Below are positions 1 to 64,000 of a DNA stretch of 64,000 bases, one piece after another (positions within the stretch are counted from its first letter, which is position 1; each line of letters starts with the position of its first letter). The notes beneath the pieces were generated by a model. It was not told where the DNA came from. It searched no databases and saw only the letters and a list, made by a program, of their open reading frames with translations. Location of the stretch: contig DMXO01000002.1 in assembly GCA_003482855.1 (NCBI GenBank), positions 210,635-274,634 on the forward strand. Direction: 5' to 3'. The translations under genes were made by a program, and so were the position numbers. Source of the DNA: Candidatus Magasanikiibacteriota bacterium (GTDB lineage: Bacteria; Patescibacteriota; Patescibacteriia; Magasanikbacterales; UBA922).

Positions 1-114
1 ATGATACATTAATGGACTACCTCACAGCAAGCTGACGGAATATGAATAAGTAATTTCGAAGCAATCTTTGAGGAATTAAACCCTCTCGTCCCGGCTATCG
101 TCGGAGATTAAGTT

Positions 115-295
115 ATGTTATATGTGTTATATGTCATAAATTTGTATATAAGTATATACTATTATATACAATAATATATATAAGTATAGATTAATATATA
201 CTTATAAAATAGTTATATATTATGAAGCCTTATTTGTATATATTATTATATACAAAAATACCATAATTTTATAAAATAAAATTAATACTGAAAAA
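115..295. repeat. TA-rich low-complexity/(TATA)n-like tract
   Basis: Direct reading: long run of tatata/atatat-rich degenerate repeats upstream of first ORF. Confidence 0.5.
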
Positions 296-317
296 GAATA
301 CTCTTTCCAACATCCTA

Positions 318-346
318 TTGACAAAAATAGGTATTTTTGTTAATAT
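318..346 (+). promoter_or_regulatory. sigma70-like promoter (TTGACA-17-TAATAT)
   Basis: ttgaca at 318-323, 17-nt spacer, taatat at 341-346, about 25 nt upstream of ORF start 371. Confidence 0.4.
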
Positions 347-370
347 TACTCTATACAAATATACCTATCT

Positions 371-685
371 ATGCCTGATCAAAATACACAAATAACAGGA
401 CAGAAACAAAAAGAAATCGTTCGTGTCTCTATATCAGAGGCAGCACGCTTATTTGGTGTCAACCCACAGACAATACGCAGAGCTATCAAAAGCAAAGAAA
501 TAACCTACGTAGTGGTGGCAGGTAGATACAAAATAAACTTCGAAAGCCTGGTCAAATGGTCTCAGGAAAAAACAACTGTAAAAAACAAAACAGAGAAATT
601 TGGTATAGGTCAGTATGTGGATAAATGGAAAATAAAAAACACCCTCTACTCCCCAAGTGTGAAGAGTATAAAAAATAAAGAATAA
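371..685 (+). CDS. excisionase-family/MerR-like helix-turn-helix DNA-binding protein
   Basis: Motif VSISEAARLFGVNPQTIRRAIKSKEI matches excisionase-family HTH pattern; small basic protein. Confidence 0.5.
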   Translation: MPDQNTQITGQKQKEIVRVSISEAARLFGVNPQTIRRAIKSKEITYVVVAGRYKINFESLVKWSQEKTTVKNKTEKFGIGQYVDKWKIKNTLYSPSVKSIKNKE

Positions 686-771
686 GAATGAGATATTGAG
701 ATATTAAAGATATTTTGGATATTAAACAATAAATAATCCGGATACGCCTGCAATAGGCGTTTTATTATAAG

Positions 772-2721
772 TTGGCACATCATCTCCAAAATATCCTAAT
801 ATCAATATCTTTAATATTCAATATCAAAATAATATCTAGCAAATCTAAACGTTCTTGTGTATACTATACACATATGCAATTTGTCGAAAAACACCTAACA
901 AAACACCATCTATTCCATGCCCCTCACAAATGGTTTTTTGCATTTCTTTCATCCCCTATTCACTTTGCCGAATTACATTATAAAAAGAAATACCATCTCA
1001 AATTTGTCCACGCAAAAAAATTATTTGTATTTGACATGCTCTTGCTTCTATCTACAGTAGCTATTTTTATAAGCGCTATATTTTGGTGGGCATACGACCC
1101 AACACTCACTGATCTTATTTATATTACTATTGAACCCACCAAATCTCGTATCATCAGCGGTGAGCAGGTCGGATATCGTATTGTATACAAAAATGAAAGT
1201 GACGTAGGACTTTTTGGTACCACGCTTACGCTTGCCACTCCAGAAGGTTTTGTAGAGACTCAGGTAGTACCTTTTTCATCATATTATGCTACTGCAAAGA
1301 CATTTTCTATCAATGAGCTCAAACCACAAGAGTGGGGTGAAATATATATAGAAGGAATGTTATATGGAACTCCACACAAAGAAACACCTTTGCAAGCAAT
1401 ACTTGAATACACCCAAGAAGGTAGACAAAAGAAAGAACGCAAGATTAGCCCTCATGTAACCATTGTACGTGGTTCACTACTCAAGACAACTATTGATGCA
1501 TCTACGTCTGCACTCAATGACTCAACTACCCCACTTCATATTACACTTACCAACACAGGAGAAGTTGATTTTCCTCTTGTGTCTGTACCCATTCCTTTAC
1601 CACAAGGACTTACTCTAAAAAATCCTCGCGTTGATTTTGGTAAAATAAAAGAAAATCTATGGGACATCGGCACATTAGTGCCTGGCCAAACAGCCACGCT
1701 TGATGCAATGATAGATATACACAATCCTCAAACTCAAGAAATTATTCTCGAAATCACTCCCCAAATATCATTGACTCCTGGACAAAGCATCCTTCAAGAA
1801 ACTCAGAAACATACGCTAACTATCGTATACCCGCACTTATCTGTCTCATCCTCATGGAGCGACAATAGACAATCGTCTAGGCCAGGAGAGACTCCTCAGC
1901 TTATCTACACATTATATAATGACAGTAATACCACACTATCAGATATCGAACTGCACGTGCCTCTCACCGCAGGAGTCGTACATACGAATCAGTTTGGTAC
2001 ACTCAATAAATCGCTTGTGACAAATGGCACAGGTATACTCACAAAAAATAACATACCAGAATTATCATTGCTTATCCCTGGTCAACGCGTGACTGTCCCT
2101 CTATATGTACCCATAGTACAAACACCACAGAATGGCACAGACATCATTCTCAACCTCACGCCAGAAATATATGCCCATGTATCAGGAGTAGAACATGCTA
2201 CATACACCACACAGACACAATCTCCCAAGCTTGCTATTGGTACACAAATACTACTGAACTCTCAATTACGATACTATACCAACGAAGGAGACCAGCTCGG
2301 TCGTGGTCCATTGCCCCCACAAGTAGGCAAAGAAACAAAATACTGGGCCATGATACAAATGACCAATACCACAAGCCGTATAGAAAACCTCATGTTCAAA
2401 GCACAGCTTCCTTCATATGCCACATGGACTGGCAAGACAAGCGTCACACACGGCAGCGATGTTTCATACAATCCACAGACACGACAGATTTCGTGGTCTC
2501 TTTCTAATTTAGGAGCGCATACAACTGCGGGTATTTATTTCGAGTTAGCATTCACACCAATAGAATCCCAGCAAAACACTTCGCCTGTCTTACTACAAAA
2601 CATAAGTTTAAATGCACAAGACGGCTATATCCAAGTGCCCATATACAAGACTTCAAACAATCTAGATATCTCTATCCCAGCTGATACTATTGGGAAAGAA
2701 AAAGGTACAGTAGTAGAATAA
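772..2721 (+). CDS. DUF11 ('conserved repeat domain') cell-surface protein with N-terminal TM anchor; likely true start at ATG 1036 (MLLLLSTVAIF...)
   Basis: Repeated DUF11-like units (ITIEPTKSRIISGEQVGYRIVYKNESDVG..., HITLTNTGEVDFPLVSVPIPLPQGLTL). TM helix right after Met-89. 5' part of listed ORF overlaps AT-rich repeat motifs. Confidence 0.5.
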   Translation: MAHHLQNILISISLIFNIKIISSKSKRSCVYYTHMQFVEKHLTKHHLFHAPHKWFFAFLSSPIHFAELHYKKKYHLKFVHAKKLFVFDMLLLLSTVAIFISAIFWWAYDPTLTDLIYITIEPTKSRIISGEQVGYRIVYKNESDVGLFGTTLTLATPEGFVETQVVPFSSYYATAKTFSINELKPQEWGEIYIEGMLYGTPHKETPLQAILEYTQEGRQKKERKISPHVTIVRGSLLKTTIDASTSALNDSTTPLHITLTNTGEVDFPLVSVPIPLPQGLTLKNPRVDFGKIKENLWDIGTLVPGQTATLDAMIDIHNPQTQEIILEITPQISLTPGQSILQETQKHTLTIVYPHLSVSSSWSDNRQSSRPGETPQLIYTLYNDSNTTLSDIELHVPLTAGVVHTNQFGTLNKSLVTNGTGILTKNNIPELSLLIPGQRVTVPLYVPIVQTPQNGTDIILNLTPEIYAHVSGVEHATYTTQTQSPKLAIGTQILLNSQLRYYTNEGDQLGRGPLPPQVGKETKYWAMIQMTNTTSRIENLMFKAQLPSYATWTGKTSVTHGSDVSYNPQTRQISWSLSNLGAHTTAGIYFELAFTPIESQQNTSPVLLQNISLNAQDGYIQVPIYKTSNNLDISIPADTIGKEKGTVVE

Positions 2722-2890
2722 ATAATACATCACACATAACTCAGAAAACATAACATTTTTGTAATAGTTAAAATATACAAACAATGAGTTATGTTATCTG
2801 GGTGGTAAGTCATGAAAAAGTGCTAAAATTAGCTCTTTTTTATATTGTGGATAACTTTATTTCTCGTACTACAAAAATTGCCTGCAAACC

Positions 2891-2919
2891 TTGACAAAAT
2901 AGCTAAATTATGCTATAAT
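2891..2919 (+). promoter_or_regulatory. consensus sigma70 promoter TTGACA-17-TATAAT
   Basis: ttgaca 2891-2896, 17-nt spacer, tataat 2914-2919; about 45 nt upstream of GT4 gene. Confidence 0.6.
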
Positions 2920-2963
2920 TGTCTGTTATTTTAAGATACCTTACATAGGTACGAATATCACAT

Positions 2964-4145
2964 ATGCGTATAGCATTCATTGGACAAAAAGGAATACCAG
3001 CAACCTACGGTGGCGTAGAACAACACGTACATGATCTTGCAATATCTCTTGCTCAAAAAGGCCACGACGTAACTGCATACAGCCGTGCCTGGTACACCAA
3101 ATCAAAAGCACCTACACACAAAGGTGTGTCTCTTGTGTATACTCCTTCTATCCATACCAAACATTTGGATGCTATTTCACATACATTCACATCTACTCTA
3201 CATGCAATATTCAAAAAATATGATGTGATCCATTATCACGGTGTTGGGCCATCACTTCTCTCATGGATCCCACGCCTACTTTCTCCACGTACAAAAGTAA
3301 TAACCACATTCCACTCTATTGATAGATACCACAAAAAATGGAATAGCATTGCAAAATTCTTTTTGCGTATTGGTGAATATACCGCATGTACATTTGCACA
3401 CAAGACTATTACTGTGTCACAAGGACTCAGGAATTATTGTATCAATGAATTCAATAAACATACTGCGTATATACCAAACGGTGTACATACAGAATATGAT
3501 ACAAGTACGGGTGATCTCATTTCACCATTTGGACTCACAAGAAAAAACTATATTGTCATGGTGTCTCGACTTGTTCCGCACAAAGGAGCACACCTCTTGA
3601 TTGAAGCATTCCACAATCTCAAAGCACGACATGCAGACGATCCATACATCACAAATCTAAAACTTGCGATAGTCGGTGGATCTGCATACACTGATGATTA
3701 TGTCCGTCATCTGCATATACAAGCAAGCAATGTCAACGACATCATATTTACCGACTTCCAATCTGGTGATACACTGCGTGAGCTCTATCGCCATGCTCTA
3801 GCGCTCGTACACCCATCACTCAATGAAGGATTGCCTATCACGGTGCTCCAAGCAATGAGCCACAATACACCCGTACTCGTATCTACTATTCCTGAACACA
3901 TGGAAATTATCAGCGACCCTCGTGCGCTATTTAGAGAGAATGACGTTGACTCTATTGTGCAGTGTATATATGACTTCATTAATTTGCCTCGGGAAGAAAA
4001 AGAAAAGATGATAAAAGAAAACATGCAGACACTGCACGAACGATATAGCTGGGATATCGTAGTACCTCAAATTGAAAAAGTGTATAAACAAAAAACCAAA
4101 CGACAACAAAAGTATACGCAGAGTTTGAGTGAACTACCAGCGTAA
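2964..4145 (+). CDS. glycosyltransferase family 4 (GT4)
   Basis: N-term MRIAFIGQKGIPATYGGVEQHVHDLAISLAQKGHDV typical of GT4 retaining glycosyltransferases; about 390 aa. Confidence 0.85.
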   Translation: MRIAFIGQKGIPATYGGVEQHVHDLAISLAQKGHDVTAYSRAWYTKSKAPTHKGVSLVYTPSIHTKHLDAISHTFTSTLHAIFKKYDVIHYHGVGPSLLSWIPRLLSPRTKVITTFHSIDRYHKKWNSIAKFFLRIGEYTACTFAHKTITVSQGLRNYCINEFNKHTAYIPNGVHTEYDTSTGDLISPFGLTRKNYIVMVSRLVPHKGAHLLIEAFHNLKARHADDPYITNLKLAIVGGSAYTDDYVRHLHIQASNVNDIIFTDFQSGDTLRELYRHALALVHPSLNEGLPITVLQAMSHNTPVLVSTIPEHMEIISDPRALFRENDVDSIVQCIYDFINLPREEKEKMIKENMQTLHERYSWDIVVPQIEKVYKQKTKRQQKYTQSLSELPA

Positions 4146-4164
4146 AAAATCTAAAAACATAAAA

Positions 4165-4200
4165 ACCATCCTTATAAAAGGGTGGTTTTTGTTTTGTTTA
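4165..4200 (+). terminator. rho-independent terminator-like hairpin plus T-run
   Basis: aaaaccatccttataaaagggtggtttttgttttg: stem (with one G.U pair) followed by T-run after GT4 stop. Confidence 0.5.
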
Positions 4201-4396
4201 CTATAACACAGAGTAATATCATTGGGGGTTCGGGGTGGCTACTGTTTGAGCGTCACTGCAAATAAGATGGTATATAATTCTTTGGTATAGCGAGTTTAGC
4301 CACCCCGACACTTTTTGTTACTTTTTGGTGACAAAAAGTAAGCAAGAGGGTGATCACATAAAATACCAATATCCTAATATCCAATATCTTAATATT

Positions 4397-6394
4397 TTAA
4401 AAAGCTCCTTCACTCATCCCTATAATATCATCCTTTCCATCAAAATCCACGTCCACTGCCCTCACATCTATTCCTGGATTACCAAAACTGCTATATGCAG
4501 TAAATGCACTATATTTTTCTTTGCCAGACGCATCAAATATCTTGATAATCGGCGCGCCACCTTTGCCTTTGCCAATAATAACTTCATCTACCCCATCTCC
4601 GTCTACATCTCCTGCCGCGATATGCACGCCACCATAAAATGTAGATTCAAATGCGTTGAAATGATGTTGTTGTTCAAAACTATAATTATATATAGATACA
4701 GACGATCCACCGCTCAGGGCTCCGACAAACAAATAATTGCGTCGCGATATACCTCCATTGTCTATATCCCCCACTGCCAAACTATAACCCCCGTTATATT
4801 GTTCACCAAATGGATAAAAATCATGGCGTACTTTGCGTCCATGACGTGAATATACGCGAATCGGCTCTTTGTATCCTTCGCTTGGTGCTACATACAATTC
4901 AAGATTTTGATCACCATCCAGATCCCCGAGAGCTACATGAAGTGATCCTTCATATTGCGCACCGTACGGATATACATTCATATAGAGCTGTCCATCATCA
5001 CGCCATACTTGTATGCGGTTATGCTTGACAACAATCAATTCACGCTTACCATTGGCATCGAGATCTGTATGCGCGACCTGATAGCCACCTTTTTGTCCAT
5101 CTTCAAATACAAAAAAACCGTTACGCACACGAGAGCTGTCTGGTCTAAAAAATCGTAAAAATGATCCATTGGTAAATAGTACATCGCTCAATGTCTCAAA
5201 TGTTTTGAGCAGTATAAGTCCATCTTTGCCGGGTACCATAACTTCAGACACAATTGACCCGTCATTTATACCTTCATCTTGAGTGCCATGAATTTTTTCA
5301 TATTCACCACCAAGATCCAAAACTTTTGCCTGATTTGTGCTGTTGACAATAGACACGCCATGTTCAAAATTGCGTTTCCATACATCTTCTTTGTATGTCG
5401 TATATGATTGCTGCGATGTGGCAGGAGCTATTGGTTCACCCAAATCTACATCATATTCATCATACCACCATGTCTGGCCATGATCTGTGTCACCATGGTC
5501 GAAGGAAAAATAAATATTATTTTCAAGCAAACTACTTGTAATGCCAAAGCGCATTTTTTTGTAATCATCATTATTTCCATTATTATTGGTATTACTATTG
5601 AAAATGATAATCTGCGGTTTTTTATTATCTTTTTTGATGCGTACTACATTATTCATAATGGTAGACCATGAGCCATCCCCTTCCCATGGTGTAGGAAATG
5701 TCTCAAACATGCGACCATTCACATACTGCTGAAAATCTGTGTGAGAACTACCATTCATAATAATATAATCAGTGTTCAAGTGGTCCTGCGCATATTTGAG
5801 TAAATATTGTGTACGTTCACGCCAGAGAGGGTCTGCCTCAGATGGAATATCCTTTTGCCCGTCATTATTGAGATCTATATTCCCCCCATTTGCCCATGAA
5901 ATATTTTCTGATATCATATCAAAAAATATCCCGTCTACATGCGACAAAGACATAATATAGGTATTGCAAAATTCAACAAGATATTTACTCCACGCATGAT
6001 CCATATTTATGTTATAAATACCATCCCACGTAGACACTTGTCTACCAGACGAATCACGAAGCCACCACGTATTGTCCACATTCATATGTCTAAATACGTT
6101 ATCTGAAGACCAATACGTATAGTTATAACTTTGTGAAGGAATATATGCCAATATAATAATATCTGGATTTTGTTTCTTGATAGAATCTATGGTAGATTGT
6201 CGCGCTGCTATTTGAGCAGGCGTGAGTATGAGCACATCATAACGAGCAAAATCGGCTGCGTTACCATCAGAAATCGCATTGAGATAATAATTGGCAATAT
6301 AAGGAGCATCCTGTGTATATACAAAACTACCAGCAAAGAAGCTAGCCATGATAATTATCGCAATAATAGTTTTTGCACTACACAAAATTTTCAT
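4397..6394 (-). CDS. secreted protein: N-terminal TIM-barrel glycoside-hydrolase-like domain plus C-terminal FG-GAP/VCBS repeats (likely start MKILCSAKTIIAIIIMASFFAG at 6394)
   Basis: Signal-peptide-like N-term; C-terminal repeated DGDG/DxDxDG motifs (DGDGVDEVIIGKGKGG, DLDGDQNLELYV, DIDNGGISRRNYLFVGALSGG) typical of FG-GAP. GH-like assignment tentative. Confidence 0.6.
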   Translation of the reverse strand: MKILCSAKTIIAIIIMASFFAGSFVYTQDAPYIANYYLNAISDGNAADFARYDVLILTPAQIAARQSTIDSIKKQNPDIIILAYIPSQSYNYTYWSSDNVFRHMNVDNTWWLRDSSGRQVSTWDGIYNINMDHAWSKYLVEFCNTYIMSLSHVDGIFFDMISENISWANGGNIDLNNDGQKDIPSEADPLWRERTQYLLKYAQDHLNTDYIIMNGSSHTDFQQYVNGRMFETFPTPWEGDGSWSTIMNNVVRIKKDNKKPQIIIFNSNTNNNGNNDDYKKMRFGITSSLLENNIYFSFDHGDTDHGQTWWYDEYDVDLGEPIAPATSQQSYTTYKEDVWKRNFEHGVSIVNSTNQAKVLDLGGEYEKIHGTQDEGINDGSIVSEVMVPGKDGLILLKTFETLSDVLFTNGSFLRFFRPDSSRVRNGFFVFEDGQKGGYQVAHTDLDANGKRELIVVKHNRIQVWRDDGQLYMNVYPYGAQYEGSLHVALGDLDGDQNLELYVAPSEGYKEPIRVYSRHGRKVRHDFYPFGEQYNGGYSLAVGDIDNGGISRRNYLFVGALSGGSSVSIYNYSFEQQHHFNAFESTFYGGVHIAAGDVDGDGVDEVIIGKGKGGAPIIKIFDASGKEKYSAFTAYSSFGNPGIDVRAVDVDFDGKDDIIGMSEGAF

Positions 6395-7559
6395 AGATAG
6401 ATACCAATTGTGTATAATATGCCTCTCCATTATTTTGTTCTTGCACTTGTGTCTGAAGATCTCTGCCAACTTTCACAAGTTCACGATCATCTGCGTTGTA
6501 CCACATCTCAATAGTCTGAGAAAATTCGTCTACATTTGCGGGATCACATAGCATATGTTGTGGTAACATTTCTACCACTCCTCCAATTCGTGAAGCAACC
6601 ACTGGCTTGCCATACGCTTTTGCTTCGAGAATGCTCAGGGGATAATTTTCATACCACTGCGAAGGCACGACAACCACACGCGCATTACACATAATTGTAT
6701 CCAATTCTTTGCCTGATGTATATCCAACATATACTATATTGGGGATAGCCAAATCTTCTAGTTGTTTTTTCAAAGGGCCATCTCCCACGACCGTGTATGT
6801 GATATGTGGTGTCTTTTTTGCGATTTCGGGAAGCAAAAGTACACCTTTCTCTTGACCCAATCTGCCAATATATAGCACCCCACGTCCTGGTACTACGCCG
6901 ACTTCTTGTGGATTAAAATCAAATGGATTATGTATAACATGTATGTCGCGTTCAAACCCGCATGATACAAATTTTTCTTTCAAAAAATTACTCGGACTAA
7001 TATATGTATCTATCGCACGTGCCCACTTCTTCCATGCCCTCACACAAGCTTCACCTGTGGCAATAATACTTTCACCACCATGTTCCATACAATTATTGAG
7101 CAAACATCGATAATAATGTGACCCACAACAACTTTCATCGATTTTACCGTGATGAAACAAATTATAATTAGGACTTATCATCTTGTAATCATGCAATGTC
7201 ATAACGCATGGGATACCTTTTTCTTGTACAACGTCGAGCAAAGAAAAAGAAAGCTGATGATATATATTATGAATATGTATAACCTCAGGTCCAAAATCTT
7301 CAACCAATTTCCTAAACTTATTTTTTGCGTCTACATTATATATAGATTTCAATGCATCTCGCACCCTACCAAGGCCTCTCACCTGTGAGTAATCTATGAA
7401 GTCAATAAAATAATCATTCTCAATAGTATTTTCAGGATGTTTCATGCCAAAAATTTGAACCTCATGGCCATGTTCCTCAAGCAATTTCTTTGTAGCAAAA
7501 ACAACGCGCTCTGCCCCGCCACGGATGTACCAATATTTGTTGACGAGTAAAACCTTCAT
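6378..7559 (-). CDS. glycosyltransferase family 4 (GT4)
   Basis: MKVLLVNKYWYIRGGAERVVFATKKLLEEHGHEVQIFG; C-terminal GT4 sugar-donor binding region. Confidence 0.85.
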   Translation of the reverse strand: MKVLLVNKYWYIRGGAERVVFATKKLLEEHGHEVQIFGMKHPENTIENDYFIDFIDYSQVRGLGRVRDALKSIYNVDAKNKFRKLVEDFGPEVIHIHNIYHQLSFSLLDVVQEKGIPCVMTLHDYKMISPNYNLFHHGKIDESCCGSHYYRCLLNNCMEHGGESIIATGEACVRAWKKWARAIDTYISPSNFLKEKFVSCGFERDIHVIHNPFDFNPQEVGVVPGRGVLYIGRLGQEKGVLLLPEIAKKTPHITYTVVGDGPLKKQLEDLAIPNIVYVGYTSGKELDTIMCNARVVVVPSQWYENYPLSILEAKAYGKPVVASRIGGVVEMLPQHMLCDPANVDEFSQTIEMWYNADDRELVKVGRDLQTQVQEQNNGEAYYTQLVSIYENFV

Positions 7560-8560
7560 AAATCCCTCATCCCCCCAACCTTATTTTTCACTATCCAACA
7601 TGCAACTTTGTGTGGATTTTTCTTGATTGCCGTACGCGCGGTACATATCATCCATGCAGGCCGTCCAATCGTACGCACTTTCTCTCGTGCATCATCTGCA
7701 CGCGGTCCATACCACAGATCATCCCACGTACCATAATTTTGAATATTTCCCATGGGGTAATTGTGCACCACAGACGGATACACAACACCACGCGGATCAA
7801 GATAAAAAAACTTAGTCCCCGGGTCATTATTCAAAACTTGTTTTTTCTCTATGCTAAATTTGTATAGTCCGTGCGAAAAAAATGCCCGCACCCATTTTTT
7901 GGGATGCCATGACGAAAGCTCGCTATTGATGATATGCAAATATTGTTTTTTGAGTTCATTCAGATCTGGTTTATTATCATCATTATTTGCTCCACCAAAA
8001 TAATGTTCAGAGGTCTGAGCAAATGCATGAGTAAATTGAATTCCCCTCTTTTGTGTTTCATCATAGACACGACCAAAATCTTGTATGTTTTGCGGTAGTA
8101 TGGTGAATGCCATACGCAAATTTTTCATACCCAATTTTTGCAATCGTTCTATAGTCTCTGTCACTTTGTCCCAAGCTTGAGGGATGCGTCGTATCTTTTC
8201 GTGCATATCCCCATATCCATCTACTGACACCGCCACACCGATATCTGGCTTCACTTTCAAAACATCTTTCATCTGCTTTTCGATAAACGCGGGCATGAAG
8301 CCGTTGGTAGAGATAACCATACGCGCTTTGGGAGCAGCCTTTTGTGCTGTCGCAATAATATCTGCAATATCTTTGCGCAAAAATGGCTCGCCACCAGAAA
8401 TGTTGATATCACGTAATGTGGGTGGAAGCTTTTTGTATTCTTCGACTGGTAACTCAGGAAATTCTTTAATTTTCCAAATATCACACATCACACAGCGAGC
8501 ATTACAGTTGTACGTGATGCCGAGGACGCAGTCGATGGGGAGTTGAACTTTGGACGACAT
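7556..8560 (-). CDS. radical SAM enzyme (CX3CX2C)
   Basis: GITYNCNARCVMCDIWK contains the canonical CxxxCxxC 4Fe-4S/SAM motif; ATGA overlap with downstream GT4. Confidence 0.75.
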   Translation of the reverse strand: MSSKVQLPIDCVLGITYNCNARCVMCDIWKIKEFPELPVEEYKKLPPTLRDINISGGEPFLRKDIADIIATAQKAAPKARMVISTNGFMPAFIEKQMKDVLKVKPDIGVAVSVDGYGDMHEKIRRIPQAWDKVTETIERLQKLGMKNLRMAFTILPQNIQDFGRVYDETQKRGIQFTHAFAQTSEHYFGGANNDDNKPDLNELKKQYLHIINSELSSWHPKKWVRAFFSHGLYKFSIEKKQVLNNDPGTKFFYLDPRGVVYPSVVHNYPMGNIQNYGTWDDLWYGPRADDAREKVRTIGRPAWMICTARTAIKKNPHKVACWIVKNKVGGMRDL

Positions 8561-8562
8561 AA

Positions 8563-8625
8563 CAAATATTAAGATATTAAGATATTAAGATATTGTGTAA
8601 CATAATATCTTAATATCACAATTTC
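8563..8625. repeat. TTAAGATA tandem repeat (x3) plus inverted copy AATATCTTAATAT
   Basis: atattaagatattaagatattaagatatt ... aatatcttaatat, directly upstream of radical SAM start. Confidence 0.6.
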
Positions 8626-8633
8626 TCAGTTTC

Positions 8634-10127
8634 CTATTCCCCTTCCAATATATTCCCCTTATGCTTTTCTCTATACCAACAAAGTGCGACGATCCCTACA
8701 ATTGTCCAATAATAAAACATAAGTGTACGGAATTCAAAATACGGGCCAAAAAAACCAATACACATTACCCCTGCAGTCAGACCAACAAGCCCTTCGGCAA
8801 TGACATGTTCAAACACGTCGTGTACACTCTTGCGAACTACACAGGCCATGCGCATGATAGTAACAAATATACCAAACCACACGATGAGTCCTATCGTACC
8901 AAACTCTCCCCATATGCTCATCCAATTATTATCAATCTGTCCATATAGATTCTGAATGCCAAACGGCATATGCAGACGGTCATACATATCGGTATGCAGT
9001 AGTGCAGCTGCGACACCTCCGCCGTACTGTCCTGGTCCCACGCCAAATAATGGATACTGTGATACGACCAAACGAGGCGTATTGATAATAAAAAATATGC
9101 GCCCATATCCATCATAGCTATCACGCCACGCTTGAAAACTAAAAGCTTCAAACACACGCTCGCCAAATGATTGTGTCGGTTTCTCAGTCACTGATGTGAC
9201 ATTGGTCTTCACTAATGCAAACCCGACCAAATATATGAGTACGATACTTACAAAAATTCCAAGCCCGACTGCCACGCGTCTATCGCGTCGTAATGCAAGT
9301 CCTATGACTGCGATACCTACAAAAGCCGCAATCCAACTCGCGCGTGATGATGTGAGGAAGAGTACCACAAGCCCGGCAAACCCCGCCACCATATACCAAA
9401 TTTTACGAGTAGATTTATCTCGGGTAAAAATCCACGGGAAAAACATCACAAGGCCAAGCGCGACAAAACTCCCGAGTTGATCATATCTTCCCATGGTTGC
9501 AAATACACGGCTTCCTGTTGTCCAAAACTGTTCAAGTCCACCAAGAAGTGCTGCATTGCCTACCATGACCGTACGTGTAGAAAACAAATACTGATCCAGA
9601 TAACCACCTGACACATATTGAATAAGGCCAAATACAATTTCAACCACCATCATGGTACCACCAATCATTACCATGTTTTTCAATATTTCTTTGTCATATT
9701 GGATCCACAGTATGACAAAGAGCATCAATACAAAACGCAGTATCTGTCGCAATCCAAATGCCCATATCCATGGGCTATACCAATTCACAATGAGTGACAA
9801 ACACGCGACAAGGACAAAGCCAATAAACCATGCATTGAGTGGCTGTCGCGGTAATAATTTCTTCTTTCTACGGACAAACGATATCAGACTTCCACCAACC
9901 AAACCATACATGATAACTTCAGGGATATACTTCACATACGCGAAATAATCTATAGGTGTATACATGAGTACTAGACTTTCCAAAGGAAACCAAACAAGGA
10001 GACCATAAATGATCCACTCACTTTTCCTTATGGTAAATGTAAACAAAAAGCCCAAAACAAATATACAACATAACAAAAAAAGACCAATAAAATTGTTCGG
10101 TAAATAAGCTAACATCGTATCAATCAT
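8634..10127 (-). CDS. O-antigen ligase/polymerase (Wzy-like) polytopic membrane protein
   Basis: About 12 TM helices; TSSRASWIAAFVGIAVIGLAL segment resembles Wzy_C/O-antigen ligase signature region. Confidence 0.7.
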   Translation of the reverse strand: MIDTMLAYLPNNFIGLFLLCCIFVLGFLFTFTIRKSEWIIYGLLVWFPLESLVLMYTPIDYFAYVKYIPEVIMYGLVGGSLISFVRRKKKLLPRQPLNAWFIGFVLVACLSLIVNWYSPWIWAFGLRQILRFVLMLFVILWIQYDKEILKNMVMIGGTMMVVEIVFGLIQYVSGGYLDQYLFSTRTVMVGNAALLGGLEQFWTTGSRVFATMGRYDQLGSFVALGLVMFFPWIFTRDKSTRKIWYMVAGFAGLVVLFLTSSRASWIAAFVGIAVIGLALRRDRRVAVGLGIFVSIVLIYLVGFALVKTNVTSVTEKPTQSFGERVFEAFSFQAWRDSYDGYGRIFFIINTPRLVVSQYPLFGVGPGQYGGGVAAALLHTDMYDRLHMPFGIQNLYGQIDNNWMSIWGEFGTIGLIVWFGIFVTIMRMACVVRKSVHDVFEHVIAEGLVGLTAGVMCIGFFGPYFEFRTLMFYYWTIVGIVALCWYREKHKGNILEGE

Positions 10128-10231
10128 AGTACCTATATATTATCATATAGTAAGCATTTTTCAAAGATCAAATCTAGACCAGGCACGAGACACTTATTAA
10201 AACAAAAAACTCCATTTTATAGGAGCCATTT

Positions 10232-10345
10232 TAAATTCACCTAACTGTCCAATTCCCAATTCACCTAATAAAATTCAAATGTATAAATTGAAAATTATAT
10301 TATTGGACATTTTATTAGGTAATTGGAAATTAGGTGAATTAGAAA
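10232..10345. repeat. imperfect inverted repeat (aattcacctaa...ttaggtgaatt arms) at left edge of high-GC island
   Basis: aattcacctaactgtccaattcccaattcacctaataaaat ... attttattaggtaattggaaattaggtgaatt. Confidence 0.5.
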
Positions 10346-10581
10346 TTTTTATAGTAACCCTCAACACCTTCATAAACTTTTATAAAAGTGTAGTTGGGTT
10401 GGGATTCGGCGCGCAGTCGAATCCCTTCCCTCCTTTCCGCCTCCCGAGGGAGACGATGCGCCTGGACAGTGCCGCCAGGCTCGGCGTGGTTCACTCCCCG
10501 TGATCAGCTCTGCGCGAGCCGCGGATCATCATGAACGTGAATGTTTTCGACGCGGCGGCGGAGATAGAGGGTCGAGACGAC

Positions 10582-12573
10582 CTAGTTCTCCGGGGCGCAG
10601 TACACGCCCTCGTCGTTCCAACCGGTGCAGCCCACGGGGCCGGCGGGGTCGGCCACGCACCAGGGCGCCGTGTAGCAGCAGGAGGTGGCCGCCGTCGGGT
10701 CCGTGGTCGGCGTACCGCCGATCCACATCTCCTTCACGGGCGAGGCCATGCACGCCGCGAACAGCGGGTAGGTCGGCGCGGGCGTCGGCGTGTACACGCA
10801 GGTCATGTTGACGCAGGTGTCGATCGTGGCGCCGTTGCCGTCGTCGCAGTTCGCGTCGATCAGGCACTGGACGCAGGTCGCGTCGCCGCCACCGAGGTCC
10901 TGGCAGACGCCGGTCGTGCAGAGCGGCCCGCTGCTGCAGACGCCGGCCGTGCAGGTGTCGGCCGTGCAGGCATCGCCGTCGTCGCACTCGCCGTCGGCGG
11001 TGCAGTCCGGCACGCAGGCCGGGTCCGCCACGCAGTCGGGGTCGAGGCAGTCGGCGAGGCCGTCGGCGTCGTTGTCGAACGTGTCGGAGCAGGCGGCCTC
11101 GGTGTCGCAGTAGCCCGGGGCGCACATGGTGCAGCCCTGGACGTCGCGGCACTCCATGACGGCTCCGAGCGGACCGCACTCCTCCTCGTCAGCCCACAGG
11201 CCGACCTGCGTGCCCGGGATGAGCGTGCAGATGCGGTGCGTGAGGATGGCGGGGCCGGTGGTCTGCTCGACCTCGACGCAGAGCCCCTTGACCGTGACGC
11301 CGGCCTCGATCTCCTGCGCGGTGAACGTGCAGAAGTCGAGCGTGCAGATCGCGTCCGCGGTGCACACGCCGTTGCCGTCGGGCAGCTCGCAGAGCGAGCC
11401 CGTGGCCATCGGGTCGTGGCTGACGGCGCCGTTGGCCGAGTCGCACGCGTCGAGCGTGCAGGGGTTATCGTCGTCGGTGTCGACGTCGATGCCGACGCAG
11501 AGGCCGGCGACCGAGCAGGCGTCCTGCAGGGTGCAGGCGTCGCCGTCGTCGCAGATCAGGCTCGGCTGCGGAACGTGGGTGACGACACCCTCGATGTCGC
11601 ACGCGTCGAGCGTGCAGTCGTTGAGGTCGTCGATGTCCGACTTGGGCTCCGCCTCGCAGAGGCCGACGATGCACATGTCGTTCATGGTGCAGGCGTCGCC
11701 GTCGTCGCAGGCGAGCCCGTCCATGGCCTCGGTGTCGAAGTCGCAGCCCGTGACCGAGTCGCACGTGTCGACCGTGCAGTCGTTCTCGTCGTCGCAGACG
11801 AGCGACTCGGACTCGCACCAGCCCGTGACGAGGTTGCACGTGTTCACCGTGCAGGCGTCCGCGTCGGTGCAGTCCGTGTTCGACTCGCACTCGACGAGCT
11901 CGCGGCAGTAGCCGACCGCGGCCGGGGTGAGCGCCTCGGGGTTGATGGCGCACTCCTGCTCGTGCCCGTTGGGGCTCACGGGACAGGGGTCCACGATCGG
12001 GACGAGGTGGCAGTTGCCATCCACGTCCAGGTGGGTCACCACGGAGAAGCGGCCGACGTACACCTCGAGCTCGCCCGTGGCCGGGTTGTACCAGAGGTCG
12101 CCGTCCTCGGCCGTGTCGCACGACACGAGGTAGCGGGGGCCGATCGGGCCGTAGCAGTCGGAGCCCGTGATGCCCGGCTGGAACGTGAGCGCCGACCGCG
12201 TGGTCATGGTGCCGTCGCCGTTGTCGATGATGCCGAACTCCTCGTTGAGGTTGATCTGCGCCGTGTTGTAGCGCTCCACGATCGCCTCGTACGAGAGGGG
12301 CTCGACGTTGACGCTGGCGGGGTAGGCCGAGCAGCCCGTGTTGCGGTCGACCATCGGGTTCTCCGAGATCGGGCCGCAGTAGGTGTAGCCCTGGGGCGAC
12401 ACCGCGAACACGTGCTGCACGCTGACCTCGTCGGTCACGCTGGCGTACCACCAGGTCGAGTCGACCTGGAGCTGGTTGGTGGGCGCCTCCTTGTCGCCCA
12501 GGTTCGGGTTGTTGGCCTCGCAGCCGATGATGCCGATGACGCCGAGCACGAACAGAACCGTCGCCTTGCGCAT
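10582..12573 (-). CDS. lipoprotein with Cys/Asp-rich tandem repeats (Myxococcus-type cysteine-rich-repeat-like)
   Basis: Lipoprotein signal MRKATVLFVLGVIGIIGC. Repeated units CDDGDACTxxDxC and DxNDCTxDxCD. SD GGGAGG 7 nt upstream of ATG. Confidence 0.65.
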   Translation of the reverse strand: MRKATVLFVLGVIGIIGCEANNPNLGDKEAPTNQLQVDSTWWYASVTDEVSVQHVFAVSPQGYTYCGPISENPMVDRNTGCSAYPASVNVEPLSYEAIVERYNTAQINLNEEFGIIDNGDGTMTTRSALTFQPGITGSDCYGPIGPRYLVSCDTAEDGDLWYNPATGELEVYVGRFSVVTHLDVDGNCHLVPIVDPCPVSPNGHEQECAINPEALTPAAVGYCRELVECESNTDCTDADACTVNTCNLVTGWCESESLVCDDENDCTVDTCDSVTGCDFDTEAMDGLACDDGDACTMNDMCIVGLCEAEPKSDIDDLNDCTLDACDIEGVVTHVPQPSLICDDGDACTLQDACSVAGLCVGIDVDTDDDNPCTLDACDSANGAVSHDPMATGSLCELPDGNGVCTADAICTLDFCTFTAQEIEAGVTVKGLCVEVEQTTGPAILTHRICTLIPGTQVGLWADEEECGPLGAVMECRDVQGCTMCAPGYCDTEAACSDTFDNDADGLADCLDPDCVADPACVPDCTADGECDDGDACTADTCTAGVCSSGPLCTTGVCQDLGGGDATCVQCLIDANCDDGNGATIDTCVNMTCVYTPTPAPTYPLFAACMASPVKEMWIGGTPTTDPTAATSCCYTAPWCVADPAGPVGCTGWNDEGVYCAPEN

Positions 12574-12872
12574 GGGTTAACCTCCCGTGTTGCGCCGTTG
12601 CACGACCTCTCCCTCCCCAGACCTGGGGACAATGCCCTGGCTAAGGGGCGGGAGATAGAAAGCACTAGCCACTGACCTGAACAACTTTGTTATTCACTCA
12701 GTGGCTAGCACTTTCAAAAATACACTATATTGGATTGAAAGGTACTTCACCACCAAACTTATACAGTTTGATGATGACGATGCCTTTCCCCTCGTCCCCA
12801 TTCAGACACGCGCTTGGTAGCGACGCGTCCGAACAGCGGGGACGAGGGAAGGCGGAAGGACATGCGGCTCGA

Positions 12873-14147
12873 TCAGCCGCCGATGACGTCGGACCAGCCG
12901 AACCAGGTGGTGCCGCCGTTCTGCGAGCAGCCGTGGGCCGGATCGGCCTGGCACTCCGTGGCACCCACCGAGGTGGAGCCGCAGGTGACGACCTCGACCC
13001 ACATGCCGCTGGTGCAGCGGGCGAGCGAGGTGTTGCCCGTGGCCACGAAGTCGTAGCAGACCACGGCACCCTCGGTGCACTCGCTGGCCGTGACGGCCGG
13101 GGCGCAGTGCGCGAGGAGGCCCTGGTAGGGCTGGCACACGGTGCCCTCACCGCAGGGGTCGATCTCGACGCACGTGCCGTTGACCATGGTGGCCACGGTG
13201 CAGACGTTGCCGTCGGACTCGACGCACTGCGGGTCGCCCTCGATCACCTCGATGTGGTGGCAGCCGGAGGCCGCGTCGCACGTGTCGAAGGTGTCGTCGT
13301 TGGCGTCGTCGCAGGAGAGCGACGTGTTGGCGCAGTGGCCGTTGACCAGGCACTGGTCGAGCGTGCAGGCGTTGCTGTCGAAGCAGTCCTGGTTGCTCGT
13401 GCAGAGCTGGCGGCAGATGCCGACGTCGCACCACTGCGACTCGGGGTCACAGAGAGGCGCGAACTCGCACTCCTCGGTCTCCCAGTTGCACGTCGGGACG
13501 ACGCACGGGTCGGCCGACTCGCACGAGTTCAGGCACGCCGGCGGGAGCGACATGTGGCCGCAGTGGCCGGTGGCCTCGTCGCAGGAGTCCTGCGTGTTCG
13601 ACATGCCGTCGTCGCAGAACCCCACGTACACGGGGTTCCCGTTGACGTCGCAGAGGTCGGTCGTGCAGAGGCTGCCGTCGTTGGCGTCGCACACGCCGAC
13701 GTACTCCTCGACGCACACGCGCTCGCCGTTGTCGTCCGCCTTGCAGACGGACCGATAGAGCGGGTCGCTCGGGATGGGGCACGTGTAGGCGTAGCGCTTG
13801 ACGTTCCCCGTCATGTTGTCGCACACGTCGACCGTGCAGGGGTTGCCGTCATCGACGTTGGAGCACTCATGCTCCTTGATGACGCAGGCACCGAGCCAGC
13901 ACGCGAACGGCTCACCGCACTGCACCTCGTCGGTCGCGATGCACTCGCCGTTGGCGCACGTGCGGGTCTCGCAGGTGTCGGGATTCTCGGCGTAGCAGTC
14001 GGCCGACGTGAAGCACGTCAGCCCGACGTCGTCGGGGGTCGGCTCGCGCTGGACGGGCGGGGTCGTGGAGTTGTCGTCCTGGTTGAGGTACGGGTTGCCG
14101 TTGCAGGCCGCGAGGAACGCGAACACGAACAGGATGCTCTTCTTCAT
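12873..14147 (-). CDS. lipoprotein with Cys-rich repeats (paralogous architecture to 10582..12573)
   Basis: Lipobox MKKSILFVFAFLAAC. NPCTVDVCD / SLCTTDLCD / NACTLDQC repeats. SD GGAGAG upstream. Confidence 0.65.
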   Translation of the reverse strand: MKKSILFVFAFLAACNGNPYLNQDDNSTTPPVQREPTPDDVGLTCFTSADCYAENPDTCETRTCANGECIATDEVQCGEPFACWLGACVIKEHECSNVDDGNPCTVDVCDNMTGNVKRYAYTCPIPSDPLYRSVCKADDNGERVCVEEYVGVCDANDGSLCTTDLCDVNGNPVYVGFCDDGMSNTQDSCDEATGHCGHMSLPPACLNSCESADPCVVPTCNWETEECEFAPLCDPESQWCDVGICRQLCTSNQDCFDSNACTLDQCLVNGHCANTSLSCDDANDDTFDTCDAASGCHHIEVIEGDPQCVESDGNVCTVATMVNGTCVEIDPCGEGTVCQPYQGLLAHCAPAVTASECTEGAVVCYDFVATGNTSLARCTSGMWVEVVTCGSTSVGATECQADPAHGCSQNGGTTWFGWSDVIGG

Positions 14148-14224
14148 CTGGATCTCTCCGTCGGTTGGCCCGCACTCCGTGAGTCGGGCTCTGGTTCTTG
14201 TTCTCGATCTTCTTGCTTGAAGGA

Positions 14225-14833
14225 TCAGTACGCCCAGTACACTCCGGCGCCGGCTTCCTGGCGGTAGAGCGGGTCATCCCCGCCACCGAACCAGCCCGGC
14301 CCGAAAGTGTAGCGCGCCTCGAACCCGAAGTGTTCCCACGGTTGCCATCGCATGGCTACCGAGGCCACGAACGAGTTCACGACGTCGCTGTTCTGGGTCG
14401 TCGACATGCGGTCGTAGCCGATACCGGCGAGGCACTGGATCTTGTCCAGATGCGTCCGGTACGCGGCCTGGATCAGGCCCGTCATGAAGAGGGTGTCGAC
14501 GCCCTGCTCCATACCACCGGTCTCCACGCGCATGTAGCCGAAGTTCCCGAGGAACTCGAGACCGAAGTGCTGGGTCAGGGAGACCCAGCCCATGATCTGG
14601 AGCTTCGGGACTCCGGTCTGCACCTCGCCCGCGCCGCTGAAGTAACCCAGGAGGGCCACCTTGAAGCGGAACGAGTCGAGCTCGTGCGACATGGCGACCG
14701 ACTCGATCGCCGCGCGCGGGATGCGCGGGTCCGGGACCTGATACACGGTCGGCGCGGGCTGGGCCCGCACCGAGTTGGGGTTGAGGAACAGGACGAGGAA
14801 CAGGACGCTCAGGAACAGGTTCGCGCAACGCAT
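14225..14833 (-). CDS. outer-membrane beta-barrel protein (OmpA-like/OMP_b-brl), start at MRCANLFLSV...
   Basis: Signal peptide MRCANLFLSVLFLVLFLNPNSVRAQ, alternating hydrophobic beta-strand pattern, C-terminal aromatic (…GVYWAY), SD GGAGGGAG upstream. Confidence 0.55.
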   Translation of the reverse strand: MRCANLFLSVLFLVLFLNPNSVRAQPAPTVYQVPDPRIPRAAIESVAMSHELDSFRFKVALLGYFSGAGEVQTGVPKLQIMGWVSLTQHFGLEFLGNFGYMRVETGGMEQGVDTLFMTGLIQAAYRTHLDKIQCLAGIGYDRMSTTQNSDVVNSFVASVAMRWQPWEHFGFEARYTFGPGWFGGGDDPLYRQEAGAGVYWAY

Positions 14834-15059
14834 CGGACTCCCTCCGTCTGGGTGTGTTCGCAACTCGCGACTCTCGAAACGAAAGACTATAAATGTCCTT
14901 CCGCACTCCGACCCACAAGGCCGGAGATTGGAAATGTGTCTCCTAAGCACTCATACATATACAAAAAATACATTGTATATGCATACGTACTTAGGAAAAC
15001 ATTTGTAAAGAACAAAGGAATTCTTACCCTGTACCTTTATGGTACTAGGGTTATTCCCA

Positions 15060-15125
15060 TTTTCTGACAACATCTGATACAGATATTGTCACAAAGCGGG
15101 TGGGGTGGGGTATCGTCGTAAACAG
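15060..15125 (-). terminator. GC-rich hairpin (gcgggtggggtat/ataccccacccgc) downstream of 15201..16691 gene
   Basis: 13-bp stem, about 25-nt loop, followed on minus strand by TTTGTG; sits in AT-rich spacer inside island. Confidence 0.4.
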
Positions 15126-15200
15126 TCTCAAACTCATACCCCACCCGCAGATGTCCGTGGATCCTCCCGGTTCCTCGGACGTCGTGTCAAAATGCCCTGG

Positions 15201-16691
15201 TCACGGGCAGGTGGCGAGCACCCAGTTGCGGGCGTCGGCGCAGCGGCGGGGGTCGCCGTTGACCTGGCACACCATCTGGGTGTACTCGCTCTTGCCGCAC
15301 ACGATCGTGGCGGCGCCGGTCACGTCGCCCGCGAAGCACTCGACCGCCTTCGAGTCCTTCTCGATGTAGGTGCCCGAGCAGGTGCCCGAAGCGGTCGGGG
15401 CGGCGGCGCCACCAGTGGGGGCGGTCGGGGCGACGGGGGCGGTCTCGTGCACGATGCGGGTCGTGTGGCTGGTGCGGGTCACCGTGTTGTGCACGTTGAT
15501 CTCGCCCTCGGCCGTCACGTCGCCCGCCTTGACCTCACCGGCGCGCACGATGCCCGCCTTGACCTCACCGGCCTCGACCGTCTCGATCGTGACCGGGAAG
15601 GTGCGGGGCGCGGCCTCGGCGGCGAGGCGGGCGGCCTCGGCGGCGGCGGCGACCTTCTGGGAGAAAGCCGCGTCGTCACGGGCCGACTTCACGTCGTCGT
15701 TGCTCGGGTTGAGGGCCCAGAGCAGGAAGAACGTGAGGAGCGCCGCGCTCCCGATGATGCCGGCCATGATCCACCACGGCCGGCTCGCCTTCTCCGCGCG
15801 CTTGGCGTCGTCGTCGCGGACGATCGACGGGTTCAGAGCGAGGAGCTCCTTCACCGTCAGGTCGCCGACGATGGCGTTGCCGCCCGAGCGCCCACCGTTG
15901 GTGATGTTGTCGCGGAGGGCGACGAACACGGTGCGCTCCTTGGGCTCGGCGGAGACGACGGGGGCGACGACGGTCTGCGAGGGGCAGAGCTCCTTCATGA
16001 GCCGGAGGCTCGTGAGGAGGTCGTCCTTGCCCGCGGTGCGCGCGCGCTCGAGGTCCTCGGCGCTGATGGCCGGGACCGTCGTCGTGGTGTGCGCGTCGTC
16101 GTGGCCGTGGCCGTGGTGGCCGCCGTCGTTGGTCTCGCGCTGGGCGAGGACGTCGGCGACGCGCCGCTCGATCCCCTTGCGGGTGAGCGTGGTCATCGGC
16201 TTGCCGGTGCCACCGATCAGCACGAGCTGCTCGGGGTCCGACTCGTCGATGCCGAGCACGTGACCGGTGTTGATCGCGTGCTGCTCGGCGCGGGGGTTGA
16301 GCTCCGCCTGCTGGACCTGCGGACCGCCGAAGACCACGTTGGTCGTGCGGTTGCTGGCCAGGAAGGCGAGGAGGTCGCTGAGGCCGGGCTCGCTGGTGCG
16401 GGCCGAGGCCGGGCGGCGGGGCTCGTCGGTGGACGGCTGGCGGCGGGGCTCGGGCTCGCGGCGGGTGTCGGTGCGGGCCGAGGCCGGGCGGCGGGTGTCG
16501 GCGTTGCTGCCGCGGGTCCGCTCGTCCTTGCGCTTCTTGTTGCACCGCTCCTCGGTGTGCCCGGGCTTGCCGCAGTACGCGCAGGTGACCTGCTCGCGCT
16601 CGGTGGCGGGGGCCGCGTCGTCGGTGTGGGCGGCGGCGGTGTCGGTGGTGATCTCGGGGGCCTGGGTGCTGGGGTCGGTCGCGGTCGTCAT
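15201..16691 (-). CDS. membrane protein with N-terminal CCHC zinc knuckle, Arg/Pro-rich linker, single TM and repeat-containing Cys-bearing C-terminal domain
   Basis: CAYCGKPGHTEERC = CX2CX4HX4C. RRPASART duplicated. TM WWIMAGIIGSAALLTFFLLWAL. AGEVKAG x3 tandem. SD GGGAGAGAG upstream. Confidence 0.55.
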   Translation of the reverse strand: MTTATDPSTQAPEITTDTAAAHTDDAAPATEREQVTCAYCGKPGHTEERCNKKRKDERTRGSNADTRRPASARTDTRREPEPRRQPSTDEPRRPASARTSEPGLSDLLAFLASNRTTNVVFGGPQVQQAELNPRAEQHAINTGHVLGIDESDPEQLVLIGGTGKPMTTLTRKGIERRVADVLAQRETNDGGHHGHGHDDAHTTTTVPAISAEDLERARTAGKDDLLTSLRLMKELCPSQTVVAPVVSAEPKERTVFVALRDNITNGGRSGGNAIVGDLTVKELLALNPSIVRDDDAKRAEKASRPWWIMAGIIGSAALLTFFLLWALNPSNDDVKSARDDAAFSQKVAAAAEAARLAAEAAPRTFPVTIETVEAGEVKAGIVRAGEVKAGDVTAEGEINVHNTVTRTSHTTRIVHETAPVAPTAPTGGAAAPTASGTCSGTYIEKDSKAVECFAGDVTGAATIVCGKSEYTQMVCQVNGDPRRCADARNWVLATCP

Positions 16692-17063
16692 GGTACTCTC
16701 TCCCTAGTCCTGCCCCTGGTGGGGGCGCAGTGAAAGCGCGCCCCACGTTGGGGCTTTGGTAACCTACCGTAGGCCTCGCGACACACGTCGCGTGACCATA
16801 TCCGGATACTGTATATGATCATAGAGATCATAGCCTGTACCCGGATATGGTATTTTATTTTTTTGTAGCTATTTTGACACGAATTCTTGTAAAGAGCGAC
16901 ACTCACCCTATTTTAGGATGAACAGAAGATTATATCATATATTGTGTAGTTTGTCAAGAGATAAAGGCTCTATATTTTCCCTCGGGAGAACAGATATTTT
17001 TTGCTTAATATAGAGAAAAAAATGAAAAACAAAAAAGGCTTTATTGAGCCAATTTTGCTATCA

Positions 17064-17145
17064 CTCGAACACTTGAACACCTAAGCACTGGAGCACCAGG
17101 TCACTGAAGCATTTAAGCACTAGGACATTTAATTACTTAAACACC
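17064..17145. repeat. array of degenerate TAAGCAC/GAGCACC/TGAACACC ~9-bp units (intergenic motif family, copy A)
   Basis: cgaacacttgaacacctaagcactggagcaccaggtcactgaagcatttaagcactaggaca... Confidence 0.55.
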
Positions 17146-17202
17146 TATCATAATATGCTTCGGACTACAAAAACCATACAAATTATTTTTTTCTTCTGCA
17201 CT

Positions 17203-17265
17203 GCAACTCACCCCCGTCCCCTCTCTTAGTAAGAGAGGGGTGCCCCGAGTACTCGGGGTGGGGTG
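17203..17265. repeat. nested palindromic GC hairpins (aactcacccc…ggggtgagtt enclosing cccctctctt/aagagagggg and ccccgagtactcgggg)
   Basis: Direct reading; perfect 16-bp palindrome ccccgagtactcgggg inside larger inverted repeat. Confidence 0.5.
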
Positions 17266-17284
17266 AGTTACATAAAAAAAATAT

Positions 17285-17322
17285 AACAAAAAGCTCCCCG
17301 ATGATGAGAGCTTTTTTGTACT
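17285..17322 (-). terminator. rho-independent terminator of giant ORF
   Basis: Minus strand: aaaagctctcatcatcggggagctttttgtt immediately after stop. Confidence 0.5.
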
Positions 17323-17329
17323 AACCTGT

Positions 17330-20300
17330 TTATCTATTTCCACCACGTGGTCCACCACCCCGAGGACCGCCGCCTCCACCACCTTTTTTACGCCCGCCTT
17401 GTCCTTGTTGTCCTCTGGCATTATCAGGTCTATTGTCAGGACGCTGACCACGATCCTGTTGTCCAGATCTATTGTCACTACCTTGTTGACCCTGACGTCT
17501 ATCATTCCCTTTCTTTTCTCTTTGTCCCCTATCTCGATTACTTTCATCTGAGCCACCACTCCTATCATTGTTTCTATCTCTACCGCCATTGCGTCGATCT
17601 CTGCCATTTGGTCGTCCACTGTCTCTATTGTTTGATCTGTTTGCAGACCCTTCGCCAGCACCAAGACCGAGATCATCACGAACCTGTTCATCGAGCAACG
17701 AAGCTACATCTATAGACATACGCGTCTGCATATCACGCGCAATATCTCGAGCTTGTGTACGAATAGCATCTGTTGCTTTGCGTAATGATCTATCACCACT
17801 CTCTTGTCCTAATCTTCGCACCAGTTCAAGTGCGGCAAGTTGTTTAGTAGCTTGTTCAAAATCTACCTTGTTTGTCTCTCCACCACGCGCTACATCTGGC
17901 ATCTCAGTACTACCAAACAATAACTCACGCGCCTGATCTCCGTTCAAAGACATCTTACTTACATCAAAAGATAGAGACCCTTTATCTTTTTTCACCCCAA
18001 TAGATCCATACGAACCAAGATTGAAATACGTAGTATCTGGATTTGCTTCAGATGTATCTGAGCCGGTGCCTTCAGCACTACCTTGTGCATGTGCCGTGTC
18101 ATCATCCATTGCTTCTACATCATCTGTCTGCTCTGCTTCATCTTGTGTTTGTGCAGGTGGTTGTGTCTCTACTACAGGAGCAGGAGTAGTACCTGCATCC
18201 ACTCTCGACGTAGAAGTTGAAGTAGTATCTCCCTCTCCAGCGGTAGGAACTTGTTCTCCTTGTCTTGCGCCCTTACGTTCGTACGCAGGACGAGGAGCAT
18301 CCTTCATACCACGAGACACATCTTCGAGTACAGGTCGTTCTCGTGTGGCAAAATATAGAGCTCCTGCTGCGAGCGCACCTCCACCAGCCACAGCATTGAG
18401 CATGGCAAGTCTACCATATGAAACATCAAACGATCGTCCATCTTCCATACCAAGTCTGACACCCTTGCCATCTGGTGTAGGCTCTGCATCTGTAGCACCA
18501 TCTACATGTATATTTGCTTCTTCGCCAGTATTGGTATTACGTACGGGTATATCTGCGCCACTACCAGTCACACGTGGATCTGCCACTGGCTCTACACGCG
18601 GTTCACGCGCGCGAGCTGCTGCCAATTCTTCAAGACGTTGCTGCGCATCTTCAGCCTGTGCTATCTGTGCCAAAGCAAGAGATTTACGATCAAGATCTCC
18701 GGTAGTAGGAGCATACTCATCAGCATCTCCTGTAGTACGCATACCACTGGCAATAAATCTATCTGGACTGCCACCGGTGCTTGTCTCGTTCATACCCATA
18801 TAGACAATTGGTCTACCTGGTTCTGCACGAAGTGGTGTCCTGCCACCTGGTTGATTATCAAACAATTTTACATTATCTGCTAAATAATCATCTCTGTTGG
18901 CATCATGCTGAAGTGCAGAACCGAGGCGTCGGATGAGATCACCACTACGACCACCTGCTGGCTGGTCAATAACCTGCGCTTTGTATTCTGCAAGGAAATC
19001 TGCAAGCGCCTTGTCTGTATCCTGCGGTATACCATCGGGAAATAATTTACCCAAAGATACACGATTGAATCCTTGACTCTGCAAAAATCTCAGTGCCTCG
19101 TCTGTATGCCCTGTCTTCATCATTTCTCCGACCATAGTGAGATCACGTTCGCGTTCAAAATGTAAAATCCATTGTGGATCACGAAACTTTGCCTCGGGGA
19201 ATAATGTATCTTCGCTACCTGTACCATGATCTGTGGCAGACTCAAGTACTGATCGCATAGCATCGGCATTGCCAAGACTCGGGTACGCGGTAACCCACGC
19301 ATCCATTTCTTTTGCTGCCGCAGGTGATAAATGAAATTCTTTTATGATATCGAGACGATCTATATCCCAACGAGCTGACTCGGGCACTGGCGGTACTTCT
19401 ATTGTCTCTGCTCGCGGAGTGGGCTCTCCTGATGGTGGTGCATCTACATCTCTGCCTCCATGTGCACCCACATCTGGTGATGTGTCGTGTGCATGATCTG
19501 CTACTTGAGCGCCTGTACCCGCTGCTGTTCCTGTTTCTTCTGGGATTCTTATGCCTAATTTTTCAAATGCCCATGCTCCAATGTCTTTGCTAAAATAGCC
19601 AAGACCAGCACCAATTACGCCACCGACAACCATACCTTTGAGAGCTCCTGCATGGCGTTTGATGAAGCCACCCTTATCTTTTAATTTATCAATAGTCTGT
19701 TGGCGTTCTGATTTGAGCAAGCTCACATCTGTATCAAGCTCTGCTAAAAGTGCTTCTGCTCCTGCATGTCTCAGGCGTTTGTCGTATGTCTCATATTCAA
19801 TACTGCGCAATACGTTACGTGCGCGCACTCGCAATAGTTCGCTATTGTTCAATAGACCAAGAGACATGGCAACACGAATATCTTTTGCGAGTTTCTGAAG
19901 ACCGGTATCACTTAGGCTTTCAGTCTTCTTGCTATCTATGCCAAGCGTAGACAATGCAAGCTCTGCTTCATCTATACGTCTCTCTACCTCTGTACGCATC
20001 TCTTCTTCACGTGCTCTAATATCTTTCATATTGCCCAGATGCGTTCCCAAATATGCACCCGCAAGTCCAAGCACTGCAGCGCGTACTTCTGGTGCAAAAC
20101 TTGATGCGACACCTATGGCTCCACCAGCAATAGCGCCCATTACTTTTTTGGCTAATTCATTTTGATCAAGTACCTCGCCATCGGCTTTGAATAATGATTG
20201 TACATCGCCACGCTTCAAAGCCATAGCTTTTTGTAATACGCGCATCATGCCAGGATTCTCACGAATGATATCTGCGACTGCGTCTACTGTCTGGCCACTA

Positions 20301-23300
20301 TACAACTCTGAAACCAAATGATCGAGACGAGCGTCCTGAGCTTCTTCGCGGGATATCTCTCCACGCGCAGCTCGAGTACGTGCATCGAGCGCTATTTCAC
20401 GACGCCCAGCTTGCAAAAGCAATATTGCCTGCGCGCGTATAGTATCATCATCCACTACTTCTGCACCAAGTCGAGCCTCATCGCGAGTAACTGCAGAAGA
20501 TGCATCTGTGCGACTCACACGATATGAAGCAGTGATGAGACCATCACTCATAAATACCGCAAGACGATCTATAAGTGTCTTGTCTCCACCTTGTGGAGTT
20601 CCATCAGCCCCTTTTGCCAGACCAAATCTTTGCATAAGTCTCTGACGAAATTCTGGCGTATTTCTAAATGTTTGTAATATTTCATCTTCTTTTTGTTTAA
20701 TTTTTTCTTCCACGTCTTGAGTACGATTGAGTGTGCGTTCACGTCCCGCTTTGGTGCTTCGCTCTGCTGCATACCAACCACCAATAGCTCCAGCTATGCC
20801 ACGCACTACCATCGCAGGAGCTTTGGCAACCGTGCCTGCAAGAGACGCGAGTCCGACTACAACAGCAGCAGGACCTACCGTGACTAAAGCATTTTTGGCT
20901 TTCTCCCACACTTTGGTCATGCCACCATGATAAAACTTTTTCATGTCTTGAAGTACATTGGTTTCTTCGCTCGCGACAAACAAACGGATACCATACATAG
21001 TCTCACGGTATCCTTGTTGCTTTTCCCAAAAACCAAGAAAATCTTCTGCATCTGTATACCCAGCACGACGAGCCTCTTCGCGGAGACGGCGTTCATCCAC
21101 ACCTTCTTGTCTAAATATATGTGTAATGTATTCTTCTACATCGCCTGCTGCAGTAGGATCTGTCATGAGATGCAATAATTTCGTGTATCTCTCACGGCCA
21201 ATTATTTCAATCAACACATGTGGGCGTATGTCTACTATGCCATGCTCAAACTCTTCGACAGTCCCCTCTGGCATATTGTTCAATCTGCGATGCAAATCTT
21301 CGGCTGCATTGTATTTGTCTGCAGCACTACTCCATACCGTACCGTCAGGAGTAACTTCAAACGTTTCTCCGTGGGATATATGCGCACGCATCACCTGTTG
21401 TCTATCTATGACTGAGTCAGTATAGAGCGGTTTGAGACCGCGCGCCTGCAGTTGATCCGGGCTTTCGATGCAAAAACGTTTGATACCAAACAGATGCTCA
21501 TCTGGCGATATAATGACGCACATACCTTGGTTACGCGCTTCTGCACATAGGGCGGATAACCTTCCAACGACTGTGGTGTCCAATGGTGCATCTGCGCTAC
21601 CAAAATTGCCCACGTCAAACCCAAACACGGAAGATAATACAGATGCACCTACACCTGGAGGCATACCATATTCACGCGCTAGGCGTGCCATCGTAGCTTC
21701 TGGCGTTTCAACAGCTGTCTCTGCCGAAGCACTATCTGACACTGCAGTACTTTCTCCTGTTGTCTCTTCAATATCAGGAAGTTCTATTCTCGGATGTGGT
21801 TTGCCTACTTCAGAAGATTTGGAAACCAAACCTCTCAAACGCTGGCCTATAGATTTTTTGCGTACAGCAAAATTGTATGGATCATCTGATACGAATTCAT
21901 ATCCTTTCGCAGGATAATACGTATTGTTACCATCTTCATCACGTGCCGCGTATACTCTTCCTGTATCCAATGCATATGAAAGATCAACAAAAGGAATATC
22001 TTCTTCTTCAGCACGTTTTATTGAATCTATTTGTTCTGAATTCAACAAATTTTGCATCATATCTTCAAACCACCAATCAGGATCTTCTGCTCCATCCAAT
22101 GATGATACATGGATCCTCGAAACATCCGGATGTTGTTCACGAGTATGTCTAAACTGCGCCAATAATCTGCGCATTTCTTCACGGCGCTCTGATGGTATAT
22201 ATGGCCTTCCATGCCAATCACGCCCTTCGTCATCCATGAGACTCACACACGCAAACATAGCATCAGCAAGACGTCCGAGTTCTTGCGCAGGATTCTCCTG
22301 CTCATGTGCTTCTACGTCAGCACCCTGCTCTGCTGGTGATTGTTCACTAGCCTGCACCACATCACGCACAGCAATTCTTCTATCGGACAAGACTACTACC
22401 TCTTTGCCTTGTGACCTCATTATATCTATATACTGCTGTACAACTTCGGCAGAAAACTCTGCAGGGATATCATTGATTTCAAATCCCAAAGTGCGCAATT
22501 CTTCTGGAGACATACTTTCCAAAGGGATATCTACATCGTAAACTCTTGAAGAATCCGCGGATGCAGAATCTGCAGAAGCGTCAGCATGACTTGCTTCATC
22601 CTCACGAGCTGTATCACCCTCTCCCTCACCATGCAGAGCTGGAAAATTATCACCGGATAATGCTTCATCACCTGTTCGTCGCGCAGGAAGATTATCCCTG
22701 CCATCAGGGATAGCTGGCAGATGATCTGACGGCAAAACATCCTCTGGAGCTTCGGCACTAGACTGTGTAGCTTTCACAGCAGAGGGACCAAATACTGATT
22801 CGGGATTACCACCAAGCACACGAACTAATTCGCGACTCGAGTCTTTGATAGTAGGATCAATATATAATGCAGTACCCCTCATTTCATGTTGTCCATTTGG
22901 TGATATATGTATTTCAGTAATATATCTATCATGTTCACCAATAGAACGATGTATAATACCTAGTAACCTCTGCGCATACTCAGGGCTCAACATGCCTTTT
23001 GGTTTGGTAAATTCACCCCAAGACTCCCTCAACCTGCCCCAATTTTTTGCAAATGTGTTTATTCTAAAACGAGGATCTATTTTCTGAAGTTCTTTTTCTG
23101 CAGGACCCAAAATATCCAACAATGCTTTTTCTACACCTACTGGTTCTTCGGGATTGGTAGATCGACCTGCGTTCGGGTCTGCCTGTTCTCCACCCGGAAC
23201 TGAAGCCTTTTCTTTTCTGCGTCTTTTTATTTTTTCTGATTCACCTTTTTTGGTTGCATCTGATGACTCAGTAATTTTTACTACTTCTATAGATAAATTA

Positions 23301-24931
23301 TCTGCAGAACCTGCTTTCCATTTTTTCTTTTTCATGAATTGTCCTGGTGCATACTCAATATCAAATGGACCGTCAGCATTGCCACGCGCAAATGTCTCTT
23401 TCCATAAACGTTCTTGGACTTTACGCGCATCACCACCCTCTTCTGCTGTCCATTTCTCTACTTCATATTCAGATACAATGTCCCACAAACCATCTGACCC
23501 GAGCACTATAATATCTCCATCTTGACCTTGAAATTCAATTTGTTCTGGACCTTGCTCATGTATATCTGCTGTACCATGTCCGAGTGAACGAGAAATAATG
23601 TGATCAATAGGACTATTGAATATCTGCCCTGTTTCGTATCCTTCACGTATGGTTTCAAAAAAAGCGCGTAATTCCTCGTCATCTCCCACTGCTCTTCTAT
23701 GTCCCATATAAAATATGCGGGCCCAATGATCCTGCGTATCTTCTTTACTCAAATCAAGAAGATCCGGATTTTCGCGCATCTGGGCCACGACTTCTACCGC
23801 AAAATTATGCATCTTTGTCGTGCCCTCTTCTAACTTTTTGCCACCACGCACCGTCATTGCTTTTGAATCTCCTATATATGCAAGTTGAACTTTCCTATCT
23901 CTATCTATGCGAGCGATAACTGCTGCGGTGTTGCCATTTGATAATTCATTCTCAATCCTCGCATGACCATCAATCATTGCCTCCCTCAAATCTGTCTCTC
24001 CAGCTCTTATCATACCTACCACTGCCTCATTGACAAGACGACTTGCCTGGCGTCCGTTGCCCATACCACCCGCACCATCGATAACACCTGTCACGAGAGC
24101 GCCATCAGGTCCGACCACGGTGAGTATGCTATCTTCATTTTTTGTTTCAATAAAATTTTCAGGAGTCCGTATTTTCTTGTTTGCAGCATCTCTATTATAC
24201 TCTGTATATTTGGAAAATGGTCCTCCATAATGTGAACGCCCGTCTACAACCGCCTGCTCAGTGACGATATGTATGTCTGTCTTATTTTCTTTATTATCTG
24301 GATCTGTTACAAATCTATCTTCAAACATAATTTGACGTGATTCTCCAGGTTTGAGCAACTCACGTGATTCTATGCGTACTTTTTCAGGAGTTAATTCACC
24401 CAAAGGCAAGTAATTGATTTCTGTGGAACCTAATATCCCCAAGGATAATAATCCCTTCTCTGTATCTGGTATTTCTTTTACTATATATTTCCTCACACTA
24501 CCATCAGAATCTGTATACTCAATTACATCCCCCACACTCAGACTTCCAGCAGGTGTTTCTATTTTTCCTTCACCGATTCCAATACCCCGGACCAAAGCCT
24601 CTGCAACATCCCCAATTTCACCATCTGTTAAAGTTGGTTTCTGTAATAATACTGCCAATTTCTCTTCAGCCGCGTGCAATTTTCGACTAAACTGATCAAG
24701 ATGTATTTGTAATTCGTCTGCATGACTCATTCTTTGTGGTATTTCACCCAAAGACTGCACGAGTTCATCTCTCTCTTGCTGTAAATCCTCAATCTGGTGA
24801 CCGAGTGCCTGTATCCGTGCTTCAAAATCACGATGGGCTTCGTGAGCTTCTTCTCGGTTACCAAAGGATTTTCTCATTTCTTTTCTTTTGACTCCATCTG
24901 GTGCTTGCTTTGGTGATGTTTCTTCTGGCAT
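17330..24931 (-). CDS. giant (2533 aa) multidomain protein: N-terminal coiled coil, PP2C-family Ser/Thr phosphatase domain, acidic linkers, several Gly-zipper hydrophobic segments, C-terminal RGG/RD-rich low-complexity tail
   Basis: PP2C motifs VIDGAGGMGNG and IIVLGSDGLWDIVSE. Tail ...GGRKKGGGGGGPRGGGPRGGNR. Uninterrupted 7.6-kb ORF. Confidence 0.8.
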   Translation of the reverse strand: MPEETSPKQAPDGVKRKEMRKSFGNREEAHEAHRDFEARIQALGHQIEDLQQERDELVQSLGEIPQRMSHADELQIHLDQFSRKLHAAEEKLAVLLQKPTLTDGEIGDVAEALVRGIGIGEGKIETPAGSLSVGDVIEYTDSDGSVRKYIVKEIPDTEKGLLSLGILGSTEINYLPLGELTPEKVRIESRELLKPGESRQIMFEDRFVTDPDNKENKTDIHIVTEQAVVDGRSHYGGPFSKYTEYNRDAANKKIRTPENFIETKNEDSILTVVGPDGALVTGVIDGAGGMGNGRQASRLVNEAVVGMIRAGETDLREAMIDGHARIENELSNGNTAAVIARIDRDRKVQLAYIGDSKAMTVRGGKKLEEGTTKMHNFAVEVVAQMRENPDLLDLSKEDTQDHWARIFYMGHRRAVGDDEELRAFFETIREGYETGQIFNSPIDHIISRSLGHGTADIHEQGPEQIEFQGQDGDIIVLGSDGLWDIVSEYEVEKWTAEEGGDARKVQERLWKETFARGNADGPFDIEYAPGQFMKKKKWKAGSADNLSIEVVKITESSDATKKGESEKIKRRRKEKASVPGGEQADPNAGRSTNPEEPVGVEKALLDILGPAEKELQKIDPRFRINTFAKNWGRLRESWGEFTKPKGMLSPEYAQRLLGIIHRSIGEHDRYITEIHISPNGQHEMRGTALYIDPTIKDSSRELVRVLGGNPESVFGPSAVKATQSSAEAPEDVLPSDHLPAIPDGRDNLPARRTGDEALSGDNFPALHGEGEGDTAREDEASHADASADSASADSSRVYDVDIPLESMSPEELRTLGFEINDIPAEFSAEVVQQYIDIMRSQGKEVVVLSDRRIAVRDVVQASEQSPAEQGADVEAHEQENPAQELGRLADAMFACVSLMDDEGRDWHGRPYIPSERREEMRRLLAQFRHTREQHPDVSRIHVSSLDGAEDPDWWFEDMMQNLLNSEQIDSIKRAEEEDIPFVDLSYALDTGRVYAARDEDGNNTYYPAKGYEFVSDDPYNFAVRKKSIGQRLRGLVSKSSEVGKPHPRIELPDIEETTGESTAVSDSASAETAVETPEATMARLAREYGMPPGVGASVLSSVFGFDVGNFGSADAPLDTTVVGRLSALCAEARNQGMCVIISPDEHLFGIKRFCIESPDQLQARGLKPLYTDSVIDRQQVMRAHISHGETFEVTPDGTVWSSAADKYNAAEDLHRRLNNMPEGTVEEFEHGIVDIRPHVLIEIIGRERYTKLLHLMTDPTAAGDVEEYITHIFRQEGVDERRLREEARRAGYTDAEDFLGFWEKQQGYRETMYGIRLFVASEETNVLQDMKKFYHGGMTKVWEKAKNALVTVGPAAVVVGLASLAGTVAKAPAMVVRGIAGAIGGWYAAERSTKAGRERTLNRTQDVEEKIKQKEDEILQTFRNTPEFRQRLMQRFGLAKGADGTPQGGDKTLIDRLAVFMSDGLITASYRVSRTDASSAVTRDEARLGAEVVDDDTIRAQAILLLQAGRREIALDARTRAARGEISREEAQDARLDHLVSELYSGQTVDAVADIIRENPGMMRVLQKAMALKRGDVQSLFKADGEVLDQNELAKKVMGAIAGGAIGVASSFAPEVRAAVLGLAGAYLGTHLGNMKDIRAREEEMRTEVERRIDEAELALSTLGIDSKKTESLSDTGLQKLAKDIRVAMSLGLLNNSELLRVRARNVLRSIEYETYDKRLRHAGAEALLAELDTDVSLLKSERQQTIDKLKDKGGFIKRHAGALKGMVVGGVIGAGLGYFSKDIGAWAFEKLGIRIPEETGTAAGTGAQVADHAHDTSPDVGAHGGRDVDAPPSGEPTPRAETIEVPPVPESARWDIDRLDIIKEFHLSPAAAKEMDAWVTAYPSLGNADAMRSVLESATDHGTGSEDTLFPEAKFRDPQWILHFERERDLTMVGEMMKTGHTDEALRFLQSQGFNRVSLGKLFPDGIPQDTDKALADFLAEYKAQVIDQPAGGRSGDLIRRLGSALQHDANRDDYLADNVKLFDNQPGGRTPLRAEPGRPIVYMGMNETSTGGSPDRFIASGMRTTGDADEYAPTTGDLDRKSLALAQIAQAEDAQQRLEELAAARAREPRVEPVADPRVTGSGADIPVRNTNTGEEANIHVDGATDAEPTPDGKGVRLGMEDGRSFDVSYGRLAMLNAVAGGGALAAGALYFATRERPVLEDVSRGMKDAPRPAYERKGARQGEQVPTAGEGDTTSTSTSRVDAGTTPAPVVETQPPAQTQDEAEQTDDVEAMDDDTAHAQGSAEGTGSDTSEANPDTTYFNLGSYGSIGVKKDKGSLSFDVSKMSLNGDQARELLFGSTEMPDVARGGETNKVDFEQATKQLAALELVRRLGQESGDRSLRKATDAIRTQARDIARDMQTRMSIDVASLLDEQVRDDLGLGAGEGSANRSNNRDSGRPNGRDRRNGGRDRNNDRSGGSDESNRDRGQREKKGNDRRQGQQGSDNRSGQQDRGQRPDNRPDNARGQQGQGGRKKGGGGGGPRGGGPRGGNR

Positions 24932-24942
24932 ATTAAGGAATA

Positions 24943-25149
24943 TTAGTGGTGAGGTAAATCAATGATATTTTGTAAAACGTCAGAAATTTTGTGCTGATCA
25001 AGCGCACCCAAAATACGGACTTTCAACATACGTCCCTCTTGTTGTAACGCGCGGACATCCTTTTCCAATTCACTGCATAGATAGACCAAATCATTCTCTG
25101 ATGCTGACGTAATCTCGTGTTGTCCAGATTGTATAGGACTGACAGGCAT
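24943..25149 (-). CDS. hypothetical small protein (68 aa), immediately upstream of giant ORF
   Basis: ORF only; same strand, 12-nt gap to giant gene. Confidence 0.35.
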   Translation of the reverse strand: MPVSPIQSGQHEITSASENDLVYLCSELEKDVRALQQEGRMLKVRILGALDQHKISDVLQNIIDLPHH

Positions 25150-25157
25150 ATATACGA

Positions 25158-25493
25158 TTAGGCTGTCTTGGATAAAATTGCACTTACCTTTTCTCCAAAC
25201 GCAATAATTATTTTTTTCAAATCTTCTTCAAATGTAGGAATAGAAGCATACCAAAAATCACGCCACTGCTCTCCTGTGGTATTTTCACTTTCTGCAAATT
25301 TGGCAAATTGCGTGAGTTGTGGCTTGGATAATTTTGGTAACATTTCAAGCCCAATACGTTCTTCGAGACGAGCAAGTACCTGGGGCACGTAAATACGTCG
25401 TTGTTCATCAGTCAATGTACTCAGCCCATTTTCATATAATAATTTTTCGACATACGCTGACAAGAAATCAAATTGGTGTGTGTCTTGAGTCAT
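25158..25493 (-). CDS. hypothetical protein (111 aa)
   Basis: ORF with plausible composition; co-directional array. Confidence 0.45.
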   Translation of the reverse strand: MTQDTHQFDFLSAYVEKLLYENGLSTLTDEQRRIYVPQVLARLEERIGLEMLPKLSKPQLTQFAKFAESENTTGEQWRDFWYASIPTFEEDLKKIIIAFGEKVSAILSKTA

Positions 25494-25508
25494 ATAAATA
25501 ATATTATA

Positions 25509-26111
25509 TTAATTCTTTTTTAAAATCATAAGACCAGAAAGCAACACTCCCACAATAAATCCAAGCACTGCATTTAAAACTACATTTGGTCGCACGGGAA
25601 ATCGCGTAACGATTGGTTCATTCACCACCTTGATGGTGACATCACCACCAACATATTCCCAACCTTTGGACGAAAGTGCATTTACTGCAGCTCCCGCAAG
25701 CATCTTGGCCTGTTCTGCATCAGGATGATATGCACTCACATTCAATACTCCAGTCCCATACACCACAGAAGGATTCATGGATTTTTGCCATAATTTTCTT
25801 TTCTCACGTTCATTTTTATTGTCAAAATATGACCAATCAATGGCAAACTCGGGTTGTGCTTTCACTTTGTTATAAAAGTCATTGGTCCTCATGACCTGGG
25901 CTATATTTTCACCCACGCGTTCGGCAGAACGTACAACCGTATACGGATCTACGCCGTATCGAGACTGAGAAATAATGAGCACCTGAGCATCAGCACGATA
26001 ACTCAATGGGAACAGCGCGGTGGCAATACCTGACAACGCGCCACATATAATAGCTATAACAAGGATGACTTTCCAACGCTTCTGAAGAAGATGGAGGGGA
26101 GAGGTGAACAT
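25509..26111 (-). CDS. Wzz/chain-length-determinant-like bitopic membrane protein
   Basis: N- and C-terminal TM helices flanking about 150-aa periplasmic region, as in Wzz/YveK-family proteins. Confidence 0.45.
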   Translation of the reverse strand: MFTSPLHLLQKRWKVILVIAIICGALSGIATALFPLSYRADAQVLIISQSRYGVDPYTVVRSAERVGENIAQVMRTNDFYNKVKAQPEFAIDWSYFDNKNEREKRKLWQKSMNPSVVYGTGVLNVSAYHPDAEQAKMLAGAAVNALSSKGWEYVGGDVTIKVVNEPIVTRFPVRPNVVLNAVLGFIVGVLLSGLMILKKN

Positions 26112-26273
26112 AGTAAAATGTTTAATTTAAAATTTTAAATTTAAAAATTTTGAATTGTCCTAGACCCAGACCTAAAGGGTTCTCAAATTCGAAATTTTAA
26201 ATTCAAAATTAACAAATGAATATACCACAAAATCCCTCTTTTGTCAATCTATACAGCAAAAAAATTAGTTCTT

Positions 26274-27359
26274 TTACTTGTGCATTAGTATATCAGATTC
26301 TTTGCCTTTACGCCACACAGTCACGCCAAATTCATCGGGAGCAGTGTATAATTGCCGGTGCAAAGTCTCGGGAGCCACCGTATCATTTTGCACACGAATA
26401 ATTATATCTCCTGGCATGAGACCTCGTGGCAAAGCACCCACGCTTGAAATATAAAAACCTGAAGCCGGCACATCATCGTCCCCTTCTTCACTACTACGAT
26501 ATACAAAATATCCATTCCATGTAATAGCAAAATCATCGAGTGCATCATTTCCCAATACAAAAGGCAATTGATATTCTATACTCCATCCTGTATGCAATTC
26601 ATCATTGTCATCAACAAAACCAACAAATTGACCTTGACCAGTCATTGCTATCCCCTGCTTTGAAACAGTAGGATCTACATAAAAGCGCGTATACGCATCG
26701 AGCGCATTGTATGCACCACTAGATACTGCGTTGCGAGCACCCAATATGCGGTGATGCCATGAACCGCCATGATCTGACCATACATCGAGACCTGTATCAA
26801 CATCAGTCCAATTCACAAAAGGCAATACATGAAATTCATTTCCTATACATTTGATATATACATACCCCGAGCGTGCGTCTACAAGAACCTTTTCTATTGC
26901 ATAAGAAATACCTCTATAATCTACTGCTTCAAGTTTGGGTATAAGTGATTGATTGAAATCGGGCATATACGATACTCCCCACCCATTCGAGCTCAACATC
27001 ACTGCTTGCCCCACACGCGCATTATCTGCATAAAAATCTCCTGACAATTTTTGCGTCTTGTCAAATAATCTCATCGTACCCATCTGATACCGTTGTATCA
27101 CAAGTACATCGGGTCGCTCGGTAGAGCCATACAATTGTGATGAACGATTAACAAAATATAATCCCGCTGAATCAGAATAAAATGTAGGATTGATCCATGC
27201 GGTCACGACAAGCGCCCCTGTAATCCCCGCGAATACTGACAGCACAACCAAAATAACAATGGCAGATATACGAATCCATAATTCACGCGCATTACGAGAA
27301 CATGTTTTGTTTGGAAGATGAGGAGGGAGCATATAATAAATTTCAAATTTTAAATCCAC
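26274..27359 (-). CDS. membrane-anchored secreted protein with C-terminal PDZ-like segment
   Basis: N-terminal TM. C-term GLMPGDIIIRVQNDTV resembles PDZ GD(I/V)I motif; otherwise uncharacterised. Confidence 0.4.
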   Translation of the reverse strand: MDLKFEIYYMLPPHLPNKTCSRNARELWIRISAIVILVVLSVFAGITGALVVTAWINPTFYSDSAGLYFVNRSSQLYGSTERPDVLVIQRYQMGTMRLFDKTQKLSGDFYADNARVGQAVMLSSNGWGVSYMPDFNQSLIPKLEAVDYRGISYAIEKVLVDARSGYVYIKCIGNEFHVLPFVNWTDVDTGLDVWSDHGGSWHHRILGARNAVSSGAYNALDAYTRFYVDPTVSKQGIAMTGQGQFVGFVDDNDELHTGWSIEYQLPFVLGNDALDDFAITWNGYFVYRSSEEGDDDVPASGFYISSVGALPRGLMPGDIIIRVQNDTVAPETLHRQLYTAPDEFGVTVWRKGKESDILMHK

Positions 27360-28114
27360 TTAATGACATACAGTACGACAAAGAACAAGAAAGCATTTAC
27401 TCCCAAAAACCACTTTTGTCGTTTCCACAAAATACCAGTAAGGCTCAAATGAAAACGGACAAATAACTGTACAATATACCACAACCACACGAGCAAAAAA
27501 GCAGAAGCAAAATAACCAAAGGGCAGTAGTTTCATCACCCACATGATCTCTACGATGCTCAATAAAACAAGTATACACCACACGACAAGCTGTTCAAATG
27601 TAAACTTGAAATACAAACTCCAAATCATATAGGCGCCGGTAGCAGCATATACACCTCCGATGATACTCAGTAAAGCAAATGAAAGCTGATTAAAATATAT
27701 ATGCACCGCAAACAAAGCTACAAACAATGCATACACATTGAACACATAGAGCATCATCATCATGCGACGAAGAGGCTTCTCTTTGATATGGATGGCATGC
27801 TCTATACGTGGTTCAGACCAATACGCAATAAAGAAAAAAATAAACACAGATGCGCCGACGAGAAACCATCTCATATACAGAGATTCAATAAGCAATAATA
27901 ATATAATAAAAGAAACTGCGGTCATACTATTGAGAGCAGTCTGGTGTTTCTCGACATGGTACTTCACATGCAATAACACAAAAAAAGAAAACCACACAAC
28001 ACATGATATGATAAATACGTATGTATGGGGAAATACATGGATCGCCAATAATACACTCGGTGCTACCAGTGTTGAGACAATACGTATCCACCATGGACGT
28101 TGTTCATCTGCCAT
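27350..28114 (-). CDS. polytopic (about 8 TM) membrane protein, unknown function
   Basis: Hydrophobicity pattern only. Confidence 0.45.
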   Translation of the reverse strand: MADEQRPWWIRIVSTLVAPSVLLAIHVFPHTYVFIISCVVWFSFFVLLHVKYHVEKHQTALNSMTAVSFIILLLLIESLYMRWFLVGASVFIFFFIAYWSEPRIEHAIHIKEKPLRRMMMMLYVFNVYALFVALFAVHIYFNQLSFALLSIIGGVYAATGAYMIWSLYFKFTFEQLVVWCILVLLSIVEIMWVMKLLPFGYFASAFLLVWLWYIVQLFVRFHLSLTGILWKRQKWFLGVNAFLFFVVLYVIKWI

Positions 28115-28116
28115 AT

Positions 28117-28593
28117 CTAATTGGCTATAAGTGATTGTATAAGTGATACAACAGAATCTCGCATCTCAGCAGGAGACTGTTGCGTCTGTGCGCGCAATCG
28201 CGTCACACTCAAAACTACATTGAGATGTTTCTCTTGCATATCTTTTGGCACACGCACAGCAAGCAATGTATCCTCTACTGATGCAAGGATATTATCAATT
28301 GATTGTGAACTCTGCGTAGTATCTGAGACAATACGCGATATGCTTTCTCTATACTGTGTAACAAGTTCTTCGGACGTTGCTTGGGTATTTTGATTATCCT
28401 CGGCTTGAATATCTTGGCCAATATCGACAGATGGTGCTTGACTATCCGGTGCCACGTCTCTTTGTCTATCATGAGAAAAGAGCATCGTCACCAATATACC
28501 CACTGAAATAATAATACCAAGAGCAACAGCACCAAATACAAAAAATAACAAAAATGAAGACTGTTTTTTGTGTATAAACATATAATAATGCAA
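28117..28593 (-). CDS. membrane-anchored hypothetical protein
   Basis: Single N-terminal TM (FLLFFVFGAVALGIIISVGILV) then polar domain. Confidence 0.4.
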   Translation of the reverse strand: MHYYMFIHKKQSSFLLFFVFGAVALGIIISVGILVTMLFSHDRQRDVAPDSQAPSVDIGQDIQAEDNQNTQATSEELVTQYRESISRIVSDTTQSSQSIDNILASVEDTLLAVRVPKDMQEKHLNVVLSVTRLRAQTQQSPAEMRDSVVSLIQSLIAN

Positions 28594-28664
28594 TTATGTC
28601 ATAATAATAAACTAAGTATACAATATTTGCCTAAACCTTGCAAAATAAGAAAAAAACGCTATAC

Positions 28665-28765
28665 TAAGAACGCCTTAGCACTACAGCACCTAAGCACCTG
28701 CCTGCGCAGGCAGGCTCAAGCACTTTTTCTAAGATAAACTTTTTTGGTGCAACGTGCTTAAGTGT
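28665..28765. repeat. TAAGCAC-family motif array (copy B) with embedded perfect 18-bp palindrome cctgcctgcgcaggcagg (28697-28714)
   Basis: ctaagaacgccttagcactacagcacctaagcacctgcctgcgcaggcaggctcaagcac ... gtgcttaagtg, in divergent promoter region between minus-strand array and smpB. Confidence 0.55.
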
Positions 28766-28777
28766 TTACATTAATAT

Positions 28778-29224
28778 ATGCCCTCATACGCAAAAAATAA
28801 AAAAGCACTTTTTGACTATGAACTCCTCGAGACACTCGAGGCTGGGTTAGTATTATCTGGACATGAAGTGAAGTCGGTGCGAAGTAAACATATACGACTT
28901 GCAGGAAGCTTTATAAGCATACACGACAATGCAGCATTTCTCACCAACGCACATATAGCTATGTATAGATATGCAAATGTGAAAAACTATGACCCTACAC
29001 AGCCAAGAAAATTGTTGCTTACCAAAAAACAAATCTGTTATTTAACAGGAAAAACTCATGAAAAAGGCTTGACAATTGTGCCTCTCTCTGTCTATACTAA
29101 GGGTCGTCTACTCAAAATGGAAATAGGTATCGTTCGAGGAAAAAAGAAATACGATAAGCGAAGAATTATAAAAGAACGAGAACAGAAAAGAGAAATAGGA
29201 AGAGCAATGAAAGAAATAAATTGA
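28778..29224 (+). CDS. smpB: SsrA-binding protein SmpB
   Basis: KALFDYELLETLEAGLVLSGHEVKS... canonical SmpB; adjacent to tmRNA. Confidence 0.9.
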   Translation: MPSYAKNKKALFDYELLETLEAGLVLSGHEVKSVRSKHIRLAGSFISIHDNAAFLTNAHIAMYRYANVKNYDPTQPRKLLLTKKQICYLTGKTHEKGLTIVPLSVYTKGRLLKMEIGIVRGKKKYDKRRIIKEREQKREIGRAMKEIN

Positions 29225-29404
29225 TGATGTAACTCATCCTCAACGAAAAGTGGTACCACGAGGTGGCGCCATTGATAAATATTCTGCAACACAAAATAAA
29301 GGTATACCGCGTAGTGGCGATATTTATAGTTAATTGAGTGCCGCGTAAAACCCTAACGGGTCACGCGGCGCTCAAGTGGCTCCATAAAATTCGCCACTTT
29401 ACGC

Positions 29405-29795
29405 GGGGATGACAGGGTTCGATAGGTGGACCTATGTTATCTACTATATGCATGTCGAGGTGGTATACGATCCTCGTAAAACCCGTATACAATTCTCAAG
29501 TGCAAACTTGGTAAGTCGAGTGAAAAACGCAGTAGCGCAAGCTTTCCGCGTCCCAACATTCGCATCTGTAGTGGCCTAATAGGCCTGCTACCATCATTCC
29601 CATGATACTCGGTAATGGATGAATGGTGTCAACCTATCGAGTGTAGGATATATGTGCTTTCTGTCGCATATACTCGAAATAAATACAGGATCAGTTGATT
29701 GCTATTTTGCTGATTTCTAAGCAATCAATAAAACACCAAACCAGCTATACATGTAGATTGTGGTGGTAACCCATCTAGACCCGGGTTCAATTCCC
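29405..29795 (+). ncRNA. ssrA: tmRNA (ssrA)
   Basis: 5' GGGGATGACAGGGTTCGATAGG. 3' T-arm ccggg-ttcaatt-cccgg then acceptor catctcc pairing with 5' ggggatg incl. G3.U wobble. Internal ORF ending in stop inside ggcctaataggcc hairpin. CCA not encoded (..tccaCGA). Confidence 0.7.
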
Positions 29796-29934
29796 GGCAT
29801 CTCCACGAAAAGCGGTGCAACCGCTTTGAGTGACGCGTGATGAGCGAAGCGAATTTTACGCGTCACAACCAATAACTGCTTTTTCAACGGCACCGCCTCG
29901 TGGCGATGCCATAGTAAAATTAGCAAGGAGGATT

Positions 29935-30198
29935 ATGTATTACGTTGTTTATTTTTTAGAATCTACAAAATATCCACAACGTCATTATATAGGTTACACG
30001 ACAAATTTAAAGAATAGGATTCAATACCACAATAAAGGATTAGTTACATCGACAAAAAATTTCAAACCATGGAAAATAATATATGCTGAGATGTATCTGA
30101 ATAAAAAAGATGCAATGGGAAGAGAGAAATTTTTGAAAAGTGGATCCGGATGGAAATTTCTAAAAAAACAATTGACACATTATTTTCAAAATAAATAA
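29935..30198 (+). CDS. GIY-YIG nuclease-family protein (small, about 87 aa)
   Basis: YYVVYFLES...YIGYTTNLKNRIQYHNKG GIY-YIG motif; perfect SD aaggagg 5 nt upstream of ATG 29935 (listed ORF start 29830 is upstream extension). Confidence 0.7.
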   Translation: MYYVVYFLESTKYPQRHYIGYTTNLKNRIQYHNKGLVTSTKNFKPWKIIYAEMYLNKKDAMGREKFLKSGSGWKFLKKQLTHYFQNK

Positions 30199-30203
30199 TA
30201 TCT

Positions 30204-30752
30204 ATGAGAATATCCCGTAAAAAACGACCAGACAAACCGCTCATTCCGCATTACAAAAAAAATGCGGAGATTGCTGCTGCAGAATTACTCTTGCTTGATG
30301 AGGATGGACAACGCATTGGCGTGATGACAAGACAAGAGGCGATTGATCTCGCATTCGAAAAAGAATTTGACCTCGTAGAAATCAATCCAAAATCTGATCC
30401 TCCTGTAGCAAAACTTGTCGACTTTTCTGAATTCAAATACCAACGAGAAAAAGAGGCCCGCAAACAAAAAGCTCACTCACGAACGAGCGACACCAAAGGA
30501 GTGCGTCTCTCCATACGTATCAGTGACCATGACAAAGAAACAAAACAAAAACAGGCTGAAAAATTCCTTGACCGCGGTGACAAGGTAAAAATAGAACTCA
30601 TGCTCAGAGGAAGAGAAAATGCTCGCCCAGATCTTGCTGAAGCACTAATACGCAATTTCATTGGTAATATACAAAAGACAGTCGAGGTACGAACAGAGCA
30701 AGATATAGTTAGACAAGGAAAAACAGTAACTGCCATTATCGTAAAAAAATAG
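30204..30752 (+). CDS. infC: translation initiation factor IF-3
   Basis: Canonical IF-3 N- and C-domain sequence; followed by rpmI-rplT. Confidence 0.9.
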   Translation: MRISRKKRPDKPLIPHYKKNAEIAAAELLLLDEDGQRIGVMTRQEAIDLAFEKEFDLVEINPKSDPPVAKLVDFSEFKYQREKEARKQKAHSRTSDTKGVRLSIRISDHDKETKQKQAEKFLDRGDKVKIELMLRGRENARPDLAEALIRNFIGNIQKTVEVRTEQDIVRQGKTVTAIIVKK

Positions 30753-30879
30753 ACACCCTCAAATATGACATTCCTCCCCTACTCGGGGAGGTTTTCTATA
30801 CACAAGGAAACACCTTGACGAACGAGCCTACATACGGTATACTCATCCCGCCCTAAGGTACACATAATTTGTTTATACT

Positions 30880-31089
30880 ATGCCAAAAATGAAGACACAC
30901 AAAGCTACTGCAAAGCGATTTCGTGTGAAAAAATCATCAAAAGGTACAAAAGTCTTGAAACGCACTGACGGACAAGACCATTTTAATTCACGTGAAAGTG
31001 GCAACACAAGACGCAACAAACGGTCAGATAATACTGCTTCTGCCCCTCTTGCAAAGACTGTTTTGAAAGCATTGCCATATCAAAACTAA
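30880..31089 (+). CDS. rpmI: 50S ribosomal protein L35
   Basis: MPKMKTHKATAKRFRVKKSSKGTKVLKR. Confidence 0.9.
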   Translation: MPKMKTHKATAKRFRVKKSSKGTKVLKRTDGQDHFNSRESGNTRRNKRSDNTASAPLAKTVLKALPYQN

Positions 31090-31108
31090 TTTTTGAATTT
31101 TAAACTGT

Positions 31109-31453
31109 ATGCCACGAGTAAAACGAGGATTACACCATGTAAAACGCCGCAAAGGAATCATGAAGCGCGTAAAAGGGTTTGAGGCAGGACGCAAAAACCT
31201 CATCAAGCTCGCACAGACAGCGCAAACAAAAGCTGGAGCACACGCATATCGTGATCGCAGAGTGAAAAAACGTCTCACTCGCCAACTATGGCAAGTGAAG
31301 ATAAATGCTGCAGTTCGCGCACTTGGTATGAGCTATAGCGTATTCACCGGAGCTCTCAAAAAACACAATATCATGATTGACCGAAAAGTACTTTCTCAAA
31401 TTGCAGAAAAACACCCAGCAGTGTTTACCAAAATTGTAGAGGAAGTAAAATAA
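31109..31453 (+). CDS. rplT: 50S ribosomal protein L20
   Basis: MPRVKRGLHHVKRRKGIMKRVKGFEAGRKNLIKLAQ. Confidence 0.9.
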   Translation: MPRVKRGLHHVKRRKGIMKRVKGFEAGRKNLIKLAQTAQTKAGAHAYRDRRVKKRLTRQLWQVKINAAVRALGMSYSVFTGALKKHNIMIDRKVLSQIAEKHPAVFTKIVEEVK

Positions 31454-31486
31454 AAATGATACAATACATAACGTAGATAAAATTAA

Positions 31487-31520
31487 AACCACCCCAAATA
31501 CTCGGGTGGTTTATTTTTGC
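31487..31520 (+). terminator. rho-independent terminator after rplT
   Basis: aaccaccccaaatactcgggtggtt + tatttttg. Confidence 0.6.
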
Positions 31521-31582
31521 CTATATTTTAGTGTATAAAAAATTAATTACGAAATAAGTATATCACAAAAAATAACAAACAA

Positions 31583-31625
31583 AAAAAGCACTCCGCATTA
31601 CCGGAGCGCTTTGATAAGTACTATT
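31583..31625 (-). terminator. rho-independent terminator after rplL
   Basis: agcactccgcattaccggagcgct hairpin followed (minus strand) by TTTTTTTGTTTG. Confidence 0.5.
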
Positions 31626-31631
31626 GAAGTA

Positions 31632-32033
31632 TTATTTCAATGTTACTTTTCCACCTGCTTCTTCAATCTTTTTCTTCATCGCTTCTGCTTCTTCTTTCTT
31701 TACATTTTCTTTGACATTCTTTGGAGCGCCATCTACAAGTCCTTTTGCATCAGCAAGTCCAAGACCAGTGATTTCTTTTACTACTTTGATAACACCGATC
31801 TTGTTGTCACCAACTGCAGTAAGTTCAACATTAAATTCTGTTTTTTCTTCGGCAGCAGGAGCAGCAGCAGCAGGACCAGCCATCATCATGGCAGGAGCAG
31901 CAGCTGATACGCCAAATTTTTCTTCAAAAACTTTTACAAGTTCTGCGAGATCGAGTACAGACATCTTTTCAACTTCACTGACGAGTGATTGAAATTTTGC
32001 TGGTACTTCGACAACTTTTTTTTCGTCTGACAT
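31632..32033 (-). CDS. rplL: 50S ribosomal protein L7/L12
   Basis: [42 protein letters not shown]... Confidence 0.9.
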
Positions 32034-32132
32034 AGTATGTATGTTATAAATGTTTTAATTGTTGTAGATGTTGTAATTGATATTCATTTCCAACAAACGA
32101 AGTGATACAACATCTTAACAGCTTTAACTTTC

Positions 32133-32654
32133 TTACGCTTTCGCGTCTTTGATATTGTTTAATACACTTACAAGCCCGCGCAAATTGCCGGCAAGTACAT
32201 TTACAAAGCCAGATATTGGCGCATTGAGAGAGCCAACCATCTTTGCGAGGAGTTCGTCTTTGCTTGGTAGTTTGGATAACTCGGTGACTTTGGTTGAATC
32301 AATCGCCTGTCCTTCGAGCATACCACCAAACATATGTACAATCTCATGACTTTTTGCAAACTTTGCAACGATTTGTGCAGGGGCTACTTCATCTTGTAAA
32401 CCAAGTACGACAGCAGGACTGCCCTCGAATACTTTGGTATCAACATCAAATCCGATTTCCTTGAGAGCACGCTTGAGAAGCGTCTTCTTGGTCGCGACAT
32501 ATGTCACGTTTTGTGCGCGACACATATTGCGAAGCTCTTCAGACTCTTTGACCTTGAGACCCTGAAAATTTGCAAAAACCGCTGACTTTGCTGTTTTCAA
32601 GCCTTCAGCTAATTCTTGTATAGCTTGTTCTTTTGTTTGTCTTGTCTTAGCCAT
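32133..32654 (-). CDS. rplJ: 50S ribosomal protein L10
   Basis: Canonical L10 sequence, upstream of rplL. Confidence 0.9.
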   Translation of the reverse strand: MAKTRQTKEQAIQELAEGLKTAKSAVFANFQGLKVKESEELRNMCRAQNVTYVATKKTLLKRALKEIGFDVDTKVFEGSPAVVLGLQDEVAPAQIVAKFAKSHEIVHMFGGMLEGQAIDSTKVTELSKLPSKDELLAKMVGSLNAPISGFVNVLAGNLRGLVSVLNNIKDAKA

Positions 32655-32845
32655 AATATCTAAGTCTTCTAAGCTCTCTAAGCTTTCTCAGTTCTTCTGA
32701 GATTAGCATAGTGCTTAGTATAAAAAAACTGTGGTTGTAAACCACAGACACTCTGTAACCCTCGACCTTTTTGTCTAGCTAAAATAATTTAGAAAACCTA
32801 GATAGCTTAGACGACTTAGAGGTTACCTCGGCAGGAAATTGAGTC
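32655..32845 (-). promoter_or_regulatory. putative rplJ 5' leader (L10-leader-like) containing 9-mer tandem repeats and GNRA-type hairpin
   Basis: tctaagtcttctaagctctctaagctttctcag tandem units; perfect hairpin ctgtggtt-gtaa-accacag; position upstream of rplJ. Confidence 0.35.
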
Positions 32846-33101
32846 TTGCGACACCTGCTGTCTATGGTAGAACGAGTATACATCAAGCCTGTATTTCTGT
32901 CAAGTAACCGAATGTATCACCTCAATCATATAAATAAATTATACAAAAATCCAGCACATTTTCGTACTGGATTTCATGTGTCCAATACTTCTCGGTATTC
33001 CAGAAAATATATTGTATTACATTCTCTGGGTCACGACCGAGAAGCGGGCGGACCAAATCTTTATTCTTTGGTCTCCTCTTAAGATCAAGCCGACGAGTCT
33101 T

Positions 33102-33392
33102 CTAGTTCGGCTGCCGGCGATTTGGGTGTCGATAGTCGCGGTAGATCCAGATGACGAAGACCACGACACCGATTGAGAGGACGGAGACCCACCAGTACTC
33201 CATGGCGAACTCCGCGACACGGTTGTCCGCGACCTGATATTTCCAGGCCTTGACCTTGTCGATCTGAGCCATCTCGATCAGGCCGATGAGCACCCTGATC
33301 GGCATGACGACGTAGAGTCCTACCAGGGCCGTGGCGATAATGCCGTAGGCCATCGATAGAACGAGTCGGCCGAACTCTTCGATGATGAACAT
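33102..33392 (-). CDS. small two-TM membrane protein encoded in an orphan ~57% GC patch
   Basis: MFIIEEFGRLVLSMAYGIIATALVGLYVVMPIRVLIGLI... ; local GC clearly above flanks; longer ORF start 33461 also possible. Confidence 0.4.
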   Translation of the reverse strand: MFIIEEFGRLVLSMAYGIIATALVGLYVVMPIRVLIGLIEMAQIDKVKAWKYQVADNRVAEFAMEYWWVSVLSIGVVVFVIWIYRDYRHPNRRQPN

Positions 33393-33496
33393 CTGAGGAG
33401 CCCTCCAGTAGCCCGAGGTAGAATCGATCCGCGTCCAGATTTGGACCAAAAAATATAACACAAAAAAAAGCTTTTGTCAAGCTTTACTTATGTGTG

Positions 33497-33517
33497 ATTG
33501 TGGTAGCGCCACGGGGA
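33497..33517. repeat. partial direct duplicate of tRNA-Glu 3' end (…gatttccccgtggcgctaCCA), att-site-like
   Basis: Plus strand tggtagcgccacggggaaatc vs tRNA 3' end tgtagcgccacggggaatcgaacc at 33677-33700. Confidence 0.6.
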
Positions 33518-33647
33518 AATCTCACTCGTCGCTTCGCTCCTCCTGGGAAAACCTTCGGGTTTTCCCAACCTTTCCTCAGAAAGAGAAAACTCCCGTTTTC
33601 TCCCTTTCCCGTTCGATTCCCCTCATCGAACCCCAACAAAAACAAAA

Positions 33648-33676
33648 AACGAGCTTACGGCTCGGTTTTTGTTTTT
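33648..33676. terminator. bidirectional hairpin terminator (cgagc-ttacg-gctcg flanked by A/T runs)
   Basis: aaaaaacgagcttacggctcggtttttgtttttg. Confidence 0.5.
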
Positions 33677-33677
33677 G

Positions 33678-33749
33678 TAGCGCCACGGGGAATCGAACCC
33701 CGATTACCAGGATGAAAACCTGATGTCCTAACCATTAGACGATGACGCC
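33678..33749 (-). tRNA. tRNA-Glu (anticodon TTC)
   Basis: Manual fold: acceptor ggcgtca/tggcgct, D-arm gtct-aatggtta-ggac, anticodon stem tcagg/cctgg with loop ttTTCat, T-arm cgggg-ttcgatt-ccccg, discriminator A. Confidence 0.8.
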
Positions 33750-33877
33750 ATAACAAACGCAAATAGTATATATAAAAACAAAAAAAATGTCAATGAACAA
33801 CCAGAGGATAATATTGCTTTTTCTCAACATATGACCTATAGTAACAATACAAGTTATTACTAACACATATATTATAT

Positions 33878-34804
33878 ATGAATACAACTACCAAAATACT
33901 CATAAGTCTCGTAGCTATTACAGGCATATTGGGTTTAACTATAGTAATTTTGAGATTTTCTTCGCCCGAAGATACGTGGATATGTAGTGACCAAGGCTGG
34001 ATAAAACATGGCAATCCAAGCAATGCGATGCCTACCTCAGGATGTGACAATGACAATAAAAATCCAATAACATCAACTAATAATCAATATGCCAATGATA
34101 TAGTTGTTGATATACCCCACACAAACCAAGAAATATCGAGTCCGTTCACTATTACAGGCAAAGCACGCGGAACATGGTATTTCGAAGGATCATTCCCTAT
34201 ACAACTTTTTGATAATCAAGGAAATAAACTTGCGGATAGCTATGCAATGTCTCAGGGTGAATGGATGACTACTGAATTTGTACCATTCACTTCGACGCTT
34301 ACCTTTGATATAGGTGAAGCGACTTCAGGAATACTTGTAATAAAAAATGATAACCCCTCTGATAATCGAACACTTGATAAAGAAATACGTATTCCCCTAC
34401 TATTCAAACAAGAAACTACACAAGTTTTGGTATTTTTTAATAATATAGAAAGAGATCCTGGACTCGTGGATTGCTCTGTAGTGTATGGCGTGTCGCGGAC
34501 AATCAAAAAAACACAAGCAATAGGTCGTGCCACTCTTGAGCAACTATTCAAAGGCATTTCCAAAGAGGAAGAATCAGAAGGCTTTGTAGATAATATACCC
34601 GCTGGAGTGACAATACAAAAACTAACCATAGAAAATGGGGTTGCAAAAGTTGATCTTAGCAAAGAACTAGAACAAGGAGTTGGTGGGTCATGCCGTGTGA
34701 CCGCTATCCGAGCCCAAATCACTGAAACGCTCAAACAATTCCCTACAGTAAGTGAGGTAATTATCTCAATAGACGGCCGAACTGAGGATATTTTACAACC
34801 ATAA
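33878..34804 (+). CDS. GerM-like lipoprotein (Gmad2 Ig-like + GerMN domains)
   Basis: N-terminal TM/signal. PFTITGKARGTWYFEGSFPIQLFD (Gmad2-like). VLVFFNN...DCSVVYGVSRTI (GerMN-like). Confidence 0.55.
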   Translation: MNTTTKILISLVAITGILGLTIVILRFSSPEDTWICSDQGWIKHGNPSNAMPTSGCDNDNKNPITSTNNQYANDIVVDIPHTNQEISSPFTITGKARGTWYFEGSFPIQLFDNQGNKLADSYAMSQGEWMTTEFVPFTSTLTFDIGEATSGILVIKNDNPSDNRTLDKEIRIPLLFKQETTQVLVFFNNIERDPGLVDCSVVYGVSRTIKKTQAIGRATLEQLFKGISKEEESEGFVDNIPAGVTIQKLTIENGVAKVDLSKELEQGVGGSCRVTAIRAQITETLKQFPTVSEVIISIDGRTEDILQP

Positions 34805-35102
34805 GTCACACTTGAATAAACCATATAAAACAGGTACTATAAGGTGGCTATAATAGCCACCTTTATCATATGAATACATCAAAAACAAAACAGAATTATC
34901 CGTCGGTTATTTTACAAAGTATGGTGATGGCGGCGTTGATCTACTTCCGATTGAAGACGGTAAGGATCTCGAGGAATTTGAAGAACGTGATGTAGAAACA
35001 GATGATAAAACATGCGGGACATAAATTAAAAATGTCTAAAATTTGTAGTCTGTCATCCACTCTCCGCTTAGGGCGGATCGGTCGGAATGGCAATAAGAAA
35101 AT

Positions 35103-36464
35103 ATGAAAAAAGCCCTCTTTATCGGCCGCTTCCAACCATTTCATCAGGGGCACTTGGATGCTCTAAAACAAATCTCTGAATCCGAGGTTATTATTGGCAT
35201 TGGCAGTTCACAATACAGTGAAACTGACGACAATCCGTTGAGTTTTGAGGAGCGCAAAAAAATAATTGAAGAAAAACTTAAAAATTTAAATCTAAACTAC
35301 AAAATCATTGGCATCCCTGATATCCACGAAGAAACAGAATGGGTTGATCATGTAAAAAAAATAGTTGGAAATTTTGATATGGTTTATACCGGCAATGAAT
35401 TGGTACAGACATTGTTTGAACAAAAAGGATATGTGGTCCATGGAATCAAAAAAAATATTGACATCAGTGCCACAGAAATACGCACAGAAGCCAAACGACT
35501 TTTCGAAAAATTAGGAAAAACCAAACGCACTTTTAGTTATTGTCTGGGCATAGCGCCTATTACTCTTGAAATAAACCGACTCAAAAAAAAACAAAACGCA
35601 ATCATCCTCGCCCACTCGTACCAAACAACCGACATTATGTACGGTGTTGCAGACTTTATTGGTGACTCATACGGGCTCGCAAAGATTGCATCACAACATG
35701 ATGCACAAAAAATAATTTTCTGTTCTGTTCATTTCATGGGTGAAACTGCAAAAATTCTTAATCCTGAAAAAGAAGTCTTCGTTCCTGCGGTTGCAGGATG
35801 TTCTTTGGCAGAAAGCATTACTGCCGAAGATGTACGAAACTTAAAAACAAGATATCCGGGAATACCCGTGGTTACCTATGTAAATACAAGCGCTGAAGTA
35901 AAAGCAGAGAGCGACATCTGTTGTACTTCGTCTAACGCGCTAAAGATTATTGAATCATTGCCGGATGAAACTATCATCTTCATTCCAGACATTCTCATGG
36001 GTCAAAATTTACAAAAACAAACAAAGAAAAAACTAATCTTATGGAATGGTACCTGTATTGTTCACGAACAATTTGATCGTCAGGCAGTAGACAATATCCG
36101 TGCACAATTCCCCGGTACCAAAATTCTCGCACATTACGAATGTACATCTTCTGTTGCGGATGCAGTAGATATGGTTGGTAGCACAGGAGATATGCTCAAA
36201 TATGTAAAAGAAAATCCAGCAGAACACTATATGCTCATCACAGAATGTGGAATTACTGACAGAGTTCAAACAGAATTTCCAGACAAACACATTGTAGGTA
36301 GTTGTCAGCTGTGTCCATATATGAAACAGATCAAGTTGGAGGATGTGTTGAATGCACTTAAAAGTCCTAAGAAAGAACAGATTATTGAATTGGATAAAGA
36401 AATTTTAGAAAAAGCGAAGAAAAGTTTGGACAGAATGATGGAAATAAGTACCAAAGCAAAATAA
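35103..36464 (+). CDS. nadA: bifunctional fusion: NMN adenylyltransferase (archaeal-type NadM, N-term) + quinolinate synthase NadA (C-term)
   Basis: N-term GRFQPFHQGHLDAL cytidylyltransferase motif. C-term ILAHSYQ..HFMGETAKIL..CIVHEQF NadA signatures. Single uninterrupted 453-aa ORF. Confidence 0.75.
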   Translation: MKKALFIGRFQPFHQGHLDALKQISESEVIIGIGSSQYSETDDNPLSFEERKKIIEEKLKNLNLNYKIIGIPDIHEETEWVDHVKKIVGNFDMVYTGNELVQTLFEQKGYVVHGIKKNIDISATEIRTEAKRLFEKLGKTKRTFSYCLGIAPITLEINRLKKKQNAIILAHSYQTTDIMYGVADFIGDSYGLAKIASQHDAQKIIFCSVHFMGETAKILNPEKEVFVPAVAGCSLAESITAEDVRNLKTRYPGIPVVTYVNTSAEVKAESDICCTSSNALKIIESLPDETIIFIPDILMGQNLQKQTKKKLILWNGTCIVHEQFDRQAVDNIRAQFPGTKILAHYECTSSVADAVDMVGSTGDMLKYVKENPAEHYMLITECGITDRVQTEFPDKHIVGSCQLCPYMKQIKLEDVLNALKSPKKEQIIELDKEILEKAKKSLDRMMEISTKAK

Positions 36465-36553
36465 GCAGAATAAGGATTGGAACAAAAATTGCTTAATCTG
36501 CTTACTGACTTAATCTACTTGATTAATAAACAAAAAAAACGGGACAATAGTAT

Positions 36554-37429
36554 ATGACCAAACGCCAAAAACTCACAAAACACTTCAATCAATACGAAAA
36601 GCTCACGCTCAAAAATCCAAAATACCTCCGCCAAGTCAAACGTCTGACAGAGGATTTTTTGGCTGAAGATTTGGATACCCGGGGTGATATTACGAGTGAC
36701 ACAGTAATAAAAGGAAACCCAAAAGTCACAGCTATAGTAAAGGCAAAAGAAAACGGCATTGTCGCTGGATTAGAAGAAACAAAATGGTTTCTTACAAGCT
36801 ACAAGCTACAAGCTACGAGTTACAAAAAAGATGGAAATAAAGTAGGAAAGGGAGAAAAAATATTTCAACTTAAAGGTGGTATAAAAGATGTTCTAAAAAT
36901 TGAACGGACAATTCTCAATCTACTTCAAAGAATGTCAGGTATCGCAACACAGACTACCAAACTTGTTAAACTTACCCACGGTAAAGTCCTTATCTGCCCT
37001 ACCCGTAAAACACAATGGGGCCTACTTGATAAAAAAGCCGTTGTTCTCGGTGGCGGAGGAACACATCGGCTTGGACTTTACGATTGGATTTTGGTAAAAG
37101 ATAATCACATCACTCACTCTAAAACCTATAACCTAAAACCTATAACCTCTTTCTGGGAGATTGAAGCAAAAACAAAAAAACAAGTTTTAGAATTTGCCAA
37201 ATTAAATCCAGATGCTATCATGTTTGATAATTTTAAACCAAAAAATATCAAAGGGATATTAGAAGATACTGAGATATTGAGATATTCAAAAGATATCATT
37301 TTTGAAGTGTCGGGTGGAATTACGGAAAAAAATATTACCGAGTATGCAAAAACTGGAGTGGATATTATTTCGCTCGGTTCACTCACCCACTCTACAAAGG
37401 CTTTAGATATTAGTTTAGACATTATTTAA
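36554..37429 (+). CDS. nadC: nicotinate-nucleotide (quinolinate) pyrophosphorylase
   Basis: LQRMSGIATQT...LGGGGTHRLGLYDWILVKDNHI; carries in-frame heptamer repeat insertions. Confidence 0.85.
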   Translation: MTKRQKLTKHFNQYEKLTLKNPKYLRQVKRLTEDFLAEDLDTRGDITSDTVIKGNPKVTAIVKAKENGIVAGLEETKWFLTSYKLQATSYKKDGNKVGKGEKIFQLKGGIKDVLKIERTILNLLQRMSGIATQTTKLVKLTHGKVLICPTRKTQWGLLDKKAVVLGGGGTHRLGLYDWILVKDNHITHSKTYNLKPITSFWEIEAKTKKQVLEFAKLNPDAIMFDNFKPKNIKGILEDTEILRYSKDIIFEVSGGITEKNITEYAKTGVDIISLGSLTHSTKALDISLDII

Positions 37430-37472
37430 AACTACTTACTATTTACTGCTTACTATTTACTAAAACTATTCT

Positions 37473-39005
37473 ATGGGCAAAAAAAATGATACGATCAAAG
37501 CCGATTTTTTAGTAATAGGATCAGGCATTGCTGGCCTGAATTTTGCGTTGGAAGCAAGCAAATATGGCACTGTCGCGATTGTAACCAAAAAAGAACTCAT
37601 GGAAAGTAACTCAAATTATGCTCAAGGTGGCATTGCTGCAGTTTTGGATACAATGGACAGCTTTGAAAAACATATTGAAGATACTATGAAAGCTGGGTGC
37701 TACTTGAATGACAAAAAAGCTGTAGAAATAATGGTGAGAGAAGCTCCCAAACAAATACAAAAACTCATAGATATTGGTGTCGGATTTAGCAAAGAAAACA
37801 ATAAATTGTCTCTTACCAAAGAAGGCGGACATTCTATGCGGCGTATCGCGCATGTGCATGATACGACAGGTAAAGAAATTGAACGGGCGTTGATTCACCA
37901 AGTACGGCATAATGAAAACATCTCTATCTTTGAATCGTACGTAGCATTTAGACTACTAACACCCGAGCACAAAAGCACAAAAGCACAAAAGCACTGTGTC
38001 GGCGCTTTGGTTCTCAATACTGAAAAAAATGAAGTGACTACATTTATTGTCAAGGCAACGATACTCGCGACAGGCGGAACAGGACAAGTATACAAACGAA
38101 ATTCAAATCCAAAAATTGCAACAGGTGATGGCGTGGCACTTGCACATGAAGCAGGGGCAGAAATTTGTGACATGGAATTTATACAATTTCATCCCACAGC
38201 TCTTGCAAAAAAAGGCAAACCAGCACTGCTTATTTCTGAGACTGTACGTGGCGAGGGCGGTATCCTTGTTCACAAAGATGGCAAACGATTTATGCCAAAC
38301 TACCATAAACTCGCCGAGCTCGCACCACGTGATATTGTCTCGCGCGCGATGTTTGAGGAATTAAAAAAAGGTCCAGTTTACCTCGACATCCGACATAAGG
38401 GAAGTACCTATATAAAACAACGATTCCCCTATCTCTATAATGAACTCTGGTGGTACGGAGTAAAGATGGATAAAGATCTTATTCCTGTCGCACCAGCCGC
38501 ACACTTCACCTGCGGTGGAGTTCATACAAATCTAAATGGCGAAACAAATATTCCCGGACTTTTTGCGTTTGGTGAAGTCGCGCATACCGGCGTTCATGGA
38601 GCGAATCGGTTGGCATCGAATTCGCTCTTAGAGTGTATGGTATTTAGTAGTAGGGCAGTAAATTCAACTAAAAAATATATCAGAAAAATGCAAAATGCAA
38701 AATGCAAAATGCAAAAAATCCCTATAACCTATAACCTAAAACCTAAAACCTTGAATGAAATTAGAAAGATGACATCTTCGATTCAAAAACTTATGTGGAG
38801 CAATGTTGGTATCGTCCGTGAAGAAAAAAAGATGAAAAAAACATTAAAAATATTAGATAGATATGAAACAAATATTAAACAGGTACTAAAGACTGGAATA
38901 AACAGAGACATTCTTGAATTAAAAAATATCTGTAATGTTGCCAAACTTATTACACAGGCGGCGCTTGAAAGAAAAGAAAGCGTAGGAGCTCACTTTATAG
39001 TATGA
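37473..39005 (+). CDS. nadB: L-aspartate oxidase
   Basis: DFLVIGSGIAGL FAD motif, YAQGGIAA, RLASNSLLE; carries in-frame repeat insertions. Confidence 0.85.
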   Translation: MGKKNDTIKADFLVIGSGIAGLNFALEASKYGTVAIVTKKELMESNSNYAQGGIAAVLDTMDSFEKHIEDTMKAGCYLNDKKAVEIMVREAPKQIQKLIDIGVGFSKENNKLSLTKEGGHSMRRIAHVHDTTGKEIERALIHQVRHNENISIFESYVAFRLLTPEHKSTKAQKHCVGALVLNTEKNEVTTFIVKATILATGGTGQVYKRNSNPKIATGDGVALAHEAGAEICDMEFIQFHPTALAKKGKPALLISETVRGEGGILVHKDGKRFMPNYHKLAELAPRDIVSRAMFEELKKGPVYLDIRHKGSTYIKQRFPYLYNELWWYGVKMDKDLIPVAPAAHFTCGGVHTNLNGETNIPGLFAFGEVAHTGVHGANRLASNSLLECMVFSSRAVNSTKKYIRKMQNAKCKMQKIPITYNLKPKTLNEIRKMTSSIQKLMWSNVGIVREEKKMKKTLKILDRYETNIKQVLKTGINRDILELKNICNVAKLITQAALERKESVGAHFIV

Positions 39006-39673
39006 GTAAAAAACAAATATTCTACATATTCATTATCCCCGGACTATGTATTCAGTTCGTCGGGTCATTTTTTTATTTTGTCATACTCAATGGTACGGGG
39101 ATTTCAAATATCATTTACACGCTGACAAAAATTCTGGTTATTGTCTGGCCATTATATTGGATATTTAAACGAGACAAAGACAAACAAATACCTCATAGAA
39201 AAAAATCCGTTATGTACGGTCTCATATTCGGACTTGGGGTAAGCGCCCTTATACTCATTATTTTCAACGCATTTTTTGATTACTTTTCACAATTTGCGAC
39301 GAACATGAAAGATGCAGCGGAAAATCTCGGCATACTGAACTACTACATCCTATTCTCACTTTTCTTAAGTATTGCCCACTCTGGAATTGAGGAATACTAC
39401 TGGCGCTGGTTCATATTCAAAGGACTTCAAATAAAATTTAAACCTCTCATCGCCGCGTCTATCTCGAGTCTCGCCTTTTCCCTGCATCACTTCATTGTAC
39501 TGTCTCAATTTTTTAATATTTGGATAACTATGCTCTTCGGGATAGCGGTCGGGGTTGGTGGCCTGATTTGGTGTCTTATATATTACAAAACACGATCAAT
39601 ACTTGGCAGTTGGATCGGTCACCTATTCGTAGATCTCGCTGTGATGACTGTAGGTTATATATTGATTTTCTAA
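39002..39673 (+). CDS. CPBP-family intramembrane metalloprotease (CAAX protease-like)
   Basis: EEYYWRWF...HHF motifs typical of CPBP/Abi family; polytopic. Confidence 0.7.
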   Translation: MSKKQIFYIFIIPGLCIQFVGSFFYFVILNGTGISNIIYTLTKILVIVWPLYWIFKRDKDKQIPHRKKSVMYGLIFGLGVSALILIIFNAFFDYFSQFATNMKDAAENLGILNYYILFSLFLSIAHSGIEEYYWRWFIFKGLQIKFKPLIAASISSLAFSLHHFIVLSQFFNIWITMLFGIAVGVGGLIWCLIYYKTRSILGSWIGHLFVDLAVMTVGYILIF

Positions 39674-39699
39674 CTTTCTCATGGTTTAATAAAACCACT

Positions 39700-40839
39700 A
39701 TGAAAATCCTTGGCATTGAATCCTCATGTGACGATACATCTGTCGCGTTACTCGATATAACAGATGAAAAAATAGAAATCTTGGCTGAAAAAACAGCAAG
39801 CCAAATTGATGTACACAAAAAATATGGTGGTGTGGTACCAGAAATTGCCGGACGAAAACATGCTGAAAAAATTATTCCTCTTGTTGATCATATTCTCGAG
39901 GAAGCCCATATTACAAAACCCGATGTTATTGCGGTAACTTCAGGACCAGGTCTTATTACTGGTCTTGTAGTGGGAGTTGAAACAGCAAAAGCGCTTTCAT
40001 ATTTGTGGAATGTACCAATCGTTGCAGTAAACCACATTGAAGGGCATATACACTCCGTATTGATTGGACTTCAGCAATCAGACTTCAGCAATCAGAATAA
40101 AAAGAAATCTGAAGTCCGAAGTCCGAAGTCAAAAATAGATTATCCAGCTTTATGTATTATAGCTTCTGGCGGACATACAGAATTGATCTTTGTGTCAGAC
40201 GTAAATAAATATGAACGAATTGGCGGGACAGTAGATGACGCGGCGGGAGAATGTTTTGATAAAGTAGCAAAATTGCTCGGATTTGATTATCCAGGAGGAC
40301 CGAAAATTTCAAAATTTGCAGAGGAAGGAAACCCACGTGCAATTGAATTTCCACGACCTATGATTAATAGTAAAGATTTTAATTTTAGCTTTGCGGGTCT
40401 CAAAACTTCAGCACTGTATTGGCTCCGAGATAATCAACTGTCTGCGATGAATATAATTCCGTATAAGCTACCCACAGGAATCTATGGACAGACGCAAGAA
40501 CCTCCCACAATCAACGATTTCTGCGCAAGCTTTGAACAAGCAATAATTGATGTTCTTGTCACAAAAACCCTTAAAGCAGCGAAGCAATACAAACCAAAAA
40601 CTATTATTCTTGGCGGTGGAGTTTCTGCAAACAAAAAATTAAGAGAAACTCTTGAAATGACAATCAAACAAGAAACTCCGAACTCCGAACTCCGAACTCC
40701 GAACTTGAAGTATGCCATGGACAACGCCACCATGATCGCGGTTGCCGCGTACCATCATGCAAAAAATAAAGAGTTTACCTCATGGGACAAGTTGGAAGCG
40801 AATCCTAATTGGAAAATAACAGATTTCACAAATTTCTAA
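39700..40839 (+). CDS. tsaD: tRNA N6-adenosine threonylcarbamoyltransferase TsaD (start MKILGIESSCDDTSVAL)
   Basis: Kae1/TsaD N-terminus and HIEGH motif; two repeat-encoded in-frame insertions; listed ORF 39520 start overlaps previous gene. Confidence 0.85.
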   Translation: MKILGIESSCDDTSVALLDITDEKIEILAEKTASQIDVHKKYGGVVPEIAGRKHAEKIIPLVDHILEEAHITKPDVIAVTSGPGLITGLVVGVETAKALSYLWNVPIVAVNHIEGHIHSVLIGLQQSDFSNQNKKKSEVRSPKSKIDYPALCIIASGGHTELIFVSDVNKYERIGGTVDDAAGECFDKVAKLLGFDYPGGPKISKFAEEGNPRAIEFPRPMINSKDFNFSFAGLKTSALYWLRDNQLSAMNIIPYKLPTGIYGQTQEPPTINDFCASFEQAIIDVLVTKTLKAAKQYKPKTIILGGGVSANKKLRETLEMTIKQETPNSELRTPNLKYAMDNATMIAVAAYHHAKNKEFTSWDKLEANPNWKITDFTNF

Positions 40840-40878
40840 CAAATTATACAAATTACGAATTACTAGTTACTAATTACC

Positions 40879-41820
40879 ATGTCTCTCAAAATTATCAGTG
40901 GAAGCAGTCATAGACAATTTACTGAAAAAGTTTGTCAATTTTTAGGTATTGAAGAGACCAAAATGACGATCAAAGTTTTTAGCAATGAAAATAGATTTAT
41001 AAAAATAGAAGAACCAGTTCGAGGCGATGATGTATTTGTGATACAAACTCAAGCATCACCCGTTGACGCACACATCATTGAATTACTCATGATCATACGC
41101 ACCCTTCGCGATGCCTCGGCAAAACGAATCACCGCCGTCCTTCCCTATCTGCCCTATATCCGCTCTGATAAAAAAGATCAACCTCGCGTTTGTCTTGCCG
41201 CGCGCCTCATGGCAGACATGATTGAGATAGCGGGAGCAAACCGCGTACTTATCATGGAGATGCATTCCCCCCAAACACAAGGATTCTTTTCTATCCCAAC
41301 CGACCATATAATTGCCGCTCCAGATATTGTTGAACACCTCAAGGAACATTGGGATCTACATAATTATGTACTCGTTGCTGGAGATAGCGGAGCTGCAAAA
41401 CTACTTCAACCTTACGCAGACAGCCTCAACCTGCCTGTTGCCATGATGGACAAACGCCGTATCGGTAATGAAGAACGTGTCACTATCAAAGGAGTGGTTG
41501 GTGATGTTAGAGATAAAAAAGCATTAATCATTGATGACGAGACATCCAGTGGTGGAACATTGATTGAAGATGCAAAGTATTTATTGAACCAAGCCGGCGT
41601 ACAAAGTGTGGACGTATGTTTCATACATGCGGCACTGGGCAAAGGAACTGTGGAAAAATTAAATAGTTCCCCTATTGGACGTTTTGTTACAACCGATACT
41701 ATTCCTCTCTCTAGCGAACTCCGTAACGTAGAAGTTGTTTCAGTTACCAAACGTTTCGCAGAATTTATTGGAAGAATCCATGATGACAAAAGTGTGAAGT
41801 CGATAAACGACCTCACATAA
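40879..41820 (+). CDS. prs: ribose-phosphate pyrophosphokinase
   Basis: MSLKIISGSS...NRFIKIEEPVRGDDVFVIQ...DLHA-like PRPP synthetase core. Confidence 0.85.
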   Translation: MSLKIISGSSHRQFTEKVCQFLGIEETKMTIKVFSNENRFIKIEEPVRGDDVFVIQTQASPVDAHIIELLMIIRTLRDASAKRITAVLPYLPYIRSDKKDQPRVCLAARLMADMIEIAGANRVLIMEMHSPQTQGFFSIPTDHIIAAPDIVEHLKEHWDLHNYVLVAGDSGAAKLLQPYADSLNLPVAMMDKRRIGNEERVTIKGVVGDVRDKKALIIDDETSSGGTLIEDAKYLLNQAGVQSVDVCFIHAALGKGTVEKLNSSPIGRFVTTDTIPLSSELRNVEVVSVTKRFAEFIGRIHDDKSVKSINDLT

Positions 41821-41869
41821 TTTCGAATCTCAAAACAATTTAAAAATTACTTAATTAAAAATTTCGTCT

Positions 41870-42130
41870 ATGCCCTACATTTCCCAACCAGATCGTGACC
41901 GTCTAGATAACGCGATTGAAAATCTCGCTAAACTTATCAGTCCAAATCAACGCGCAGGTGATTTAAATTATTCTATCACCCGCCTTTTACTTTTGAGTCA
42001 GGGTGAGGGACGATACAAAGATTGGAATGAACTTATCGGCGTGCTTGAATGTGCAAAACAAGAATTTTATCGCAAAAAAATAGGTCCGTATGAAGACAAA
42101 AAAATAAAAGAAAATGGTGACGTATACTAG
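41870..42130 (+). CDS. hypothetical small protein
   Basis: ORF only. Confidence 0.35.
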   Translation: MPYISQPDRDRLDNAIENLAKLISPNQRAGDLNYSITRLLLLSQGEGRYKDWNELIGVLECAKQEFYRKKIGPYEDKKIKENGDVY

Positions 42131-42155
42131 TTAAAAAACTCCCACGCAAGGGAGT

Positions 42156-45100
42156 TTAATTATCATTGACTATCAATTTGTCTGCGCCCACACATTGTTC
42201 AAGCTTTATTCTCAACTCATCCCCCCACTCCACTTGCGACTGAGCACGAATAGTATTCAAACCAACTTTTACATACACGTCATACTCGCCCGGGTATTCC
42301 TCAAACAAATGCTTAAGATCATTTGTATATTTTTTAAGTTCTTCTTGAGTCAAACTAATAGTAATATATCTATTGTCCTTCAAGTTTCCCTTTGCGCTGT
42401 CTGAGCTCAACGAAAGGTATTTACTTACCTCAGCTACGTTTTCTTTTGTAAGCACGTACGCCTTTTCTACAAAAATCTTGTTATCTCCTTCTTCGCGTGG
42501 AGTTTTGCCCACAATACACACCACATTACCCTCTTGCCAAACATCCTTGGTTGTCTCATACGTCTTGGGAAATACAAGCATCTCTATACGTCCTGTTTGA
42601 TCTTGAATCGTGGCAAACATCATAGCTGATCCTTTTTTAGTAATTTTCTTTTTGAGTGTATCTACTACCCCGCCTACAACAACCCAAGAATCTCTAGGTC
42701 TGTTCTCTATATCAGCAACTTTGGTCACCTTCCCCTCTAAAAAAGTTTCATAGTATGAAAAAGGATGGGAAGAGACGTAAATACCAAGTAAATTTTTTTC
42801 CCATACAAGTTTCTGGTCAAGGGTCGCCACTTCTGCGTCATCTATCCTTACTTTGGTGTCGAGTGATATGTCAGTGCCTGCAAATAAAGAATTCTGACTA
42901 CTCGACCGTTTTTCTTTTATCTGATGCAAATACCCAAGTAAATTTTCACTATTTACCGACAATATGCCTCTATCAATTCCAAAACAATCAAGCGCGCCTG
43001 CCTGTATGAGGCTCTCGATAGATTTTTTATTTAGATCTTTATCATCGACACGCTCGAGAAAATCTTCAACACTTTTATATTGACCATGATCTTTCCTTTC
43101 ACGATATATAACTTCACAAATATGCTCTCCTACATTTTTTATAGCAGTCAATCCGAATCTAATACGTCCCGCTTCTCCAGGCTTTGAAACCATAGCAAAT
43201 GATCTGAAACTTTCGTTGACATCAGGAGGCAATACTTCAATACCAATTCGTCTACATTCGCCAACTATTTCAGCAACTTTGTCAGCATCGCTCGATTCTG
43301 CCTGCAATACTGCAGTCATATACTGCACAGGATAATGCGCCTTCATGTACGATGTCTGATAGGCAACGATACCATAACTTGCGGCATGCGCTTTGTTGAA
43401 CCCATACGCGGCAAATGGCTCTATAGCATGCCAAAGTTCATCAATAATTTCTTGTTTCAATTTGCCGTGATCACGACACCCTTGATAAAATTTAATTTTT
43501 TGTTTTGCCATTTCTTCAGGAATTTTTTTACCCATAGCCTTGCGAAATTTGTCTGCTTCCATCCAGTCATAACCTGCGAGATGAATAGCAGTCAACATCA
43601 CATCATCTTGATATACAAGAAGACCAAAAGACGCACTCAGATAATCCTTCATGCGTGAATCAAGATATACAACAGACTCAGAATTATGTTTGCGTCTAAT
43701 ATATTCAGGGATAGACTCCATAGGCCCCGGACGATAGAGCGCTACCATGGCCATAATATCATCGATAGTTGTAGGCCTCAGTTCCTTGAGCCAGCGTGTC
43801 ATACCACTGCCACCAAGCTGAAACGTGCCCATTGTTTCTCCGCGAGCCAACATATCAAATGTCTCTTTGTCATCAAGCGGCAAATGATAAATATCAATTT
43901 TGTCTCCTGTAGTTTTCTGTACAATTTCAACAGACTTCCCTAATATAGAAAGATTCCGTATTCCAAGAAAATCATTCTTGAGAACTCCTGCTGTCTCCAC
44001 TGCATGCATTTCATATTGAGTGGTAATACGTCCACCTCCAGTCTCGTGTTGGACAGGAGTAAAATCAGTAAGAGGCGCAGGAGATATCACCACACCGGCT
44101 GCGTGAATAGACGTATGACGGGCGCATCCTTCCACCTGTTGTGCGAGATCAATAAGACGTTTGACATCTCCATTGGTATCATACAATTTTTTCAAATCGG
44201 GTTCCTCTACGAGCGCACGTTCAATGGTCATAGGAAAACCTTGTGACCCTTGTGGAATCATTTTGGCAACTTGATCACAAAATCCGTATGAAAGACCAAG
44301 TGCCCTACCAACGTCACGTACACTTGCCCGAGCCGCCATAGTTCCAAATGTAATAATTTGAGCAACTTTATCAACTCCATACTTATTAGTCACATATTCT
44401 ATCATTTCCTCTCTACGATCATCTGCAAAGTCAGTATCGATATCTGGCGGACTTGGTCGAAACGGATTCAAGAAACGTTCAAAAGGCAACTTGAATCGCA
44501 TAGGATCAACTGTTGTAATACCCAAAACATATGAGACAAGCGACCCAGCTGCAGATCCACGAGTAGATTCGACAATACCATTGCGCTTGGCATAACCAAC
44601 GTAATCAGCAACACAAATAAAATAAGGAGAATATCCTTTGGTCTTTATAATATCAAGCTCATAATCAAGGCGCTTTTTTATTTCATCCGTGACAGAATCA
44701 TAAAATTTTGTTATTGCATCGTATGCACAATCAGACAGATACTCATCAACATTTTTGCCTGGAGGCAATCCAACAGGTGCAAAATGCCAGACATTTAAAG
44801 GTATCTCAACATGGATACGCTCTGCAATCTTTACCGTATTTTCAAGGGCATCGGGCACATGGCGAAAACGAGATATAATATCATCTCCGGTATTGAGAGA
44901 TCTGTCTACATGACGTTTATCTTCTCGTCCAAGTTGGTCTACTTTCCATCCCTGTGAAATACAACGCAATATATCTTGTGCTTCTGCCTCTTTGAAATCT
45001 AGATAATGAACATCCCGAGTCACAACAAGTGGTATATGAGTATCTTTTGATAATTGAATCAATTTTGTGTTCACGTCAATCTGCCCCTCTATGGCTGGAT

Positions 45101-45632
45101 GATCCTCCAGTTCAAGATAAAAATTTTCCTGCCCAAAAATGGCATTGTATTCTTCAGCAACAACTTGTGCCTCATCTATTTTCCCTTCTTTGAGCAATTG
45201 TGGTATCTCACCTTCTATAGGACCAGACAATGCAATAATACCATTATGAAATTGACGAAGTAATTCTTTGTCCAATCGCGGTTTATCATTAAAAAAACCT
45301 TCCAGATGACCATAGGATGACAGTCTCATCAAGTTTTGATAACCCCCGAAATCCTCTGCAAGTAAAATCAGATGATACAAACGTTTATCTTGTTCGGGAT
45401 CTTTGTCAAAACGAGAACGTGGGGCAATATATGCTTCAAATCCGATAATGGGCTTGATCCCTTCGGCAAGACACGTCTGATAAAACTCTATAGCCCCATA
45501 CATAGACCCATAATCAGTGAGCGCCAGAGCATCAAAACCCCGTTGTTTTGCAACACGAACAAGGGGTTTGATCTTGGTCAACCCATTGAGCAGAGAATAG
45601 TGCGAGTGAGTATGTAAATGGACAAACCCCAT
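42156..45632 (-). CDS. dnaE: DNA polymerase III alpha subunit
   Basis: PHP domain MGFVHLHTHSHYSLLNG..., polymerase core, 1158 aa. Confidence 0.9.
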   Translation of the reverse strand: MGFVHLHTHSHYSLLNGLTKIKPLVRVAKQRGFDALALTDYGSMYGAIEFYQTCLAEGIKPIIGFEAYIAPRSRFDKDPEQDKRLYHLILLAEDFGGYQNLMRLSSYGHLEGFFNDKPRLDKELLRQFHNGIIALSGPIEGEIPQLLKEGKIDEAQVVAEEYNAIFGQENFYLELEDHPAIEGQIDVNTKLIQLSKDTHIPLVVTRDVHYLDFKEAEAQDILRCISQGWKVDQLGREDKRHVDRSLNTGDDIISRFRHVPDALENTVKIAERIHVEIPLNVWHFAPVGLPPGKNVDEYLSDCAYDAITKFYDSVTDEIKKRLDYELDIIKTKGYSPYFICVADYVGYAKRNGIVESTRGSAAGSLVSYVLGITTVDPMRFKLPFERFLNPFRPSPPDIDTDFADDRREEMIEYVTNKYGVDKVAQIITFGTMAARASVRDVGRALGLSYGFCDQVAKMIPQGSQGFPMTIERALVEEPDLKKLYDTNGDVKRLIDLAQQVEGCARHTSIHAAGVVISPAPLTDFTPVQHETGGGRITTQYEMHAVETAGVLKNDFLGIRNLSILGKSVEIVQKTTGDKIDIYHLPLDDKETFDMLARGETMGTFQLGGSGMTRWLKELRPTTIDDIMAMVALYRPGPMESIPEYIRRKHNSESVVYLDSRMKDYLSASFGLLVYQDDVMLTAIHLAGYDWMEADKFRKAMGKKIPEEMAKQKIKFYQGCRDHGKLKQEIIDELWHAIEPFAAYGFNKAHAASYGIVAYQTSYMKAHYPVQYMTAVLQAESSDADKVAEIVGECRRIGIEVLPPDVNESFRSFAMVSKPGEAGRIRFGLTAIKNVGEHICEVIYRERKDHGQYKSVEDFLERVDDKDLNKKSIESLIQAGALDCFGIDRGILSVNSENLLGYLHQIKEKRSSSQNSLFAGTDISLDTKVRIDDAEVATLDQKLVWEKNLLGIYVSSHPFSYYETFLEGKVTKVADIENRPRDSWVVVGGVVDTLKKKITKKGSAMMFATIQDQTGRIEMLVFPKTYETTKDVWQEGNVVCIVGKTPREEGDNKIFVEKAYVLTKENVAEVSKYLSLSSDSAKGNLKDNRYITISLTQEELKKYTNDLKHLFEEYPGEYDVYVKVGLNTIRAQSQVEWGDELRIKLEQCVGADKLIVNDN

Positions 45633-45705
45633 AGCGTCCCTATTATTTGGTTAAATACTCAAGTTAGTTTATAATATATCCATTACAAAATCAAATCTCC
45701 TTTTT

Positions 45706-47187
45706 ATGAAAAAATATATACTTGAGTCAGCAGTTTTTATTAGCGGAGCAGTTGTAATGGTCTTCGAAATCGTAGGATCTCGCGTCCTTTCTCCCTATAT
45801 AGGGACATCTATCTTTGTGTGGACCAGCCTCATTGGTGTCATACTCGGAAGTCTTAGCATTGGCTATTGGCTTGGAGGCAAAATTGCTGACAAAAAAACA
45901 AACTATCAAAAATTTTCTTGGATCATTTTTATGTCTGCGCTACTTATTGGTGTAGTAACAATTATCAAAGACCCTATTTTGGTATTGTTCCAATCATCTA
46001 TTGAGAATTTTAAACTCCGGACAATAATAAGTACATTCACACTTTTTTCACTGCCAAGTGTACTGCTCGGGATGGTATCTCCATACGCAGTAAAACTCAA
46101 AATAAATTCTCTAGAAACTTCTGGCTCAACCGTAGGCAATCTGTACGCGATATCAACTATCGGAAGTATTGTTGGGACATTTGGAGCAGGGTTTTTTCTT
46201 ATTCCGACATTTGGTACTACAAAAATTCTATTCATATTATCCATCACACTTATACTTTCATCTATATCTCTTTTCACGCAAAAAGGAGTAATTATGAAAT
46301 TATATATTCTTGTTCTATTTATTTTATCCATCTTTATTGTAGATATAGTATATGCTCAGCAGGTCAAACATGGAATCATTGACACAAATACAACATATAG
46401 CCATATCATCATTCACGATGATGTCGATAAAGCGACAGGAAAAAATATAAAACGTATGAGGATAGACGGAAGCTCAAGCTCTGCCATGTTTGCTGAGGAT
46501 GATAATCTGGTATTTGAATATACAAAATATTACAACCTCGTAAAACATTTTAATCCTAATTTCAAAAAGGCTCTCCTACTCGGTGGAGCTGCATATTCGT
46601 ACCCAAAATACTATCTCATGACATACCCAGAGGCAACGTTGGATGTAGTGGAGATAGATCCAGGCGTAACAAAACTTGCACAAACATATTTTCGTCTCAA
46701 AGATAATCCACGACTACGTATTTTCCACGAAGATGGCAGAACATTTTTGAATTCAACACCTGAGACATATGATGTCATATTCGGCGATGCATTTGCGTCC
46801 TTTTATTCAATCCCTTATCAATTGACAACAAAAGAGGCAGTACAAAAAATGTACGATAAACTTACAGATAATGGCATCGCCTTAGTCAATATTATTTCAG
46901 CGATTGAAGGAGACAAAGGTTCATTCCTTCGTGCTGAATACGCCACATACAAGAGTATATTCCCACAAGTTTTCATCGCGCCAGTGGCAGACACAGAAGA
47001 TCCAACACGATTCCAAAATATAATGCTTATTGCTCTCAAACATACACAAGAAATATCTCTAGAAACAGAAGACCCTGAGCTAGCTTCTTTCCTCAGCCAT
47101 ATTTGGAAAAATGAAATCTTGAATGATATGCCTATATTGACTGACAATTATGCGCCAGTAGATTATTATATGTATCAACTTTTATAA
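45706..47187 (+). CDS. membrane-anchored polyamine aminopropyltransferase (spermidine synthase-like) fusion
   Basis: N-terminal multi-TM domain; C-terminal VVEIDPGVTKLAQ...DVIFGDAF spermidine synthase motifs. Confidence 0.7.
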   Translation: MKKYILESAVFISGAVVMVFEIVGSRVLSPYIGTSIFVWTSLIGVILGSLSIGYWLGGKIADKKTNYQKFSWIIFMSALLIGVVTIIKDPILVLFQSSIENFKLRTIISTFTLFSLPSVLLGMVSPYAVKLKINSLETSGSTVGNLYAISTIGSIVGTFGAGFFLIPTFGTTKILFILSITLILSSISLFTQKGVIMKLYILVLFILSIFIVDIVYAQQVKHGIIDTNTTYSHIIIHDDVDKATGKNIKRMRIDGSSSSAMFAEDDNLVFEYTKYYNLVKHFNPNFKKALLLGGAAYSYPKYYLMTYPEATLDVVEIDPGVTKLAQTYFRLKDNPRLRIFHEDGRTFLNSTPETYDVIFGDAFASFYSIPYQLTTKEAVQKMYDKLTDNGIALVNIISAIEGDKGSFLRAEYATYKSIFPQVFIAPVADTEDPTRFQNIMLIALKHTQEISLETEDPELASFLSHIWKNEILNDMPILTDNYAPVDYYMYQLL

Positions 47188-47373
47188 CACATAACAAAGA
47201 AATGAAATTGCGAGGAAGGTGTCACTTAAGTCGGCGATCTCTGTACCGCCAACAGCGACAGTACAATCCTACTTAGTTGCCGGAGGTTTTGCACCTTCTT
47301 TTCGCAAAAATAGCCAATAACAAAAATCGTCCCCAAATATTCAGGACGATTTTAAATTGATGTAAAATAAATG

Positions 47374-47706
47374 TTACTTCTTTTTGGGACGGTCTGTTTT
47401 CTTTTTTCGTTGCGATAATTTTTCTTCCAATTTATCAGACAATTTACCAATCACAAATTTATTGAGAAAACTTGATGCAACACCACTCACCGCACCCATA
47501 TGACTTGACATACTGTCTACTTTCTTGCGAATAAATTCCACTGCTTCAGTGATGAGCTCCAATTTTTGGGTTAGCGTCTCGACAATTTTATTTACATTGC
47601 GTAATGTGCGTGCTGCTTGGTACAACAACCAGCACACAAACACGGTGAACCAAACGAGTGAAAGAGACAGGACTACATATAGTAAGTCCTTACTTGTTTC
47701 AAACAT
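47374..47706 (-). CDS. small membrane protein (hypothetical)
   Basis: Single TM, Lys-rich C-terminus. Confidence 0.4.
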   Translation of the reverse strand: MFETSKDLLYVVLSLSLVWFTVFVCWLLYQAARTLRNVNKIVETLTQKLELITEAVEFIRKKVDSMSSHMGAVSGVASSFLNKFVIGKLSDKLEEKLSQRKKKTDRPKKK

Positions 47707-47771
47707 ATGACAGGCGAATTAAATAAAATAAAGTTAGATCTAGTATAACACATTTCAATTGTCATGCAAAA

Positions 47772-49226
47772 TTAACCAAGAAAACCACGCATGTGTGCCG
47801 CTACCAAAACCTGTTCACCTACATCACTCGCTGGATTTTCTTTGATACGGTTGGCTATATCATCAGTCAACTCTCTAGAGTCTTTGTTTGGTTCTACATC
47901 TCCAAACCTCCTATCAATATAAGCCTTCAATTCCAGAGGAACAAATGGAGAAAGAGGATTATAAAACGTAAGTGCGGAGCGCATATCGTATTCAAAATTG
48001 CCATAGCATTCTCCCAATGTCTTGATATCCTCATCTGACAACGCATTCAAACCCAATAGTTCAGGAGGAATACCAAGAGAATATAATGAAGCTGTAAACG
48101 TAATAGCGCGAGGTAATTTGGAGTCATCAAATGCGCGAGAATAACCAAAGAGCCCAACATGGAGCTTACGTTTACGACGTTTCGGCACATGCGATGCAAC
48201 CGCATTAATAACAGGGACAAGCGCCATGAGCTGACGCTGGTATTCGGCAGTGAAGCGATCAATAATATCAAGTATCTTTTCCTCATCTGCATGCACAGGT
48301 TCTTGCTGTTCATGTTGTTGTATGCGATTGATTGCTCTTTGAACTGTATCAGGTGCATTATCAAATTTAAATGAAGACTGAATGGTAAATGTCTGCACGC
48401 TTGGATAACCTTTGAGAATTTGGTCAACAGTCTCTGGACGAAAATTACCACGGAAAGGAGCAGAACCAACACCCAAAATAGGATATATAGAAATACCTAA
48501 TTCTTGTGAAAGCTTATGGAGTCTTTGCAACGCAATTTTATTGAGCAAAATTGCAGATAAATTTCCATAATTAACCGCAGGGTCAGAACGCGCCAAAAAC
48601 ACACGCTGGTATTCCACTTCTTTATCTTTCAAATAATCACGTACTATATCTGAACTCCTGAGTAAATGATCTTTATCTTCAAACAATGGAATTACATTAA
48701 TTTGTTCTGGCTTAAATTCCCCTATCCATTCTCTAATAGTTCCTCTATCACCAATAGTCTTATGCTGTTTGCCAACCACAAAATCTTTATAATAGTAATA
48801 CATCTTGTTGAGACTCTCGGCCGAAGTTGTCATGGGCAAAATAATTTCAAAAATGGGAGCTATATCACTACCATAAAATAATTTGGCTGCATCATATGAA
48901 CGCGGGATACTCTCAAGTGTTTCGAGCAACATTTTTGCTTCGGCTTTTTCTACTTCTGGATTAGGTACGCGCAACGTGAGCCTTACATCTTGTCCAAGTT
49001 TCTTTTCTCTAAAAAATGATTCATTTTTTGTAAGTAATTTTTTCACTACGAAATTGTCCACTTCTTTTCCTTCAAAATCCCACATTTGTTCATCACACCC
49101 GAGATGTGAGAATGCATAAAATGCTTCTTGTACCTCATCTTCACCACCCAAGAGTCCATTCTCAACAAAAAATGGCTGACGGACGTTGTCAGGATGTTGG
49201 GTGGACATTGTCTTTGGTATGTACAT
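47772..49226 (-). CDS. archaeal-type phosphoenolpyruvate carboxylase (PEPcase_2 family)
   Basis: N-terminal …PKTMSTQHPDN… signature and size (about 484 aa) match archaeal-type PEPC. Confidence 0.6.
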   Translation of the reverse strand: MYIPKTMSTQHPDNVRQPFFVENGLLGGEDEVQEAFYAFSHLGCDEQMWDFEGKEVDNFVVKKLLTKNESFFREKKLGQDVRLTLRVPNPEVEKAEAKMLLETLESIPRSYDAAKLFYGSDIAPIFEIILPMTTSAESLNKMYYYYKDFVVGKQHKTIGDRGTIREWIGEFKPEQINVIPLFEDKDHLLRSSDIVRDYLKDKEVEYQRVFLARSDPAVNYGNLSAILLNKIALQRLHKLSQELGISIYPILGVGSAPFRGNFRPETVDQILKGYPSVQTFTIQSSFKFDNAPDTVQRAINRIQQHEQQEPVHADEEKILDIIDRFTAEYQRQLMALVPVINAVASHVPKRRKRKLHVGLFGYSRAFDDSKLPRAITFTASLYSLGIPPELLGLNALSDEDIKTLGECYGNFEYDMRSALTFYNPLSPFVPLELKAYIDRRFGDVEPNKDSRELTDDIANRIKENPASDVGEQVLVAAHMRGFLG

Positions 49227-49275
49227 AGTACCTTTTTCATATAAAGACCAGTTTTGTTATGACTGGTCTTTGGTA

Positions 49276-51735
49276 TTATTTTCTCACTTCTGCTTTGAAT
49301 TTCTGTTCAAGCAGTTTGACCAGCTTGGCATGTATCTTGTCTACATCAGCAGTCTCAAGTGTCTTCTCTTTTGAGACATATGTAATATGATAGGCCAAGC
49401 TCTTTTTATTTTGACCGAGGTTCTCACCTTCGAAGACGTCAAATAATTCTACATTACCAATCAGTAAATCAACAGCTTTAATTTCTTTTACCACATCTGT
49501 ATGCAGGACAGTCTTGTGTACTACAAATGCAACATCACGCATTACTTCTGGATATTCTGAAAGTCTATGATATACACTCTTGAAAGAAATGAGTAGTAAT
49601 AGAGAATTCAAATCTATTTCGGAGAGAGCAACTTGAGATACTATACCAAATCGCGTCTGCTTCTCTGGATGAAGCTCTGCAATATATCCGATGCGGACAC
49701 CACCAACTTCCACATGAGCAAAACGACTCGGATGAAACCATGACGCCATATGGTCAGTCGATGATTCTAATGTACATTCAAGCCCCAGCCTCTGTAATAT
49801 TGTAGTCACGACATGCGACACTTCAAAAAATGGCTTTTTGTCTCCTTTTGCTGAATATGCCACTCCCCACATAGTATCCTGTTTCGGAAGCAAATAATCA
49901 CTTCCTTTCCACTCTCGCTCCCCTACCTCTTCTTTCCAAAAAACTTTACCAATTTCAAACAAACGAACTTCATCAAATGAATGTATATTCTTTTCAATAT
50001 TTTCCAAAAGATTTGGTATAAGACTTCTACGCAAATAAGGACGATCTTTTGCAATCGGATTATCAAGCTCAATATGTTCTTCGAGATTCAAGTCCAATAA
50101 CTTCAATATATGTGGTGAAACAAACGAATAATTATAACTTTCTGCAAAATGGTGTTCAAGCGAAACTAAATCTTTTATTTTTCGCTCAAGCGCACGTAGT
50201 TCATTTTTTTCTGGTGGCGTAATTGAAAAAATCGGTAATTGTGATTCAATATTACCAAATCCATATATACGTGCCACTTCTTCGACAATATCTTCGGCAA
50301 TAGAAATATCTTTTGTCGCGCGCCAAGTTGGAATTTTTATCTTCATTACATTCTTCTTTTCTTCAACAGAAAAGCCTAATCTGTACAAAATAGCAACAAC
50401 TTCTTTATGATCTATTTCCTTCCCAATCTTTTTGGTAAGAAAATTGAGGTCAAATTCAATTGGTCCTTGATACAAATGAAAATTTTTAATATCGGCGACA
50501 TTACTCACGACTTTTGCTTGAGGACACATCTCCAAAAGCAATTCTATAGCCCGCCTCATTGCCAATTCTACATTATGAGGATCCTGACCTTTCTCAAAAC
50601 GCATAGACGCATCAGAGCGTATGCCATACTTAGTTGAGGTTTTACGAATATTTGTTGCATCAAAATTTGCTGCTTCGAATACAACTATCTTTGTTTCATG
50701 TGTTATCTCACTATTCTTACCCCCCATTACACCACCAATATCTACTGCCTTTTCTTCATCTGCAACCAAAAGAACGTTATTATCAAATGTATATTCTTTA
50801 TCATCAAGTGTAGTAAATTTCTCTCCTTCTTGAGCTCGTCTAATAACAAAAGTTAATTTATCTTTCTTGACTGTCAATTTTGACGCATCAAACGCATGCA
50901 TGGGTTGACCTAAATCGCAGGTAATGTAATTAGTGATATCCACAATATTATTTATTGGACGCACACCCACTGACATCAAACTTTTTTGTAGCCAAATAGG
51001 TGAAGGACCGACAACAACTCCGTCCACTGCGACCGACATATAACGATAACACAAATCCTTTGTTTGGTTATCAATTTTAATGTTTATCCCTTTCCCAGGC
51101 TTAATTTCTGATGTCTTATATTCTTTCAAATCTTTTTTGAACAGTACACCAACTTCTCGCGCTATACCATAATGTCCCCATAAATCTGGACGATGGGAAA
51201 GAGATTTATTGTCGATTTCAAAAATAGCATCATCCAAATCAAGTGCTTTAGCAAGAGGCTGCCCAACCTTTTTTTCACCGACCACGGTCAAATCCAAAAT
51301 TTCTTTTTCATCTTTTAGAGGAAACATCTCGCCCAAACCGATTTCAGTTGATGCACAAATCATACCGTATGATTCGATATCACGAATCTTTACTTTTTTT
51401 AATTCAACCAATTCACCCTCTCCGTGCCAACGTACTTTTGCCCCCAAACCTGCCAAAGCAACGAGCATTCCCTCACGTACATTTGAACCCCCACAGACTA
51501 TTTGCACTGGGTATTTTTCACCAAATTCTACAGTACACACATTCAGTTTGTCAGCGTTGGGGTGTCTTTGTACACTTGCCACCTTGCCCACAACAATATT
51601 ATCAAGATATTTGCCTTGGTATTCAATTTTTTCTACTTCAACTGTACTTAATTTTAATTTGTCGGCAATATCTTGTACAGAAATTGAATTAGGGAGATCA
51701 ATATATTGTCTAAGCCAATTGTAACTAATCAACAT
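49276..51735 (-). CDS. pheT: phenylalanine--tRNA ligase beta subunit
   Basis: tRNA-binding N-domain, B3/4, B5, FDX-ACB; 819 aa. Confidence 0.9.
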   Translation of the reverse strand: MLISYNWLRQYIDLPNSISVQDIADKLKLSTVEVEKIEYQGKYLDNIVVGKVASVQRHPNADKLNVCTVEFGEKYPVQIVCGGSNVREGMLVALAGLGAKVRWHGEGELVELKKVKIRDIESYGMICASTEIGLGEMFPLKDEKEILDLTVVGEKKVGQPLAKALDLDDAIFEIDNKSLSHRPDLWGHYGIAREVGVLFKKDLKEYKTSEIKPGKGINIKIDNQTKDLCYRYMSVAVDGVVVGPSPIWLQKSLMSVGVRPINNIVDITNYITCDLGQPMHAFDASKLTVKKDKLTFVIRRAQEGEKFTTLDDKEYTFDNNVLLVADEEKAVDIGGVMGGKNSEITHETKIVVFEAANFDATNIRKTSTKYGIRSDASMRFEKGQDPHNVELAMRRAIELLLEMCPQAKVVSNVADIKNFHLYQGPIEFDLNFLTKKIGKEIDHKEVVAILYRLGFSVEEKKNVMKIKIPTWRATKDISIAEDIVEEVARIYGFGNIESQLPIFSITPPEKNELRALERKIKDLVSLEHHFAESYNYSFVSPHILKLLDLNLEEHIELDNPIAKDRPYLRRSLIPNLLENIEKNIHSFDEVRLFEIGKVFWKEEVGEREWKGSDYLLPKQDTMWGVAYSAKGDKKPFFEVSHVVTTILQRLGLECTLESSTDHMASWFHPSRFAHVEVGGVRIGYIAELHPEKQTRFGIVSQVALSEIDLNSLLLLISFKSVYHRLSEYPEVMRDVAFVVHKTVLHTDVVKEIKAVDLLIGNVELFDVFEGENLGQNKKSLAYHITYVSKEKTLETADVDKIHAKLVKLLEQKFKAEVRK

Positions 51736-51743
51736 ATTTTTAT

Positions 51744-52802
51744 TTAAAATTGATTGAGAAATTTGAGATCACCACTCTTCATCACGCGTATTTCATCAAT
51801 CCCATATTTAAGCATCACCAGACGATCCAAACCAAAGCCAAATGCAAAACCCTGATACTCTTTTGGATCCAAACCACACTCTTTGATAACGTTTGGATGA
51901 GTCATCCCTGCGCCAAAAATTTCAAGCCAGCCAGATTGCTTGCATACCCGGCATCCTGACCCTTTACATAGTGAACAGGTGACTTCTCCATTTACACCAG
52001 GCTCAACAAATGGATAATACTTCGGACGAAAACGCACCAGGGTTTCTTGCCCATACAAATGCTTGGCAACAACTTCCAATACTGCTTTCAGATGAGAAAA
52101 ATTAATATCTTTGTCGATGACCATGCCTTCTACTTGATACAAGGTGTGTTCATGCCGTGCATCAGTTGCTTCATTACGAAAACAGCGTCCTGGTACAATC
52201 ATACGGAGTGGCGCACCATATTTCTCCAACGCACGTGCCTGATTTGGTGATGTATGTGTGCGCATGACCCACGGTGATTGATCATTGGATACATCACCTT
52301 GGTTATGTCCTTTGATATAGAAGGTGTCTTGCATATCACGTGCTGGATGTGTAGCAGTAATATTTACTGCTTCAAAATTGTAATAATCACTCTCAAGTTC
52401 AGGCCCATCAAGCACCATGAAACCCATAGAAGTAAATAAATCCTCCAAATCATTTTGTACAAGTGTAATAGGATGCAAATGACCTTTTGGTTCTACGGAT
52501 AGTTTTGGTTGTGTTATATCAATACATTCTTTCTCCAGAATATTCCCCCATTCGTGCTGTTGCAACTCACCTTTTCTCTTCGTATATATTTCTTCAAGCT
52601 CACTTTTGACCTGATTCGCCAACTTGCCAAATTCTTTGCGCGCTTCACCAGATAATTCTTTTAAATTTTTCATGATTTCGCTCATTTCACCGGACTTGCG
52701 TGAAAAAAATCTTTGATAGAGTTCATCAAGCTTTAAAATATCATTGACTTCGCTAATCGATTTTTTGAATTCTTGTTCTAATTTTTCAAGTTGTTGTTTC
52801 AT
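51744..52802 (-). CDS. pheS: phenylalanine--tRNA ligase alpha subunit
   Basis: Class II aaRS motifs; adjacent to pheT. Confidence 0.9.
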   Translation of the reverse strand: MKQQLEKLEQEFKKSISEVNDILKLDELYQRFFSRKSGEMSEIMKNLKELSGEARKEFGKLANQVKSELEEIYTKRKGELQQHEWGNILEKECIDITQPKLSVEPKGHLHPITLVQNDLEDLFTSMGFMVLDGPELESDYYNFEAVNITATHPARDMQDTFYIKGHNQGDVSNDQSPWVMRTHTSPNQARALEKYGAPLRMIVPGRCFRNEATDARHEHTLYQVEGMVIDKDINFSHLKAVLEVVAKHLYGQETLVRFRPKYYPFVEPGVNGEVTCSLCKGSGCRVCKQSGWLEIFGAGMTHPNVIKECGLDPKEYQGFAFGFGLDRLVMLKYGIDEIRVMKSGDLKFLNQF

Positions 52803-52852
52803 AAAAACAAATTATTTTCTATTTCCATTTCTAGGACTACGAAAATCAGGCC

Positions 52853-53239
52853 TCAAAAGTTCCCACCTGTTTCAGTGCCTTCATCTGGTCTCTCGCCTCG
52901 TCTAGCTTCTGGATGCAAGACATCAGTCACTTCTTGACCCAATGTTCTTTCAAAAGCACGCAAACGTTCCAAAATACCATTATAATCCAATTGTGTATCG
53001 TGGGCTACTTCCATCTCATGGGCAAAAGACTCTGCTAATCTCTGAAGTAATAGACCTAATGCAATTTCTACATCTCTTAAAGGTATATTTTGTTGATCCA
53101 AAACAGCAAGCATGTCACACAAAAAAGCCTCGCTATCATCGCCAACACCAAAATCAGCAACCCGAGGAAATTGTTCTCTAAATCGTCTTTCCAAAATCTT
53201 TTTTATGCGGGCCCTTTGTAATTCATCGAGTGGATCCAT
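52853..53239 (-). CDS. hypothetical acidic protein
   Basis: ORF only. Confidence 0.4.
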   Translation of the reverse strand: MDPLDELQRARIKKILERRFREQFPRVADFGVGDDSEAFLCDMLAVLDQQNIPLRDVEIALGLLLQRLAESFAHEMEVAHDTQLDYNGILERLRAFERTLGQEVTDVLHPEARRGERPDEGTETGGNF

Positions 53240-53255
53240 AGTGCCTAATTACAAA

Positions 53256-54425
53256 CTAAAACAATTTCACCACATCTCTAAATGTCACCACAACCACAAG
53301 CCCCATCAATAATACAAAACCTATCGTATGTGCGAGCTGTTCATACTTCATAGGCACGGGACGTCTAATTATTTTGCCTATCAAAATAAATAATACACGA
53401 CCACCATCAAGCGCAGGTATAGGCAAAATATTGATTGCAGCAAGACTAAGCGACAGCATCGCAGTAACATTTAAGAGATAACTAAAACCTAACCTTGCAC
53501 TCTGCCCCACAATCGTAGCAATGCCCACAGGTCCTGCAACATCAAATAGAAGTCCTTGACCCAAAATCAAATTTTTCAATAAATAATAAAACGCGATAAA
53601 AATATTGATAAGCCCAAAAAATGCAGCAACAAATCCTTTGTATATCGCAATATACCACGGATAACGAATAACTCCTGCTTCAGCAATAGCAACCCCGATG
53701 TTGGGATCTTGTCCTCCCTCAATTATACGTGGTGTAACCATGACATTCAATTCCTCTTCTCCACGCATGATATGAACAACAATTTCTACGCCTTCGTGTG
53801 CGTCTATATATTCATTCATTTGTGCTGCGCTAGCTATTTTCACACCATCTAATCCAACCAATTTGTCGCCAAACTGTATCCCAGCTTCTGCTGCTGGAGT
53901 ATCAACTTGAACTTGTTGGATGACAACACTTGGTTCTTCGACAACTATAGCAGAGGCATCAACACCCGCTGACATGTCTGCTGGCAAACCAGCCATAAAT
54001 CCTATACCAAGTACCACGCCTGCCAAAATCACATTCATAGTGACCCCTGCAACAAGCACGACGACACGTTGCCATGCCTTCTTACTGCCAAAGCTGTCTG
54101 AATCCTGTGCTTCGTCTCCATTTTCTCCCTTGATACGCACAAATCCTCCTATAGGCAATAGGTTAATTGACCACAACATGCCAGGAAATTCATCCTGCTG
54201 TTCATCTCCAGAAATTGTCTTTTTGAGACTACTCTTCCCTTTACCCCAGACGATTTTTATTTTCTTTGTCTCAGGATCTCTATAAAAACTAAAAACTCGG
54301 GGTGGATACCCAAACCCAAACTCATATACTTTCATCCCGCTCATACGCGCAGTGACAAAATGTCCAAACTCATGCCCCAATACGAGAATACCAAGGATGA
54401 TAATAAAAATAAGTAATGTCATCAT
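53256..54425 (-). CDS. rseP: RIP site-2 metalloprotease (M50, RseP-like) with PDZ
   Basis: LGHEFGHFVTAR HExxH, PDZ segment, LDGG motif. Confidence 0.8.
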   Translation of the reverse strand: MMTLLIFIIILGILVLGHEFGHFVTARMSGMKVYEFGFGYPPRVFSFYRDPETKKIKIVWGKGKSSLKKTISGDEQQDEFPGMLWSINLLPIGGFVRIKGENGDEAQDSDSFGSKKAWQRVVVLVAGVTMNVILAGVVLGIGFMAGLPADMSAGVDASAIVVEEPSVVIQQVQVDTPAAEAGIQFGDKLVGLDGVKIASAAQMNEYIDAHEGVEIVVHIMRGEEELNVMVTPRIIEGGQDPNIGVAIAEAGVIRYPWYIAIYKGFVAAFFGLINIFIAFYYLLKNLILGQGLLFDVAGPVGIATIVGQSARLGFSYLLNVTAMLSLSLAAINILPIPALDGGRVLFILIGKIIRRPVPMKYEQLAHTIGFVLLMGLVVVVTFRDVVKLF

Positions 54426-54515
54426 AGATAAAAACAGCTAAACCATTGACTAAATACAACAAAATTATGTAAAATAACAGTACTATTATCTCATATAGTA
54501 GTAGGTAAATCAATA

Positions 54516-55112
54516 GTGGAACATTATCCACATAATACACTCGTATATATGACTTTAATTTATGTGATCTTGGCTGTCCTCGCTGTATTCATCCTCTGGA
54601 TGATTGGCGTATACAATGGCCTGATCCGTCTTCGCAATCGTACCAAGGAAAGCTGGAGTGACATCGATGTCCAATTGAAACGTCGCTATGACCTCATTCC
54701 AAATTTGGTATCAAGTGTCAAAGGTTATATGACACATGAACGAGGACTCCTCGAAAATGTAACCAAATTCCGTGCAGAAGCCATGAAAGCACAAGAAGCT
54801 GGCGACACTCAGGGTATTGTTCGTGCAGAAAATCAACTCGGTGGATTTATGCGCGACCTCAAAGTGGCAATGGAAGCATACCCAGATTTGAAAGCAAACC
54901 AACAGGTCGGGCAACTTATGGATGAACTCTCTGACACTGAAAACAAAATTATGGCATCTCGCCGTTTCTACAATGGAAATGTCCGCGACTTCAACACCAA
55001 GATGGAAGTATTCCCTACCAATATGATCGCTAGCATGCTTAAATTTACTAAGTTTGAATTTTTTGAGATTGAAGATGCGAAAGAGAGACAAAATGTTGAG
55101 GTAAAACTATAA
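54516..55112 (+). CDS. lemA: LemA-family protein
   Basis: N-terminal TM + LemA core (NGLIRLRN...SWSDIDVQLKRRYDLIPNLV). Confidence 0.8.
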   Translation: MEHYPHNTLVYMTLIYVILAVLAVFILWMIGVYNGLIRLRNRTKESWSDIDVQLKRRYDLIPNLVSSVKGYMTHERGLLENVTKFRAEAMKAQEAGDTQGIVRAENQLGGFMRDLKVAMEAYPDLKANQQVGQLMDELSDTENKIMASRRFYNGNVRDFNTKMEVFPTNMIASMLKFTKFEFFEIEDAKERQNVEVKL

Positions 55113-55197
55113 AAGCTCATAAGGCCGACGAGGCTTACAAAGCCCATGATGCTTTTGTAAGCCTTGCAAGCATTGTAAGCTTTATAAACCTTTTATT

Positions 55198-56085
55198 ATG
55201 TACAATCAAATCGATTCTAACAAACGAAAAACAAACCTCCTTATACTTATTTTTACCGTATTCATTATAGCTATTGGCTGGTTTCTCAATGTATATATGG
55301 GGTATGGCTATGGGAGTGTTGTACTTGCAGTCATTATTTCAGTTGTTATGACACTTCTAAGCTATTACAAAGGCGACGCCATAGCCTTGCGCTCGACAGG
55401 AGCAAAACAAATTCAGAAAGAAGAAAATCCTTACGTGTATCGCATGGTAGAAAATATGGCGATTACTGCAGGACTACCTATGCCAAAAGTGTATATAATA
55501 AACTCCCCAGCCCTCAATGCTTTTGCAACAGGGCGTGACCCGGAGCATGCATCTGTTGCCGTAACAACTGGTATAGTACAAGCACTTGAAAACGAAGAGC
55601 TTGAGGGTGTCATCGCGCATGAAATGTCACATATAAAAAACTATGACATCCGTGTCATGACTATTGTGGTCGTCCTCGTCGGCGCAATTTCTCTTTTGAG
55701 TAATTGGTTCTTCCGTGCACGCCTTCTAGGGGGTGACCGACGTGGTGGAAACAAAAGTGGTGGCCAGCTTGGCTCAATCATTATGATTGTAGGTCTTGTT
55801 CTTCTCATCCTCTCTCCTATTATTGCAGAACTTATCAAACTCGCCATTTCACGTAAACGAGAATATTTGGCTGATGCATCAGGATCTCTCCTCACTCGCT
55901 ACCCCGAAGGATTGGCTCGAGCACTTGAAAAAATATCCAAATCGACCGAACCATTACCAACGGCAAGTGCGGCTACTGCCCATCTTTTTATTTCAAATCC
56001 ATTCAAAAAACAAAACTTCACCAGCCTTTTTTCTACTCATCCACCAATTACTGACCGTATTGAAAAACTACGAAACATGGCTTAA
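55198..56085 (+). CDS. htpX: HtpX-like M48 zinc protease
   Basis: HEMSHIKNYD HExxH, four TM segments; lemA-htpX pair. Confidence 0.85.
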   Translation: MYNQIDSNKRKTNLLILIFTVFIIAIGWFLNVYMGYGYGSVVLAVIISVVMTLLSYYKGDAIALRSTGAKQIQKEENPYVYRMVENMAITAGLPMPKVYIINSPALNAFATGRDPEHASVAVTTGIVQALENEELEGVIAHEMSHIKNYDIRVMTIVVVLVGAISLLSNWFFRARLLGGDRRGGNKSGGQLGSIIMIVGLVLLILSPIIAELIKLAISRKREYLADASGSLLTRYPEGLARALEKISKSTEPLPTASAATAHLFISNPFKKQNFTSLFSTHPPITDRIEKLRNMA

Positions 56086-56187
56086 CAAACACAGGTCTAC
56101 ACGTCATAAACTGCCACCACCTGGAGGGCAGTTTTATTTATTGTTAGTCTTTCTTTTTGCTATTGAGAGTGGTACTATATAAACATT

Positions 56188-56850
56188 ATGAAGACATATA
56201 GACATCACATAATAACCAACTTCCCCCAAAACACATCCATTTTCAAAAAACTTTTTGCAAATATAATGTTTCTGGTTGGTGTCACCAAGATAACAACACG
56301 CCCCAATGGACTAACAAAAGATGATTATCACAAAGCACTTCATGTGGTGCGCAGAGGAGATGTTATATTGGTGGGAAGTTTGAGACGAGTAAGCAAATTT
56401 TTCATACGCGGGCCGGTGACTCACGCCGCACTCTACATTGGCAAAGGCAAAGTCATACACGCTATATCTGACGGGGTGCAAAAAGATATATTTAGAGAAT
56501 TTTTTTCTGAATATGACACACTCGCCATAATGAGGGCAAACATAGAAGCAGATAAAAAACAAATTATAAAAAAATCTATTTCATACGCCAAAAAACAAAT
56601 AGGTAAACCATTCAATTTTTTTCTCACACCAAGCCAACAAGAATTATTTTGTAGCCAACTTATAAATAATGCATTCCACCACGCCAACTTCAACACAGGA
56701 ATAACAAATTATAGCGAAGCAAAAGATATTATACGCAAAGAGATTGCAGCAACGAGAGCACTACACCCAAAAAACTTTGTTTATGCAAATTTTTCACTCA
56801 TCTTTGCATCTTCCTCACTCAAAAAATATATAGATGAAAAAATAATCTAA
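56188..56850 (+). CDS. YiiX-like permuted papain/NlpC-P60-like hypothetical protein
   Basis: Weak: conserved Cys/His arrangement (ELFCSQLI…HHANF); low confidence. Confidence 0.35.
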   Translation: MKTYRHHIITNFPQNTSIFKKLFANIMFLVGVTKITTRPNGLTKDDYHKALHVVRRGDVILVGSLRRVSKFFIRGPVTHAALYIGKGKVIHAISDGVQKDIFREFFSEYDTLAIMRANIEADKKQIIKKSISYAKKQIGKPFNFFLTPSQQELFCSQLINNAFHHANFNTGITNYSEAKDIIRKEIAATRALHPKNFVYANFSLIFASSSLKKYIDEKII

Positions 56851-56856
56851 ACCATT

Positions 56857-57549
56857 ATGACACCACATACCAATGAAGCTGTGTGCCCCATCTGTCATGT
56901 GACACTCTCATATAATCCACGCTACCCACAGTATGTGTGCAATGCATGCACGATGCGTGCTCAAGATAAAAATGGAAGAAGATTAGAATTTTTTAATACC
57001 GATATATCTGGCGGATATACAGCGCGATACGCTGACACACAGGAGGTATACACTAGCCACGAATGCTACATAGATGGTGTACCATGTGAAGCTCAAGAAG
57101 CTAAATTTGGCGGTATCGTCATTATCCCCATAGAAAAATCAAATACATCCATAAAAGTCAAGTTGAACAAAAAATTCACATACCTCATGTGGATACTTGG
57201 CATATGCAGTTTTGGTTTTATACCCCTTCTATACAAATTACTTGTACTCAAAAGATATCCACTTGTGGTAGATAACGTGGGCCTAACTATGCGAAATAAA
57301 AAAAAATATTTGTGGGGTGATATACAACGTATTGAACAAGCACATGTTTCAGTATATGGCGTGACCCAAATACCAGGGGCTATAGAGTTATACTTCAAAG
57401 AGAATGACAAAATTAAATATGTAGCTATACCATTAAAATTTATATATGAGGGAGAAAAAATAATGAAACTCATTACAGACATGTGTGAAACAAAACATAT
57501 ACCTATCACACACAAAACTTTGTCTCCTCACATTCCCAAAAAAATATGA
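56857..57549 (+). CDS. zinc-ribbon-containing membrane protein (hypothetical)
   Basis: CPICH…CNAC pairs; TM WILGICSFGFIPLLYKLLVL. Confidence 0.4.
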   Translation: MTPHTNEAVCPICHVTLSYNPRYPQYVCNACTMRAQDKNGRRLEFFNTDISGGYTARYADTQEVYTSHECYIDGVPCEAQEAKFGGIVIIPIEKSNTSIKVKLNKKFTYLMWILGICSFGFIPLLYKLLVLKRYPLVVDNVGLTMRNKKKYLWGDIQRIEQAHVSVYGVTQIPGAIELYFKENDKIKYVAIPLKFIYEGEKIMKLITDMCETKHIPITHKTLSPHIPKKI

Positions 57550-57971
57550 AACTTATAACCCACGACGAAAAAAGGAGTATCTACATACTCCGCCTCGACC
57601 GCGGTGATGAATTGAAAGAAACGCTTGCACAATTTTGTACAGAAAACAAAATTACTGCTGGATATTTTTCTGGCATTGGTTCAACTGACAACTGTGTACT
57701 GGCATACTATGATGCGCAACAAAAACAATATATAGACCATACATTTATAGGGCACTACGAGGTCATTTCTATACATGGTAATATAAGTTTGATTGACGAA
57801 AATCCACTTATTCATGCCCACGTAGTCATTTCGGGATCAGATATGACAGCAAAAGCCGGGCATGTACAAAGTTTGATGACATACATCACCAATGAAATCA
57901 TGCTACAAAAACTTGATGGCGCAATTACGCGCAAACATTCCCCTGAGGATAATTTATTTTTGATAAAATAA
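57546..57971 (+). CDS. PPC/DUF296 domain protein
   Basis: Composition and length consistent with DUF296 (PCC) domain; tentative. Confidence 0.5.
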   Translation: MKLITHDEKRSIYILRLDRGDELKETLAQFCTENKITAGYFSGIGSTDNCVLAYYDAQQKQYIDHTFIGHYEVISIHGNISLIDENPLIHAHVVISGSDMTAKAGHVQSLMTYITNEIMLQKLDGAITRKHSPEDNLFLIK

Positions 57972-57972
57972 T

Positions 57973-58623
57973 ATGATATTCAATGGTGACAAAAAGGTTG
58001 GACAATCTATTCTCCACATTCCAGAAAAAAAATTTGTCGATGCCTACACCCCCAAAATTCCCCGATTTATAGAAACATATCATCTCACGTATATGACCAT
58101 ACTCTGGTCTGGTCTCATTGTGCTATTTGGATATTTAGCACAGGAAAACTTCCAATGGCTTTGGGGAATGTCAGTGTGTATTTTCATGCAATGGTTAACC
58201 GATGCATTCGATGGAGCTGTCGGACGCCTACGCAATACAGGTCTCATCAAATGGGGATACTACATGGACCATTTTCTTGATTACATATTCCTATGCTCAA
58301 TCATCATCGCGTATTCATTTATCATCCCCAATGAATATAAGCATCTTGTGTTTTTCATATTCGCGATAGTTGGTGCATTCATTGTCAACTCGTATCTGTC
58401 TTTTGCAGCGACAAATGAATTTCGCGTCAGTTATCTGGGAGTTGGACCGACTGAAGCACGCATTGTGTTTATTATTATAAATACACTTCTCATCATTTTT
58501 GGAAAAACATATATGGCATGGTCAATACCTCTTATCACAATGGGCGGAATGATAGGACTCATCTTCGTAGTACACCAGACGCAGAAATATATTTGGAATA
58601 TAGATATGAAGAATAAAAAATAA
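57973..58623 (+). CDS. CDP-alcohol phosphatidyltransferase family protein
   Basis: DAFDGAVGR…G…DHFLD matches D-G-x2-A-R…D-x3-D motif; polytopic. Confidence 0.6.
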   Translation: MIFNGDKKVGQSILHIPEKKFVDAYTPKIPRFIETYHLTYMTILWSGLIVLFGYLAQENFQWLWGMSVCIFMQWLTDAFDGAVGRLRNTGLIKWGYYMDHFLDYIFLCSIIIAYSFIIPNEYKHLVFFIFAIVGAFIVNSYLSFAATNEFRVSYLGVGPTEARIVFIIINTLLIIFGKTYMAWSIPLITMGGMIGLIFVVHQTQKYIWNIDMKNKK

Positions 58624-58627
58624 GACT

Positions 58628-59269
58628 ATGGACAAAAAAACACTAAAAGAATTCTTTGATTTTTCCTTTCTAACCAACAAAATGAAATACATTGAACGAT
58701 TCAAAGGACATTATTTTTGGCGTGAATACCCACAGCCACCGCGCTATGATTCTAATGCTGACCACAGCTGGCATCTTGCTATGCTCGTACTTCTGTTTTC
58801 TGACAAACTTTCCAAACCTTTCAATGTCGAAAAGGGACTTAAAATTGCTCTCTTGCATGACTTGGTAGAAATATATGCTGGAGACACTGATCCTTTGGGT
58901 GCCGAAGGAACAGGCGCTGATACGCATGCATTCAATAAAACTGCAGAACAAGAAAAAACAAAAAAGGAAGAAGCATCCGCACAAAAAATCTTTGCCACAC
59001 TACCAGAAAATAAACGTAAAGAATTCTATGAACTATGGCAAGAATATGCAACAGGTTCAAGTTACGAAGCTATGGTGATCAAGGCGCTTGATAAAATAGA
59101 AGCGACCATGCAAATCATTGAGTGGCGCGATGGCAAAGTATTTCCCGAGCATTTACAATTTAGCATAAAATATTTACATAAATACGCGGATGTTGACCCC
59201 GCAATCTCAGAATTTGTAGAGCTTATCACGAAAGAGTTAAAAAAACGATATAAAGATTTTACTGTATAA
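58628..59269 (+). CDS. HD-domain phosphohydrolase (YfbR-like 5'-nucleotidase)
   Basis: HSWH…LHDLVEIYAGD HD motif. Confidence 0.65.
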   Translation: MDKKTLKEFFDFSFLTNKMKYIERFKGHYFWREYPQPPRYDSNADHSWHLAMLVLLFSDKLSKPFNVEKGLKIALLHDLVEIYAGDTDPLGAEGTGADTHAFNKTAEQEKTKKEEASAQKIFATLPENKRKEFYELWQEYATGSSYEAMVIKALDKIEATMQIIEWRDGKVFPEHLQFSIKYLHKYADVDPAISEFVELITKELKKRYKDFTV

Positions 59270-59378
59270 AAACTAGCATATTAAATAGTCTTGGGATATA
59301 TAAACTCAGGCAAGCATTTTGTATAAAAAATACTAAAACTCCCTCATACTAAGGGAGTTTTGATATATAACTGGGGCA

Positions 59379-61235
59379 TTATCCCAAGACTTCGAACCTT
59401 TCTCCACCTGAAGACATACCTTCTGCCAATACGACAAACTCTTCCAAAATTTTATGCACCAATTCATCTACTTCTTTTTTTACTTTAGCATACTCATCCC
59501 AACTTTTATCAACCCCTACTTCTCTACCCACTGCGGCATAAAATTTTATTTTGGGCTCAGTACCTGAAGGACGCACGACGACGCGTATTGTTTTTTCTGT
59601 GTTTAAATAAAACACCAATGCATTGTCTGAAAATCCTTCATACGTGCCCACGATCAAACCCGTGCGGGGATCTATAACTTTTTTGGTTAATTGGTCCAAG
59701 ACAGTTTCCACGCGCAAACCACAAAATTCTTTGGGTAAATTTTTCCTCAAAACATCCATTATCTTCAACATTTTATCCATGCCGTCCATGCCATAAAAAA
59801 ATACAGCCTGCAATAATTCACGATAATAACCATACTCTTTTTTGATATATTCCAATTGTTCAAAGAGTGTCCTCCCTTCTTGTTTGAGAAGCGCGGCATA
59901 TTCACAGATAAGCAGTGCAGCCACAGCACCATCCTTGTCACGCGCATAATCTCCATACAAATATCCATGGCTTTCCTCTGCTCCGAACAAAAATTCTTTA
60001 CCATTCAGACGAGTCTCTATAGCATCGGCAATATATTTGAAGCCAACAGGCAAATCTGTAATCGAATCAATGTCATTGTCAGCGGCTATCTTGACCAGGA
60101 GGTCTGTGGTTACAACTGTTTTTATCATCATTTTGCGAGATAAATCTTCATGTATATCTTTTAATCTCTTAGTTATATAATCAAAAATCAACACACCAAT
60201 CTGATTACCATTCAAAAAAATATAATTGTCACTATCTAGACGGTCTCTGCTGACAACACCAATTCTGTCTGCGTCAGGGTCAGCTGATAACACAATATCC
60301 GCCTTTTTCTTTCTTGCATAATCAGTGGCCAGTTCCAAAGATATAGGCACTTCAGGATTGGGGATCTGTTTGGCTACATGACTGAAGTCAGGGTCTATAG
60401 ACATCTGTTCCTCAACTTCAAAAATAGAACCGAAACCCACACGTTTCAAAACAGGCAAAAAAGAAGTCGTAGCACAGCCATGCAATGGCGTAAATACAAT
60501 ATCTATATCTCGATAATCACCAAGAGAAAGTTTGCCAACTGTTTCGTGATAAGATGTATCAACACTGTCATCAAGCATTTCAATAATCCCCTTTTCTTTT
60601 GCTTCCTCGAAATCCAACCGTTCTATGTGTCTGACCCTACTAACTTTTTCTATGATATTTGCATCATGAGGAGGAACCACTTGTCCACCAGTTTCCCAAA
60701 ATACTTTTATACCATTATCTGTTGGAGGATTATGACTTGCAGAAATCATGGCTCCGCCAACAGCATTCTTGTATCTGATAGAAAATGATAACTGTGGAGT
60801 AGAACGCACTCCTTCGTAAAAGTAAACCTTAATATTATTGGCAGCAAACACAGAGGCAGCTATCTTGGCAAATTTTTCTGAATTATGTCGTATGTCGTAG
60901 GTCACGACAACCCCCCGGATCTTTGCCTGATTTATCCCAAAATAGTCAATAAGGTAGTCTGAAAAACCTTGTGCTGATTCTGCAATGGTTCGCGCATTAA
61001 TACGATTTGTCCCAACACCCATTTTGCCTCTTCGCCCTCCAGTGCCAAATGGAATAACTTTATAAAAAGCATCATTTAACTCATCTATGTCTTCTTTTTC
61101 AATTAAATCCAAAATATCACTCTTAAATTCTACATACTCATCATCTTCAAGCCATTTTTGTATATTCAAAAAAGCATTTTCTACAAGCCCTTTCTCTCTC
61201 AAAGTTTGTAATCTAGATATAGTATCCATAATCAC
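59379..61235 (-). CDS. phosphoglucomutase/phosphomannomutase family protein
   Basis: Active-site loop SASHNPPTDNG; four-domain length. Confidence 0.85.
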   Translation of the reverse strand: MIMDTISRLQTLREKGLVENAFLNIQKWLEDDEYVEFKSDILDLIEKEDIDELNDAFYKVIPFGTGGRRGKMGVGTNRINARTIAESAQGFSDYLIDYFGINQAKIRGVVVTYDIRHNSEKFAKIAASVFAANNIKVYFYEGVRSTPQLSFSIRYKNAVGGAMISASHNPPTDNGIKVFWETGGQVVPPHDANIIEKVSRVRHIERLDFEEAKEKGIIEMLDDSVDTSYHETVGKLSLGDYRDIDIVFTPLHGCATTSFLPVLKRVGFGSIFEVEEQMSIDPDFSHVAKQIPNPEVPISLELATDYARKKKADIVLSADPDADRIGVVSRDRLDSDNYIFLNGNQIGVLIFDYITKRLKDIHEDLSRKMMIKTVVTTDLLVKIAADNDIDSITDLPVGFKYIADAIETRLNGKEFLFGAEESHGYLYGDYARDKDGAVAALLICEYAALLKQEGRTLFEQLEYIKKEYGYYRELLQAVFFYGMDGMDKMLKIMDVLRKNLPKEFCGLRVETVLDQLTKKVIDPRTGLIVGTYEGFSDNALVFYLNTEKTIRVVVRPSGTEPKIKFYAAVGREVGVDKSWDEYAKVKKEVDELVHKILEEFVVLAEGMSSGGERFEVLG

Positions 61236-61297
61236 CCAAATTTAATTGATAAATAAGGATTTTTATTATATAATAACTACAGTTCTAAAGCAACTTT

Positions 61298-61385
61298 TAT
61301 GCCTTAGCACTGAAGCACAAAAACACTCCCATCAAAAGTGTTGTGTTAATATAATGTGCCCAAGTGCTTTAGTGCTCATGTGACA
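61298..61385. repeat. TAAGCAC-family motif array (copy C) in divergent PGM/Clp promoter region
   Basis: gccttagcactgaagcacaaaaacac ... aagtgctttagtgctcatgtgac; 12-mer gccttagcact identical to copy B. Confidence 0.55.
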
Positions 61386-61392
61386 CAAAATT

Positions 61393-63924
61393 ATGGATGC
61401 CCAAAAACTTATAGACAATTTTTCTTCACACCTCAAAAATGTTATAGCGCGAGGTATTGCACTTGCTACTCAATTAAATCACGCCCAAGTGCAACCTATT
61501 CACCTACTCTATGCTTTATCAGAAGAACAAGGGTGTGTTGCCGCAGAGATTTTGAAAAAATGTGATATCACCTCTGACCTAATCAAAGACAATAGTCCCC
61601 TGCTACAACATATACAAAAGACAATAAGTAAACAAACAGGACTCCCCGAACTTAGTCCGTCTTCACGTAAAACCATAGAAAAAGGACTTATACTAGCTCA
61701 TGAAATGGGACATACCTACATTGGTACAGAACATCTCCTCCACGGACTTATAGAAATAAAAGATAGAGATGTTGATGATCTGTTGTCTACGATAGAAATA
61801 AAACATACACAAATTCAAGACCAACTCGGCACTGCATTTCACAATGTATCTCGATTTTCACACATGGGAGAAATGACCGACGTTTTAGAAAATATGGAAG
61901 ATATGTCATTACCAAATATAGGCCAAGAGGCACACGATATGATGATACCCCCCATGATGGGACGACCAAAAAAAATAAGCGCAATAGCACAATTCACTAC
62001 CAATCTAACTTCAAAAGAAAGCCAACAAAAAATTGACCCTGTCATTGGTCGTGAAGAAGAGATAGAACGTATTATCAATATCCTCGCACGCCGAACAAAA
62101 AATAACCCTATACTCGTGGGCGAACCGGGGGTTGGCAAGACAGCTATTGTAGAAGGGCTTGCTAAAAAGATAGCAGAGGGAGATGTGCCCGACATACTCA
62201 GACGCAAAAAGGTTATTTCGCTTGACCTCACTCTCCTTGTTGCAGGCACTATTTATCGTGGCGAATTTGAATCGCGACTCAAACAAATTGTGGATGAATG
62301 TGCCAAAAATCCCAACTATATTCTATTTATCGATGAATTACATAACATTATTGGTGCTGGATCAAATCAAGGAACTATGGACGCAGCAAATATCTTGAAG
62401 CCAGCGCTTGCCCGCGGACAATTGCGATGTATTGGCGCGACGACCTACGACGAATACAAAAAATATATTACGAGTGATCCTGCGCTAGAACGAAGATTCC
62501 AAATGATAGATGTCGAAGAGCCAGATCAAACACAAACACGCGCTATCCTTGAAGGAATAAAAAAATATTACGAAACATTCCATCACGTAGTCATTACAGA
62601 AAAAGCTCTAGATGAGGCTGTCAAACTCAGCACACGATATATCCACGACAACTACCAGCCAGACAAAGCAATAGATCTCATCGATGAAGCCGCGAGTTCA
62701 GTGAAGACTCACCAAAAGACGTCGACAGACGACAAAAAACTACACATACTTGAGAAAAAAAGAGAAAAATATGAAGAAGAAAAGGAACATGCTATACGCG
62801 AAGAACAATTGCAACGAGCTCTTGATATAAAAAACGACATTGCACAACTTGATAAAAAAATAGATAAAGCAAAACAAATTTTAAAACAAAAAACACAGCC
62901 AGCGCTACGGGTAACAGAAAAAGATATACGCACCGTACTGAGCAAAAAAATGCATATTGACGAGATAATCTTGTCACAAAACGAATGGGACAATATTCAA
63001 ACATTACATGCACGGCTTTCACAGCATATTATTGGACAAGATGCTGCCATAGACACCACGATACACGCTCTCAAACGTGGGCTCCTTGGCATACAACAAA
63101 AAGATAAGCCATTCTGTTCACTTCTGTTTGTAGGACCAAGTGGCGTAGGCAAGACAGAGCTTGCCAAATATCTTGCCAAAGAACTCTACCATGATGACAA
63201 AGCACTCATAAAACTTGACATGAGCGAATTTAGTGAAAGTCATAGCGTATCCAAGCTCCTTGGTTCACCAGCAGGATACATAGGATACAAAGATAGAAAT
63301 CCATTCATTGAAAAAGTAAAAAAACGACCGTATTCAGTAATTTTGTTTGATGAAATAGACAAAGCACACCCCGATGTTACCAAACTACTGCTCCAGATAT
63401 TGGACGAGGGTGTGCTTACTGATAGTAATGGAAGAAAAATTCATCTCAATCATGCTATTATTATTCTCACTACCAATCTCGGATCTGAATTATTCAAATC
63501 GCAAGGTATAGGATTTGGCAACACACACACCACCTCCGCCACCTCAGATTTCATGGATGCTACATTCAAAAAGCACATACAAGACAAAGTAACCGAAACA
63601 CTCGGGTCAGCTCTCGTAAGTAGAATTGATACCGTGTGTATCTTCAACGCACTCACGCAAACACATGTTGAACGCATTGTCGCTCAACACATAGAAAGTC
63701 TAAGCAAACATTTCATGCACACACAACATTTCGGCATTATACCTGATGCTTCTGCCCTATCCTCACTTGCACAATCATCACTACATCCTGATATGGGAGC
63801 GCGTAACGTAGAGAAAAAAATACAAGAACTAATATACGAATTGACACTTGCTACCATGCAAAACAAGACAAAGAAAAAACAATATAAGCTTGTGCACGAA
63901 AAAAATACCTATCACCTAAGTTAA
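61393..63924 (+). CDS. AAA+ Clp chaperone ATPase (ClpC/ClpB family)
   Basis: Clp_N repeats, two Walker A ([16 protein letters not shown]), coiled-coil M-domain. Confidence 0.9.
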
Positions 63925-64000
63925 ACGCACTCGTATGGCCAAACACAATACCCAAAGACAACAAGCCATAGCATTGCATAGAGCAAAGCAACGTGCGCGC

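Follow-up and report, generated by a model that had tools for sequence, protein, structure and literature searches.

A GC-rich gene island in the genome of a Magasanikbacteria-like bacterium of the CPR, a group of very small groundwater bacteria, is interrupted by AT-rich stretches. In our judgement these are somewhat probably conserved spacers with a cis-regulatory role, belonging to an operon of four envelope-protein genes that has been inherited vertically. Their AT-rich cores are neither generic host signals nor captured host sequence, and they are unlikely to be a product of amelioration. The window, that is the whole stretch of 64,000 nucleotides analyzed, carries the island at approximately 10400-16800, with four genes on the minus strand:

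15201-16691, minus strand: CDS of 496 aa, CCHC knuckle and one transmembrane helix, GC3 0.97
14225-14833, minus strand: CDS of 202 aa, signal peptide and predicted 8-stranded OmpX/Ail/OmpA-like beta-barrel, aromatic C-terminal residue
12873-14147, minus strand: CDS of 424 aa, lipoprotein signal (LAAC) and Dicty_CTDC cysteine-rich repeats, GC3 0.97
10582-12573, minus strand: CDS of 663 aa, lipoprotein signal (IIGC) and Dicty_CTDC repeats, GC3 0.98

The coding sequences of the island are 66-73% GC, which bears out the value of about 70% given in an earlier note on this DNA, and their GC3 is 0.91-0.98 compared with 0.28-0.40 in host genes; overall, the island is about 68% GC and the host about 39%. 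Averaged over 100-nt segments, GC content drops to 39-42% at 12650-12799 and reaches 31-41% at 14900-15099, so the dips are present at both spacers which the earlier note had named. Its description of the spacers as AT-rich and host-like holds for two cores but not for the third spacer in the range, which is GC-rich:

12664-12783, no strand: AT core of spacer 1, 38% GC
14939-15090, no strand: AT core of spacer 3, 33% GC
14148-14224, minus strand: short junction of the 202-aa and 424-aa genes, 57% GC, without an AT core

This junction is equally tight in relatives (25 nt in L019 and 47 nt in L021). With 33-38% GC the cores equal host intergenic DNA (35%) in composition, and each of them has a GC-rich 3' hairpin on one side and, on the other, a leader of about 90-110 nt whose GC content exceeds that of the core. 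The extreme GC content extends to the coding parts and the hairpins flanking them, while the spacer parts in between have host intergenic composition. Beyond dinucleotide content, the cores resemble host intergenic DNA in their oligomers only marginally (z 1.4-1.7, p about 0.06); true host intergenic segments compared with one another score the same as the cores. Being marginal only, k-mer host-likeness was rejected as evidence.

The earlier note also suggested that the spacers carry host motifs and that the genes are regulated by host-type signals, and neither proposal is supported. TAAGCAC is indeed located at 14944-14950, but its total in the window is at chance level (8 copies vs 7.06 expected) and the other motifs named are not enriched either. 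GGGGTGGGGT has one other site only in the 64 kb, at 17255, directly adjoining the island; TAAGCAC, AAGCACTAG and GGGGTGGGGT were all rejected as host motifs, being at chance level or marginal. The same applies to 9-10-mers common to spacers and host arrays, because a 360-nt spacer compared with 128 kb should give about 44 such matches by chance. As for regulation, the cores are without a sigma-70-like promoter and their content is private to islands. What they carry is an island-specific 11-nt box, GCTCTTTACAA, with the general form (G/T)(C/T)TCTTTACAA, which is then followed by a long AT-rich hairpin:

16887-16897, minus strand: box copy 1, GCTCTTTACAA, 33 nt after the -10 hexamer
15003-15013, minus strand: box copy 2, GTTCTTTACAA, in the AT core of spacer 3
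12734-12742, minus strand: degenerate box, CCTTTCAAT, upstream of the 663-aa gene; the L019 orthologue has CCTTTACAAT
15050-15073, minus strand: conserved block ATGTTGTCAGAAAAnGGGAATAA, common to L021 and L019

The box in the form CTTTACAA has only two copies in the 64 kb, both in AT-rich regions of the island and both on the gene strand. In 1.4 Mb, 15 of the 42 copies of TCTTTACAA lie within AT-rich positions that have GC-rich DNA downstream (1.28% of positions), where 0.54 are expected; this is an approximately 28-fold enrichment upstream of GC-rich genes (P = 3e-18), compared with 3-fold for TTGACA and 1.6-fold for TATAAT as controls at the same positions. The exact box was found in only 9/28 spacers between island genes across the clade, which indicates that it is a lineage-specific variant and not a universal feature.

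Long hairpins accompany the box and begin 4-35 nt after it, while GC-rich structures follow the 3' ends of the genes:

16795-16851, minus strand: AT-rich leader hairpin 1, 26-nt arms, 85% complementary, -34.3 kcal/mol, z -8.1
14941-14996, minus strand: AT-rich leader hairpin 2, 24-nt arms, -33.9 kcal/mol, z -9.4
12658-12715, minus strand: leader hairpin 3, 18-nt arms (12658-12675/12698-12715), -38.2 kcal/mol, z -9.6
15096-15148, minus strand: GC-rich 3' hairpin after the 496-aa gene, GCGGGTGGGGT...ACCCCACCCGC, then UUUGUG, z -3.6
12769-12853, minus strand: GC-rich 3' structure after the 424-aa gene, without a U-tract, -53.8 kcal/mol, z -8.3
10396-10430, minus strand: GC-rich 3' hairpin at the left island edge, z -4.2

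Several of these contain inverted repeats which had been noticed before. The repeat described as having perfect 17-bp arms is present as leader hairpin 3, but its arms are 18 nt long and complementary at 16/18 positions as DNA; the two mismatches become G·U pairs in the sense RNA, and only there is the stem a perfect one, of 18 bp. The 7-bp repeat likewise exists but is merely the tip of the 24-nt-arm repeat of leader hairpin 2 (14941-14964/14973-14996, 83% complementary), which includes TAAGCAC as well. The ggggtgg-type hairpin corresponds to the repeat GGGTGGGGTAT/ATACCCCACCC at 15103-15146, in the 3' hairpin of the 496-aa gene, which is conserved in L021 and L019, and the second repeat reported close to spacer 1 is CCCTCGTCCCC/GGGGACGAGGG at 12789-12848, in the 3' structure of the 424-aa gene. 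This structure (12769-12853, minus strand) also holds a conserved 31-mer, GGGGACGAGGGGAAAGGCATCGTCATCATCA, 30/31 identical in L019. The AT-rich leader hairpins of the window have z of -8 to -10, and across loci z is at most -3.6 in 18/20 instances, with unrelated sequences and the pairing kept. In 12/18 hairpins, including all three in the window, the sense RNA folds more stably than the antisense RNA (Wilcoxon p = 0.02), which is a modest bias; for leader hairpin 2 the difference is 14.9 kcal/mol. At the gathering threshold the island matches no Rfam 15 family; in a relaxed search (E up to 1) the AT-rich hairpins overlap only sub-threshold microRNA-type matches, i.e. generic hairpins.

The arrangement is not confined to one genome. 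The gene order 496-202-424-663-Wzy recurs in another organism (L017/L019) at 29-48% protein identity and partly in L021, and matching gene order together with AT dips was observed in L017/L019, L021 and L104. GC-rich islands lie beside a Wzy/GT4/GHL15 cluster in 29/84 related loci, and across the clade 26 of the 28 spacers between island genes fall to 40% GC or lower. The spacers can be aligned between organisms and are at least as conserved as the adjoining coding sequences; orthologous islands of other CPR genomes retain the box, the place of the hairpin and several additional blocks. Island gene content varies among distant relatives, and in one locus (L088) a spacer-plus-gene unit is duplicated.

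On the minus strand, the predicted sole strong promoter and sole canonical terminators bracket the island:

16929-16957, minus strand: sigma-70-type promoter TTGACA-17-(TG)TATAAT upstream of the first island gene, 12/12 matches, TG before the second hexamer
10208-10227, minus strand: first canonical intrinsic terminator downstream of the island genes, stem and T-run

This promoter is the only minus-strand site with at least 10/12 matches in 10000-17400, and no sigma-70 site with at least 9/12 matches (hexamers 16-18 nt apart) was found in 12574-12872 or 14834-15200. Stable stems follow the 496-aa, 424-aa and 663-aa genes but none of them passes the T-run criterion of a rho-independent terminator; among the loci compared, canonical terminators are present in 3/22 internal island spacers versus 8/18 host spacers. 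A single transcript with each AT core acting at the RNA level is the mechanism we prefer, with about an even chance of being right, and its elements are predicted ones. Transcription would start at the perfect promoter (16957-16929), cross all four genes and end at the terminator (10227-10208). Processing or binding of the polycistronic RNA would take place at the single-stranded AU-rich linker with the box. The GC-rich hairpin upstream of this linker could shield the 3' end of the preceding cistron, and the AT-rich hairpin downstream could form the 5' end of the following cistron, with a protective or regulatory function. The cores would then remain AT-rich because they must stay unstructured or meltable, and also because whatever holds the rest of the island at high GC evidently leaves them untouched.

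Alternatively, every AT core could hold a promoter of its own, which would give three transcription units (496; 202 with 424; 663). We consider this rather unlikely, although it is the most probable of the alternatives. The box would then be a -10-like element (TACAAn, extended GCTCTT) for a housekeeping or alternative sigma factor, or the site of a dedicated transcription factor, and the hairpin a stem-loop at the 5' terminus of an mRNA with one or two cistrons, a position with which its distance from the box is compatible. The box does resemble a -10 hexamer (TACAAT/TACAAA), with 4-5/6 positions of TATAAT and an A-rich tract upstream, and in L098 it lies just 20 nt past a canonical terminator; these two features favour an internal promoter over an RNA element. 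The 202/424 junction has no AT core here or in orthologues, as would be expected of a promoterless junction, and a gene for an ECF-type sigma factor is located about 10 kb away on the same contig. On the other hand, the last position of the hexamer, the most conserved one in sigma-70 promoters, varies, and no -35 or -10 partner stands at a fixed distance from the box. The window, L093 and L047 already have a strong canonical sigma-70 promoter 33-46 nt upstream of the box. No such promoter is known to precede an internal gene (those of the window and L093 precede first island genes), and internal island spacers are mostly without a strong sigma-70 promoter. The absence of U-tracts from the 3' hairpins of the 424-aa and 663-aa genes and the rarity of internal terminators also speak against separate units.

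Recent transfer from a GC-rich, Myxococcota-like donor, with its intergenic DNA exchanged for host-type sequence, or ameliorated towards it, and provided with host promoters, is very improbable and in fact already contradicted, while ancient transfer into an ancestor of the clade is possible. Atypical composition and codon usage are properties of a genomic island, the closest non-CPR relatives of the 663-aa protein are found in contigs of uniform 70% and 60% GC, a lipoprotein and an outer-membrane-type barrel are typical of double-membrane bacteria, and the cores have host composition. However, the island is syntenic in L017/L019, and gene order, spacer sequence and box are conserved in CPR genomes in which the proteins of the flanks have only 33-49% identity. 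Island and flank also diverge together: in L058/L072 they are collinear at 87% identity, with 13.2% divergence in the island vs 11.7% in the flank. The long residence of these genes, which the earlier note had suggested, is thereby supported. An exhaustive search of 1.84 billion representative proteins returned only four relatives of the 202-aa family, all in AT-flanked mosaics. GC3 of 0.98 with no sign of decay stands beside fully AT-rich cores; "reverted" spacers are unlikely because the adjacent synonymous sites remain 98% GC. Hallmarks of integration are absent: the nearest tRNA is at 33.7 kb, no integrase or transposase was found among the 37 proteins of the window, and no direct repeats were found at the island boundaries (only coding repeats inside genes). 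A plasmid DNA search with the island gave no match. As stated above, host motifs are not enriched.

It is equally improbable that the genes were inserted separately, as cassettes or mobile elements, and that the hairpins are attC-like sites or remnants of MITEs. Imperfect inverted repeats flank each gene, their structure being conserved and their sequence not, gene content differs among distant relatives, and the duplicated unit in L088 would suit such an origin. Nevertheless, the hairpin ends (TCCTAAG..CTTAGGA, GAAAGTG..GTGCTTTC and ACCATAT..ATATGGT) are without RYYYAAC/GTTRRRY core sites, the order of all four genes is kept in L019, the hairpins favour sense RNA, and neither an integrase or transposase in the window nor direct repeats at the boundaries were found. 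The integron/MITE reading was rejected on the absence of integrase and core sites and on the conserved gene order. Finally, an assembly chimera, in which a GC-rich organism was joined to a CPR contig, has a negligible probability: many assemblies break at 10345-10535, 11041 or 16448, but five independent ones cross the junctions at 100% identity, both junctions being spanned, as expected from the earlier note's argument against a chimera, and the mosaic recurs in unrelated data sets, one of which is a complete chromosome of 1.23 Mb (L049).

The products of the proposed operon point to the cell envelope. Both Dicty_CTDC (PF00526) assignments exceed the Pfam gathering threshold of 27 bits (55.9 bits for the 663-aa and 41.6 bits for the 424-aa protein), while an NCBIfam search with the four island proteins gave no match. 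In the 496-aa protein the C-terminal domain is conserved in L017/L019, with 42% identity over 248 aa. The structure model of the 202-aa protein, built from three sequences and of moderate confidence (pLDDT 70), consists of a helix (2-16) and eight strands; its Foldseek matches have E = 7e-8 to 3e-5 and a target-normalised TM-score of at most 0.66 at 9-14% sequence identity, among them Ail (E = 7e-8) and OmpX (TM-score 0.65). Signal peptide, strands, fold match and the aromatic C-terminus (YWAY) are, in this predicted model, those of an eight-stranded outer-membrane beta-barrel. A word-indexed protein search with the 202-aa protein returned only the protein itself, metagenome locus scans with alignments of its family returned no loci, and one weak match (P0124) was rejected as an unrelated crystallin-domain protein. 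No genes for outer-membrane or BAM machinery were found in the 64 kb plus flanks, and the host group is thought to lack an outer membrane. The protein is in accordance with the eight-stranded barrels Ail, OmpX, the OmpA transmembrane domain, OmpW and NspA in its signal peptide, eight predicted strands and C-terminal aromatic residue, and differs from them in its low identity and in its host. Similarly, the 663-aa and 424-aa proteins share 36-43% identity with Dicty_CTDC lipoproteins of Myxococcota from contigs of 60-70% GC, but here the genome is that of an AT-rich CPR bacterium, the regulatory spacers are private, and leucine codons are 75% CTC and 25% CTG, whereas typical GC-rich bacteria favour CTG. 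We did not find Dicty_CTDC proteins in CPR, nor GC-rich islands in Magasanikbacteria or CPR, described in the literature.

Several known systems share some of these features. Intercistronic processing modules are known from E. coli pap, from malEFG with its REP sequences and from Rhodobacter puf, and 5' stem-loops that stabilise mRNA from, for example, ompA. The spacers resemble them in the succession of a 3' hairpin without a U-tract, an AU-rich linker and a hairpin opening the next cistron; they differ in the conserved 11-nt box and in an operon 30 GC points off its genome, and any cleavage in them is a prediction. The antigenic-variation locus vls of Borrelia, which encodes surface lipoproteins, is GC-rich and GC-skewed within an AT-rich genome, and there too a raised GC content is conserved at the level of the locus and not of its sequence. 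However, neither silent cassettes nor an architecture for gene conversion was observed here, and the contrast is larger (GC3 0.98 vs 0.32) and delimited gene by gene with AT-rich spacers. Horizontally acquired genomic islands are similar in their sharp GC contrast, surface-protein cargo and, in this case, repeat-protein homologues in GC-rich Myxococcota-like genomes; besides lacking a tRNA target, integrase and flanking repeats and being syntenic and co-diverging with its flanks across the clade, the present island has a composition that is undecayed despite saturated divergence.

Atypical GC content is routinely read as recent foreign DNA that is bound to ameliorate. A 30-point contrast which outlasts synonymous saturation, with cores only bases away at host composition, indicates that composition is maintained gene by gene. 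We tentatively propose, at slightly less than an even chance, that a CPR clade of Magasanikbacteria and relatives has a vertically inherited envelope cluster by Wzy/GT4/GHL15 whose genes are actively held at GC3 0.7-0.98, in genomes of 0.2-0.6, by a gene-delimited force from which only the box-and-hairpin spacers escape. This force could be selection on mRNA, such as resistance to an AU-directed RNase or control of translation rate, or a targeted GC-biased process. We know of no long-persisting gene-specific compositional contrast this large described in a bacterium, and the island offers a natural test system for the determinants of GC content, i.e. selection, biased conversion and mutation. 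If true, the proposal would also place outer-membrane-type proteins in a lineage thought to have none, and envelope proteins typical of double membranes with a private control module would provide leads on how these episymbionts build or target a cell surface. Public gene calls on long contigs annotate the wrong strand at the island, and because of such calls and the frequent assembly breakpoint, islands of this kind are probably under-reported in CPR genomes.

The window is bacterial chromosome of about 39% GC, with a tmRNA, a tRNA-Glu and an L10 leader, and encodes DNA polymerase III alpha, PheRS, ClpC, IF3 and NAD synthesis genes. It is identical to Rifle groundwater metagenome contigs, among them NCBI GCA_001783195.1 and a JGI contig of 540 kb. 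Its GHL15 protein has its relatives mostly in genomes of Candidatus Magasanikbacteria and Uhrbacteria (CPR/Patescibacteria). Host genes have GC3 of 0.28-0.40, while in the island (10400-16800) GC jumps to 60-86% in 100-nt windows and the four minus-strand genes have GC3 of 0.91-0.98.

Features of the island (window coordinates)
15201-16691, minus strand, 496-aa gene
14225-14833, minus strand, 202-aa gene
12873-14147, minus strand, 424-aa gene
10582-12573, minus strand, 663-aa gene
10531-12675, plus strand, publicly called antisense ORF, 714 aa, no Pfam match
12687-14267, plus strand, publicly called antisense ORF, 498 aa, no Pfam match
15105-16733, plus strand, publicly called antisense ORF, 542/513 aa, no Pfam match
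12734-12742, degenerate copy of the box, a short conserved motif of the island's AT regions

A/T-ending codons are nearly missing from the island genes (AAG 100%, GAG 98%, GAC 96%, CTC 75% of Leu), and amino-acid usage is likewise GC-shifted. The long plus-strand ORFs, with GC1 of 0.88-0.96, are the mirror image of the true minus-strand frames. Public gene calls on two long contigs, JGI Ga0103682_10000001 and Logan SRR2177986, consist of these antisense ORFs and miss the true genes, which are correctly called on short contigs only.

On a fine scale each of these spacers consists of a GC-rich hairpin immediately 3' of the stop codon of the preceding gene, then an AT core (12664-12783, 38% GC; 14939-15090, 33% GC) and a leader of about 90-110 nt, richer in GC than the core and ending in a good ribosome-binding site. 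Since host intergenic DNA is 35% GC, the cores resemble it in composition. The AT-rich island spacers described in the earlier note are real as GC dips in 100-nt windows with two AT cores, but the junction of the 202- and 424-aa genes, at 57% GC, lacks such a core. Its "perfect 17-bp" inverted repeat exists as an 18-nt repeat with two mismatches, and its "7-bp" repeat is the end of one with 24-nt arms. The proposed host motifs did not hold: TAAGCAC occurs in 8 copies against 7.06 expected, GGGGTGGGGT has a single other site, adjoining the island, and the test for enrichment of host-type oligomers was marginal. The suggestion that the genes are resident is borne out by the age of the island in the clade, but not that of host-type signals, the cores being private to the island and the named motifs not enriched. 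Six of the eight TAAGCAC copies are intergenic, five of them in regions of the roughly 8-bp-periodic nnnAGCAC-type arrays found in host intergenic DNA (17060-17140, 28670-28760 and 32660-32720; for example TCGAACAC TTGAACAC CTAAGCAC TGGAGCAC CAGGTCAC TGAAGCAT TTAAGCAC).

Orthologous spacers are alignable between organisms, with conservation at least equal to that of the adjacent CDSs. They share the 3' hairpins, ATGTTGTCAGAAAAnGGGAATAA, TGCGGAAGGATAA, a 31-mer identical at 30/31 positions and the box, (G/T)(C/T)TCTTTACAA. CTTTACAA has only two copies in the 64-kb window (15003-15010 and 16887-16894), each within an AT region of the island and on the same strand as the genes. Across 1.4 Mb of related loci, 15 of 42 copies of TCTTTACAA lie at AT-rich positions with GC-rich DNA downstream, which make up 1.28% of positions (P = 3e-18); control hexamers were enriched just 1.6-3-fold. 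Each box is followed, 4-45 nt further on, by a long hairpin whose pairing is kept although the sequences are unrelated between loci (z <= -3.6 in 18/20 instances, -8.1 to -9.6 for the three in the window). Owing to G·U pairs, the sense RNA of these hairpins is stabler than the antisense RNA in 3/3 window cases and 12/18 overall (p = 0.02), and no Rfam family matches the hairpins. A fixed-distance partner element for the box was looked for and none was found. One related locus (L088) carries a tandem duplication of spacer, with box and hairpin, and the start of the next GC-rich gene (4383-5480 and 5723-6634).

The only strong minus-strand promoter is a 12/12 sigma-70 site at 16957-16929, and the only two canonical minus-strand terminators are at 17316-17288, ending the upstream giant gene, and at 10227-10208, after the last island gene. 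The hairpins 3' of the 424- and 663-aa genes have no qualifying U-tract, nor has that 3' of the 496-aa gene (UUUGUG only), and canonical terminators are present in 3/22 internal island spacers vs 8/18 host spacers. A strong canonical promoter lies 33-46 nt before the box at the first island genes of the window and of L093, and at L047; the box at these places would be transcribed. The bracketing signals, the rarity of internal terminators and the predicted transcription of the box together favour one operon with the AT cores as RNA-level modules. The AU-rich linker with the box would then be a site of RNA cutting or binding, flanked by a protective 3' hairpin and, across the linker, a 5' hairpin. 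The main rival, the box as a -10-like internal promoter, draws on its TACAAT-like core and on locus L098, where the box lies 20 nt after a terminator; it has to be weighed against the boxes that themselves lie downstream of a promoter. Under the operon and internal-promoter readings alike the cores serve a function, are conserved and belong to the island alone, and their AT-richness is a functional requirement plus host background composition. Captured host DNA is rejected as their source, as they are conserved across organisms and island-private. The earlier note's argument against a contig chimera is confirmed, both junctions being spanned by independent assemblies at 100% identity. In many independent assemblies contigs end at the island's edges or inside it (10345-10535, 11041, 16448; NCBI contig MFQX01000013.1 at 11041), which probably leaves GC-rich islands under-represented in the genome bins of CPR.

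In a second organism (L017/L019, host about 32% GC) genes for 350, 202, 438 and 794 aa stand in the same order, followed by Wzy-GT4-GHL15; the proteins are 29-48% identical to the window's, and AT dips occupy the same two positions, with none at the 202/438 junction. The pattern recurs in the fragments L021 and L104. An Azambacteria contig has GC-rich Dicty_CTDC (PF00526) genes with AT-rich spacers between them beside the same Wzy cluster, its flank proteins just 24-35% identical to the window's. Among 84 clade loci retrieved via the neighbouring GHL15 gene, 29 have islands, with GC3 of 0.72-0.96 (host 0.22-0.62) uncorrelated with host GC3 (r = 0.13), and 26 of 28 spacers separating island genes dip to GC <=40%. 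The close pair L058/L072 aligns in a single 17.8-kb stretch through island and flank, the island part diverging by 13.2% and the host part by 11.7%; C-G exchanges are 23% of island differences vs 5% of host differences. We infer that the island is old in the clade and that its GC content is maintained, not decaying. GC3 might be kept at 0.7-0.98 by selection for mRNA that resists RNases or is translated slowly, or by a GC-biased process restricted to the locus; literature searches turned up no account of such GC-rich islands in Magasanikbacteria or CPR.

Each of the 663- and 424-aa proteins combines a lipoprotein signal peptide with Dicty_CTDC repeats. The 202-aa protein is modelled as a signal peptide followed by an 8-stranded barrel with an aromatic C-terminal residue, and the predicted barrel resembles Ail, OmpX, the OmpA transmembrane domain and OmpW; the host's group (CPR) is not known to have an outer membrane. 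A search of 1.84 billion representative proteins yielded no more than four relatives of the 202-aa family, each in an AT-flanked mosaic, and the best non-CPR matches of the 663-aa protein lie on contigs of uniformly 70% and 60% GC. An ancient origin from a GC-rich double-membrane lineage is plausible. Signal-peptide proteins with a terminal F or W are encoded in many related islands. The 496-aa protein carries a retrovirus-type CCHC knuckle (CAYCGKPGHTEERC) at residues ~37-50 in a low-complexity N-terminal region, then a single transmembrane helix and a C-terminal domain that is conserved. The gene immediately upstream of the island (17330-24931) encodes a protein of 2533 aa that has a PP2C phosphatase domain, and an archaeal-type PEP carboxylase (PEPcase_2) is encoded at 47772-49226. 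An ECF-type sigma factor gene (Sigma70_r2/r4_2, 185 aa), with a gene for 432 aa next after it, lies some 10 kb from the island on the window's own contig, roughly 350 bp outside the window start (L005 20470-21494). This factor is a candidate for control of the envelope-gene cluster.

What the first reader, a model, noticed from the sequence alone, without database searches (positions are those of the whole stretch)
15201..16691. Bacterial membrane protein with a retroviral-type CCHC zinc knuckle
N-terminus has CAYCGKPGHTEERC, i.e. exact CX2CX4HX4C spacing. This is followed by a duplicated RRPASART segment, an HGHGHDDAH His-rich patch, one TM helix, and an extracytoplasmic domain with AGEVKAG triple repeat and 6 Cys.

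Architecture (cytoplasmic nucleic-acid/metal-binding module – TM – periplasmic domain) resembles anti-sigma/one-component signalling proteins. That analogy is speculative.
Basis: partly seen in the sequence, partly recalled or inferred. Interest (0 to 1): 0.55.

Follow-up and report, generated by a model that had tools for sequence, protein, structure and literature searches.

The report
Zinc-knuckle membrane protein, GC-recoded cassette
An uncultivated groundwater bacterium (Candidatus Magasanikbacteria) encodes a single-pass membrane protein with a retrovirus-style zinc knuckle at its cytoplasmic tip. The gene is one of four surface-protein genes written almost entirely in G/C-ending codons inside an A/T-rich genome, and long-contig public gene calls get all four wrong.

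Summary
ORF 15201-16691 (-) encodes 496 aa with CAYCGKPGHTEERC (aa 37-50), two RRPASART copies, a His patch, one TM helix and a 6-Cys ectodomain. The frame is real: GC3 is 0.94-1.00 from codon 1, with an RBS, a perfect sigma-70 promoter and an in-frame stop 5 codons upstream.

The knuckle's best matches anywhere are LTR-retrotransposon Gag and retroviral nucleocapsid knuckles. It scores below Pfam's cut-offs. Both detectable homologues lack it, so it is a lineage-specific add-on. No sigma factor gene or anti-sigma domain supports the signalling analogy.

The context is the larger result. This is gene 1 of a four-gene cassette: a bitopic protein, a 202-aa beta-rich secreted protein and two Cys-rich lipoproteins. 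The cassette has 97-98% GC3 (92% in the 202-aa gene) in a genome where every other gene in the window has 23-43%. Spacers and promoter are AT-rich.

Similar GC-rich cassettes sit at the same locus in most Magasanikbacteria loci fetched. Many MAG contigs end there.

Best reading: a membrane-anchored organiser of the co-encoded surface proteins, with an accessory cytoplasmic Zn/Arg-rich module that probably binds RNA. The function is inferred, not shown.

The parts
15201..16691 (-). Target CDS: 496-aa bitopic (N-in, C-out) membrane protein, gene 1 of the cassette
   Evidence: ORF. GC 0.729; GC by codon position 0.67/0.55/0.97. The exact protein is called on an independent Logan contig. Homologues P0001 and P0003.
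16542..16583 (-). Codons 37-50: CCHC zinc knuckle CAYCGKPGHTEERC
   Evidence: zf-CCHC scores 17.2 bits and zf-C2H2_10 25.1 bits, both just under their cut-offs. Gag and nucleocapsid knuckles are the best matches. AF2 is locally confident over aa 34-60.
16377..16541 (-). Codons 51-105: basic Arg/Pro-rich low-complexity tract with duplicated RRPASART (net charge +7)
   Evidence: (D13)
16089..16118 (-). His-rich patch HHGHGHDDAH (aa 192-201), within the cytoplasmic region aa 106-305 that the homologues share
15708..15776 (-). Transmembrane helix, aa 306-328
   Evidence: Kyte-Doolittle 2.12. AF2 predicts helix 306-326. Aligned in all three family members.
15492..15572 (-). 10-aa tandem units AGEVKAGIVR / AGEVKAGDVT / AEGEINVHNT (G-x-V repeats) in the ectodomain
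   Evidence: (D17). Weak match to a repeat protein, P0008.
15204..15380 (-). C-terminal 6-Cys domain, aa 438-496
   Evidence: All six Cys align with P0001. AF2 pLDDT is about 80.
16929..16957 (-). Sigma-70-type promoter TTGACA-17-TATAAT with extended -10 TG (12 of 12 matches)
   Evidence: Conserved in L013.
16795..16851 (-). Long hairpin in the 5' leader (-34.3 kcal/mol, z = -7.1). The stem base is conserved in the L013 homologue's leader.
   Evidence: (I5)
15103..15146 (-). G/C-rich hairpin just after the stop codon, containing ACCCCACCCC. Possibly the terminator of a monocistronic unit.
17202..17272 (-). Y-shaped structured element (-50.3 kcal/mol, z = -8.0) upstream of the promoter. It holds the only other copy of ACCCCACCCC in the window.
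14225..14833 (-). Cassette gene 2: 202-aa protein with a signal peptide, beta-rich, ending in YWAY (OMP-like pattern, fold unconfirmed)
   Evidence: The AF2 model failed.
12873..14147 (-). Cassette gene 3: 424-aa Cys-rich lipoprotein (lipobox LAAC, 49 Cys, Dicty_CTDC repeats)
10582..12573 (-). Cassette gene 4: 663-aa Cys-rich lipoprotein (63 Cys, Dicty_CTDC repeats)
10400..16750 (.). Compositional island. Mean GC is 0.67 against 0.40 outside. GC3 is 0.97-0.98 in three genes and 0.92 in the 202-aa gene, against 0.23-0.43 in every other gene of the window. Spacers within and flanking it have 42-57% GC.
17330..24931 (-). Upstream neighbour: 2533-aa protein with a PP2C-like domain and an Arg/Gly-rich tail. 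It is also the upstream neighbour of the cassette in L013, L033 and L038.
8634..10127 (-). Downstream neighbour: Wzy_C (O-antigen-ligase-like), followed by radical SAM and glycosyltransferase genes

Best explanation
Shown. The ORF is a real gene of a Candidatus Magasanikbacteria (CPR/Patescibacteria) chromosome. It encodes an N-in, C-out single-pass membrane protein of an orphan family with three known members. It is the first gene of a four-gene envelope cassette: a bitopic protein, a small beta-rich secreted protein, and two Cys-rich lipoproteins. The cassette lies between a giant PP2C-domain protein gene and a wzy / radical-SAM / glycosyltransferase cluster. The four genes use inverted codon usage: GC3 is about 0.97 in three of them and 0.92 in the fourth, against about 0.30 in host genes.

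Shared with homologues. The family shares a cytoplasmic region of about 200 aa, the TM helix, an Ala-rich extracellular helix and short G-x-V repeats. Only one homologue also shares the 6-Cys cap.

Inferred mechanism. The protein is a membrane-anchored organiser or tether. Its disulfide-bonded ectodomain engages the co-encoded surface proteins, as part of the cell-surface or attachment apparatus of a presumed episymbiont.

The N-terminal 105 aa are an acidic Thr-rich tip, one copia/retroviral-type CCHC knuckle and a duplicated Arg-rich tract. This is a lineage-specific, nucleocapsid-like appendage. Most likely it binds single-stranded nucleic acid (RNA), or else it docks a cytoplasmic partner through a Zn-stabilised knuckle with basic flanks.

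The module is accessory rather than core. One homologue has a Lys/Arg-Gly-rich tail in its place and the other has nothing. Four positional analogues in other Magasanikbacteria begin with CxxC...CxxC motifs. A small cytoplasmic Zn or basic module therefore recurs at this position in interchangeable forms.
For: - Gene reality: GC3 periodicity from codon 1, an RBS and an upstream in-frame stop; a perfect promoter; and a promoter plus leader conserved with L013.
- Not an assembly artefact: independent assemblies carry identical sequence.
- Host identity: the neighbouring radical-SAM gene is 71-87% identical to genes in Magasanikbacteria MAGs (taxonomy).
- Cassette synteny: L012 carries all four gene types. 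L013 carries the first three, after which the contig ends.
- Analogous triads occur in L027, L030, L033, L036, L038 and L041.
- Topology: one TM helix, KRAEKASRP before it, NPSNDD after it, and 6 conserved Cys outside.
- Knuckle type: 57% identity over 47 aa to a copia-type Gag-Pol (P0010), 53% over 38 aa to P0004, library-wide E = 5.6e-7. Nucleocapsid proteins are the top PDB sequence hits. AF2 is locally confident.
- N-terminal charge layout: -6, then the knuckle, then +7.
- CxxC...CxxC at the N-terminus of positional analogues in L027 (variant), L030, L036 and L041.
Against: - No experiment or known domain ties the protein to any function.
- Pfam, NCBIfam and PADLOC give nothing above threshold.
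- The AF2 model is poor overall (mean pLDDT 43) and Foldseek finds nothing.
- The knuckle is absent from both homologues. The protein's core function therefore cannot depend on it.
- A single knuckle usually binds nucleic acid weakly (general knowledge of nucleocapsid proteins).
- The positional analogues show no detectable homology to the target beyond the TM segment (hhalign probability 6%). Their CxxC pairs are not recognised by Pfam.
- Physical interaction with the co-encoded proteins is inferred from conserved gene order only.
Confidence: 0.45

Rival explanations
1. The knuckle is an evolutionary accident. It arose recently in a fast-evolving, duplication-prone, disordered N-terminal tail, either de novo or from a captured fragment, and it contributes nothing to function. 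The protein works purely through the body it shares with its homologues.
For: - Both homologues lack the knuckle.
- The neighbouring tract is low-complexity with a recent 75-nt duplication.
- It scores below the Pfam gathering thresholds.
- The bare spacing turns up by chance about once per 200-300k residues of ORF translation.
- The strongest matches differ in which flank they match (P0010 matches the N-terminal side, P0004 the C-terminal side). That pattern fits chance flank similarity around a constrained core.
Against: - The full consensus C-x2-C-G-K-P-G-H-x4-C is present, not just the spacing.
- The library-wide E-value is 5.6e-7.
- A basic tract follows the knuckle, as in nucleocapsid proteins.
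- Zn-type Cys motifs recur at the same position in four positional analogues.
- The protein is 100% identical in all five loci that carry it, from several samples.
Confidence: 0.25
2. It is a membrane-anchored anti-sigma factor or a one-component transmembrane signalling protein. The ectodomain senses a signal and the cytoplasmic Zn module holds or releases a transcription factor.
For: - Bitopic N-in architecture with a cytoplasmic Zn motif and a Cys-rich ectodomain.
- The upstream neighbour is a giant protein with a PP2C phosphatase domain.
- The leader carries a conserved palindromic hairpin that could be an operator.
Against: - No zf-HC2, RskA or other anti-sigma domain is detected.
- There is no H-x3-C-x2-C motif.
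- No sigma factor gene is adjacent in the window, in L012 or in L013.
- The nearest ECF sigma gene is about 9 kb beyond wzy and is followed directly by a 432-aa gene that could be its own partner.
- The Zn motif is missing in the homologues.
Confidence: 0.1
3. The whole island is a recent horizontal acquisition from a high-GC donor (for example Myxococcota or Actinobacteria, possibly the CPR cell's host). The knuckle segment ultimately derives from a eukaryotic LTR retrotransposon Gag gene.
For: - The codon usage looks like that of a high-GC organism.
- Amino-acid usage is also shifted towards GC-rich codons: Lys 1.8% against 8.0% in host proteins, and GC2 0.50 against 0.33.
- The Cys-rich Dicty_CTDC repeats are typical of other lineages.
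- The knuckle is 57% identical over 47 aa to a copia-type Gag-Pol.
Against: - An exhaustive phmmer search of 1.8 billion representative proteins finds no homologue outside the cassette family. Both homologues sit in 30-35% GC contexts.
- GC-rich segments lie at the same chromosomal position in about 27 of 37 Magasanikbacteria-type loci, and nine of the fully covered ones carry a comparable cassette, with GC3 of 0.66-0.97. That argues for long residence.
- Intergenic spacers are AT-rich and carry a promoter and leader conserved between species whose proteins are only 30% identical.
- Amelioration would erode synonymous sites as fast as spacers, yet GC3 is still 0.97-1.00.
- No integrase, tRNA or transposase gene lies at the borders.
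Confidence: 0.12
4. The feature is an artefact: a chimeric assembly joining a high-GC organism to a low-GC one, or an ORF read in the wrong frame.
For: - GC changes abruptly at both borders of the island.
- Long ORFs exist on both strands, as in any high-GC DNA.
- Many MAG contigs break at this position.
Against: - The sequence is identical across the low-GC/high-GC junction in independent assemblies of different samples (JGI 3300009031, SRR2177986, SRR2177953, SRR5855241, SRR5855242), with 0 mismatches over 7.8 kb.
- AT-rich spacers with RBS sites lie inside the island.
- GC3 of 0.97, against GC1 0.67 and GC2 0.55, picks the minus-strand frame unambiguously.
- Homologues with conserved Cys and TM positions exist.
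Confidence: 0.02

Closest known systems
Retroviral / LTR-retrotransposon nucleocapsid CCHC zinc knuckle (Pfam zf-CCHC PF00098; e.g. HIV-1 NCp7, RSV NC, copia-type Gag)
   Same: - Exact C-X2-C-X4-H-X4-C spacing.
- Gly after the second Cys and G-H before the last spacer.
- An aromatic residue between the first two Cys, placed as in copia-type Gag (C-A-Y-C).
- Basic residues immediately downstream.
- These proteins are the top hits in both the PDB and the 1.8-billion-protein library.
   Different: - There is a single knuckle with no capsid or Gag domain, protease, RT or integrase nearby.
- It is fused to a bacterial bitopic membrane protein.
- It scores 17.2 bits against a cut-off of 20.8.
- Its own family does not conserve it.
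- Zn and RNA binding are untested.
Membrane-anchored zinc-binding anti-sigma factors (ZAS; Pfam zf-HC2 PF13490; e.g. RslA, ChrR, RskA-type)
   Same: Bitopic N-in topology, with a small cytoplasmic Zn motif near the N-terminus and an extracytoplasmic C-terminal domain.
   Different: - The motif type differs: CCHC knuckle rather than H-x3-C-x2-C.
- There is no detectable homology.
- There is no co-transcribed sigma factor gene.
- The cytoplasmic part is about 300 aa and mostly low-confidence or disordered in the AF2 model.
Short bitopic proteins with an N-terminal CxxC...CxxC (zinc-ribbon-like) motif that occupy the same cassette position in other Magasanikbacteria (L027, L030, L036, L041)
   Same: - Same position: the first gene of a GC-rich cassette, followed by a beta-rich protein of about 200 aa with a signal peptide and then by Cys-rich lipoproteins.
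- Same layout: an N-terminal Cys motif, one TM helix and a repeat-rich ectodomain.
   Different: - No detectable sequence homology beyond the TM segment.
- A much shorter cytoplasmic part (about 70 aa against 305).
- A different Zn motif type, which Pfam does not recognise.
Horizontally acquired genomic islands of deviant GC content
   Same: A sharp, multi-gene block whose GC content and codon usage differ strongly from the host chromosome.
   Different: - Only the coding regions and the start-proximal part of the leaders are GC-rich. The spacers are AT-rich.
- There are no mobility genes.
- GC-rich cassettes occupy the same locus across many species of the lineage.
- No donor homologues are detectable.

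Membership tests
zf-CCHC zinc knuckle (PF00098) | C-X2-C-X4-H-X4-C spacing | tested here: met
   CAYCGKPGHTEERC at aa 37-50
zf-CCHC zinc knuckle (PF00098) | Consensus residues: Gly after the second Cys, Gly-His, an aromatic residue between the first two Cys | tested here: met
   C-A-Y-C-G-K-P-G-H, read directly from the sequence. It is identical to MMTV/MPMV-type CGKPGHT (2a51) and copia-type CAYCGK.GHT.
zf-CCHC zinc knuckle (PF00098) | Score at or above Pfam's gathering threshold (20.8 bits) | tested here: not met
   17.2 bits on the 33-aa segment, 12.9 bits on aa 1-306, and no hit at E <= 0.1 on the full-length protein. Genuine copia Gag knuckles (P0007, P0010) also fail PF00098 at E <= 0.001. 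Failing the threshold is therefore weak evidence against membership.
zf-CCHC zinc knuckle (PF00098) | Zn2+ coordination and single-stranded nucleic-acid binding | not testable with these tools
   Needs purified protein. AF2 gives only local confidence (pLDDT 62-78) over aa 34-60.
zf-CCHC zinc knuckle (PF00098) | Motif conserved among homologues of the host protein | tested here: not met
   P0001 and P0003 lack it. P0001's N-terminus is complete. No further family members exist in 46 related loci.
Retroelement Gag / nucleocapsid protein | Capsid/Gag domain, or neighbouring protease, RT or integrase | tested here: not met
   No Retrotrans_gag, RVP, RVT or rve domain in the protein or its neighbours
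ZAS / membrane anti-sigma factor (zf-HC2, RskA) | N-terminal anti-sigma domain with H-x3-C-x2-C | tested here: not met
   No Pfam or NCBIfam hit, and the motif is absent from the sequence
ZAS / membrane anti-sigma factor (zf-HC2, RskA) | Co-transcribed ECF sigma factor gene | tested here: not met
   None is adjacent in the window, L012 or L013. The nearest ECF sigma gene is about 9 kb beyond wzy and is followed directly by a 432-aa gene that could be its own partner.
ZAS / membrane anti-sigma factor (zf-HC2, RskA) | Single-pass N-in topology | tested here: met
   One TM helix at aa 306-328, with a positive-inside charge pattern
Magasanikbacteria GC-rich envelope cassette, gene 1 (defined here) | First gene of a block made of a bitopic protein, a beta-rich protein of about 200 aa with a signal peptide, and Cys-rich lipoprotein(s), upstream of wzy / radical SAM | tested here: met
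   Window gene order. The same order is seen in L012 and in L013 as far as that contig runs, and in L027, L030, L033, L036, L038 and L041.
Magasanikbacteria GC-rich envelope cassette, gene 1 (defined here) | GC3 far above the host background, with AT-rich spacers | tested here: met
   GC3 0.97 against 0.23-0.43 in other genes; spacers within and flanking the island 42-57% GC
Magasanikbacteria GC-rich envelope cassette, gene 1 (defined here) | Sequence homology among the gene-1 proteins of different cassettes | tested here: not met
   Homology holds only with L012 and L013. hhalign probability against the other gene-1 proteins is 6%, and hmmsearch finds no others. Equivalence is positional only.

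The most novel reading that the evidence does not exclude
Magasanikbacteria keep a small set of envelope genes in a codon 'dialect' opposite to the rest of the genome (GC3 about 0.97 against about 0.30). This dialect has been maintained by selection over long evolutionary time as a dedicated expression or regulation device. The first gene of the cassette supplies a membrane-tethered, nucleocapsid-like zinc-knuckle plus Arg-rich module. That module would bind these G/C-rich transcripts, including its own structured leader, and so couple their translation to export at the membrane.
Probability: 0.12. Interest if true: 0.85.

Novelty: new variant of a known kind. Interest (0 to 1): 0.6.

Why it matters
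1. Retroviral-type CCHC knuckles are overwhelmingly a eukaryotic and retroelement feature. One fused to the cytoplasmic tip of a bacterial membrane protein is a new architecture. It gives a simple test case for whether such knuckles act as RNA binders in bacteria.

2. The gene exposes a class of CPR envelope genes that standard pipelines miss:
- In the long-contig public annotations, all four cassette genes are called on the wrong strand or in the wrong frame.
- In the NCBI assembly the contig stops at the island.
- 20 of 37 related MAG contigs end just upstream of the same locus.
Surface proteins that probably mediate CPR-host contact are therefore systematically absent from protein databases.

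3. A coding-only inversion of codon usage, with native AT-rich promoters and a conserved position across a candidate phylum, is hard to explain by ordinary horizontal transfer and amelioration. It offers a natural system for asking what maintains extreme synonymous bias against a genome's mutational drift.

Tried and rejected
- Word-indexed homology search with the target found 0 hits. With the 202-aa neighbour it found only itself. With a 9-sequence profile of that neighbour it found only two known members.
- Profile scans for target relatives found nothing in genome contigs, metagenome contigs or viral contigs.
- A local hmmsearch of the A1 profile and phmmer of four sub-regions against six-frame ORFs of 46 related loci found only L012 and L013.
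- NCBIfam and PADLOC returned nothing for any cassette protein.
- Pfam does not recognise the CxxC pairs of the positional analogues.
- AF2 of the target with a 3-sequence alignment gave mean pLDDT 43, and the Foldseek PDB search had no hit with E < 1.
- AF2 of the 202-aa protein gave pLDDT 33, so the beta-barrel idea remains untested.
- hhalign of the target family against the positional analogues found no homology.
- Rfam found no family for the leader.
- An exact-pattern scan of metagenome contigs with the leader stem returned 45 unrelated hits in high-GC contigs.
- nhmmer with the leader model finds the hairpin only in the window and L013.
- Four literature searches (Peribacteria/Peregrinibacteria GC content; Magasanikbacteria with GC-rich and cysteine-rich; bacterial CCHC zinc knuckles; Patescibacteria codon usage) found no description of either feature. 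The Peribacter paper (PMC4736985) reports Cys-rich exported proteins, but in a 58.5% GC genome.
- I rejected host translational optimisation as the cause of the codon bias. The ribosomal protein genes rplJ and rplL and the IF-3 gene have GC3 of 0.23-0.39.
Full report
OBSERVATION. The minus-strand ORF 15201-16691 encodes 496 aa.
- CAYCGKPGHTEERC at aa 37-50, an exact C-X2-C-X4-H-X4-C.
- RRPASART at aa 67 and 92, produced by a 75-nt tandem duplication (family D13).
- HHGHGHDDAH at aa 192-201.
- A single strongly hydrophobic segment at aa 306-328 (Kyte-Doolittle 2.12; next best 1.18).
- Six Cys in the last 59 residues.

Two corrections are minor. AGEVKAG is exact twice and degenerate the third time. 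The protein has 10 Cys in total.

The frame is secure. GC by codon position is 0.67/0.55/0.97, whereas the overlapping plus-strand and alternative frames put the 0.95-0.97 GC in codon position 1. GC3 is 1.00 in the first two 50-codon blocks, which include the knuckle. An in-frame TAG lies five codons upstream with no start codon in between, and GGGAGAGAG lies 4 nt before the ATG.

The bare Cys/His spacing is expected about 1e-4 times in this protein, and 3 of 20,000 shuffles contain it. Across 590,639 residues of six-frame ORFs it occurs by chance at two other places, both in non-coding frames. The significance therefore rests on the fuller consensus and on the database matches below.

WHAT KIND OF KNUCKLE. 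Pfam gives zf-C2H2_10 at 25.1 bits (cut-off 26.2) and zf-CCHC at 17.2 bits (cut-off 20.8) on the isolated segment. On the full-length protein only zf-C2H2_10 appears, at E = 8e-4.

An exhaustive phmmer search of 1.84 billion representative proteins returned eleven hits. Seven of them match only aa 5-84. Of the five I scanned with Pfam:
- P0007 has Retrotran_gag_2.
- P0010 has Gag-pre-integrase, rve and Pol beta-barrel domains.
- P0011 has a retroviral protease domain.
- P0004 and P0005 have only knuckle-type hits.
P0006 and P0009, not scanned, are multi-knuckle repeat proteins by sequence.

P0010 aligns at 57% identity over 47 aa, including 12 residues N-terminal to the knuckle. P0004 aligns at 53% over 38 aa on the C-terminal side. 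Against PDB sequences the top four relevant hits are retroviral nucleocapsid proteins (2a51, 2ihx, 2di2, 1nc8), with non-significant E-values of 0.14-0.9.

Genuine copia knuckles (P0007, P0010) also fail PF00098 at E <= 0.001, so the sub-threshold score says little. AF2 is locally confident over aa 34-60. The segment is thus a bona fide retroelement-type knuckle at the sequence level. Descent and convergence cannot be separated, because different hits match different flanks.

FAMILY. The same search found only two homologues of the protein body plus an 83-aa fragment:
- P0001: 350 aa, 41% identity over aa 221-496.
- P0003: 355 aa, 35% identity over aa 141-431.

The alignment shows a shared cytoplasmic region, the TM helix, an Ala-rich helix and G-x-V repeats. 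P0001 alone also shares all six C-terminal Cys.

Neither homologue has the knuckle. P0001's N-terminus is complete, because an in-frame stop lies 13 codons upstream and is followed by an RBS. P0003 begins with a Lys-rich, Gly-Arg-containing tail. No further members exist in 46 related loci or in three collection scans.

CONTEXT: A CODON-INVERTED CASSETTE. The window is about 39% GC, except 10.4-16.75 kb, which averages 67%. That block holds four minus-strand genes:
- the target;
- a 202-aa protein with a signal peptide, eight amphipathic beta-like segments and a C-terminal YWAY;
- two lipoproteins of 424 and 663 aa, with 49 and 63 Cys and Dicty_CTDC repeats.

Their GC3 is 0.97-0.98, and 0.92 for the 202-aa gene. 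Every other gene in the window has GC3 of 0.23-0.43, including rplJ, rplL and the IF-3 gene.

Codon choice is fully inverted: AAG 100% against 24%, ATC 100% against 16%, TTC 100% against 18%. Amino-acid usage is shifted as well: Lys 1.8% against 8.0%, and GC2 0.50 against 0.33.

The spacers within and flanking the island have 42-57% GC. The one upstream of the target holds a 12/12 sigma-70-type promoter with an extended -10.

The block is not a chimera. Independent assemblies from different samples are identical across the junction.

In the long-contig public annotations all four genes are mis-called: 542, 498 and 714 aa on the antisense strand, and 210 aa in a wrong frame (coordinates mapped to the window). 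In the NCBI assembly the contig stops about 0.9 kb past wzy.

HOST AND CONSERVATION. The neighbouring radical-SAM gene finds 44 loci. Those labelled by lineage are mostly Candidatus Magasanikbacteria (Patescibacteria, Parcubacteria group). Thirty-seven of the loci are 44-87% identical and form the Magasanikbacteria-type set used below; the other seven are distant (23-30% identity).

In about 27 of those 37 loci, a segment of 55-73% GC lies immediately upstream of wzy / radical SAM, against a 30-45% GC background. Twenty of the 37 contigs end within 5.4 kb of that point, and many end inside GC-rich sequence.

Where the region is complete, the same triad recurs: a small bitopic protein, then a beta-rich protein of about 200-230 aa with a signal peptide, then Cys-rich lipoprotein(s). 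It is seen in L027, L030, L033, L036, L038 and L041, with variants in L020, L032 and L044. GC3 there is 0.66-0.94.

L012 carries the target's homologue followed by 202-, 438- and 794-aa counterparts. L013 carries its homologue after a relative of the giant upstream protein.

The promoter and about 130 nt of leader are roughly 75% identical between the window and L013, although the two proteins are only 30% identical. The regulatory region is therefore native and old.

Together with the absence of any outside homologue, this argues against recent transfer. It argues for long-term maintenance of GC-ending codons by a force that spares the spacers. I could not determine what that force is.

POSITIONAL ANALOGUES. 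Four gene-1 proteins in other cassettes begin with CxxC...CxxC: L030 MNCSHCN...CTSCG, L036 MNCPSCN...CPSCG, L041 MKCPNCS...CPECG, and a variant in L027. They are not detectably homologous to the target, and Pfam does not recognise the motifs. Even so, a small cytoplasmic Cys/Zn-type or basic module at the N-terminus of gene 1 is a recurrent theme, and it appears to be interchangeable.

MECHANISM (inferred). The anatomy is N-in and C-out. The disulfide-type ectodomain is predicted with pLDDT of about 80, and gene order with secreted and lipid-anchored partners is conserved. This points to a membrane-anchored organiser or tether of the co-encoded surface proteins.

The cassette lies next to a surface-polysaccharide cluster (Wzy, Wzz, glycosyltransferases). 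It therefore plausibly forms part of the attachment surface of a CPR cell. That CPR cells are episymbionts lacking an outer membrane is general knowledge, not tested here.

The N-terminal module has an acidic tip (net charge -6), the knuckle, and an Arg-rich tract (+7). This copies the nucleocapsid layout and most likely binds single-stranded RNA or a cytoplasmic partner. Because the homologues lack it, it must be accessory.

The anti-sigma analogy finds no support.

VERDICT. The protein is a new architectural variant: a retroelement-type knuckle on an orphan CPR membrane protein. The most surprising element is the codon-inverted, systematically mis-annotated envelope cassette in which it sits.

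Noticed in passing
window 10400-16750; L012-L050: Four envelope genes have GC3 of 0.92-0.98 in a genome where all other genes have 0.23-0.43. The spacers are AT-rich. GC-rich cassettes sit at the same locus in about 27 of 37 Magasanikbacteria-type loci. The force that keeps G/C-ending codons here is unknown, and I found no published description.
   Followed up: partly
window 10531-16733 (public calls in L002 and L003); contig ends in L005, L007-L011, L014-L047: Public gene calls on long contigs place all four cassette genes on the antisense strand or in a wrong frame. The NCBI contig (GCA_001783195.1, MFQX01000013.1) and 20 of 37 related MAG contigs terminate at or inside the GC-rich block. 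These proteins are therefore largely missing from databases.
   Followed up: partly
window 16795-16851 (-), with the leader 16692-16925; L013 705-932: The target's 5' leader is conserved with L013. It carries a long hairpin (-34.3 kcal/mol, z = -7.1) whose stem base is conserved, with one compensatory pair. It matches no Rfam family. It could be a regulatory RNA element or a palindromic operator.
   Followed up: partly
window 17202-17272 (-) and 15103-15146 (-): The 10-mer ACCCCACCCC occurs exactly twice in 64 kb (0.03 expected). Both copies are on the minus strand inside strong structures that bracket the target's transcription unit: a Y-shaped element (-50.3 kcal/mol, z = -8) and a hairpin just after the stop codon. 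Their meaning is unknown.
   Followed up: partly
window 14225-14833 (-); analogues in L012, L013, L027, L030, L033, L036, L038, L041: A protein of about 200 aa with a signal peptide, alternating amphipathic beta-like segments and a C-terminal aromatic residue. This is the pattern of an 8-stranded outer-membrane barrel, which would be odd in a CPR lineage thought to lack an outer membrane. AF2 gave no usable model (pLDDT 33).
   Followed up: partly
window 17330-24931 (-): A 2533-aa protein with a weak PP2C phosphatase match (aa 263-520), hydrophobic stretches in its middle part and a long Arg/Gly/Asp-rich C-terminal tail. A relative sits upstream of the cassette in L013, L033 and L038.
   Followed up: no
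window 35103-36464 (+): An apparent fusion of an archaeal-type nicotinamide-nucleotide adenylyltransferase (aa 3-127) with quinolinate synthase NadA (aa 154-449), followed by NadB at 37473-39005. NAD biosynthesis genes are unusual for CPR bacteria.
   Followed up: no
window 47772-49226 (-): An archaeal-type phosphoenolpyruvate carboxylase (TIGR02751, E = 1e-184) in a CPR genome.
   Followed up: no
L020, L022, L025, L031, L033, L038 and others: Many GTDB MAGs titled 'uncultured Gammaproteobacteria' carry this Magasanikbacteria-type locus, with 44-76% radical-SAM identity and, in the closer ones, a wzy homologue beside it. Their taxonomic labels look wrong.
   Followed up: no
L032 14313-15164, L036 14522-15061, L041 14448-15212, L044 14391-15278: In several relatives a second, isolated GC-rich gene lies about 4.5 kb downstream of the radical-SAM gene. 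It encodes a bitopic protein with a repeat-rich, probably coiled-coil ectodomain. GC-recoded envelope genes are therefore not confined to one block per genome.
   Followed up: no
window, all genes: There is strong strand asymmetry in synonymous C against T. C/(C+T) at two-fold sites is 0.28-0.53 for plus-strand genes and 0.10-0.27 for minus-strand genes, which fits the persistently negative GC skew of the window.
   Followed up: no

Follow-up and report, generated by a model that had tools for sequence, protein, structure and literature searches.

Three clusters of a short AGCAC-type unit lie between genes in a groundwater Candidatus Magasanikbacteria genome (CPR/Patescibacteria), within a stretch of 64,000 nucleotides that we refer to as the window. 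They raise the question of what they are: the preliminary description of this DNA had proposed a candidate regulator-binding array or a genome-specific REP-like element. The portion of the genome that we examined amounts to 84 kb, and we compared it with loci from relatives. The window sequence is identical across many independent assemblies of the population (at least 10 consensus assemblies), with array A letter-identical in the independent assembly L056. The next ClpC relatives in the databases share 72% and 67% identity with the ClpC of the window.

On one side of array A is the terminator of a 2533-aa gene; on the other is a perfect consensus promoter, directed towards a 6.7-kb island with a GC content of 62–70%, in a genome of ~39% GC. 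A Y-shaped GC-rich hairpin (17205–17270) and a terminator-like hairpin separate the 2533-aa gene from the array, which begins 106 bp upstream of the −35 of the island promoter. Array B is flanked by a 158-aa gene and by smpB, whose start, the ATG at 28778, is confirmed by gene calls and Pfam, and the tmRNA gene follows 600 bp beyond. Array C is flanked by the phosphoglucomutase gene and by clpC, a ClpC-type gene with its ATG at 61393.

Table. Coordinates of the repeat arrays, their parts and the nearby promoter-like and terminator-like sites in the window.
Feature	Position	Strand	Description
Array A	17059..17146	+	11 head-to-tail 8-bp units, single orientation, without inverted partner; units 1–6: TATCACTC GAACACTT GAACACCT AAGCACTG GAGCACCA GGTCACTG; units 7–11: AAGCATTT AAGCACTA GGACATTT AATTACTT AAACACCT
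Array B, overall	28672–28769		Forward arm, palindrome, stray forward unit, inverted arm
Array B, forward arm	28672..28699	+	GCC TTAGCACT ACAGCACC TAAGCACC
Perfect 18-bp palindrome CCTGCCTGCGCAGGCAGG	28697..28714		Between the arms of B
Extra forward unit of B, CAAGCAC	28717..28723	+	Out of the 8-bp register, 26 bp past the preceding AGCAC
Array B, inverted arm	28747..28769	−	+ strand reads GTGCAAC GTGCTTAA GTGTTTAC
Array C, overall	61301–61387		3 forward units, 27-bp spacer, 4 inverted units
Array C, forward arm	61301..61329	+	GCC TTAGCACT GAAGCACA AAAACACT
Array C, inverted arm	61356..61387	−	+ strand reads GTGCCCAA GTGCTTTA GTGCTCAT GTGACACA
Segment of ~72 nt extra in the clpC leader	61299..61370 (approximate, alignment columns 80–151)	+	Corresponds to array C
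Fourth array, perfect AGCACAAA x3.6	37965..37994	+	In frame within nadB
GATATT family	689–726, 4362–4396, 8566–8617, and within nadC
Other recurring families			CCTAAAA; TAAGC-type 9-mers upstream of rplJ, nadC and htpX
clpC promoter-like site TTGATA-17-TATAAT	61246..61274	+	11/12 consensus match, conserved in relatives
Phosphoglucomutase promoter-like site TTGCTT-17-TATAAT	61265..61293	−	Weaker; C begins ~8 bp upstream of −35
smpB promoter-like site TTGCAA-16-TATACT	28638..28665	+	From the promoter scan
Perfect consensus promoter TTGACA-17-(TG)TATAAT	16929..16957	−	Faces the GC-rich island genes
Terminator-like hairpin after the 2533-aa gene	17288..17316		T-runs on both strands

The three intergenic clusters were found where they had been described, and they go far beyond chance. 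Pairs of AGCAC on the same strand occurred 8 times at a distance of 8 and at no other distance up to 13, and we counted 5 runs of three or more RRCAC at period 8 but none when the period was 5–7 or 9–12. No such run appeared in any of 300 third-order Markov simulations. The 8-bp periodicity of the AGCAC arrays is far above chance, and the period is exactly 8 bp, not the ~9 bp first given. The single unit at 14944 that had been listed with the arrays is a chance occurrence, TAAGCAC being found 5 times on the + strand against ~4 expected from base composition (our own calculation). The former tally of three large copies plus this island unit had also missed a fourth array, the one in nadB.

The units of A, B and C share the form RRNCACYN and run head to tail in exact 8-bp register. 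In array A this register is held across 11 units despite ~29% divergence among them, and the CAC core is more conserved than the other positions (p ~0.03, our own chi-square estimate). In the forward arm of B, AGCAC starts at 28677, 28685 and 28693, and the fourth forward unit is out of register. Of the inverted units in this array, two are in register and the third is offset by 1, and the arm ends 8 nt 5′ of the smpB ATG. All four inverted units of C are in register, and they end 5 nt 5′ of the clpC ATG. Inverted units are thus present in both arrays, as had been reported, but the form gtgcttaag is found only in B, and C has gtgctttag in its place. The perfect palindrome in B was likewise as described; CCTGCCTGCGCAGGCAGG is predicted to fold into a 6-bp hairpin.

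Arrays B and C both open with the word GCCTTAGCACT, at 28672 and 61301, its sole two occurrences in the window. The two arrays had been said to share a 12-mer; the common word is there, with 11 letters. A shared word of this length was reached in 3 of 300 shuffles. To judge from this common start and their like layout, B and C are a genuinely related palindromic pair. Outside the units and the 11-mer, B, C and a similar array from a second Magasanikbacterium (locus L118, described below) have no sequence in common, and their spacers are unrelated.

We also asked how the AGCAC arrays compare with the other short repeats of this genome. Tandem Repeats Finder reported dozens of arrays with 7–9-bp units. 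Arrays of period 7–9 numbered 29 in 77 kb of native sequence, against 0–3 in 20 Markov simulations, an enrichment of ~20-fold, and two other Magasanikbacteria loci carried 13–16 of them per 10 kb. Their density between genes was ~7 times that within coding DNA, and the autocorrelation of six-mers had its peak at 8–9 bp in the intergenic portion and at 7 bp in the coding portion. Several unit families were present, each found again at multiple loci, and many of the arrays with 7–9-bp units have an inverted partner. Perfect in-frame arrays were found within nadC, nadB, tsaD, radA and recG. The one in nadB encodes part of an 8-residue loop insert, and is probably a coincidental member of the AGCAC family. 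Literature searches did not turn up a description of such arrays in CPR.

Since the arrays were identical in every independent assembly, there is no visible instability, at least in consensus sequences. We observed no copy-number polymorphism among the consensus assemblies from many samples. Phase variation was rejected on the same grounds, with no array differences among at least 10 assemblies. One array, upstream of rplJ, was kept between this genome and locus L182, and its conservation across genomes indicates that not all arrays are neutral.

Orthologous sites were compared between relatives. At clpC, the promoter, the 20 nt at either end of the leader and the beginning of the coding sequence aligned with those of the nearest relatives, L001 and L017 (ClpC 67% identical), and a 72-nt segment corresponding to array C was missing from these otherwise alignable leaders. 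In this alignment array C stands as a 72-nt addition to an otherwise conserved leader. Among 23 relatives we found no conserved array at the orthologous clpC promoter. In six other species, whose ClpC proteins are 77–88% identical to one another, the clpC leader is either free of arrays or bears one with a single arm or with two, built from a different unit, AAAGCCT.

The slot upstream of recA behaved in the same manner. In L118 it holds AGCACCTA x9 and GTGCTTAA x5, placed after the stop codon of the preceding gene and before the recA promoter, with its end 3–9 bp 5′ of the −35. In locus L177, with a RecA that is 94% identical, the slot is filled by GATATT-type forward and inverted arrays, and in a third genome (L179) by a plain terminator. 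Downstream of recA, the orthologous arrays of two close relatives differ by whole units and modules. In NadB, four lineages have a near-perfect array at one and the same loop, each with its own unit (AGCACAAA, AAAGTAG, TCCCTAT and AAAAGTC), and the 8-residue insert is absent altogether from many relatives. This pattern of turnover fits repeats that arise, are homogenized and are replaced at permissive sites, and does not fit a conserved operator.

The L118 array came out of a scan of 241 million metagenome records for a pattern in which only three positions of each unit were left free. Because that search was targeted and its pattern so restricted, we gave the array little weight as a sign of a phylum-wide vocabulary of units, and rejected it as proof of one. 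Other AACAC arrays in the metagenome records were either generic repeats or came from non-CPR organisms, where they lay close to genes such as lpxB and gcvT.

The presence of array C as a discrete 72-nt insertion could also be explained if the arrays were MITE- or REPIN-type mobile elements, non-autonomous and spread to new sites by a transposase whose gene lies in another part of the genome. Arrays B and C form imperfect palindromes ~85–100 bp long that open with a common 11-mer, and unit families recur both within and between genomes. However, what B, C and L118 share is limited to short units and the 11-mer, the number and register of the units differ among arrays, no target-site duplication was visible at C in the clpC leader alignment, and no transposase or RAYT gene was found in the 84 kb examined. 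We consider mobile elements of this kind very unlikely. REPs are single palindromes of 20–40 bp, conserved in sequence and accompanied by a RAYT transposase. The arrays described here resemble REP, BIME, REPIN and MITE sequences as genome-specific intergenic imperfect palindromes that are optional at each locus and often lie between genes or in leaders; unlike REPs, they conserve only an 8-bp unit in variable number, and no transposase was seen in the 84 kb. The earlier proposal of a genome-specific REP-like element comes close to the account that we favour: the arrays are one family of short repeats that are dispersed, lineage-specific, locus-optional and turning over between related genomes.

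To place the arrays relative to transcription, we scanned for promoters. The site upstream of clpC puts array C at leader positions ~+20 to +106, and that upstream of smpB puts array B at leader positions ~+1 to +97. Because B and C lie downstream of good plus-strand sigma-70-like promoters, they are probably transcribed as the leaders of smpB and clpC. The palindromic TTGCAA of the smpB site doubles for a minus-strand site (28643 to 28615), a weaker promoter-like sequence 28 bp from array B. The arrays had been described as lying 5′ of minus-strand operons, which is correct by position, with the −35 at 8 bp from C, 28 bp from B and 106 bp from A. B and C are also downstream of good plus-strand promoters, and the link to minus-strand starts does not discriminate between the readings. 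The scan gave no convincing promoter feeding array A on either strand.

If B and C are transcribed, the units of the forward and inverted arms in the smpB and clpC leaders might pair with one another, giving a long, interrupted stem-loop adjacent to the start codon, a cis-acting RNA that would gate 30S binding or mRNA decay in an organism lacking Shine-Dalgarno sites, for example as a thermosensor of stress genes. The promoters 5′ of B and C are good ones and that of clpC is conserved in relatives, and Shine-Dalgarno sequences are absent from native gene starts. In predicted folds the arms do pair, over 13 bp in C and as nested helices in B, with z values of −2.1 for C and −3.4 for B against mononucleotide shuffles. 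The clpC leaders with AAAGCCT arrays are predicted to fold very strongly (z = −9.5 in L009 and −3.8 in L010). In addition, of the 12 intergenic arrays 9 reach into the 60-nt segment immediately 5′ of a start codon, a segment that makes up only 28% of intergenic bases.

When array C was compared with dinucleotide shuffles, however, there was no extra stability (z = −0.3), and in its predicted fold the final helix stops 16 nt short of the AUG, which it does not include. The non-transcribed strand folds better than the transcribed strand in B, C, L118, L177, L010 and L023. Array A, in which no hairpin-capable imperfect palindrome is predicted as it is for B and C, has no partner arm and no convincing promoter to feed it, and the arrays of L118 and L177 lie upstream of the promoter. 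The clpC leaders of 21 loci (20 relatives and the window) were mostly short and unstructured, with a median z of −0.6 and 3 loci below −2. A conserved structured clpC leader was rejected on the basis of that median, and a role as cis-acting RNA in the smpB and clpC leaders appears to us rather improbable.

Several narrower ideas about RNA were also set aside. Strand-specific G-U pairing as a sign of selection on RNA was rejected, the trend being the opposite one. A small RNA from array A, complementary to the units in the B and C leaders, was rejected for want of a convincing promoter on either strand, and mRNA-sense GCUUA as an alternative ribosome-binding site was rejected because it is not general among gene starts. 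Rfam returned no match to the arrays at the gathering threshold or at E≤1. The sub-threshold matches were only terminator-like, beside array A. Identity with tRNA or tmRNA was rejected, the arrays being unrelated to them.

We next considered known operators. The CIRCE consensus is TTAGCACTC-N9-GAGTGCTAA, and TTAGCAC is a CIRCE half-site. The arrays share with the HrcA operator this half-site word, a convergent orientation (TTAGCAC ... GTGCTAA) and an adjoining heat-shock gene, clpC, and TTAGCACT in B and C, TAGTGCT in C and TAGTGCTAA in L118 resemble CIRCE arms, so that they might be degenerate or expanded CIRCE operators bound by HrcA. There was, however, no match to the CIRCE consensus at up to 3 mismatches in the window, and no relaxed TTAGCAC-N13-GTGCTAA in any fetched locus. 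Instead of the 9-N9-9 inverted repeat, the half-sites here are multiplied and the arms stand 23–28 bp apart; relatives have other units at clpC, and no hrcA gene was visible in the 84 kb examined. We regard the CIRCE explanation as extremely improbable. The CtsR box RGTCAAA-NAN-RGTCAAA, a direct heptad repeat expected near clp genes, gave no match at up to 2 mismatches. DnaA-box-like 9-mers (TTATCCACA at up to 1 mismatch) numbered 22 against 20.7 expected, none of them within the arrays, and a DnaA-box cluster was rejected accordingly. The suggested comparison with known transcription factor motifs thus yielded no match to the arrays.

The main rival involves a small DNA-binding protein, modelled on ribbon-helix-helix (RHH) proteins such as ParG, omega or MetJ. 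A single dimer of it might occupy each 8-bp unit, and the protein would coat the array cooperatively, as on iterons, and repress or insulate the smpB, clpC, divergent minus-strand or island promoters; alternatively, the arrays might be centromere-like sites. Contiguous 8-bp units, both direct and inverted, are present in numbers of 11, about 7 and 7 at three dispersed promoter-proximal sites, and contiguous 7–8-bp direct or inverted units are, by analogy, exactly what RHH operators and centromeres look like. ParG of plasmid TP228 binds degenerate ACTC boxes spaced by 4 bp, giving an 8-bp period; the parH centromere has 12 boxes, mostly direct, and the OF operator has 8 mixed ones (PMC3130281). 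At three promoters, the protein omega of pSM19035 binds heptads of the form WATCACW, which number 10, 7 and 9, follow one another without spacing and take either orientation (PMC2441792). Both geometries match the present arrays. The likeness to ParG sites is one of geometry: a degenerate 4–5-bp core at an 8-bp period, 8–12 boxes over ~100 bp, a mixture of direct and inverted boxes and a place upstream of promoters. The likeness to omega sites lies in three dispersed promoter-proximal arrays of contiguous CAC-core units in either orientation, including convergent pairs.

The RHH reading also gains from the register and CAC core kept in the degenerate array A, from the L118 array stopping 3–9 bp short of the recA −35, from the conservation of the rplJ-upstream array across genomes and from the adjoining genes smpB, clpC and recA, which serve stress responses and quality control. 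The neighbourhood of smpB/tmRNA, clpC and, in L118, recA is suggestive of a stress regulon. Against these points, Pfam scans of the flanking and small ORFs in the window found no gene for an RHH or other small regulator adjoining any array. Orthologous clpC promoters lack arrays, the recA slot of a close relative carries another unit family, and like arrays, even one of the same AGCAC unit, occur in frame within genes. Given how many other unit families there are, a large number of proteins of this sort would be needed, and the nearest −35 is anywhere from 8 to 106 bp away. Unlike the ParG sites, the arrays are chromosomal, have no adjoining parF- or parG-like genes, are not conserved at orthologous sites and do not have AT-rich spacers; unlike the omega sites, they have a period of 8 bp instead of 7 bp, and the omega arrays are part of a plasmid module for copy control and partition that includes an RHH gene; no such module was found here. 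Iteron-type binding in general seems to us unlikely. A specific version, with a small RHH-like protein tying smpB/tmRNA, clpC and, in the second species, recA into one stress regulon of a type so far undescribed in CPR bacteria, is more doubtful still, and equally doubtful is its corollary that array copy number would tune occupancy. The absence of conservation at clpC in 23 relatives, the exchange of units at recA and the lack of a nearby regulator gene speak against the regulator-binding array originally suggested.

Elsewhere in the window, the only regulator-like match in these Pfam scans was an HTH_17 protein at 371–685.

The AGCAC arrays look more like repeats made by slippage, because they are one family among many short repeats that turn over fast in this bacterium and its relatives, and less like the binding sites of a conserved regulator. 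The account that we favour, which we believe about as strongly as we doubt it, is that they are products of slippage and template switching, similar to minisatellites, STRRs or REPs, with B and C a related palindromic pair located in leaders. We would give an even chance also to the broader statement that they constitute one unit family of the tandem and inverted repeats with 7–9-bp units that are typical of this lineage, and not the conserved operator of a regulon. The slippage mechanism itself is a proposal that we infer from sequence. Replication slippage would multiply an 8-bp unit head to tail, and intrastrand template switching would copy the unit in inverted form, giving the order of forward arm, 23–27-bp spacer and inverted arm that B and C display. 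Repeated expansion and contraction would keep young arrays uniform while the unit drifts between lineages, and arrays would survive only where the DNA tolerates them, in intergenic DNA, leaders and protein loops. Array A, in the spacer that separates a terminator from the island promoter, has a single arm and would be partly decayed. Transcribed B and C are predicted to be capable of forming interrupted stem-loops; if these influence translation or the stability of the mRNA, the influence would be incidental and not a conserved function.

The slippage account does not sit easily with every observation. The retention of register and CAC core in the degenerate array A hints at constraint, and the position of B and C beside genes of protein quality control (smpB/tmRNA and clpC), like that of the L118 array beside recA, also counts against it. 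The same is true of the identity of the arrays across assemblies and of the rplJ-upstream array kept between this genome and L182. Furthermore, in-frame arrays need three units to be gained together, so simple slippage by one unit is insufficient.

Similar repeats are known from other bacteria. The STRR sequences of heterocystous cyanobacteria and other bacterial minisatellites consist of head-to-tail 7–8-bp units in several families that are dispersed, mostly intergenic and lineage-specific, and they have been assigned no function. The AGCAC arrays are like them in their tandem arrangement in a fixed register, in the many families above chance and in the rapid turnover between relatives. They differ from STRRs in their CPR host, in the frequent combination of a forward and an inverted arm and in the in-frame arrays within housekeeping genes, and from the expectation for minisatellites in their lack of copy-number polymorphism among consensus assemblies. 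The Rickettsia palindromic elements (RPEs) are conserved palindromes of 100–150 bp that occur in frame in protein genes. As with RPEs, repeat DNA is tolerated here at surface loops of conserved protein genes; unlike RPEs, the inserts are gains of 21–24 bp of a 7–8-bp tandem unit that varies between lineages.

This result keeps the repeat family from being annotated as a regulon. Were the iteron reading true, the arrays would be the first iteron-type stress operator in the CPR radiation. Some small Magasanikbacteria genomes are peppered with tandem and inverted arrays of 7–9-bp units, which turn over at fixed positions and which the genes of housekeeping enzymes tolerate in frame. Understanding the process that forms them would bear on mutation and repair in CPR, the candidates being deficient repair, some feature of the replicase or an active mechanism, and also on how leaders and terminators evolve in genomes without Shine-Dalgarno sites.

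Perfect or near-perfect tandem arrays with 7-8-bp units lie in frame within several housekeeping genes, namely nadC, nadB and tsaD, together with radA and recG just outside the window. Of the 14 coding arrays, 10 fall within 36.5-41 kb. The array in nadB encodes an 8-residue loop insert, corresponding to three octamer units. In four lineages of Magasanikbacteria this one loop holds a young tandem array, and the unit differs from lineage to lineage (AGCACAAA, AAAGTAG, TCCCTAT and AAAAGTC). The NadB loop is a hotspot of array birth, or else of concerted evolution.

Many loci of this genome and of two further Magasanikbacteria (the recA-region loci L118 and L177) carry a second repeat family, with a GATATT/AATATC core and a period of about 8 bp. 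Its members frequently comprise a forward and an inverted arm, as in the copy immediately 5′ of the radical-SAM gene, which starts at 8560. We also observed a two-armed element of AACAC type in a relative (L184), where it sits between two convergent genes, in the position of a terminator.

Coordinates of the repeat arrays, structures and other features
Feature	Locus	Position	Description
In-frame tandem arrays	window	36793-40877	7-8-bp units
In-frame tandem arrays	L052 (extension beyond window)	18084-20850	7-8-bp units
NadB-loop array	window	37965-37994	
NadB-loop array	L183 (relative)	866-890	
NadB-loop array	L182 (relative)	10522-10546	
NadB-loop array	L184	1308-1336	
GATATT/AATATC arrays	window	689-726, 4362-4396, 8566-8617, 37264-37286	
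GATATT/AATATC arrays	L177	1674-1770, 2496-2556	
GATATT/AATATC array	L118	1623-1655	
Two-armed element	L184	6042-6057, 6150-6165	AAAAACAC x2 and GTGTTTTT x2, facing each other
TCTAAGYNN array	window	32659-32698	9-bp period, x4-5
TCTAAGYNN array	L182	4760-4803	9-bp period, x4-5
GC-rich island	window	10300-17000	62-70% GC vs ~39% for genome
Island promoter	window	16929-16957	minus strand, perfect consensus, facing island
Y-shaped GC-rich structure	window	17205-17270	outer stem AACTCACCCC/GGGGTGAGTT around two hairpins
Terminator-like hairpin	window	17288-17316	T-runs on both strands; adjoins Y-shaped structure
tmRNA	window	29405-29808	unusual tag AVAQAFRVPTFASVVA encoded

The GC-rich island looks as if it was gained horizontally from a donor of high GC content. 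Its genes code for Cys-rich secreted or lipoprotein-like proteins, for which matches to the Dicty_CTDC repeat were weak, and the intergenic DNA of the island is AT-rich. Both junctions are spanned by independent assemblies, the left by L055 and the right by L056. Island genes retain a Shine-Dalgarno-like GGAG, whereas no Shine-Dalgarno sequence was found upstream of the start codons of the window's native genes, many of which are preceded by TACT or TATT.

A palindromic -35 hexamer is seemingly common to both promoters of divergent pairs, reading TTGCAA between smpB and the gene for a 158-aa protein (28638-28643) and TTGTCAA at the island promoter (16951-16957). The Y-shaped structure folds very stably (z = -4 to -5), and a look-alike is found 5′ of clpC in a relative (L001, about 2800-2860).

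Only two differences were found among the assemblies, both in population variant L049 when aligned with 28415-33235 of the window. One is a single base at 28768, in the region of the AGCAC array of the smpB leader; the other is a 15-nt indel whose apparent effect is the loss of 5 residues from L7/L12, with rplL called at 128 rather than 133 aa.

The stretch separating the rplJ start codon from the L10 leader RNA (Rfam RF00557, 32714-32885) holds the TCTAAGYNN array, which is kept in relative L182, whose NadB is only 75% identical. In contrast to most arrays, the one near rplJ may be functional.

Follow-up and report, generated by a model that had tools for sequence, protein, structure and literature searches.

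A 2533-residue predicted glycine-zipper membrane protein of Candidatus Magasanikbacteria, its family and its gene neighbourhood

CPR/Patescibacteria account for much of bacterial diversity, yet the biology of their envelopes and of their contact with hosts is poorly understood. Here we describe a giant gene of a Candidatus Magasanikbacteria genome, located in a window of 64 kb (the whole stretch of DNA that was analysed), by comparison with the closest described systems. Stp1, PstP and PrpC are proteins of 230–500 aa that are soluble or single-pass, and their ED, DGxGG, GDS(K/R), DGLWD and DN motifs recur at aa ~255–556 of the giant; here, by contrast, the PP2C domain accounts for 12% of a 2533-aa protein with six predicted membrane helices. 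SpoIIE of sporulating Firmicutes is likewise a large multi-domain protein in which PP2C is tethered to a multi-pass membrane region. It is, however, laid out as an N-terminal multi-pass transmembrane (TM) region, a central regulatory domain and a C-terminal PP2C, whereas in the giant this order is reversed, no similarity extends outside the PP2C domain, and lineage, partners and core all differ.

A third likeness is to the CpsB/CpsC/CpsD systems of Gram-positives, which comprise a PCP2b adaptor, a BY-kinase and a phosphatase: at our locus, a short CpsC/Wzz-like protein with two TM helices is encoded beside the phosphatase-bearing protein. Unlike CpsC, this protein stops right after its second TM helix, without the kinase-activating tail. 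Neither the cluster nor the giant holds a BY-kinase or a Walker A motif (the latter is also absent from most relatives of the giant), and the phosphatases of those systems are of the PHP or LMW-PTP type, whereas that of the giant is a PP2C. Peregrinibacteria encode large Cys-rich extracellular proteins with a proposed role in attachment and with strain-to-strain variation (PMC4736985), which resemble two Cys-rich repeat lipoproteins of 424 and 663 aa encoded downstream of the giant; neither the giant core family, nor the synteny of its cluster, nor a GC3 anomaly figures in that work. Finally, the giant genes described from Omnitrophota and others, with Ser/Thr phosphatase among their listed domains, likewise encode very large multi-domain bacterial proteins, but these are much larger, come from other phyla and have been connected with predation and cell-wall degradation (bioRxiv 10.1101/2023.11.21.568195). 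No homology between them and the giant was detected in homologue and exhaustive profile searches.

Integrity and base composition of the giant gene

The giant ORF (17330–24931), which like every feature reported below lies on the minus strand, starts with ATG and encodes 2533 aa (277 kDa, pI 5.0). In NCBI it is 'hypothetical protein DCS29_01080' of a Candidatus Magasanikbacteria MAG. A reading made from the sequence only (hereafter the sequence-only reading) had described a single unbroken ORF of 7.6 kb, and the frame is indeed open throughout; 2533 codons without a stop at 45% GC put its length beyond chance. The identical 2533-aa protein was found on 11 contigs in the ENA, JGI and Logan collections (runs SRR2177986, SRR2177953 and SRR5855242; JGI sample 3300009031). 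Since the same protein recurs on contigs from several runs and assemblers, assembly fusion is excluded within the limits of public data. A homologous giant, a protein of 2940 aa with 42% identity, is encoded in another CPR genome.

The idea that the gene is nonetheless an assembly artefact, or a set of fused pseudogenes read as one ORF, could appeal to the metagenome-assembled origin of the genome and to the long low-complexity linkers within the ORF. It is hardly credible given the recurrence of the same sequence in three collections, three runs and one JGI sample, the collinearity of the 2940-aa homologue over 91% of the giant's length, and the existence of ~27 more members of the core family, many with the same N-terminal/core/C-terminal layout. 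Self-BLAST found no internal repeats in the giant.

The computed GC content of the ORF is 45.3%, which replaces an earlier figure of 48%. The GC excess over neighbouring genes noted with that figure is real, but it does not mark foreign DNA. GC at codon positions 1 and 2 is 0.62 and 0.44 (host means, 0.50 and 0.35), while GC3 is 0.29, at or under the host mean of 0.33. Because the excess is confined to the first two positions and GC3 is native, it is an effect of amino-acid composition.

An optional phosphatase on a conserved core

The PP2C (PPM) phosphatase domain (aa ~255–556; 23264–24169) was recognised by profile matches and by its motifs: NED at 265–267, DGAGG at 285–289 (within DGAGGMGNG, aa 285–293), GDSK at 354–357, DGLWD at 480–484 (within VLGSDGLWD, aa 476–484) and DN at 544–545. 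Profile significance had been fixed beforehand as the point on which this assignment would stand or fall, and it came out in its favour: the score with Pfam PF00481 is 21.8 bits (cut-off 20.3), the NCBIfam Stp1 profile matches at 1.8e-11, and a five-sequence PP2C profile matches solved PP2Cs (Stp1/PstP structures) at 5e-15. The N terminus of the giant thus carries a predicted PP2C with all four metal-binding Asp motifs (D267, D285, D480 and D544), these residues being invariant in the five-sequence alignment. Compared with stand-alone relatives, the domain has two insertions, of 19 aa before NED and of ~45 aa in the flap region. It falls in a small subfamily with the conserved motifs YGG..SKY and WD(I/V)(V/A)SEYE, to which a genome scan added just two stand-alone relatives. 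No core-bearing ORF was found near the stand-alone relatives or near P0003, another PP2C-bearing protein, and the gene after P0003 has no similarity to the giant. Ahead of the PP2C, aa 15–98 (24638–24889) match coiled-coil families only (KIF21A_4th at 4.3e-6, ZapB and Seryl_tRNA_N), in agreement with the N-terminal coiled coil proposed earlier; behind it, an acidic middle region (aa 557–1224; 21260–23263) has no Pfam match and is common only to the Parcubacteria homologue P0002.

Queried with the full-length protein, a word-indexed homologue search returned 2 relatives only; with a 19-sequence core alignment it gave no match, probably because low-complexity words swamped the search. An exhaustive profile search retrieved 27 further core proteins, all aligned at aa ~1230–1860 (22 of all matches in this search had E ≤ 1e-10), and a metagenome scan gained only one new locus. 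As judged from these alignments, ~30 large CPR proteins form an un-named, previously undescribed family that shares a predicted glycine-zipper core; its named members are all annotated 'hypothetical protein'. Across the family the N-terminal extension before the core ranges from 23 to 1973 aa, with PP2C in 2 members, a WipA_Phos match (3e-16) in 2 and no payload detected in most, so that the core is joined in some members to a phosphatase of one fold and in others to a phosphatase of an unrelated fold. The sequence-only reading had put PP2C at the centre of the protein; it is instead a module at the N terminus that members may lack, while the core behind it is conserved and unannotated. Since most members have no recognisable phosphatase, dephosphorylation cannot be the core activity of the family.

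The conserved core (aa 1225–1800; 19532–21259) is predicted to be all-helical, with two hydrophobic hairpins and one TM helix. Over ~560 aa it carries the motifs I(I/V)DI.., FGY..EF..W, NP, G..G, LAGxYLG, LR..L.LGLL and RA.NVLR.I, and the zipper helices are its most conserved feature in the 19-sequence alignment. The expectation of at least four Gly/Ala-rich hydrophobic segments was borne out, with true GxxxGxxxG zippers in three of the four. Hairpin 1 (aa 1346–1392; 20756–20896; KD 1.95) has basic residues on both sides, as read from the sequence. Hairpin 2 (aa 1596–1636; 20024–20146) contains two GxxxGxxxG zippers (G1599/1603/1607 and G1625/1629/1633), and TM helix 5 (aa 1761–1783; 19583–19651) contains GxxxGxxxGxxxG (G1762/1766/1770/1774). 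TM helix 6 (aa 2175–2195; 18347–18409), also found in the relative P0024, is followed by an Arg/Lys-rich stretch. Among the 19 aligned sequences, G1603, G1766 and G1770 are invariant, and the nearly invariant G1625, G1629 and G1633 of hairpin 2 are conserved in at least 90%; the giant thus has GxxxGxxxG motifs in hydrophobic helices that are kept in homologues, as expected of transmembrane glycine zippers. Of the earlier description of these segments as 'membrane or amyloid-like', the first part agrees with their TM-type hydropathy and flanking charges, while the amyloid part is without support, the zipper glycines being the most conserved in the family.

From hydropathy, flanking charges read by eye, segment charges and the positive-inside rule, we infer that the giant is a six-helix membrane protein. 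As the segments are hydrophobic to a moderate degree (KD 1.2–1.95) and their AlphaFold pLDDT is below 50, membrane insertion and topology are to be read as predictions. In the arrangement that hydropathy and the positive-inside rule suggest, the first ~1340 aa, PP2C included, would be cytoplasmic, and the two hairpins and the fifth helix would hold the core in the membrane. A stretch of ~390 acidic residues would then face outward; this comprises the region after domain D and domain D itself (aa 1835–2080; 18692–19429), which is helical, predicted to be extracellular and shared with 7 family members. PDB sequence searches with profiles of the core and of domain D gave no significant match. Helix 6 would bring the acidic-then-basic tail back to the cytoplasm. 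The end of this tail (aa 2396–2533; 17333–17746; pI 11.3) is R/G/D/N-rich and, as had been described, rich in Gly (22%) and Arg (19%); the C terminus reads GGRKKGGGGGGPRGGGPRGGNR. Its likeness to a eukaryote-style RGG box is seen in composition (two RGG and several RG/GR) and may go no further: there is no homology to eukaryotic RGG/RG-box proteins, and relatives carry Lys-rich or Arg-rich tails instead.

GxxxGxxxG zippers are a typical feature of helices that form channels, and WipA is a Legionella effector phosphatase. The zippers and bilobed hydrophobic hairpins of the giant, the two relatives that match the Pfam WipA-like phosphatase family and the Cys-rich secreted proteins encoded next door would all suit a host-directed effector or pore former, which, whole or as its core, is delivered to or inserted into the host membrane, whose zipper hairpins form an oligomeric channel and whose payload acts on host proteins. 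We nevertheless consider such a role improbable. No N-terminal signal peptide is seen in the giant and no secretion ATPase was found in the cluster, the charge distribution suits a resident inner-membrane topology, and minimal family members carry no payload at all. In addition, the cluster occupies the same SmpB, IF3, L35 and L20 neighbourhood in distant genomes, which suggests vertical inheritance.

The upstream gene cluster

The sequence-only reading had placed the giant in a co-directional array that also encodes a Wzz-like protein, membrane proteins and two small ORFs, and the array proved to be so composed. Its first gene (28117–28593), with a putative promoter at 28.6 kb, encodes a protein of 158 aa that has a single TM helix at its N terminus and ends in an acidic tail; the second (27350–28114) encodes a 254-aa polytopic membrane protein without family assignment that is conserved in 4 loci. 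A membrane-anchored HtrA/DegQ-like protein of 361 aa follows (26274–27359), with an invariant N-terminal PHLP..C motif and a C-terminal PDZ domain that is included in its match to DegQ (2.3e-12). The position aligned with the catalytic Ser (GNSGG) is Lys here and is variable among orthologues, which sets it apart from HtrA/DegP; it is probably not a protease. A promoter-like site (26219–26247; 11/12, with a TG extension) lies ahead of the gene for the short Wzz/CpsC-like protein (25509–26111), whose 200 aa have TM helices at both ends (aa ~14–34 and ~175–197). This protein scores 26.1 bits with the Wzz family PF02706 (cut-off 25.5). It also matches TIGR01006 (CpsC family) over its full length at 5e-8, but at 32.6 bits against a cut-off of 296 it is not a CpsC equivalog. 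The last two genes before the giant encode a 111-aa DUF5663 protein (25158–25493), present before the large gene in 8/8 loci, and a 68-aa ORF (24943–25149), 11 nt upstream of the giant, whose place is taken by an ORF of 59–68 aa in 7/8 loci. The gaps between the giant and the three genes upstream are 8–15 nt; together with the terminator that follows its stop codon and with its native GC3, they speak for a real gene.

Synteny was assessed in 8 loci from different genomes with upstream sequence, plus the locus L019. Where that sequence reaches, the order is polytopic, HtrA/PDZ-like, CpsC/Wzz-like, DUF5663, ~65-aa (missing in one locus) and giant, and in three loci the cluster adjoins SmpB/IF3/L35/L20. 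Wzy_C-like and glycosyltransferase genes occur near the cluster; a kinase, an FHA domain or an obvious substrate was found neither in the cluster nor in the 64-kb window. This conserved synteny is consistent with the envelope-associated system that the sequence-only reading had guessed at. What was a lone 'hypothetical giant protein' thus becomes, through the present analysis, a definable family that has an alignment of its core, an operon by which it can be diagnosed and a modular logic.

The same neighbourhood bears on whether the giant belongs to a mobile element or to defence. Its size, helical content and Gly-rich hydrophobic segments recall phage tape-measure proteins, and the PP2C region has one sub-threshold PADLOC match (PDC-M21C, E 0.0026), as might a component of an anti-phage system. 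None of the seven cluster proteins, however, has a PHROG family (E ≤ 0.01), the partners have no PADLOC match and make up no recognised defence system, integrase and structural phage genes are absent nearby, the chromosomal position beside translation genes is kept, and codon usage is native. An origin of this kind is largely refuted and we regard it as very unlikely.

A scaffold for division or morphogenesis resembling SpoIIE, in which a membrane PP2C at a division or polar site controls a switch in development or the cell cycle and has no link to the assembly of polysaccharides or the surface, would account for the membrane anchoring of the PP2C domain, for the long coiled-coil and acidic linkers that recall polar and division organisers, and for the faint FliL/RodZ-like matches of the 158-aa protein. 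The best single-sequence PDB match, 3rnr 'Stage II sporulation E family protein', points the same way but is weak (E 0.026). Against it, PP2C lies N-terminal to all hydrophobic segments, the reverse of SpoIIE, with no SpoIIE-type TM or regulatory domain detected and no membership of that family; the partners that are conserved resemble CpsC and HtrA/PDZ proteins and not proteins of division; and most family members have no phosphatase of any kind. This too seems to us an unlikely account.

Our preferred model, to which we give an even chance of being right as a whole, is that this genuine Magasanikbacteria gene encodes a membrane protein that serves as scaffold or transducer in a CPR-specific complex for envelope or cell-surface assembly, and that the phosphatase is a regulatory addition to it. 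The glycine zippers would let the core oligomerise or pack with partner membrane proteins, and the N-terminal payload would be exchangeable: the giant has PP2C, two relatives have a WipA-like phosphatase, and in most members none is detected. In the giant, PP2C would dephosphorylate Ser/Thr on locally bound substrates, so linking cytoplasmic phospho-signalling to the envelope machinery. The family as defined here offers concrete handles for experiment, namely PP2C activity, membrane topology and whether the CpsC-like and HtrA-like partners co-purify with the giant.

A GC-rich cassette downstream

The giant had been taken for the last co-directional gene. Directly after its stop codon lies an intrinsic-terminator-like hairpin (17288–17316; 11-bp stem and T run, 14 nt past the stop), followed by a perfect sigma-70 consensus promoter (16929–16957; TTGACA, 17 nt, TG-TATAAT; 12/12); beyond these, however, four more minus-strand genes were found at 10.6–16.7 kb. 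This co-directional module (10582–16691) encodes a 496-aa Zn-knuckle/TM/Cys-rich protein, a 241-aa signal-peptide protein and the two Cys-rich lipoproteins (424 and 663 aa). For the first of these proteins, neither the word-indexed protein database nor phage records yielded a homologue, and Dicty_CTDC repeats (PF00526) were identified in the Cys-rich genes with scores of 55.9 and 41.6 bits (cut-off 27). Unexpectedly, GC3 in these genes is 0.85–0.98, compared with 0.29 in the giant, and a rise in GC3 after the giant was also seen in 5/5 other loci examined.

The possibility that the GC-rich block is a chimeric assembly was weighed but rejected: both of its junctions are assembled, the left one also in a second run, and its 210-aa protein occurs only in the same CPR context. 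One-off horizontal transfer is unlikely, since the block recurs in six loci; deeply diverged genomes have a block of this kind behind the giant gene, which speaks against one recent transfer still on its way to host composition.

More tentatively, and with somewhat less than an even chance in our estimation, the giant may be the signature of an undescribed envelope machine of one CPR lineage, with exchangeable enzyme payloads in the cytoplasm and six components (the core protein and the CpsC-like, pseudo-HtrA/PDZ, polytopic, DUF5663 and ~65-aa proteins). This machine would be coupled, physically and functionally, to the conserved downstream cassette for secreted Cys-rich surface proteins, whose synonymous sites stay at extreme GC in deeply diverged genomes (GC3 reaches 0.98 here, where the genome has ~0.33). 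The cassette would then imply a new mechanism or selective pressure, for example a hot spot of recombination or gene conversion, repeated exchange of the cassette, or control of translation rate. Besides this evolutionary puzzle, the GC3-anomalous syntenic cassette is a practical warning on gene calling: public gene callers put its GC-rich genes on the wrong strand.

An intact 2533-aa ORF carrying a PP2C domain

A single uninterrupted ORF with an ATG start on the minus strand of the window (17330-24931) encodes a 2533-aa protein that is an exact match to the public entry DCS29_01080, annotated as a 'hypothetical protein' in a Candidatus Magasanikbacteria MAG. The identical protein was present on 11 contigs (ENA assemblies SRR2177986 and SRR2177953, JGI sample 3300009031, and Logan assemblies SRR2177986 and SRR5855242), and a 2940-aa homologue in a Parcubacteria MAG was collinear with it across 91% of its length at 42% identity. 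These data make an assembly fusion very unlikely and essentially exclude an artefact. The GC content was 45.3%, below the ~48% previously given, in a window of ~39% GC overall. Values at the three codon positions (GC1/GC2/GC3 of 0.62/0.44/0.29 versus host means of 0.50/0.35/0.33) indicate that the excess is due to a composition rich in Gly, Ala, Asp, Glu and Arg, and that codon usage is native.

The protein begins with a coiled coil (aa 15-98; matches to coiled-coil families only), followed by a PP2C domain (aa ~255-556) recognised by Pfam, NCBIfam and profile searches. Its PF00481 score lay slightly over the Pfam cut-off, the NCBIfam Stp1 match reached 1.8e-11, and a profile built from five members of the PP2C subfamily matched solved Stp1, PstP and plant PP2Cs at 5e-15. 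The motif set is complete (NED, DGAGG, GDSK, DGLWD, DN), with two insertions compared with stand-alone relatives. Judged by its sequence, the domain genuinely belongs to the PPM family. The order of domains is opposite to that of SpoIIE, so the whole protein is not of SpoIIE type; that it serves as a SpoIIE-like division scaffold seems improbable.

Beyond an acidic region common only to this protein and its Parcubacteria homologue (aa 557-1224) lie the conserved core (aa 1225-1800) and a C-terminal region that combines an acidic linker rich in Ser and Thr with a small domain and a basic tail. The sequence-only reading, largely right overall and describing a real finding, had called this tail RGG-box-like; its composition is indeed R/G-rich (22% Gly, 19% Arg), but the resemblance appears to be compositional, relatives having Lys-rich or Arg-rich tails. 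The Gly/Ala-rich hydrophobic segments it had noticed were located at aa 1346-1392, 1596-1636, 1761-1783 and 2175-2195. As read from the sequence, the first two are hairpin-like and Lys/Arg-rich on either side, the third has a basic stretch ahead and acidic sequence behind, and the fourth is a further hydrophobic helix followed by an Arg/Lys-rich stretch. Under the positive-inside rule, the predicted topology places the N-terminal 1340 aa in the cytoplasm, an acidic ectodomain of ~390 aa outside, and the tail in the cytoplasm.

A conserved core and its operon in CPR bacteria

An exhaustive search with a profile of aa 1030-2195 recovered 27 further proteins of 439-3100 aa, all aligning at aa ~1230-1860 of the giant protein, with E<=1e-10 for 22 among the matches listed. 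An alignment of 19 core sequences showed conserved motifs (I(I/V)DI, FGY..EF..W, NP, LAGxYLG, LR..L.LGLL and RA.NVLR.I) and invariant or near-invariant glycine-zipper positions. No Pfam family covered the core in any of 29 proteins, and the core profile gave no significant match to PDB sequences. Named members are all 'hypothetical protein' entries from MAGs of Magasanikbacteria, Kaiserbacteria or Parcubacteria. In the literature searched we found no published description of the family and no paper using the term 'DUF5663'; neither the work on Omnitrophota giant genes nor the CPR genome papers examined covered it. The protein is best filed as a membrane-tethered PP2C protein built on an undescribed, CPR-specific core.

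The region N-terminal to the core varies in length from 23 to 1973 aa. In two members it contains PP2C, in another two a phosphatase domain of WipA-like type, and in the rest no recognisable domain. The most economical reading is that the giant protein resides in the membrane as the scaffold or transducer of an envelope complex specific to CPR bacteria; its glycine-zipper helices would pack with one another or with membrane proteins of the complex, and optional enzymes would be carried on its cytoplasmic N-terminus. Phosphatases of two unrelated folds, found on one core in different members, speak for a functional link between dephosphorylation and this complex. Against this, most members lack a phosphatase, and no kinase or substrate was found in the cluster. 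A host-directed pore former or effector is an unlikely alternative to the envelope-complex reading.

The genetic context is conserved. In each of the eight loci for which upstream sequence exists (the window plus L001, L002, L011, L012, L013, L014 and L016), the large gene is preceded by a DUF5663 gene (~105-112 aa), and in seven of them a 59-68-aa ORF lies between the two. Genes further upstream, where sequence reaches that far, encode a Wzz-like protein (~185-204 aa), a ~350-362-aa product and a ~255-aa polytopic membrane protein; ORF inspection revealed the same layout in L019. In the window, gaps of 8-15 nt separate the giant gene and its three upstream genes, a promoter-like site lies ahead of the Wzz-like gene, and the stop codon of the giant gene is followed by a strong terminator-like hairpin. 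At L002 (a Logan SRR22388196 contig) the large gene (2099-6895), preceded by a DUF5663 gene and a ~63-aa gene, encodes a 1598-aa protein, P0003, that has only the PP2C domain in common with the giant protein and no detectable core. By eye, P0003 has apparent SH3-like repeats at its N-terminus; the gene after it extends past the contig end.

The ~200-aa partner scored over the Pfam Wzz cut-off and aligned full-length but weakly with the CpsC family. This pairing of a CpsC-like protein with a phosphatase is the sole likeness to CpsB/C/D capsule regulation, which has a BY-kinase that the cluster lacks. The ~360-aa partner (26274-27359, minus strand) resembles HtrA/DegQ and includes a PDZ domain (2.3e-12). 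The window protein and its orthologues in L001, L011-L014 and L016 show no conservation at the position aligned to the catalytic Ser, which makes a pseudoprotease probable; they share an invariant PHLP..C motif, predicted to be cytoplasmic, at the N-terminus ahead of a TM helix. No cluster protein matched a PHROG family and PADLOC returned one weak match, on the PP2C region, essentially excluding a mobile or defence element. Bacterial housekeeping genes in the window include SmpB, tmRNA, IF3, L20, L35, L10/L12, DnaE and PheST, and the operon adjoins SmpB and IF3 in the window, L001 and L014, which suggests that the locus is old and has been inherited vertically.

A GC-rich block behind the giant gene

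This conserved envelope locus, uncharacterised so far, adjoins a compositional anomaly: a 6.4-kb block (10531-16900) of 60-74% GC, against 39% for the genome. All four true genes of the block run in the direction of the giant gene, on the minus strand, and have GC3 of 0.85-0.98. They encode a 496-aa protein with a CCHC-type (Zn) knuckle, one TM helix and a Cys-rich C-terminus (15201-16691), a 241-aa signal-peptide protein (14225-14950), and two Cys-rich lipoproteins with Dicty_CTDC repeats (424 aa, 12873-14147; 663 aa, 10582-12573). Public gene calls here are antisense ORFs on the plus strand (10531-12675, 12687-14267 and 15105-16733; 714, 498/526 and 542 aa); their translations are rich in Ala, Arg, Gly and Val, and their GC1 is ~0.9-0.96. 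The same genes are called on the wrong strand in L003-L005, L017 and L018, and protein databases consequently lack the true products.

A chimeric origin was rejected, since both junctions were assembled, a second run connected the block to the Wzy_C side, and a 210-aa protein of the block was found in this context only. Two independent contigs, L006 and L007, both stop exactly at the block edge (~16690-16900), which suggests a coverage drop from GC bias, or strain heterogeneity, at the junction.

GC3 also rises behind the giant gene, into a similar type of block, in five other CPR loci of deeply diverged genomes: strongly in L011 (0.37 in the giant gene, 0.84-0.94 downstream), L013 (0.38, 0.78-0.84), L016 (0.56, 0.75-0.94) and L019 (0.45, 0.90-0.94), and more weakly in L014 (0.25, 0.38-0.61). 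Downstream gene types look alike by inspection, and BLAST linked the window's Cys-rich proteins to those of L016 and L013. This recurrence argues against a recent one-off transfer, which is unlikely. Candidate explanations include a recombination hot spot with biased gene conversion, recurrent exchange of the cassette, and selection at synonymous sites.

Just upstream of the block, in AT-rich DNA, is a promoter that matches the sigma-70 consensus perfectly (TTGACA, 17 nt, TG-TATAAT; 16929-16957, minus strand). The leader of ~230 nt that follows it (16692-16928, minus strand) holds a 26-nt inverted repeat (16795-16851) and matched no Rfam family at gathering score. Directly behind the giant gene's terminator lies a GC-rich, very stable branched hairpin (17200-17270, minus strand; -66 kcal/mol and z = -8 over a 141-nt stretch), a candidate second terminator, REP-like element or small RNA.

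Other features of the window

A 122-aa ORF (29830-30198, plus strand), annotated as GIY-YIG/T5orf172-type by Pfam in the public gene call for this locus, sits tightly between the genes for tmRNA (29405-29808) and IF3 (infC, 30204-30752) and may be a homing-endonuclease-like insertion. The ribosomal protein L10 leader (RF00557; 32714-32885, minus strand; 55.9 bits) upstream of the L10/L12 genes is an ordinary feature. De novo NAD synthesis is unusual in small CPR genomes; the window encodes NadA fused to a cytidylyltransferase-like domain, NadC and NadB, together with a PEPcase_2-family (PF14010) phosphoenolpyruvate carboxylase (35103-39005, plus strand, and 47772-49226, minus strand).
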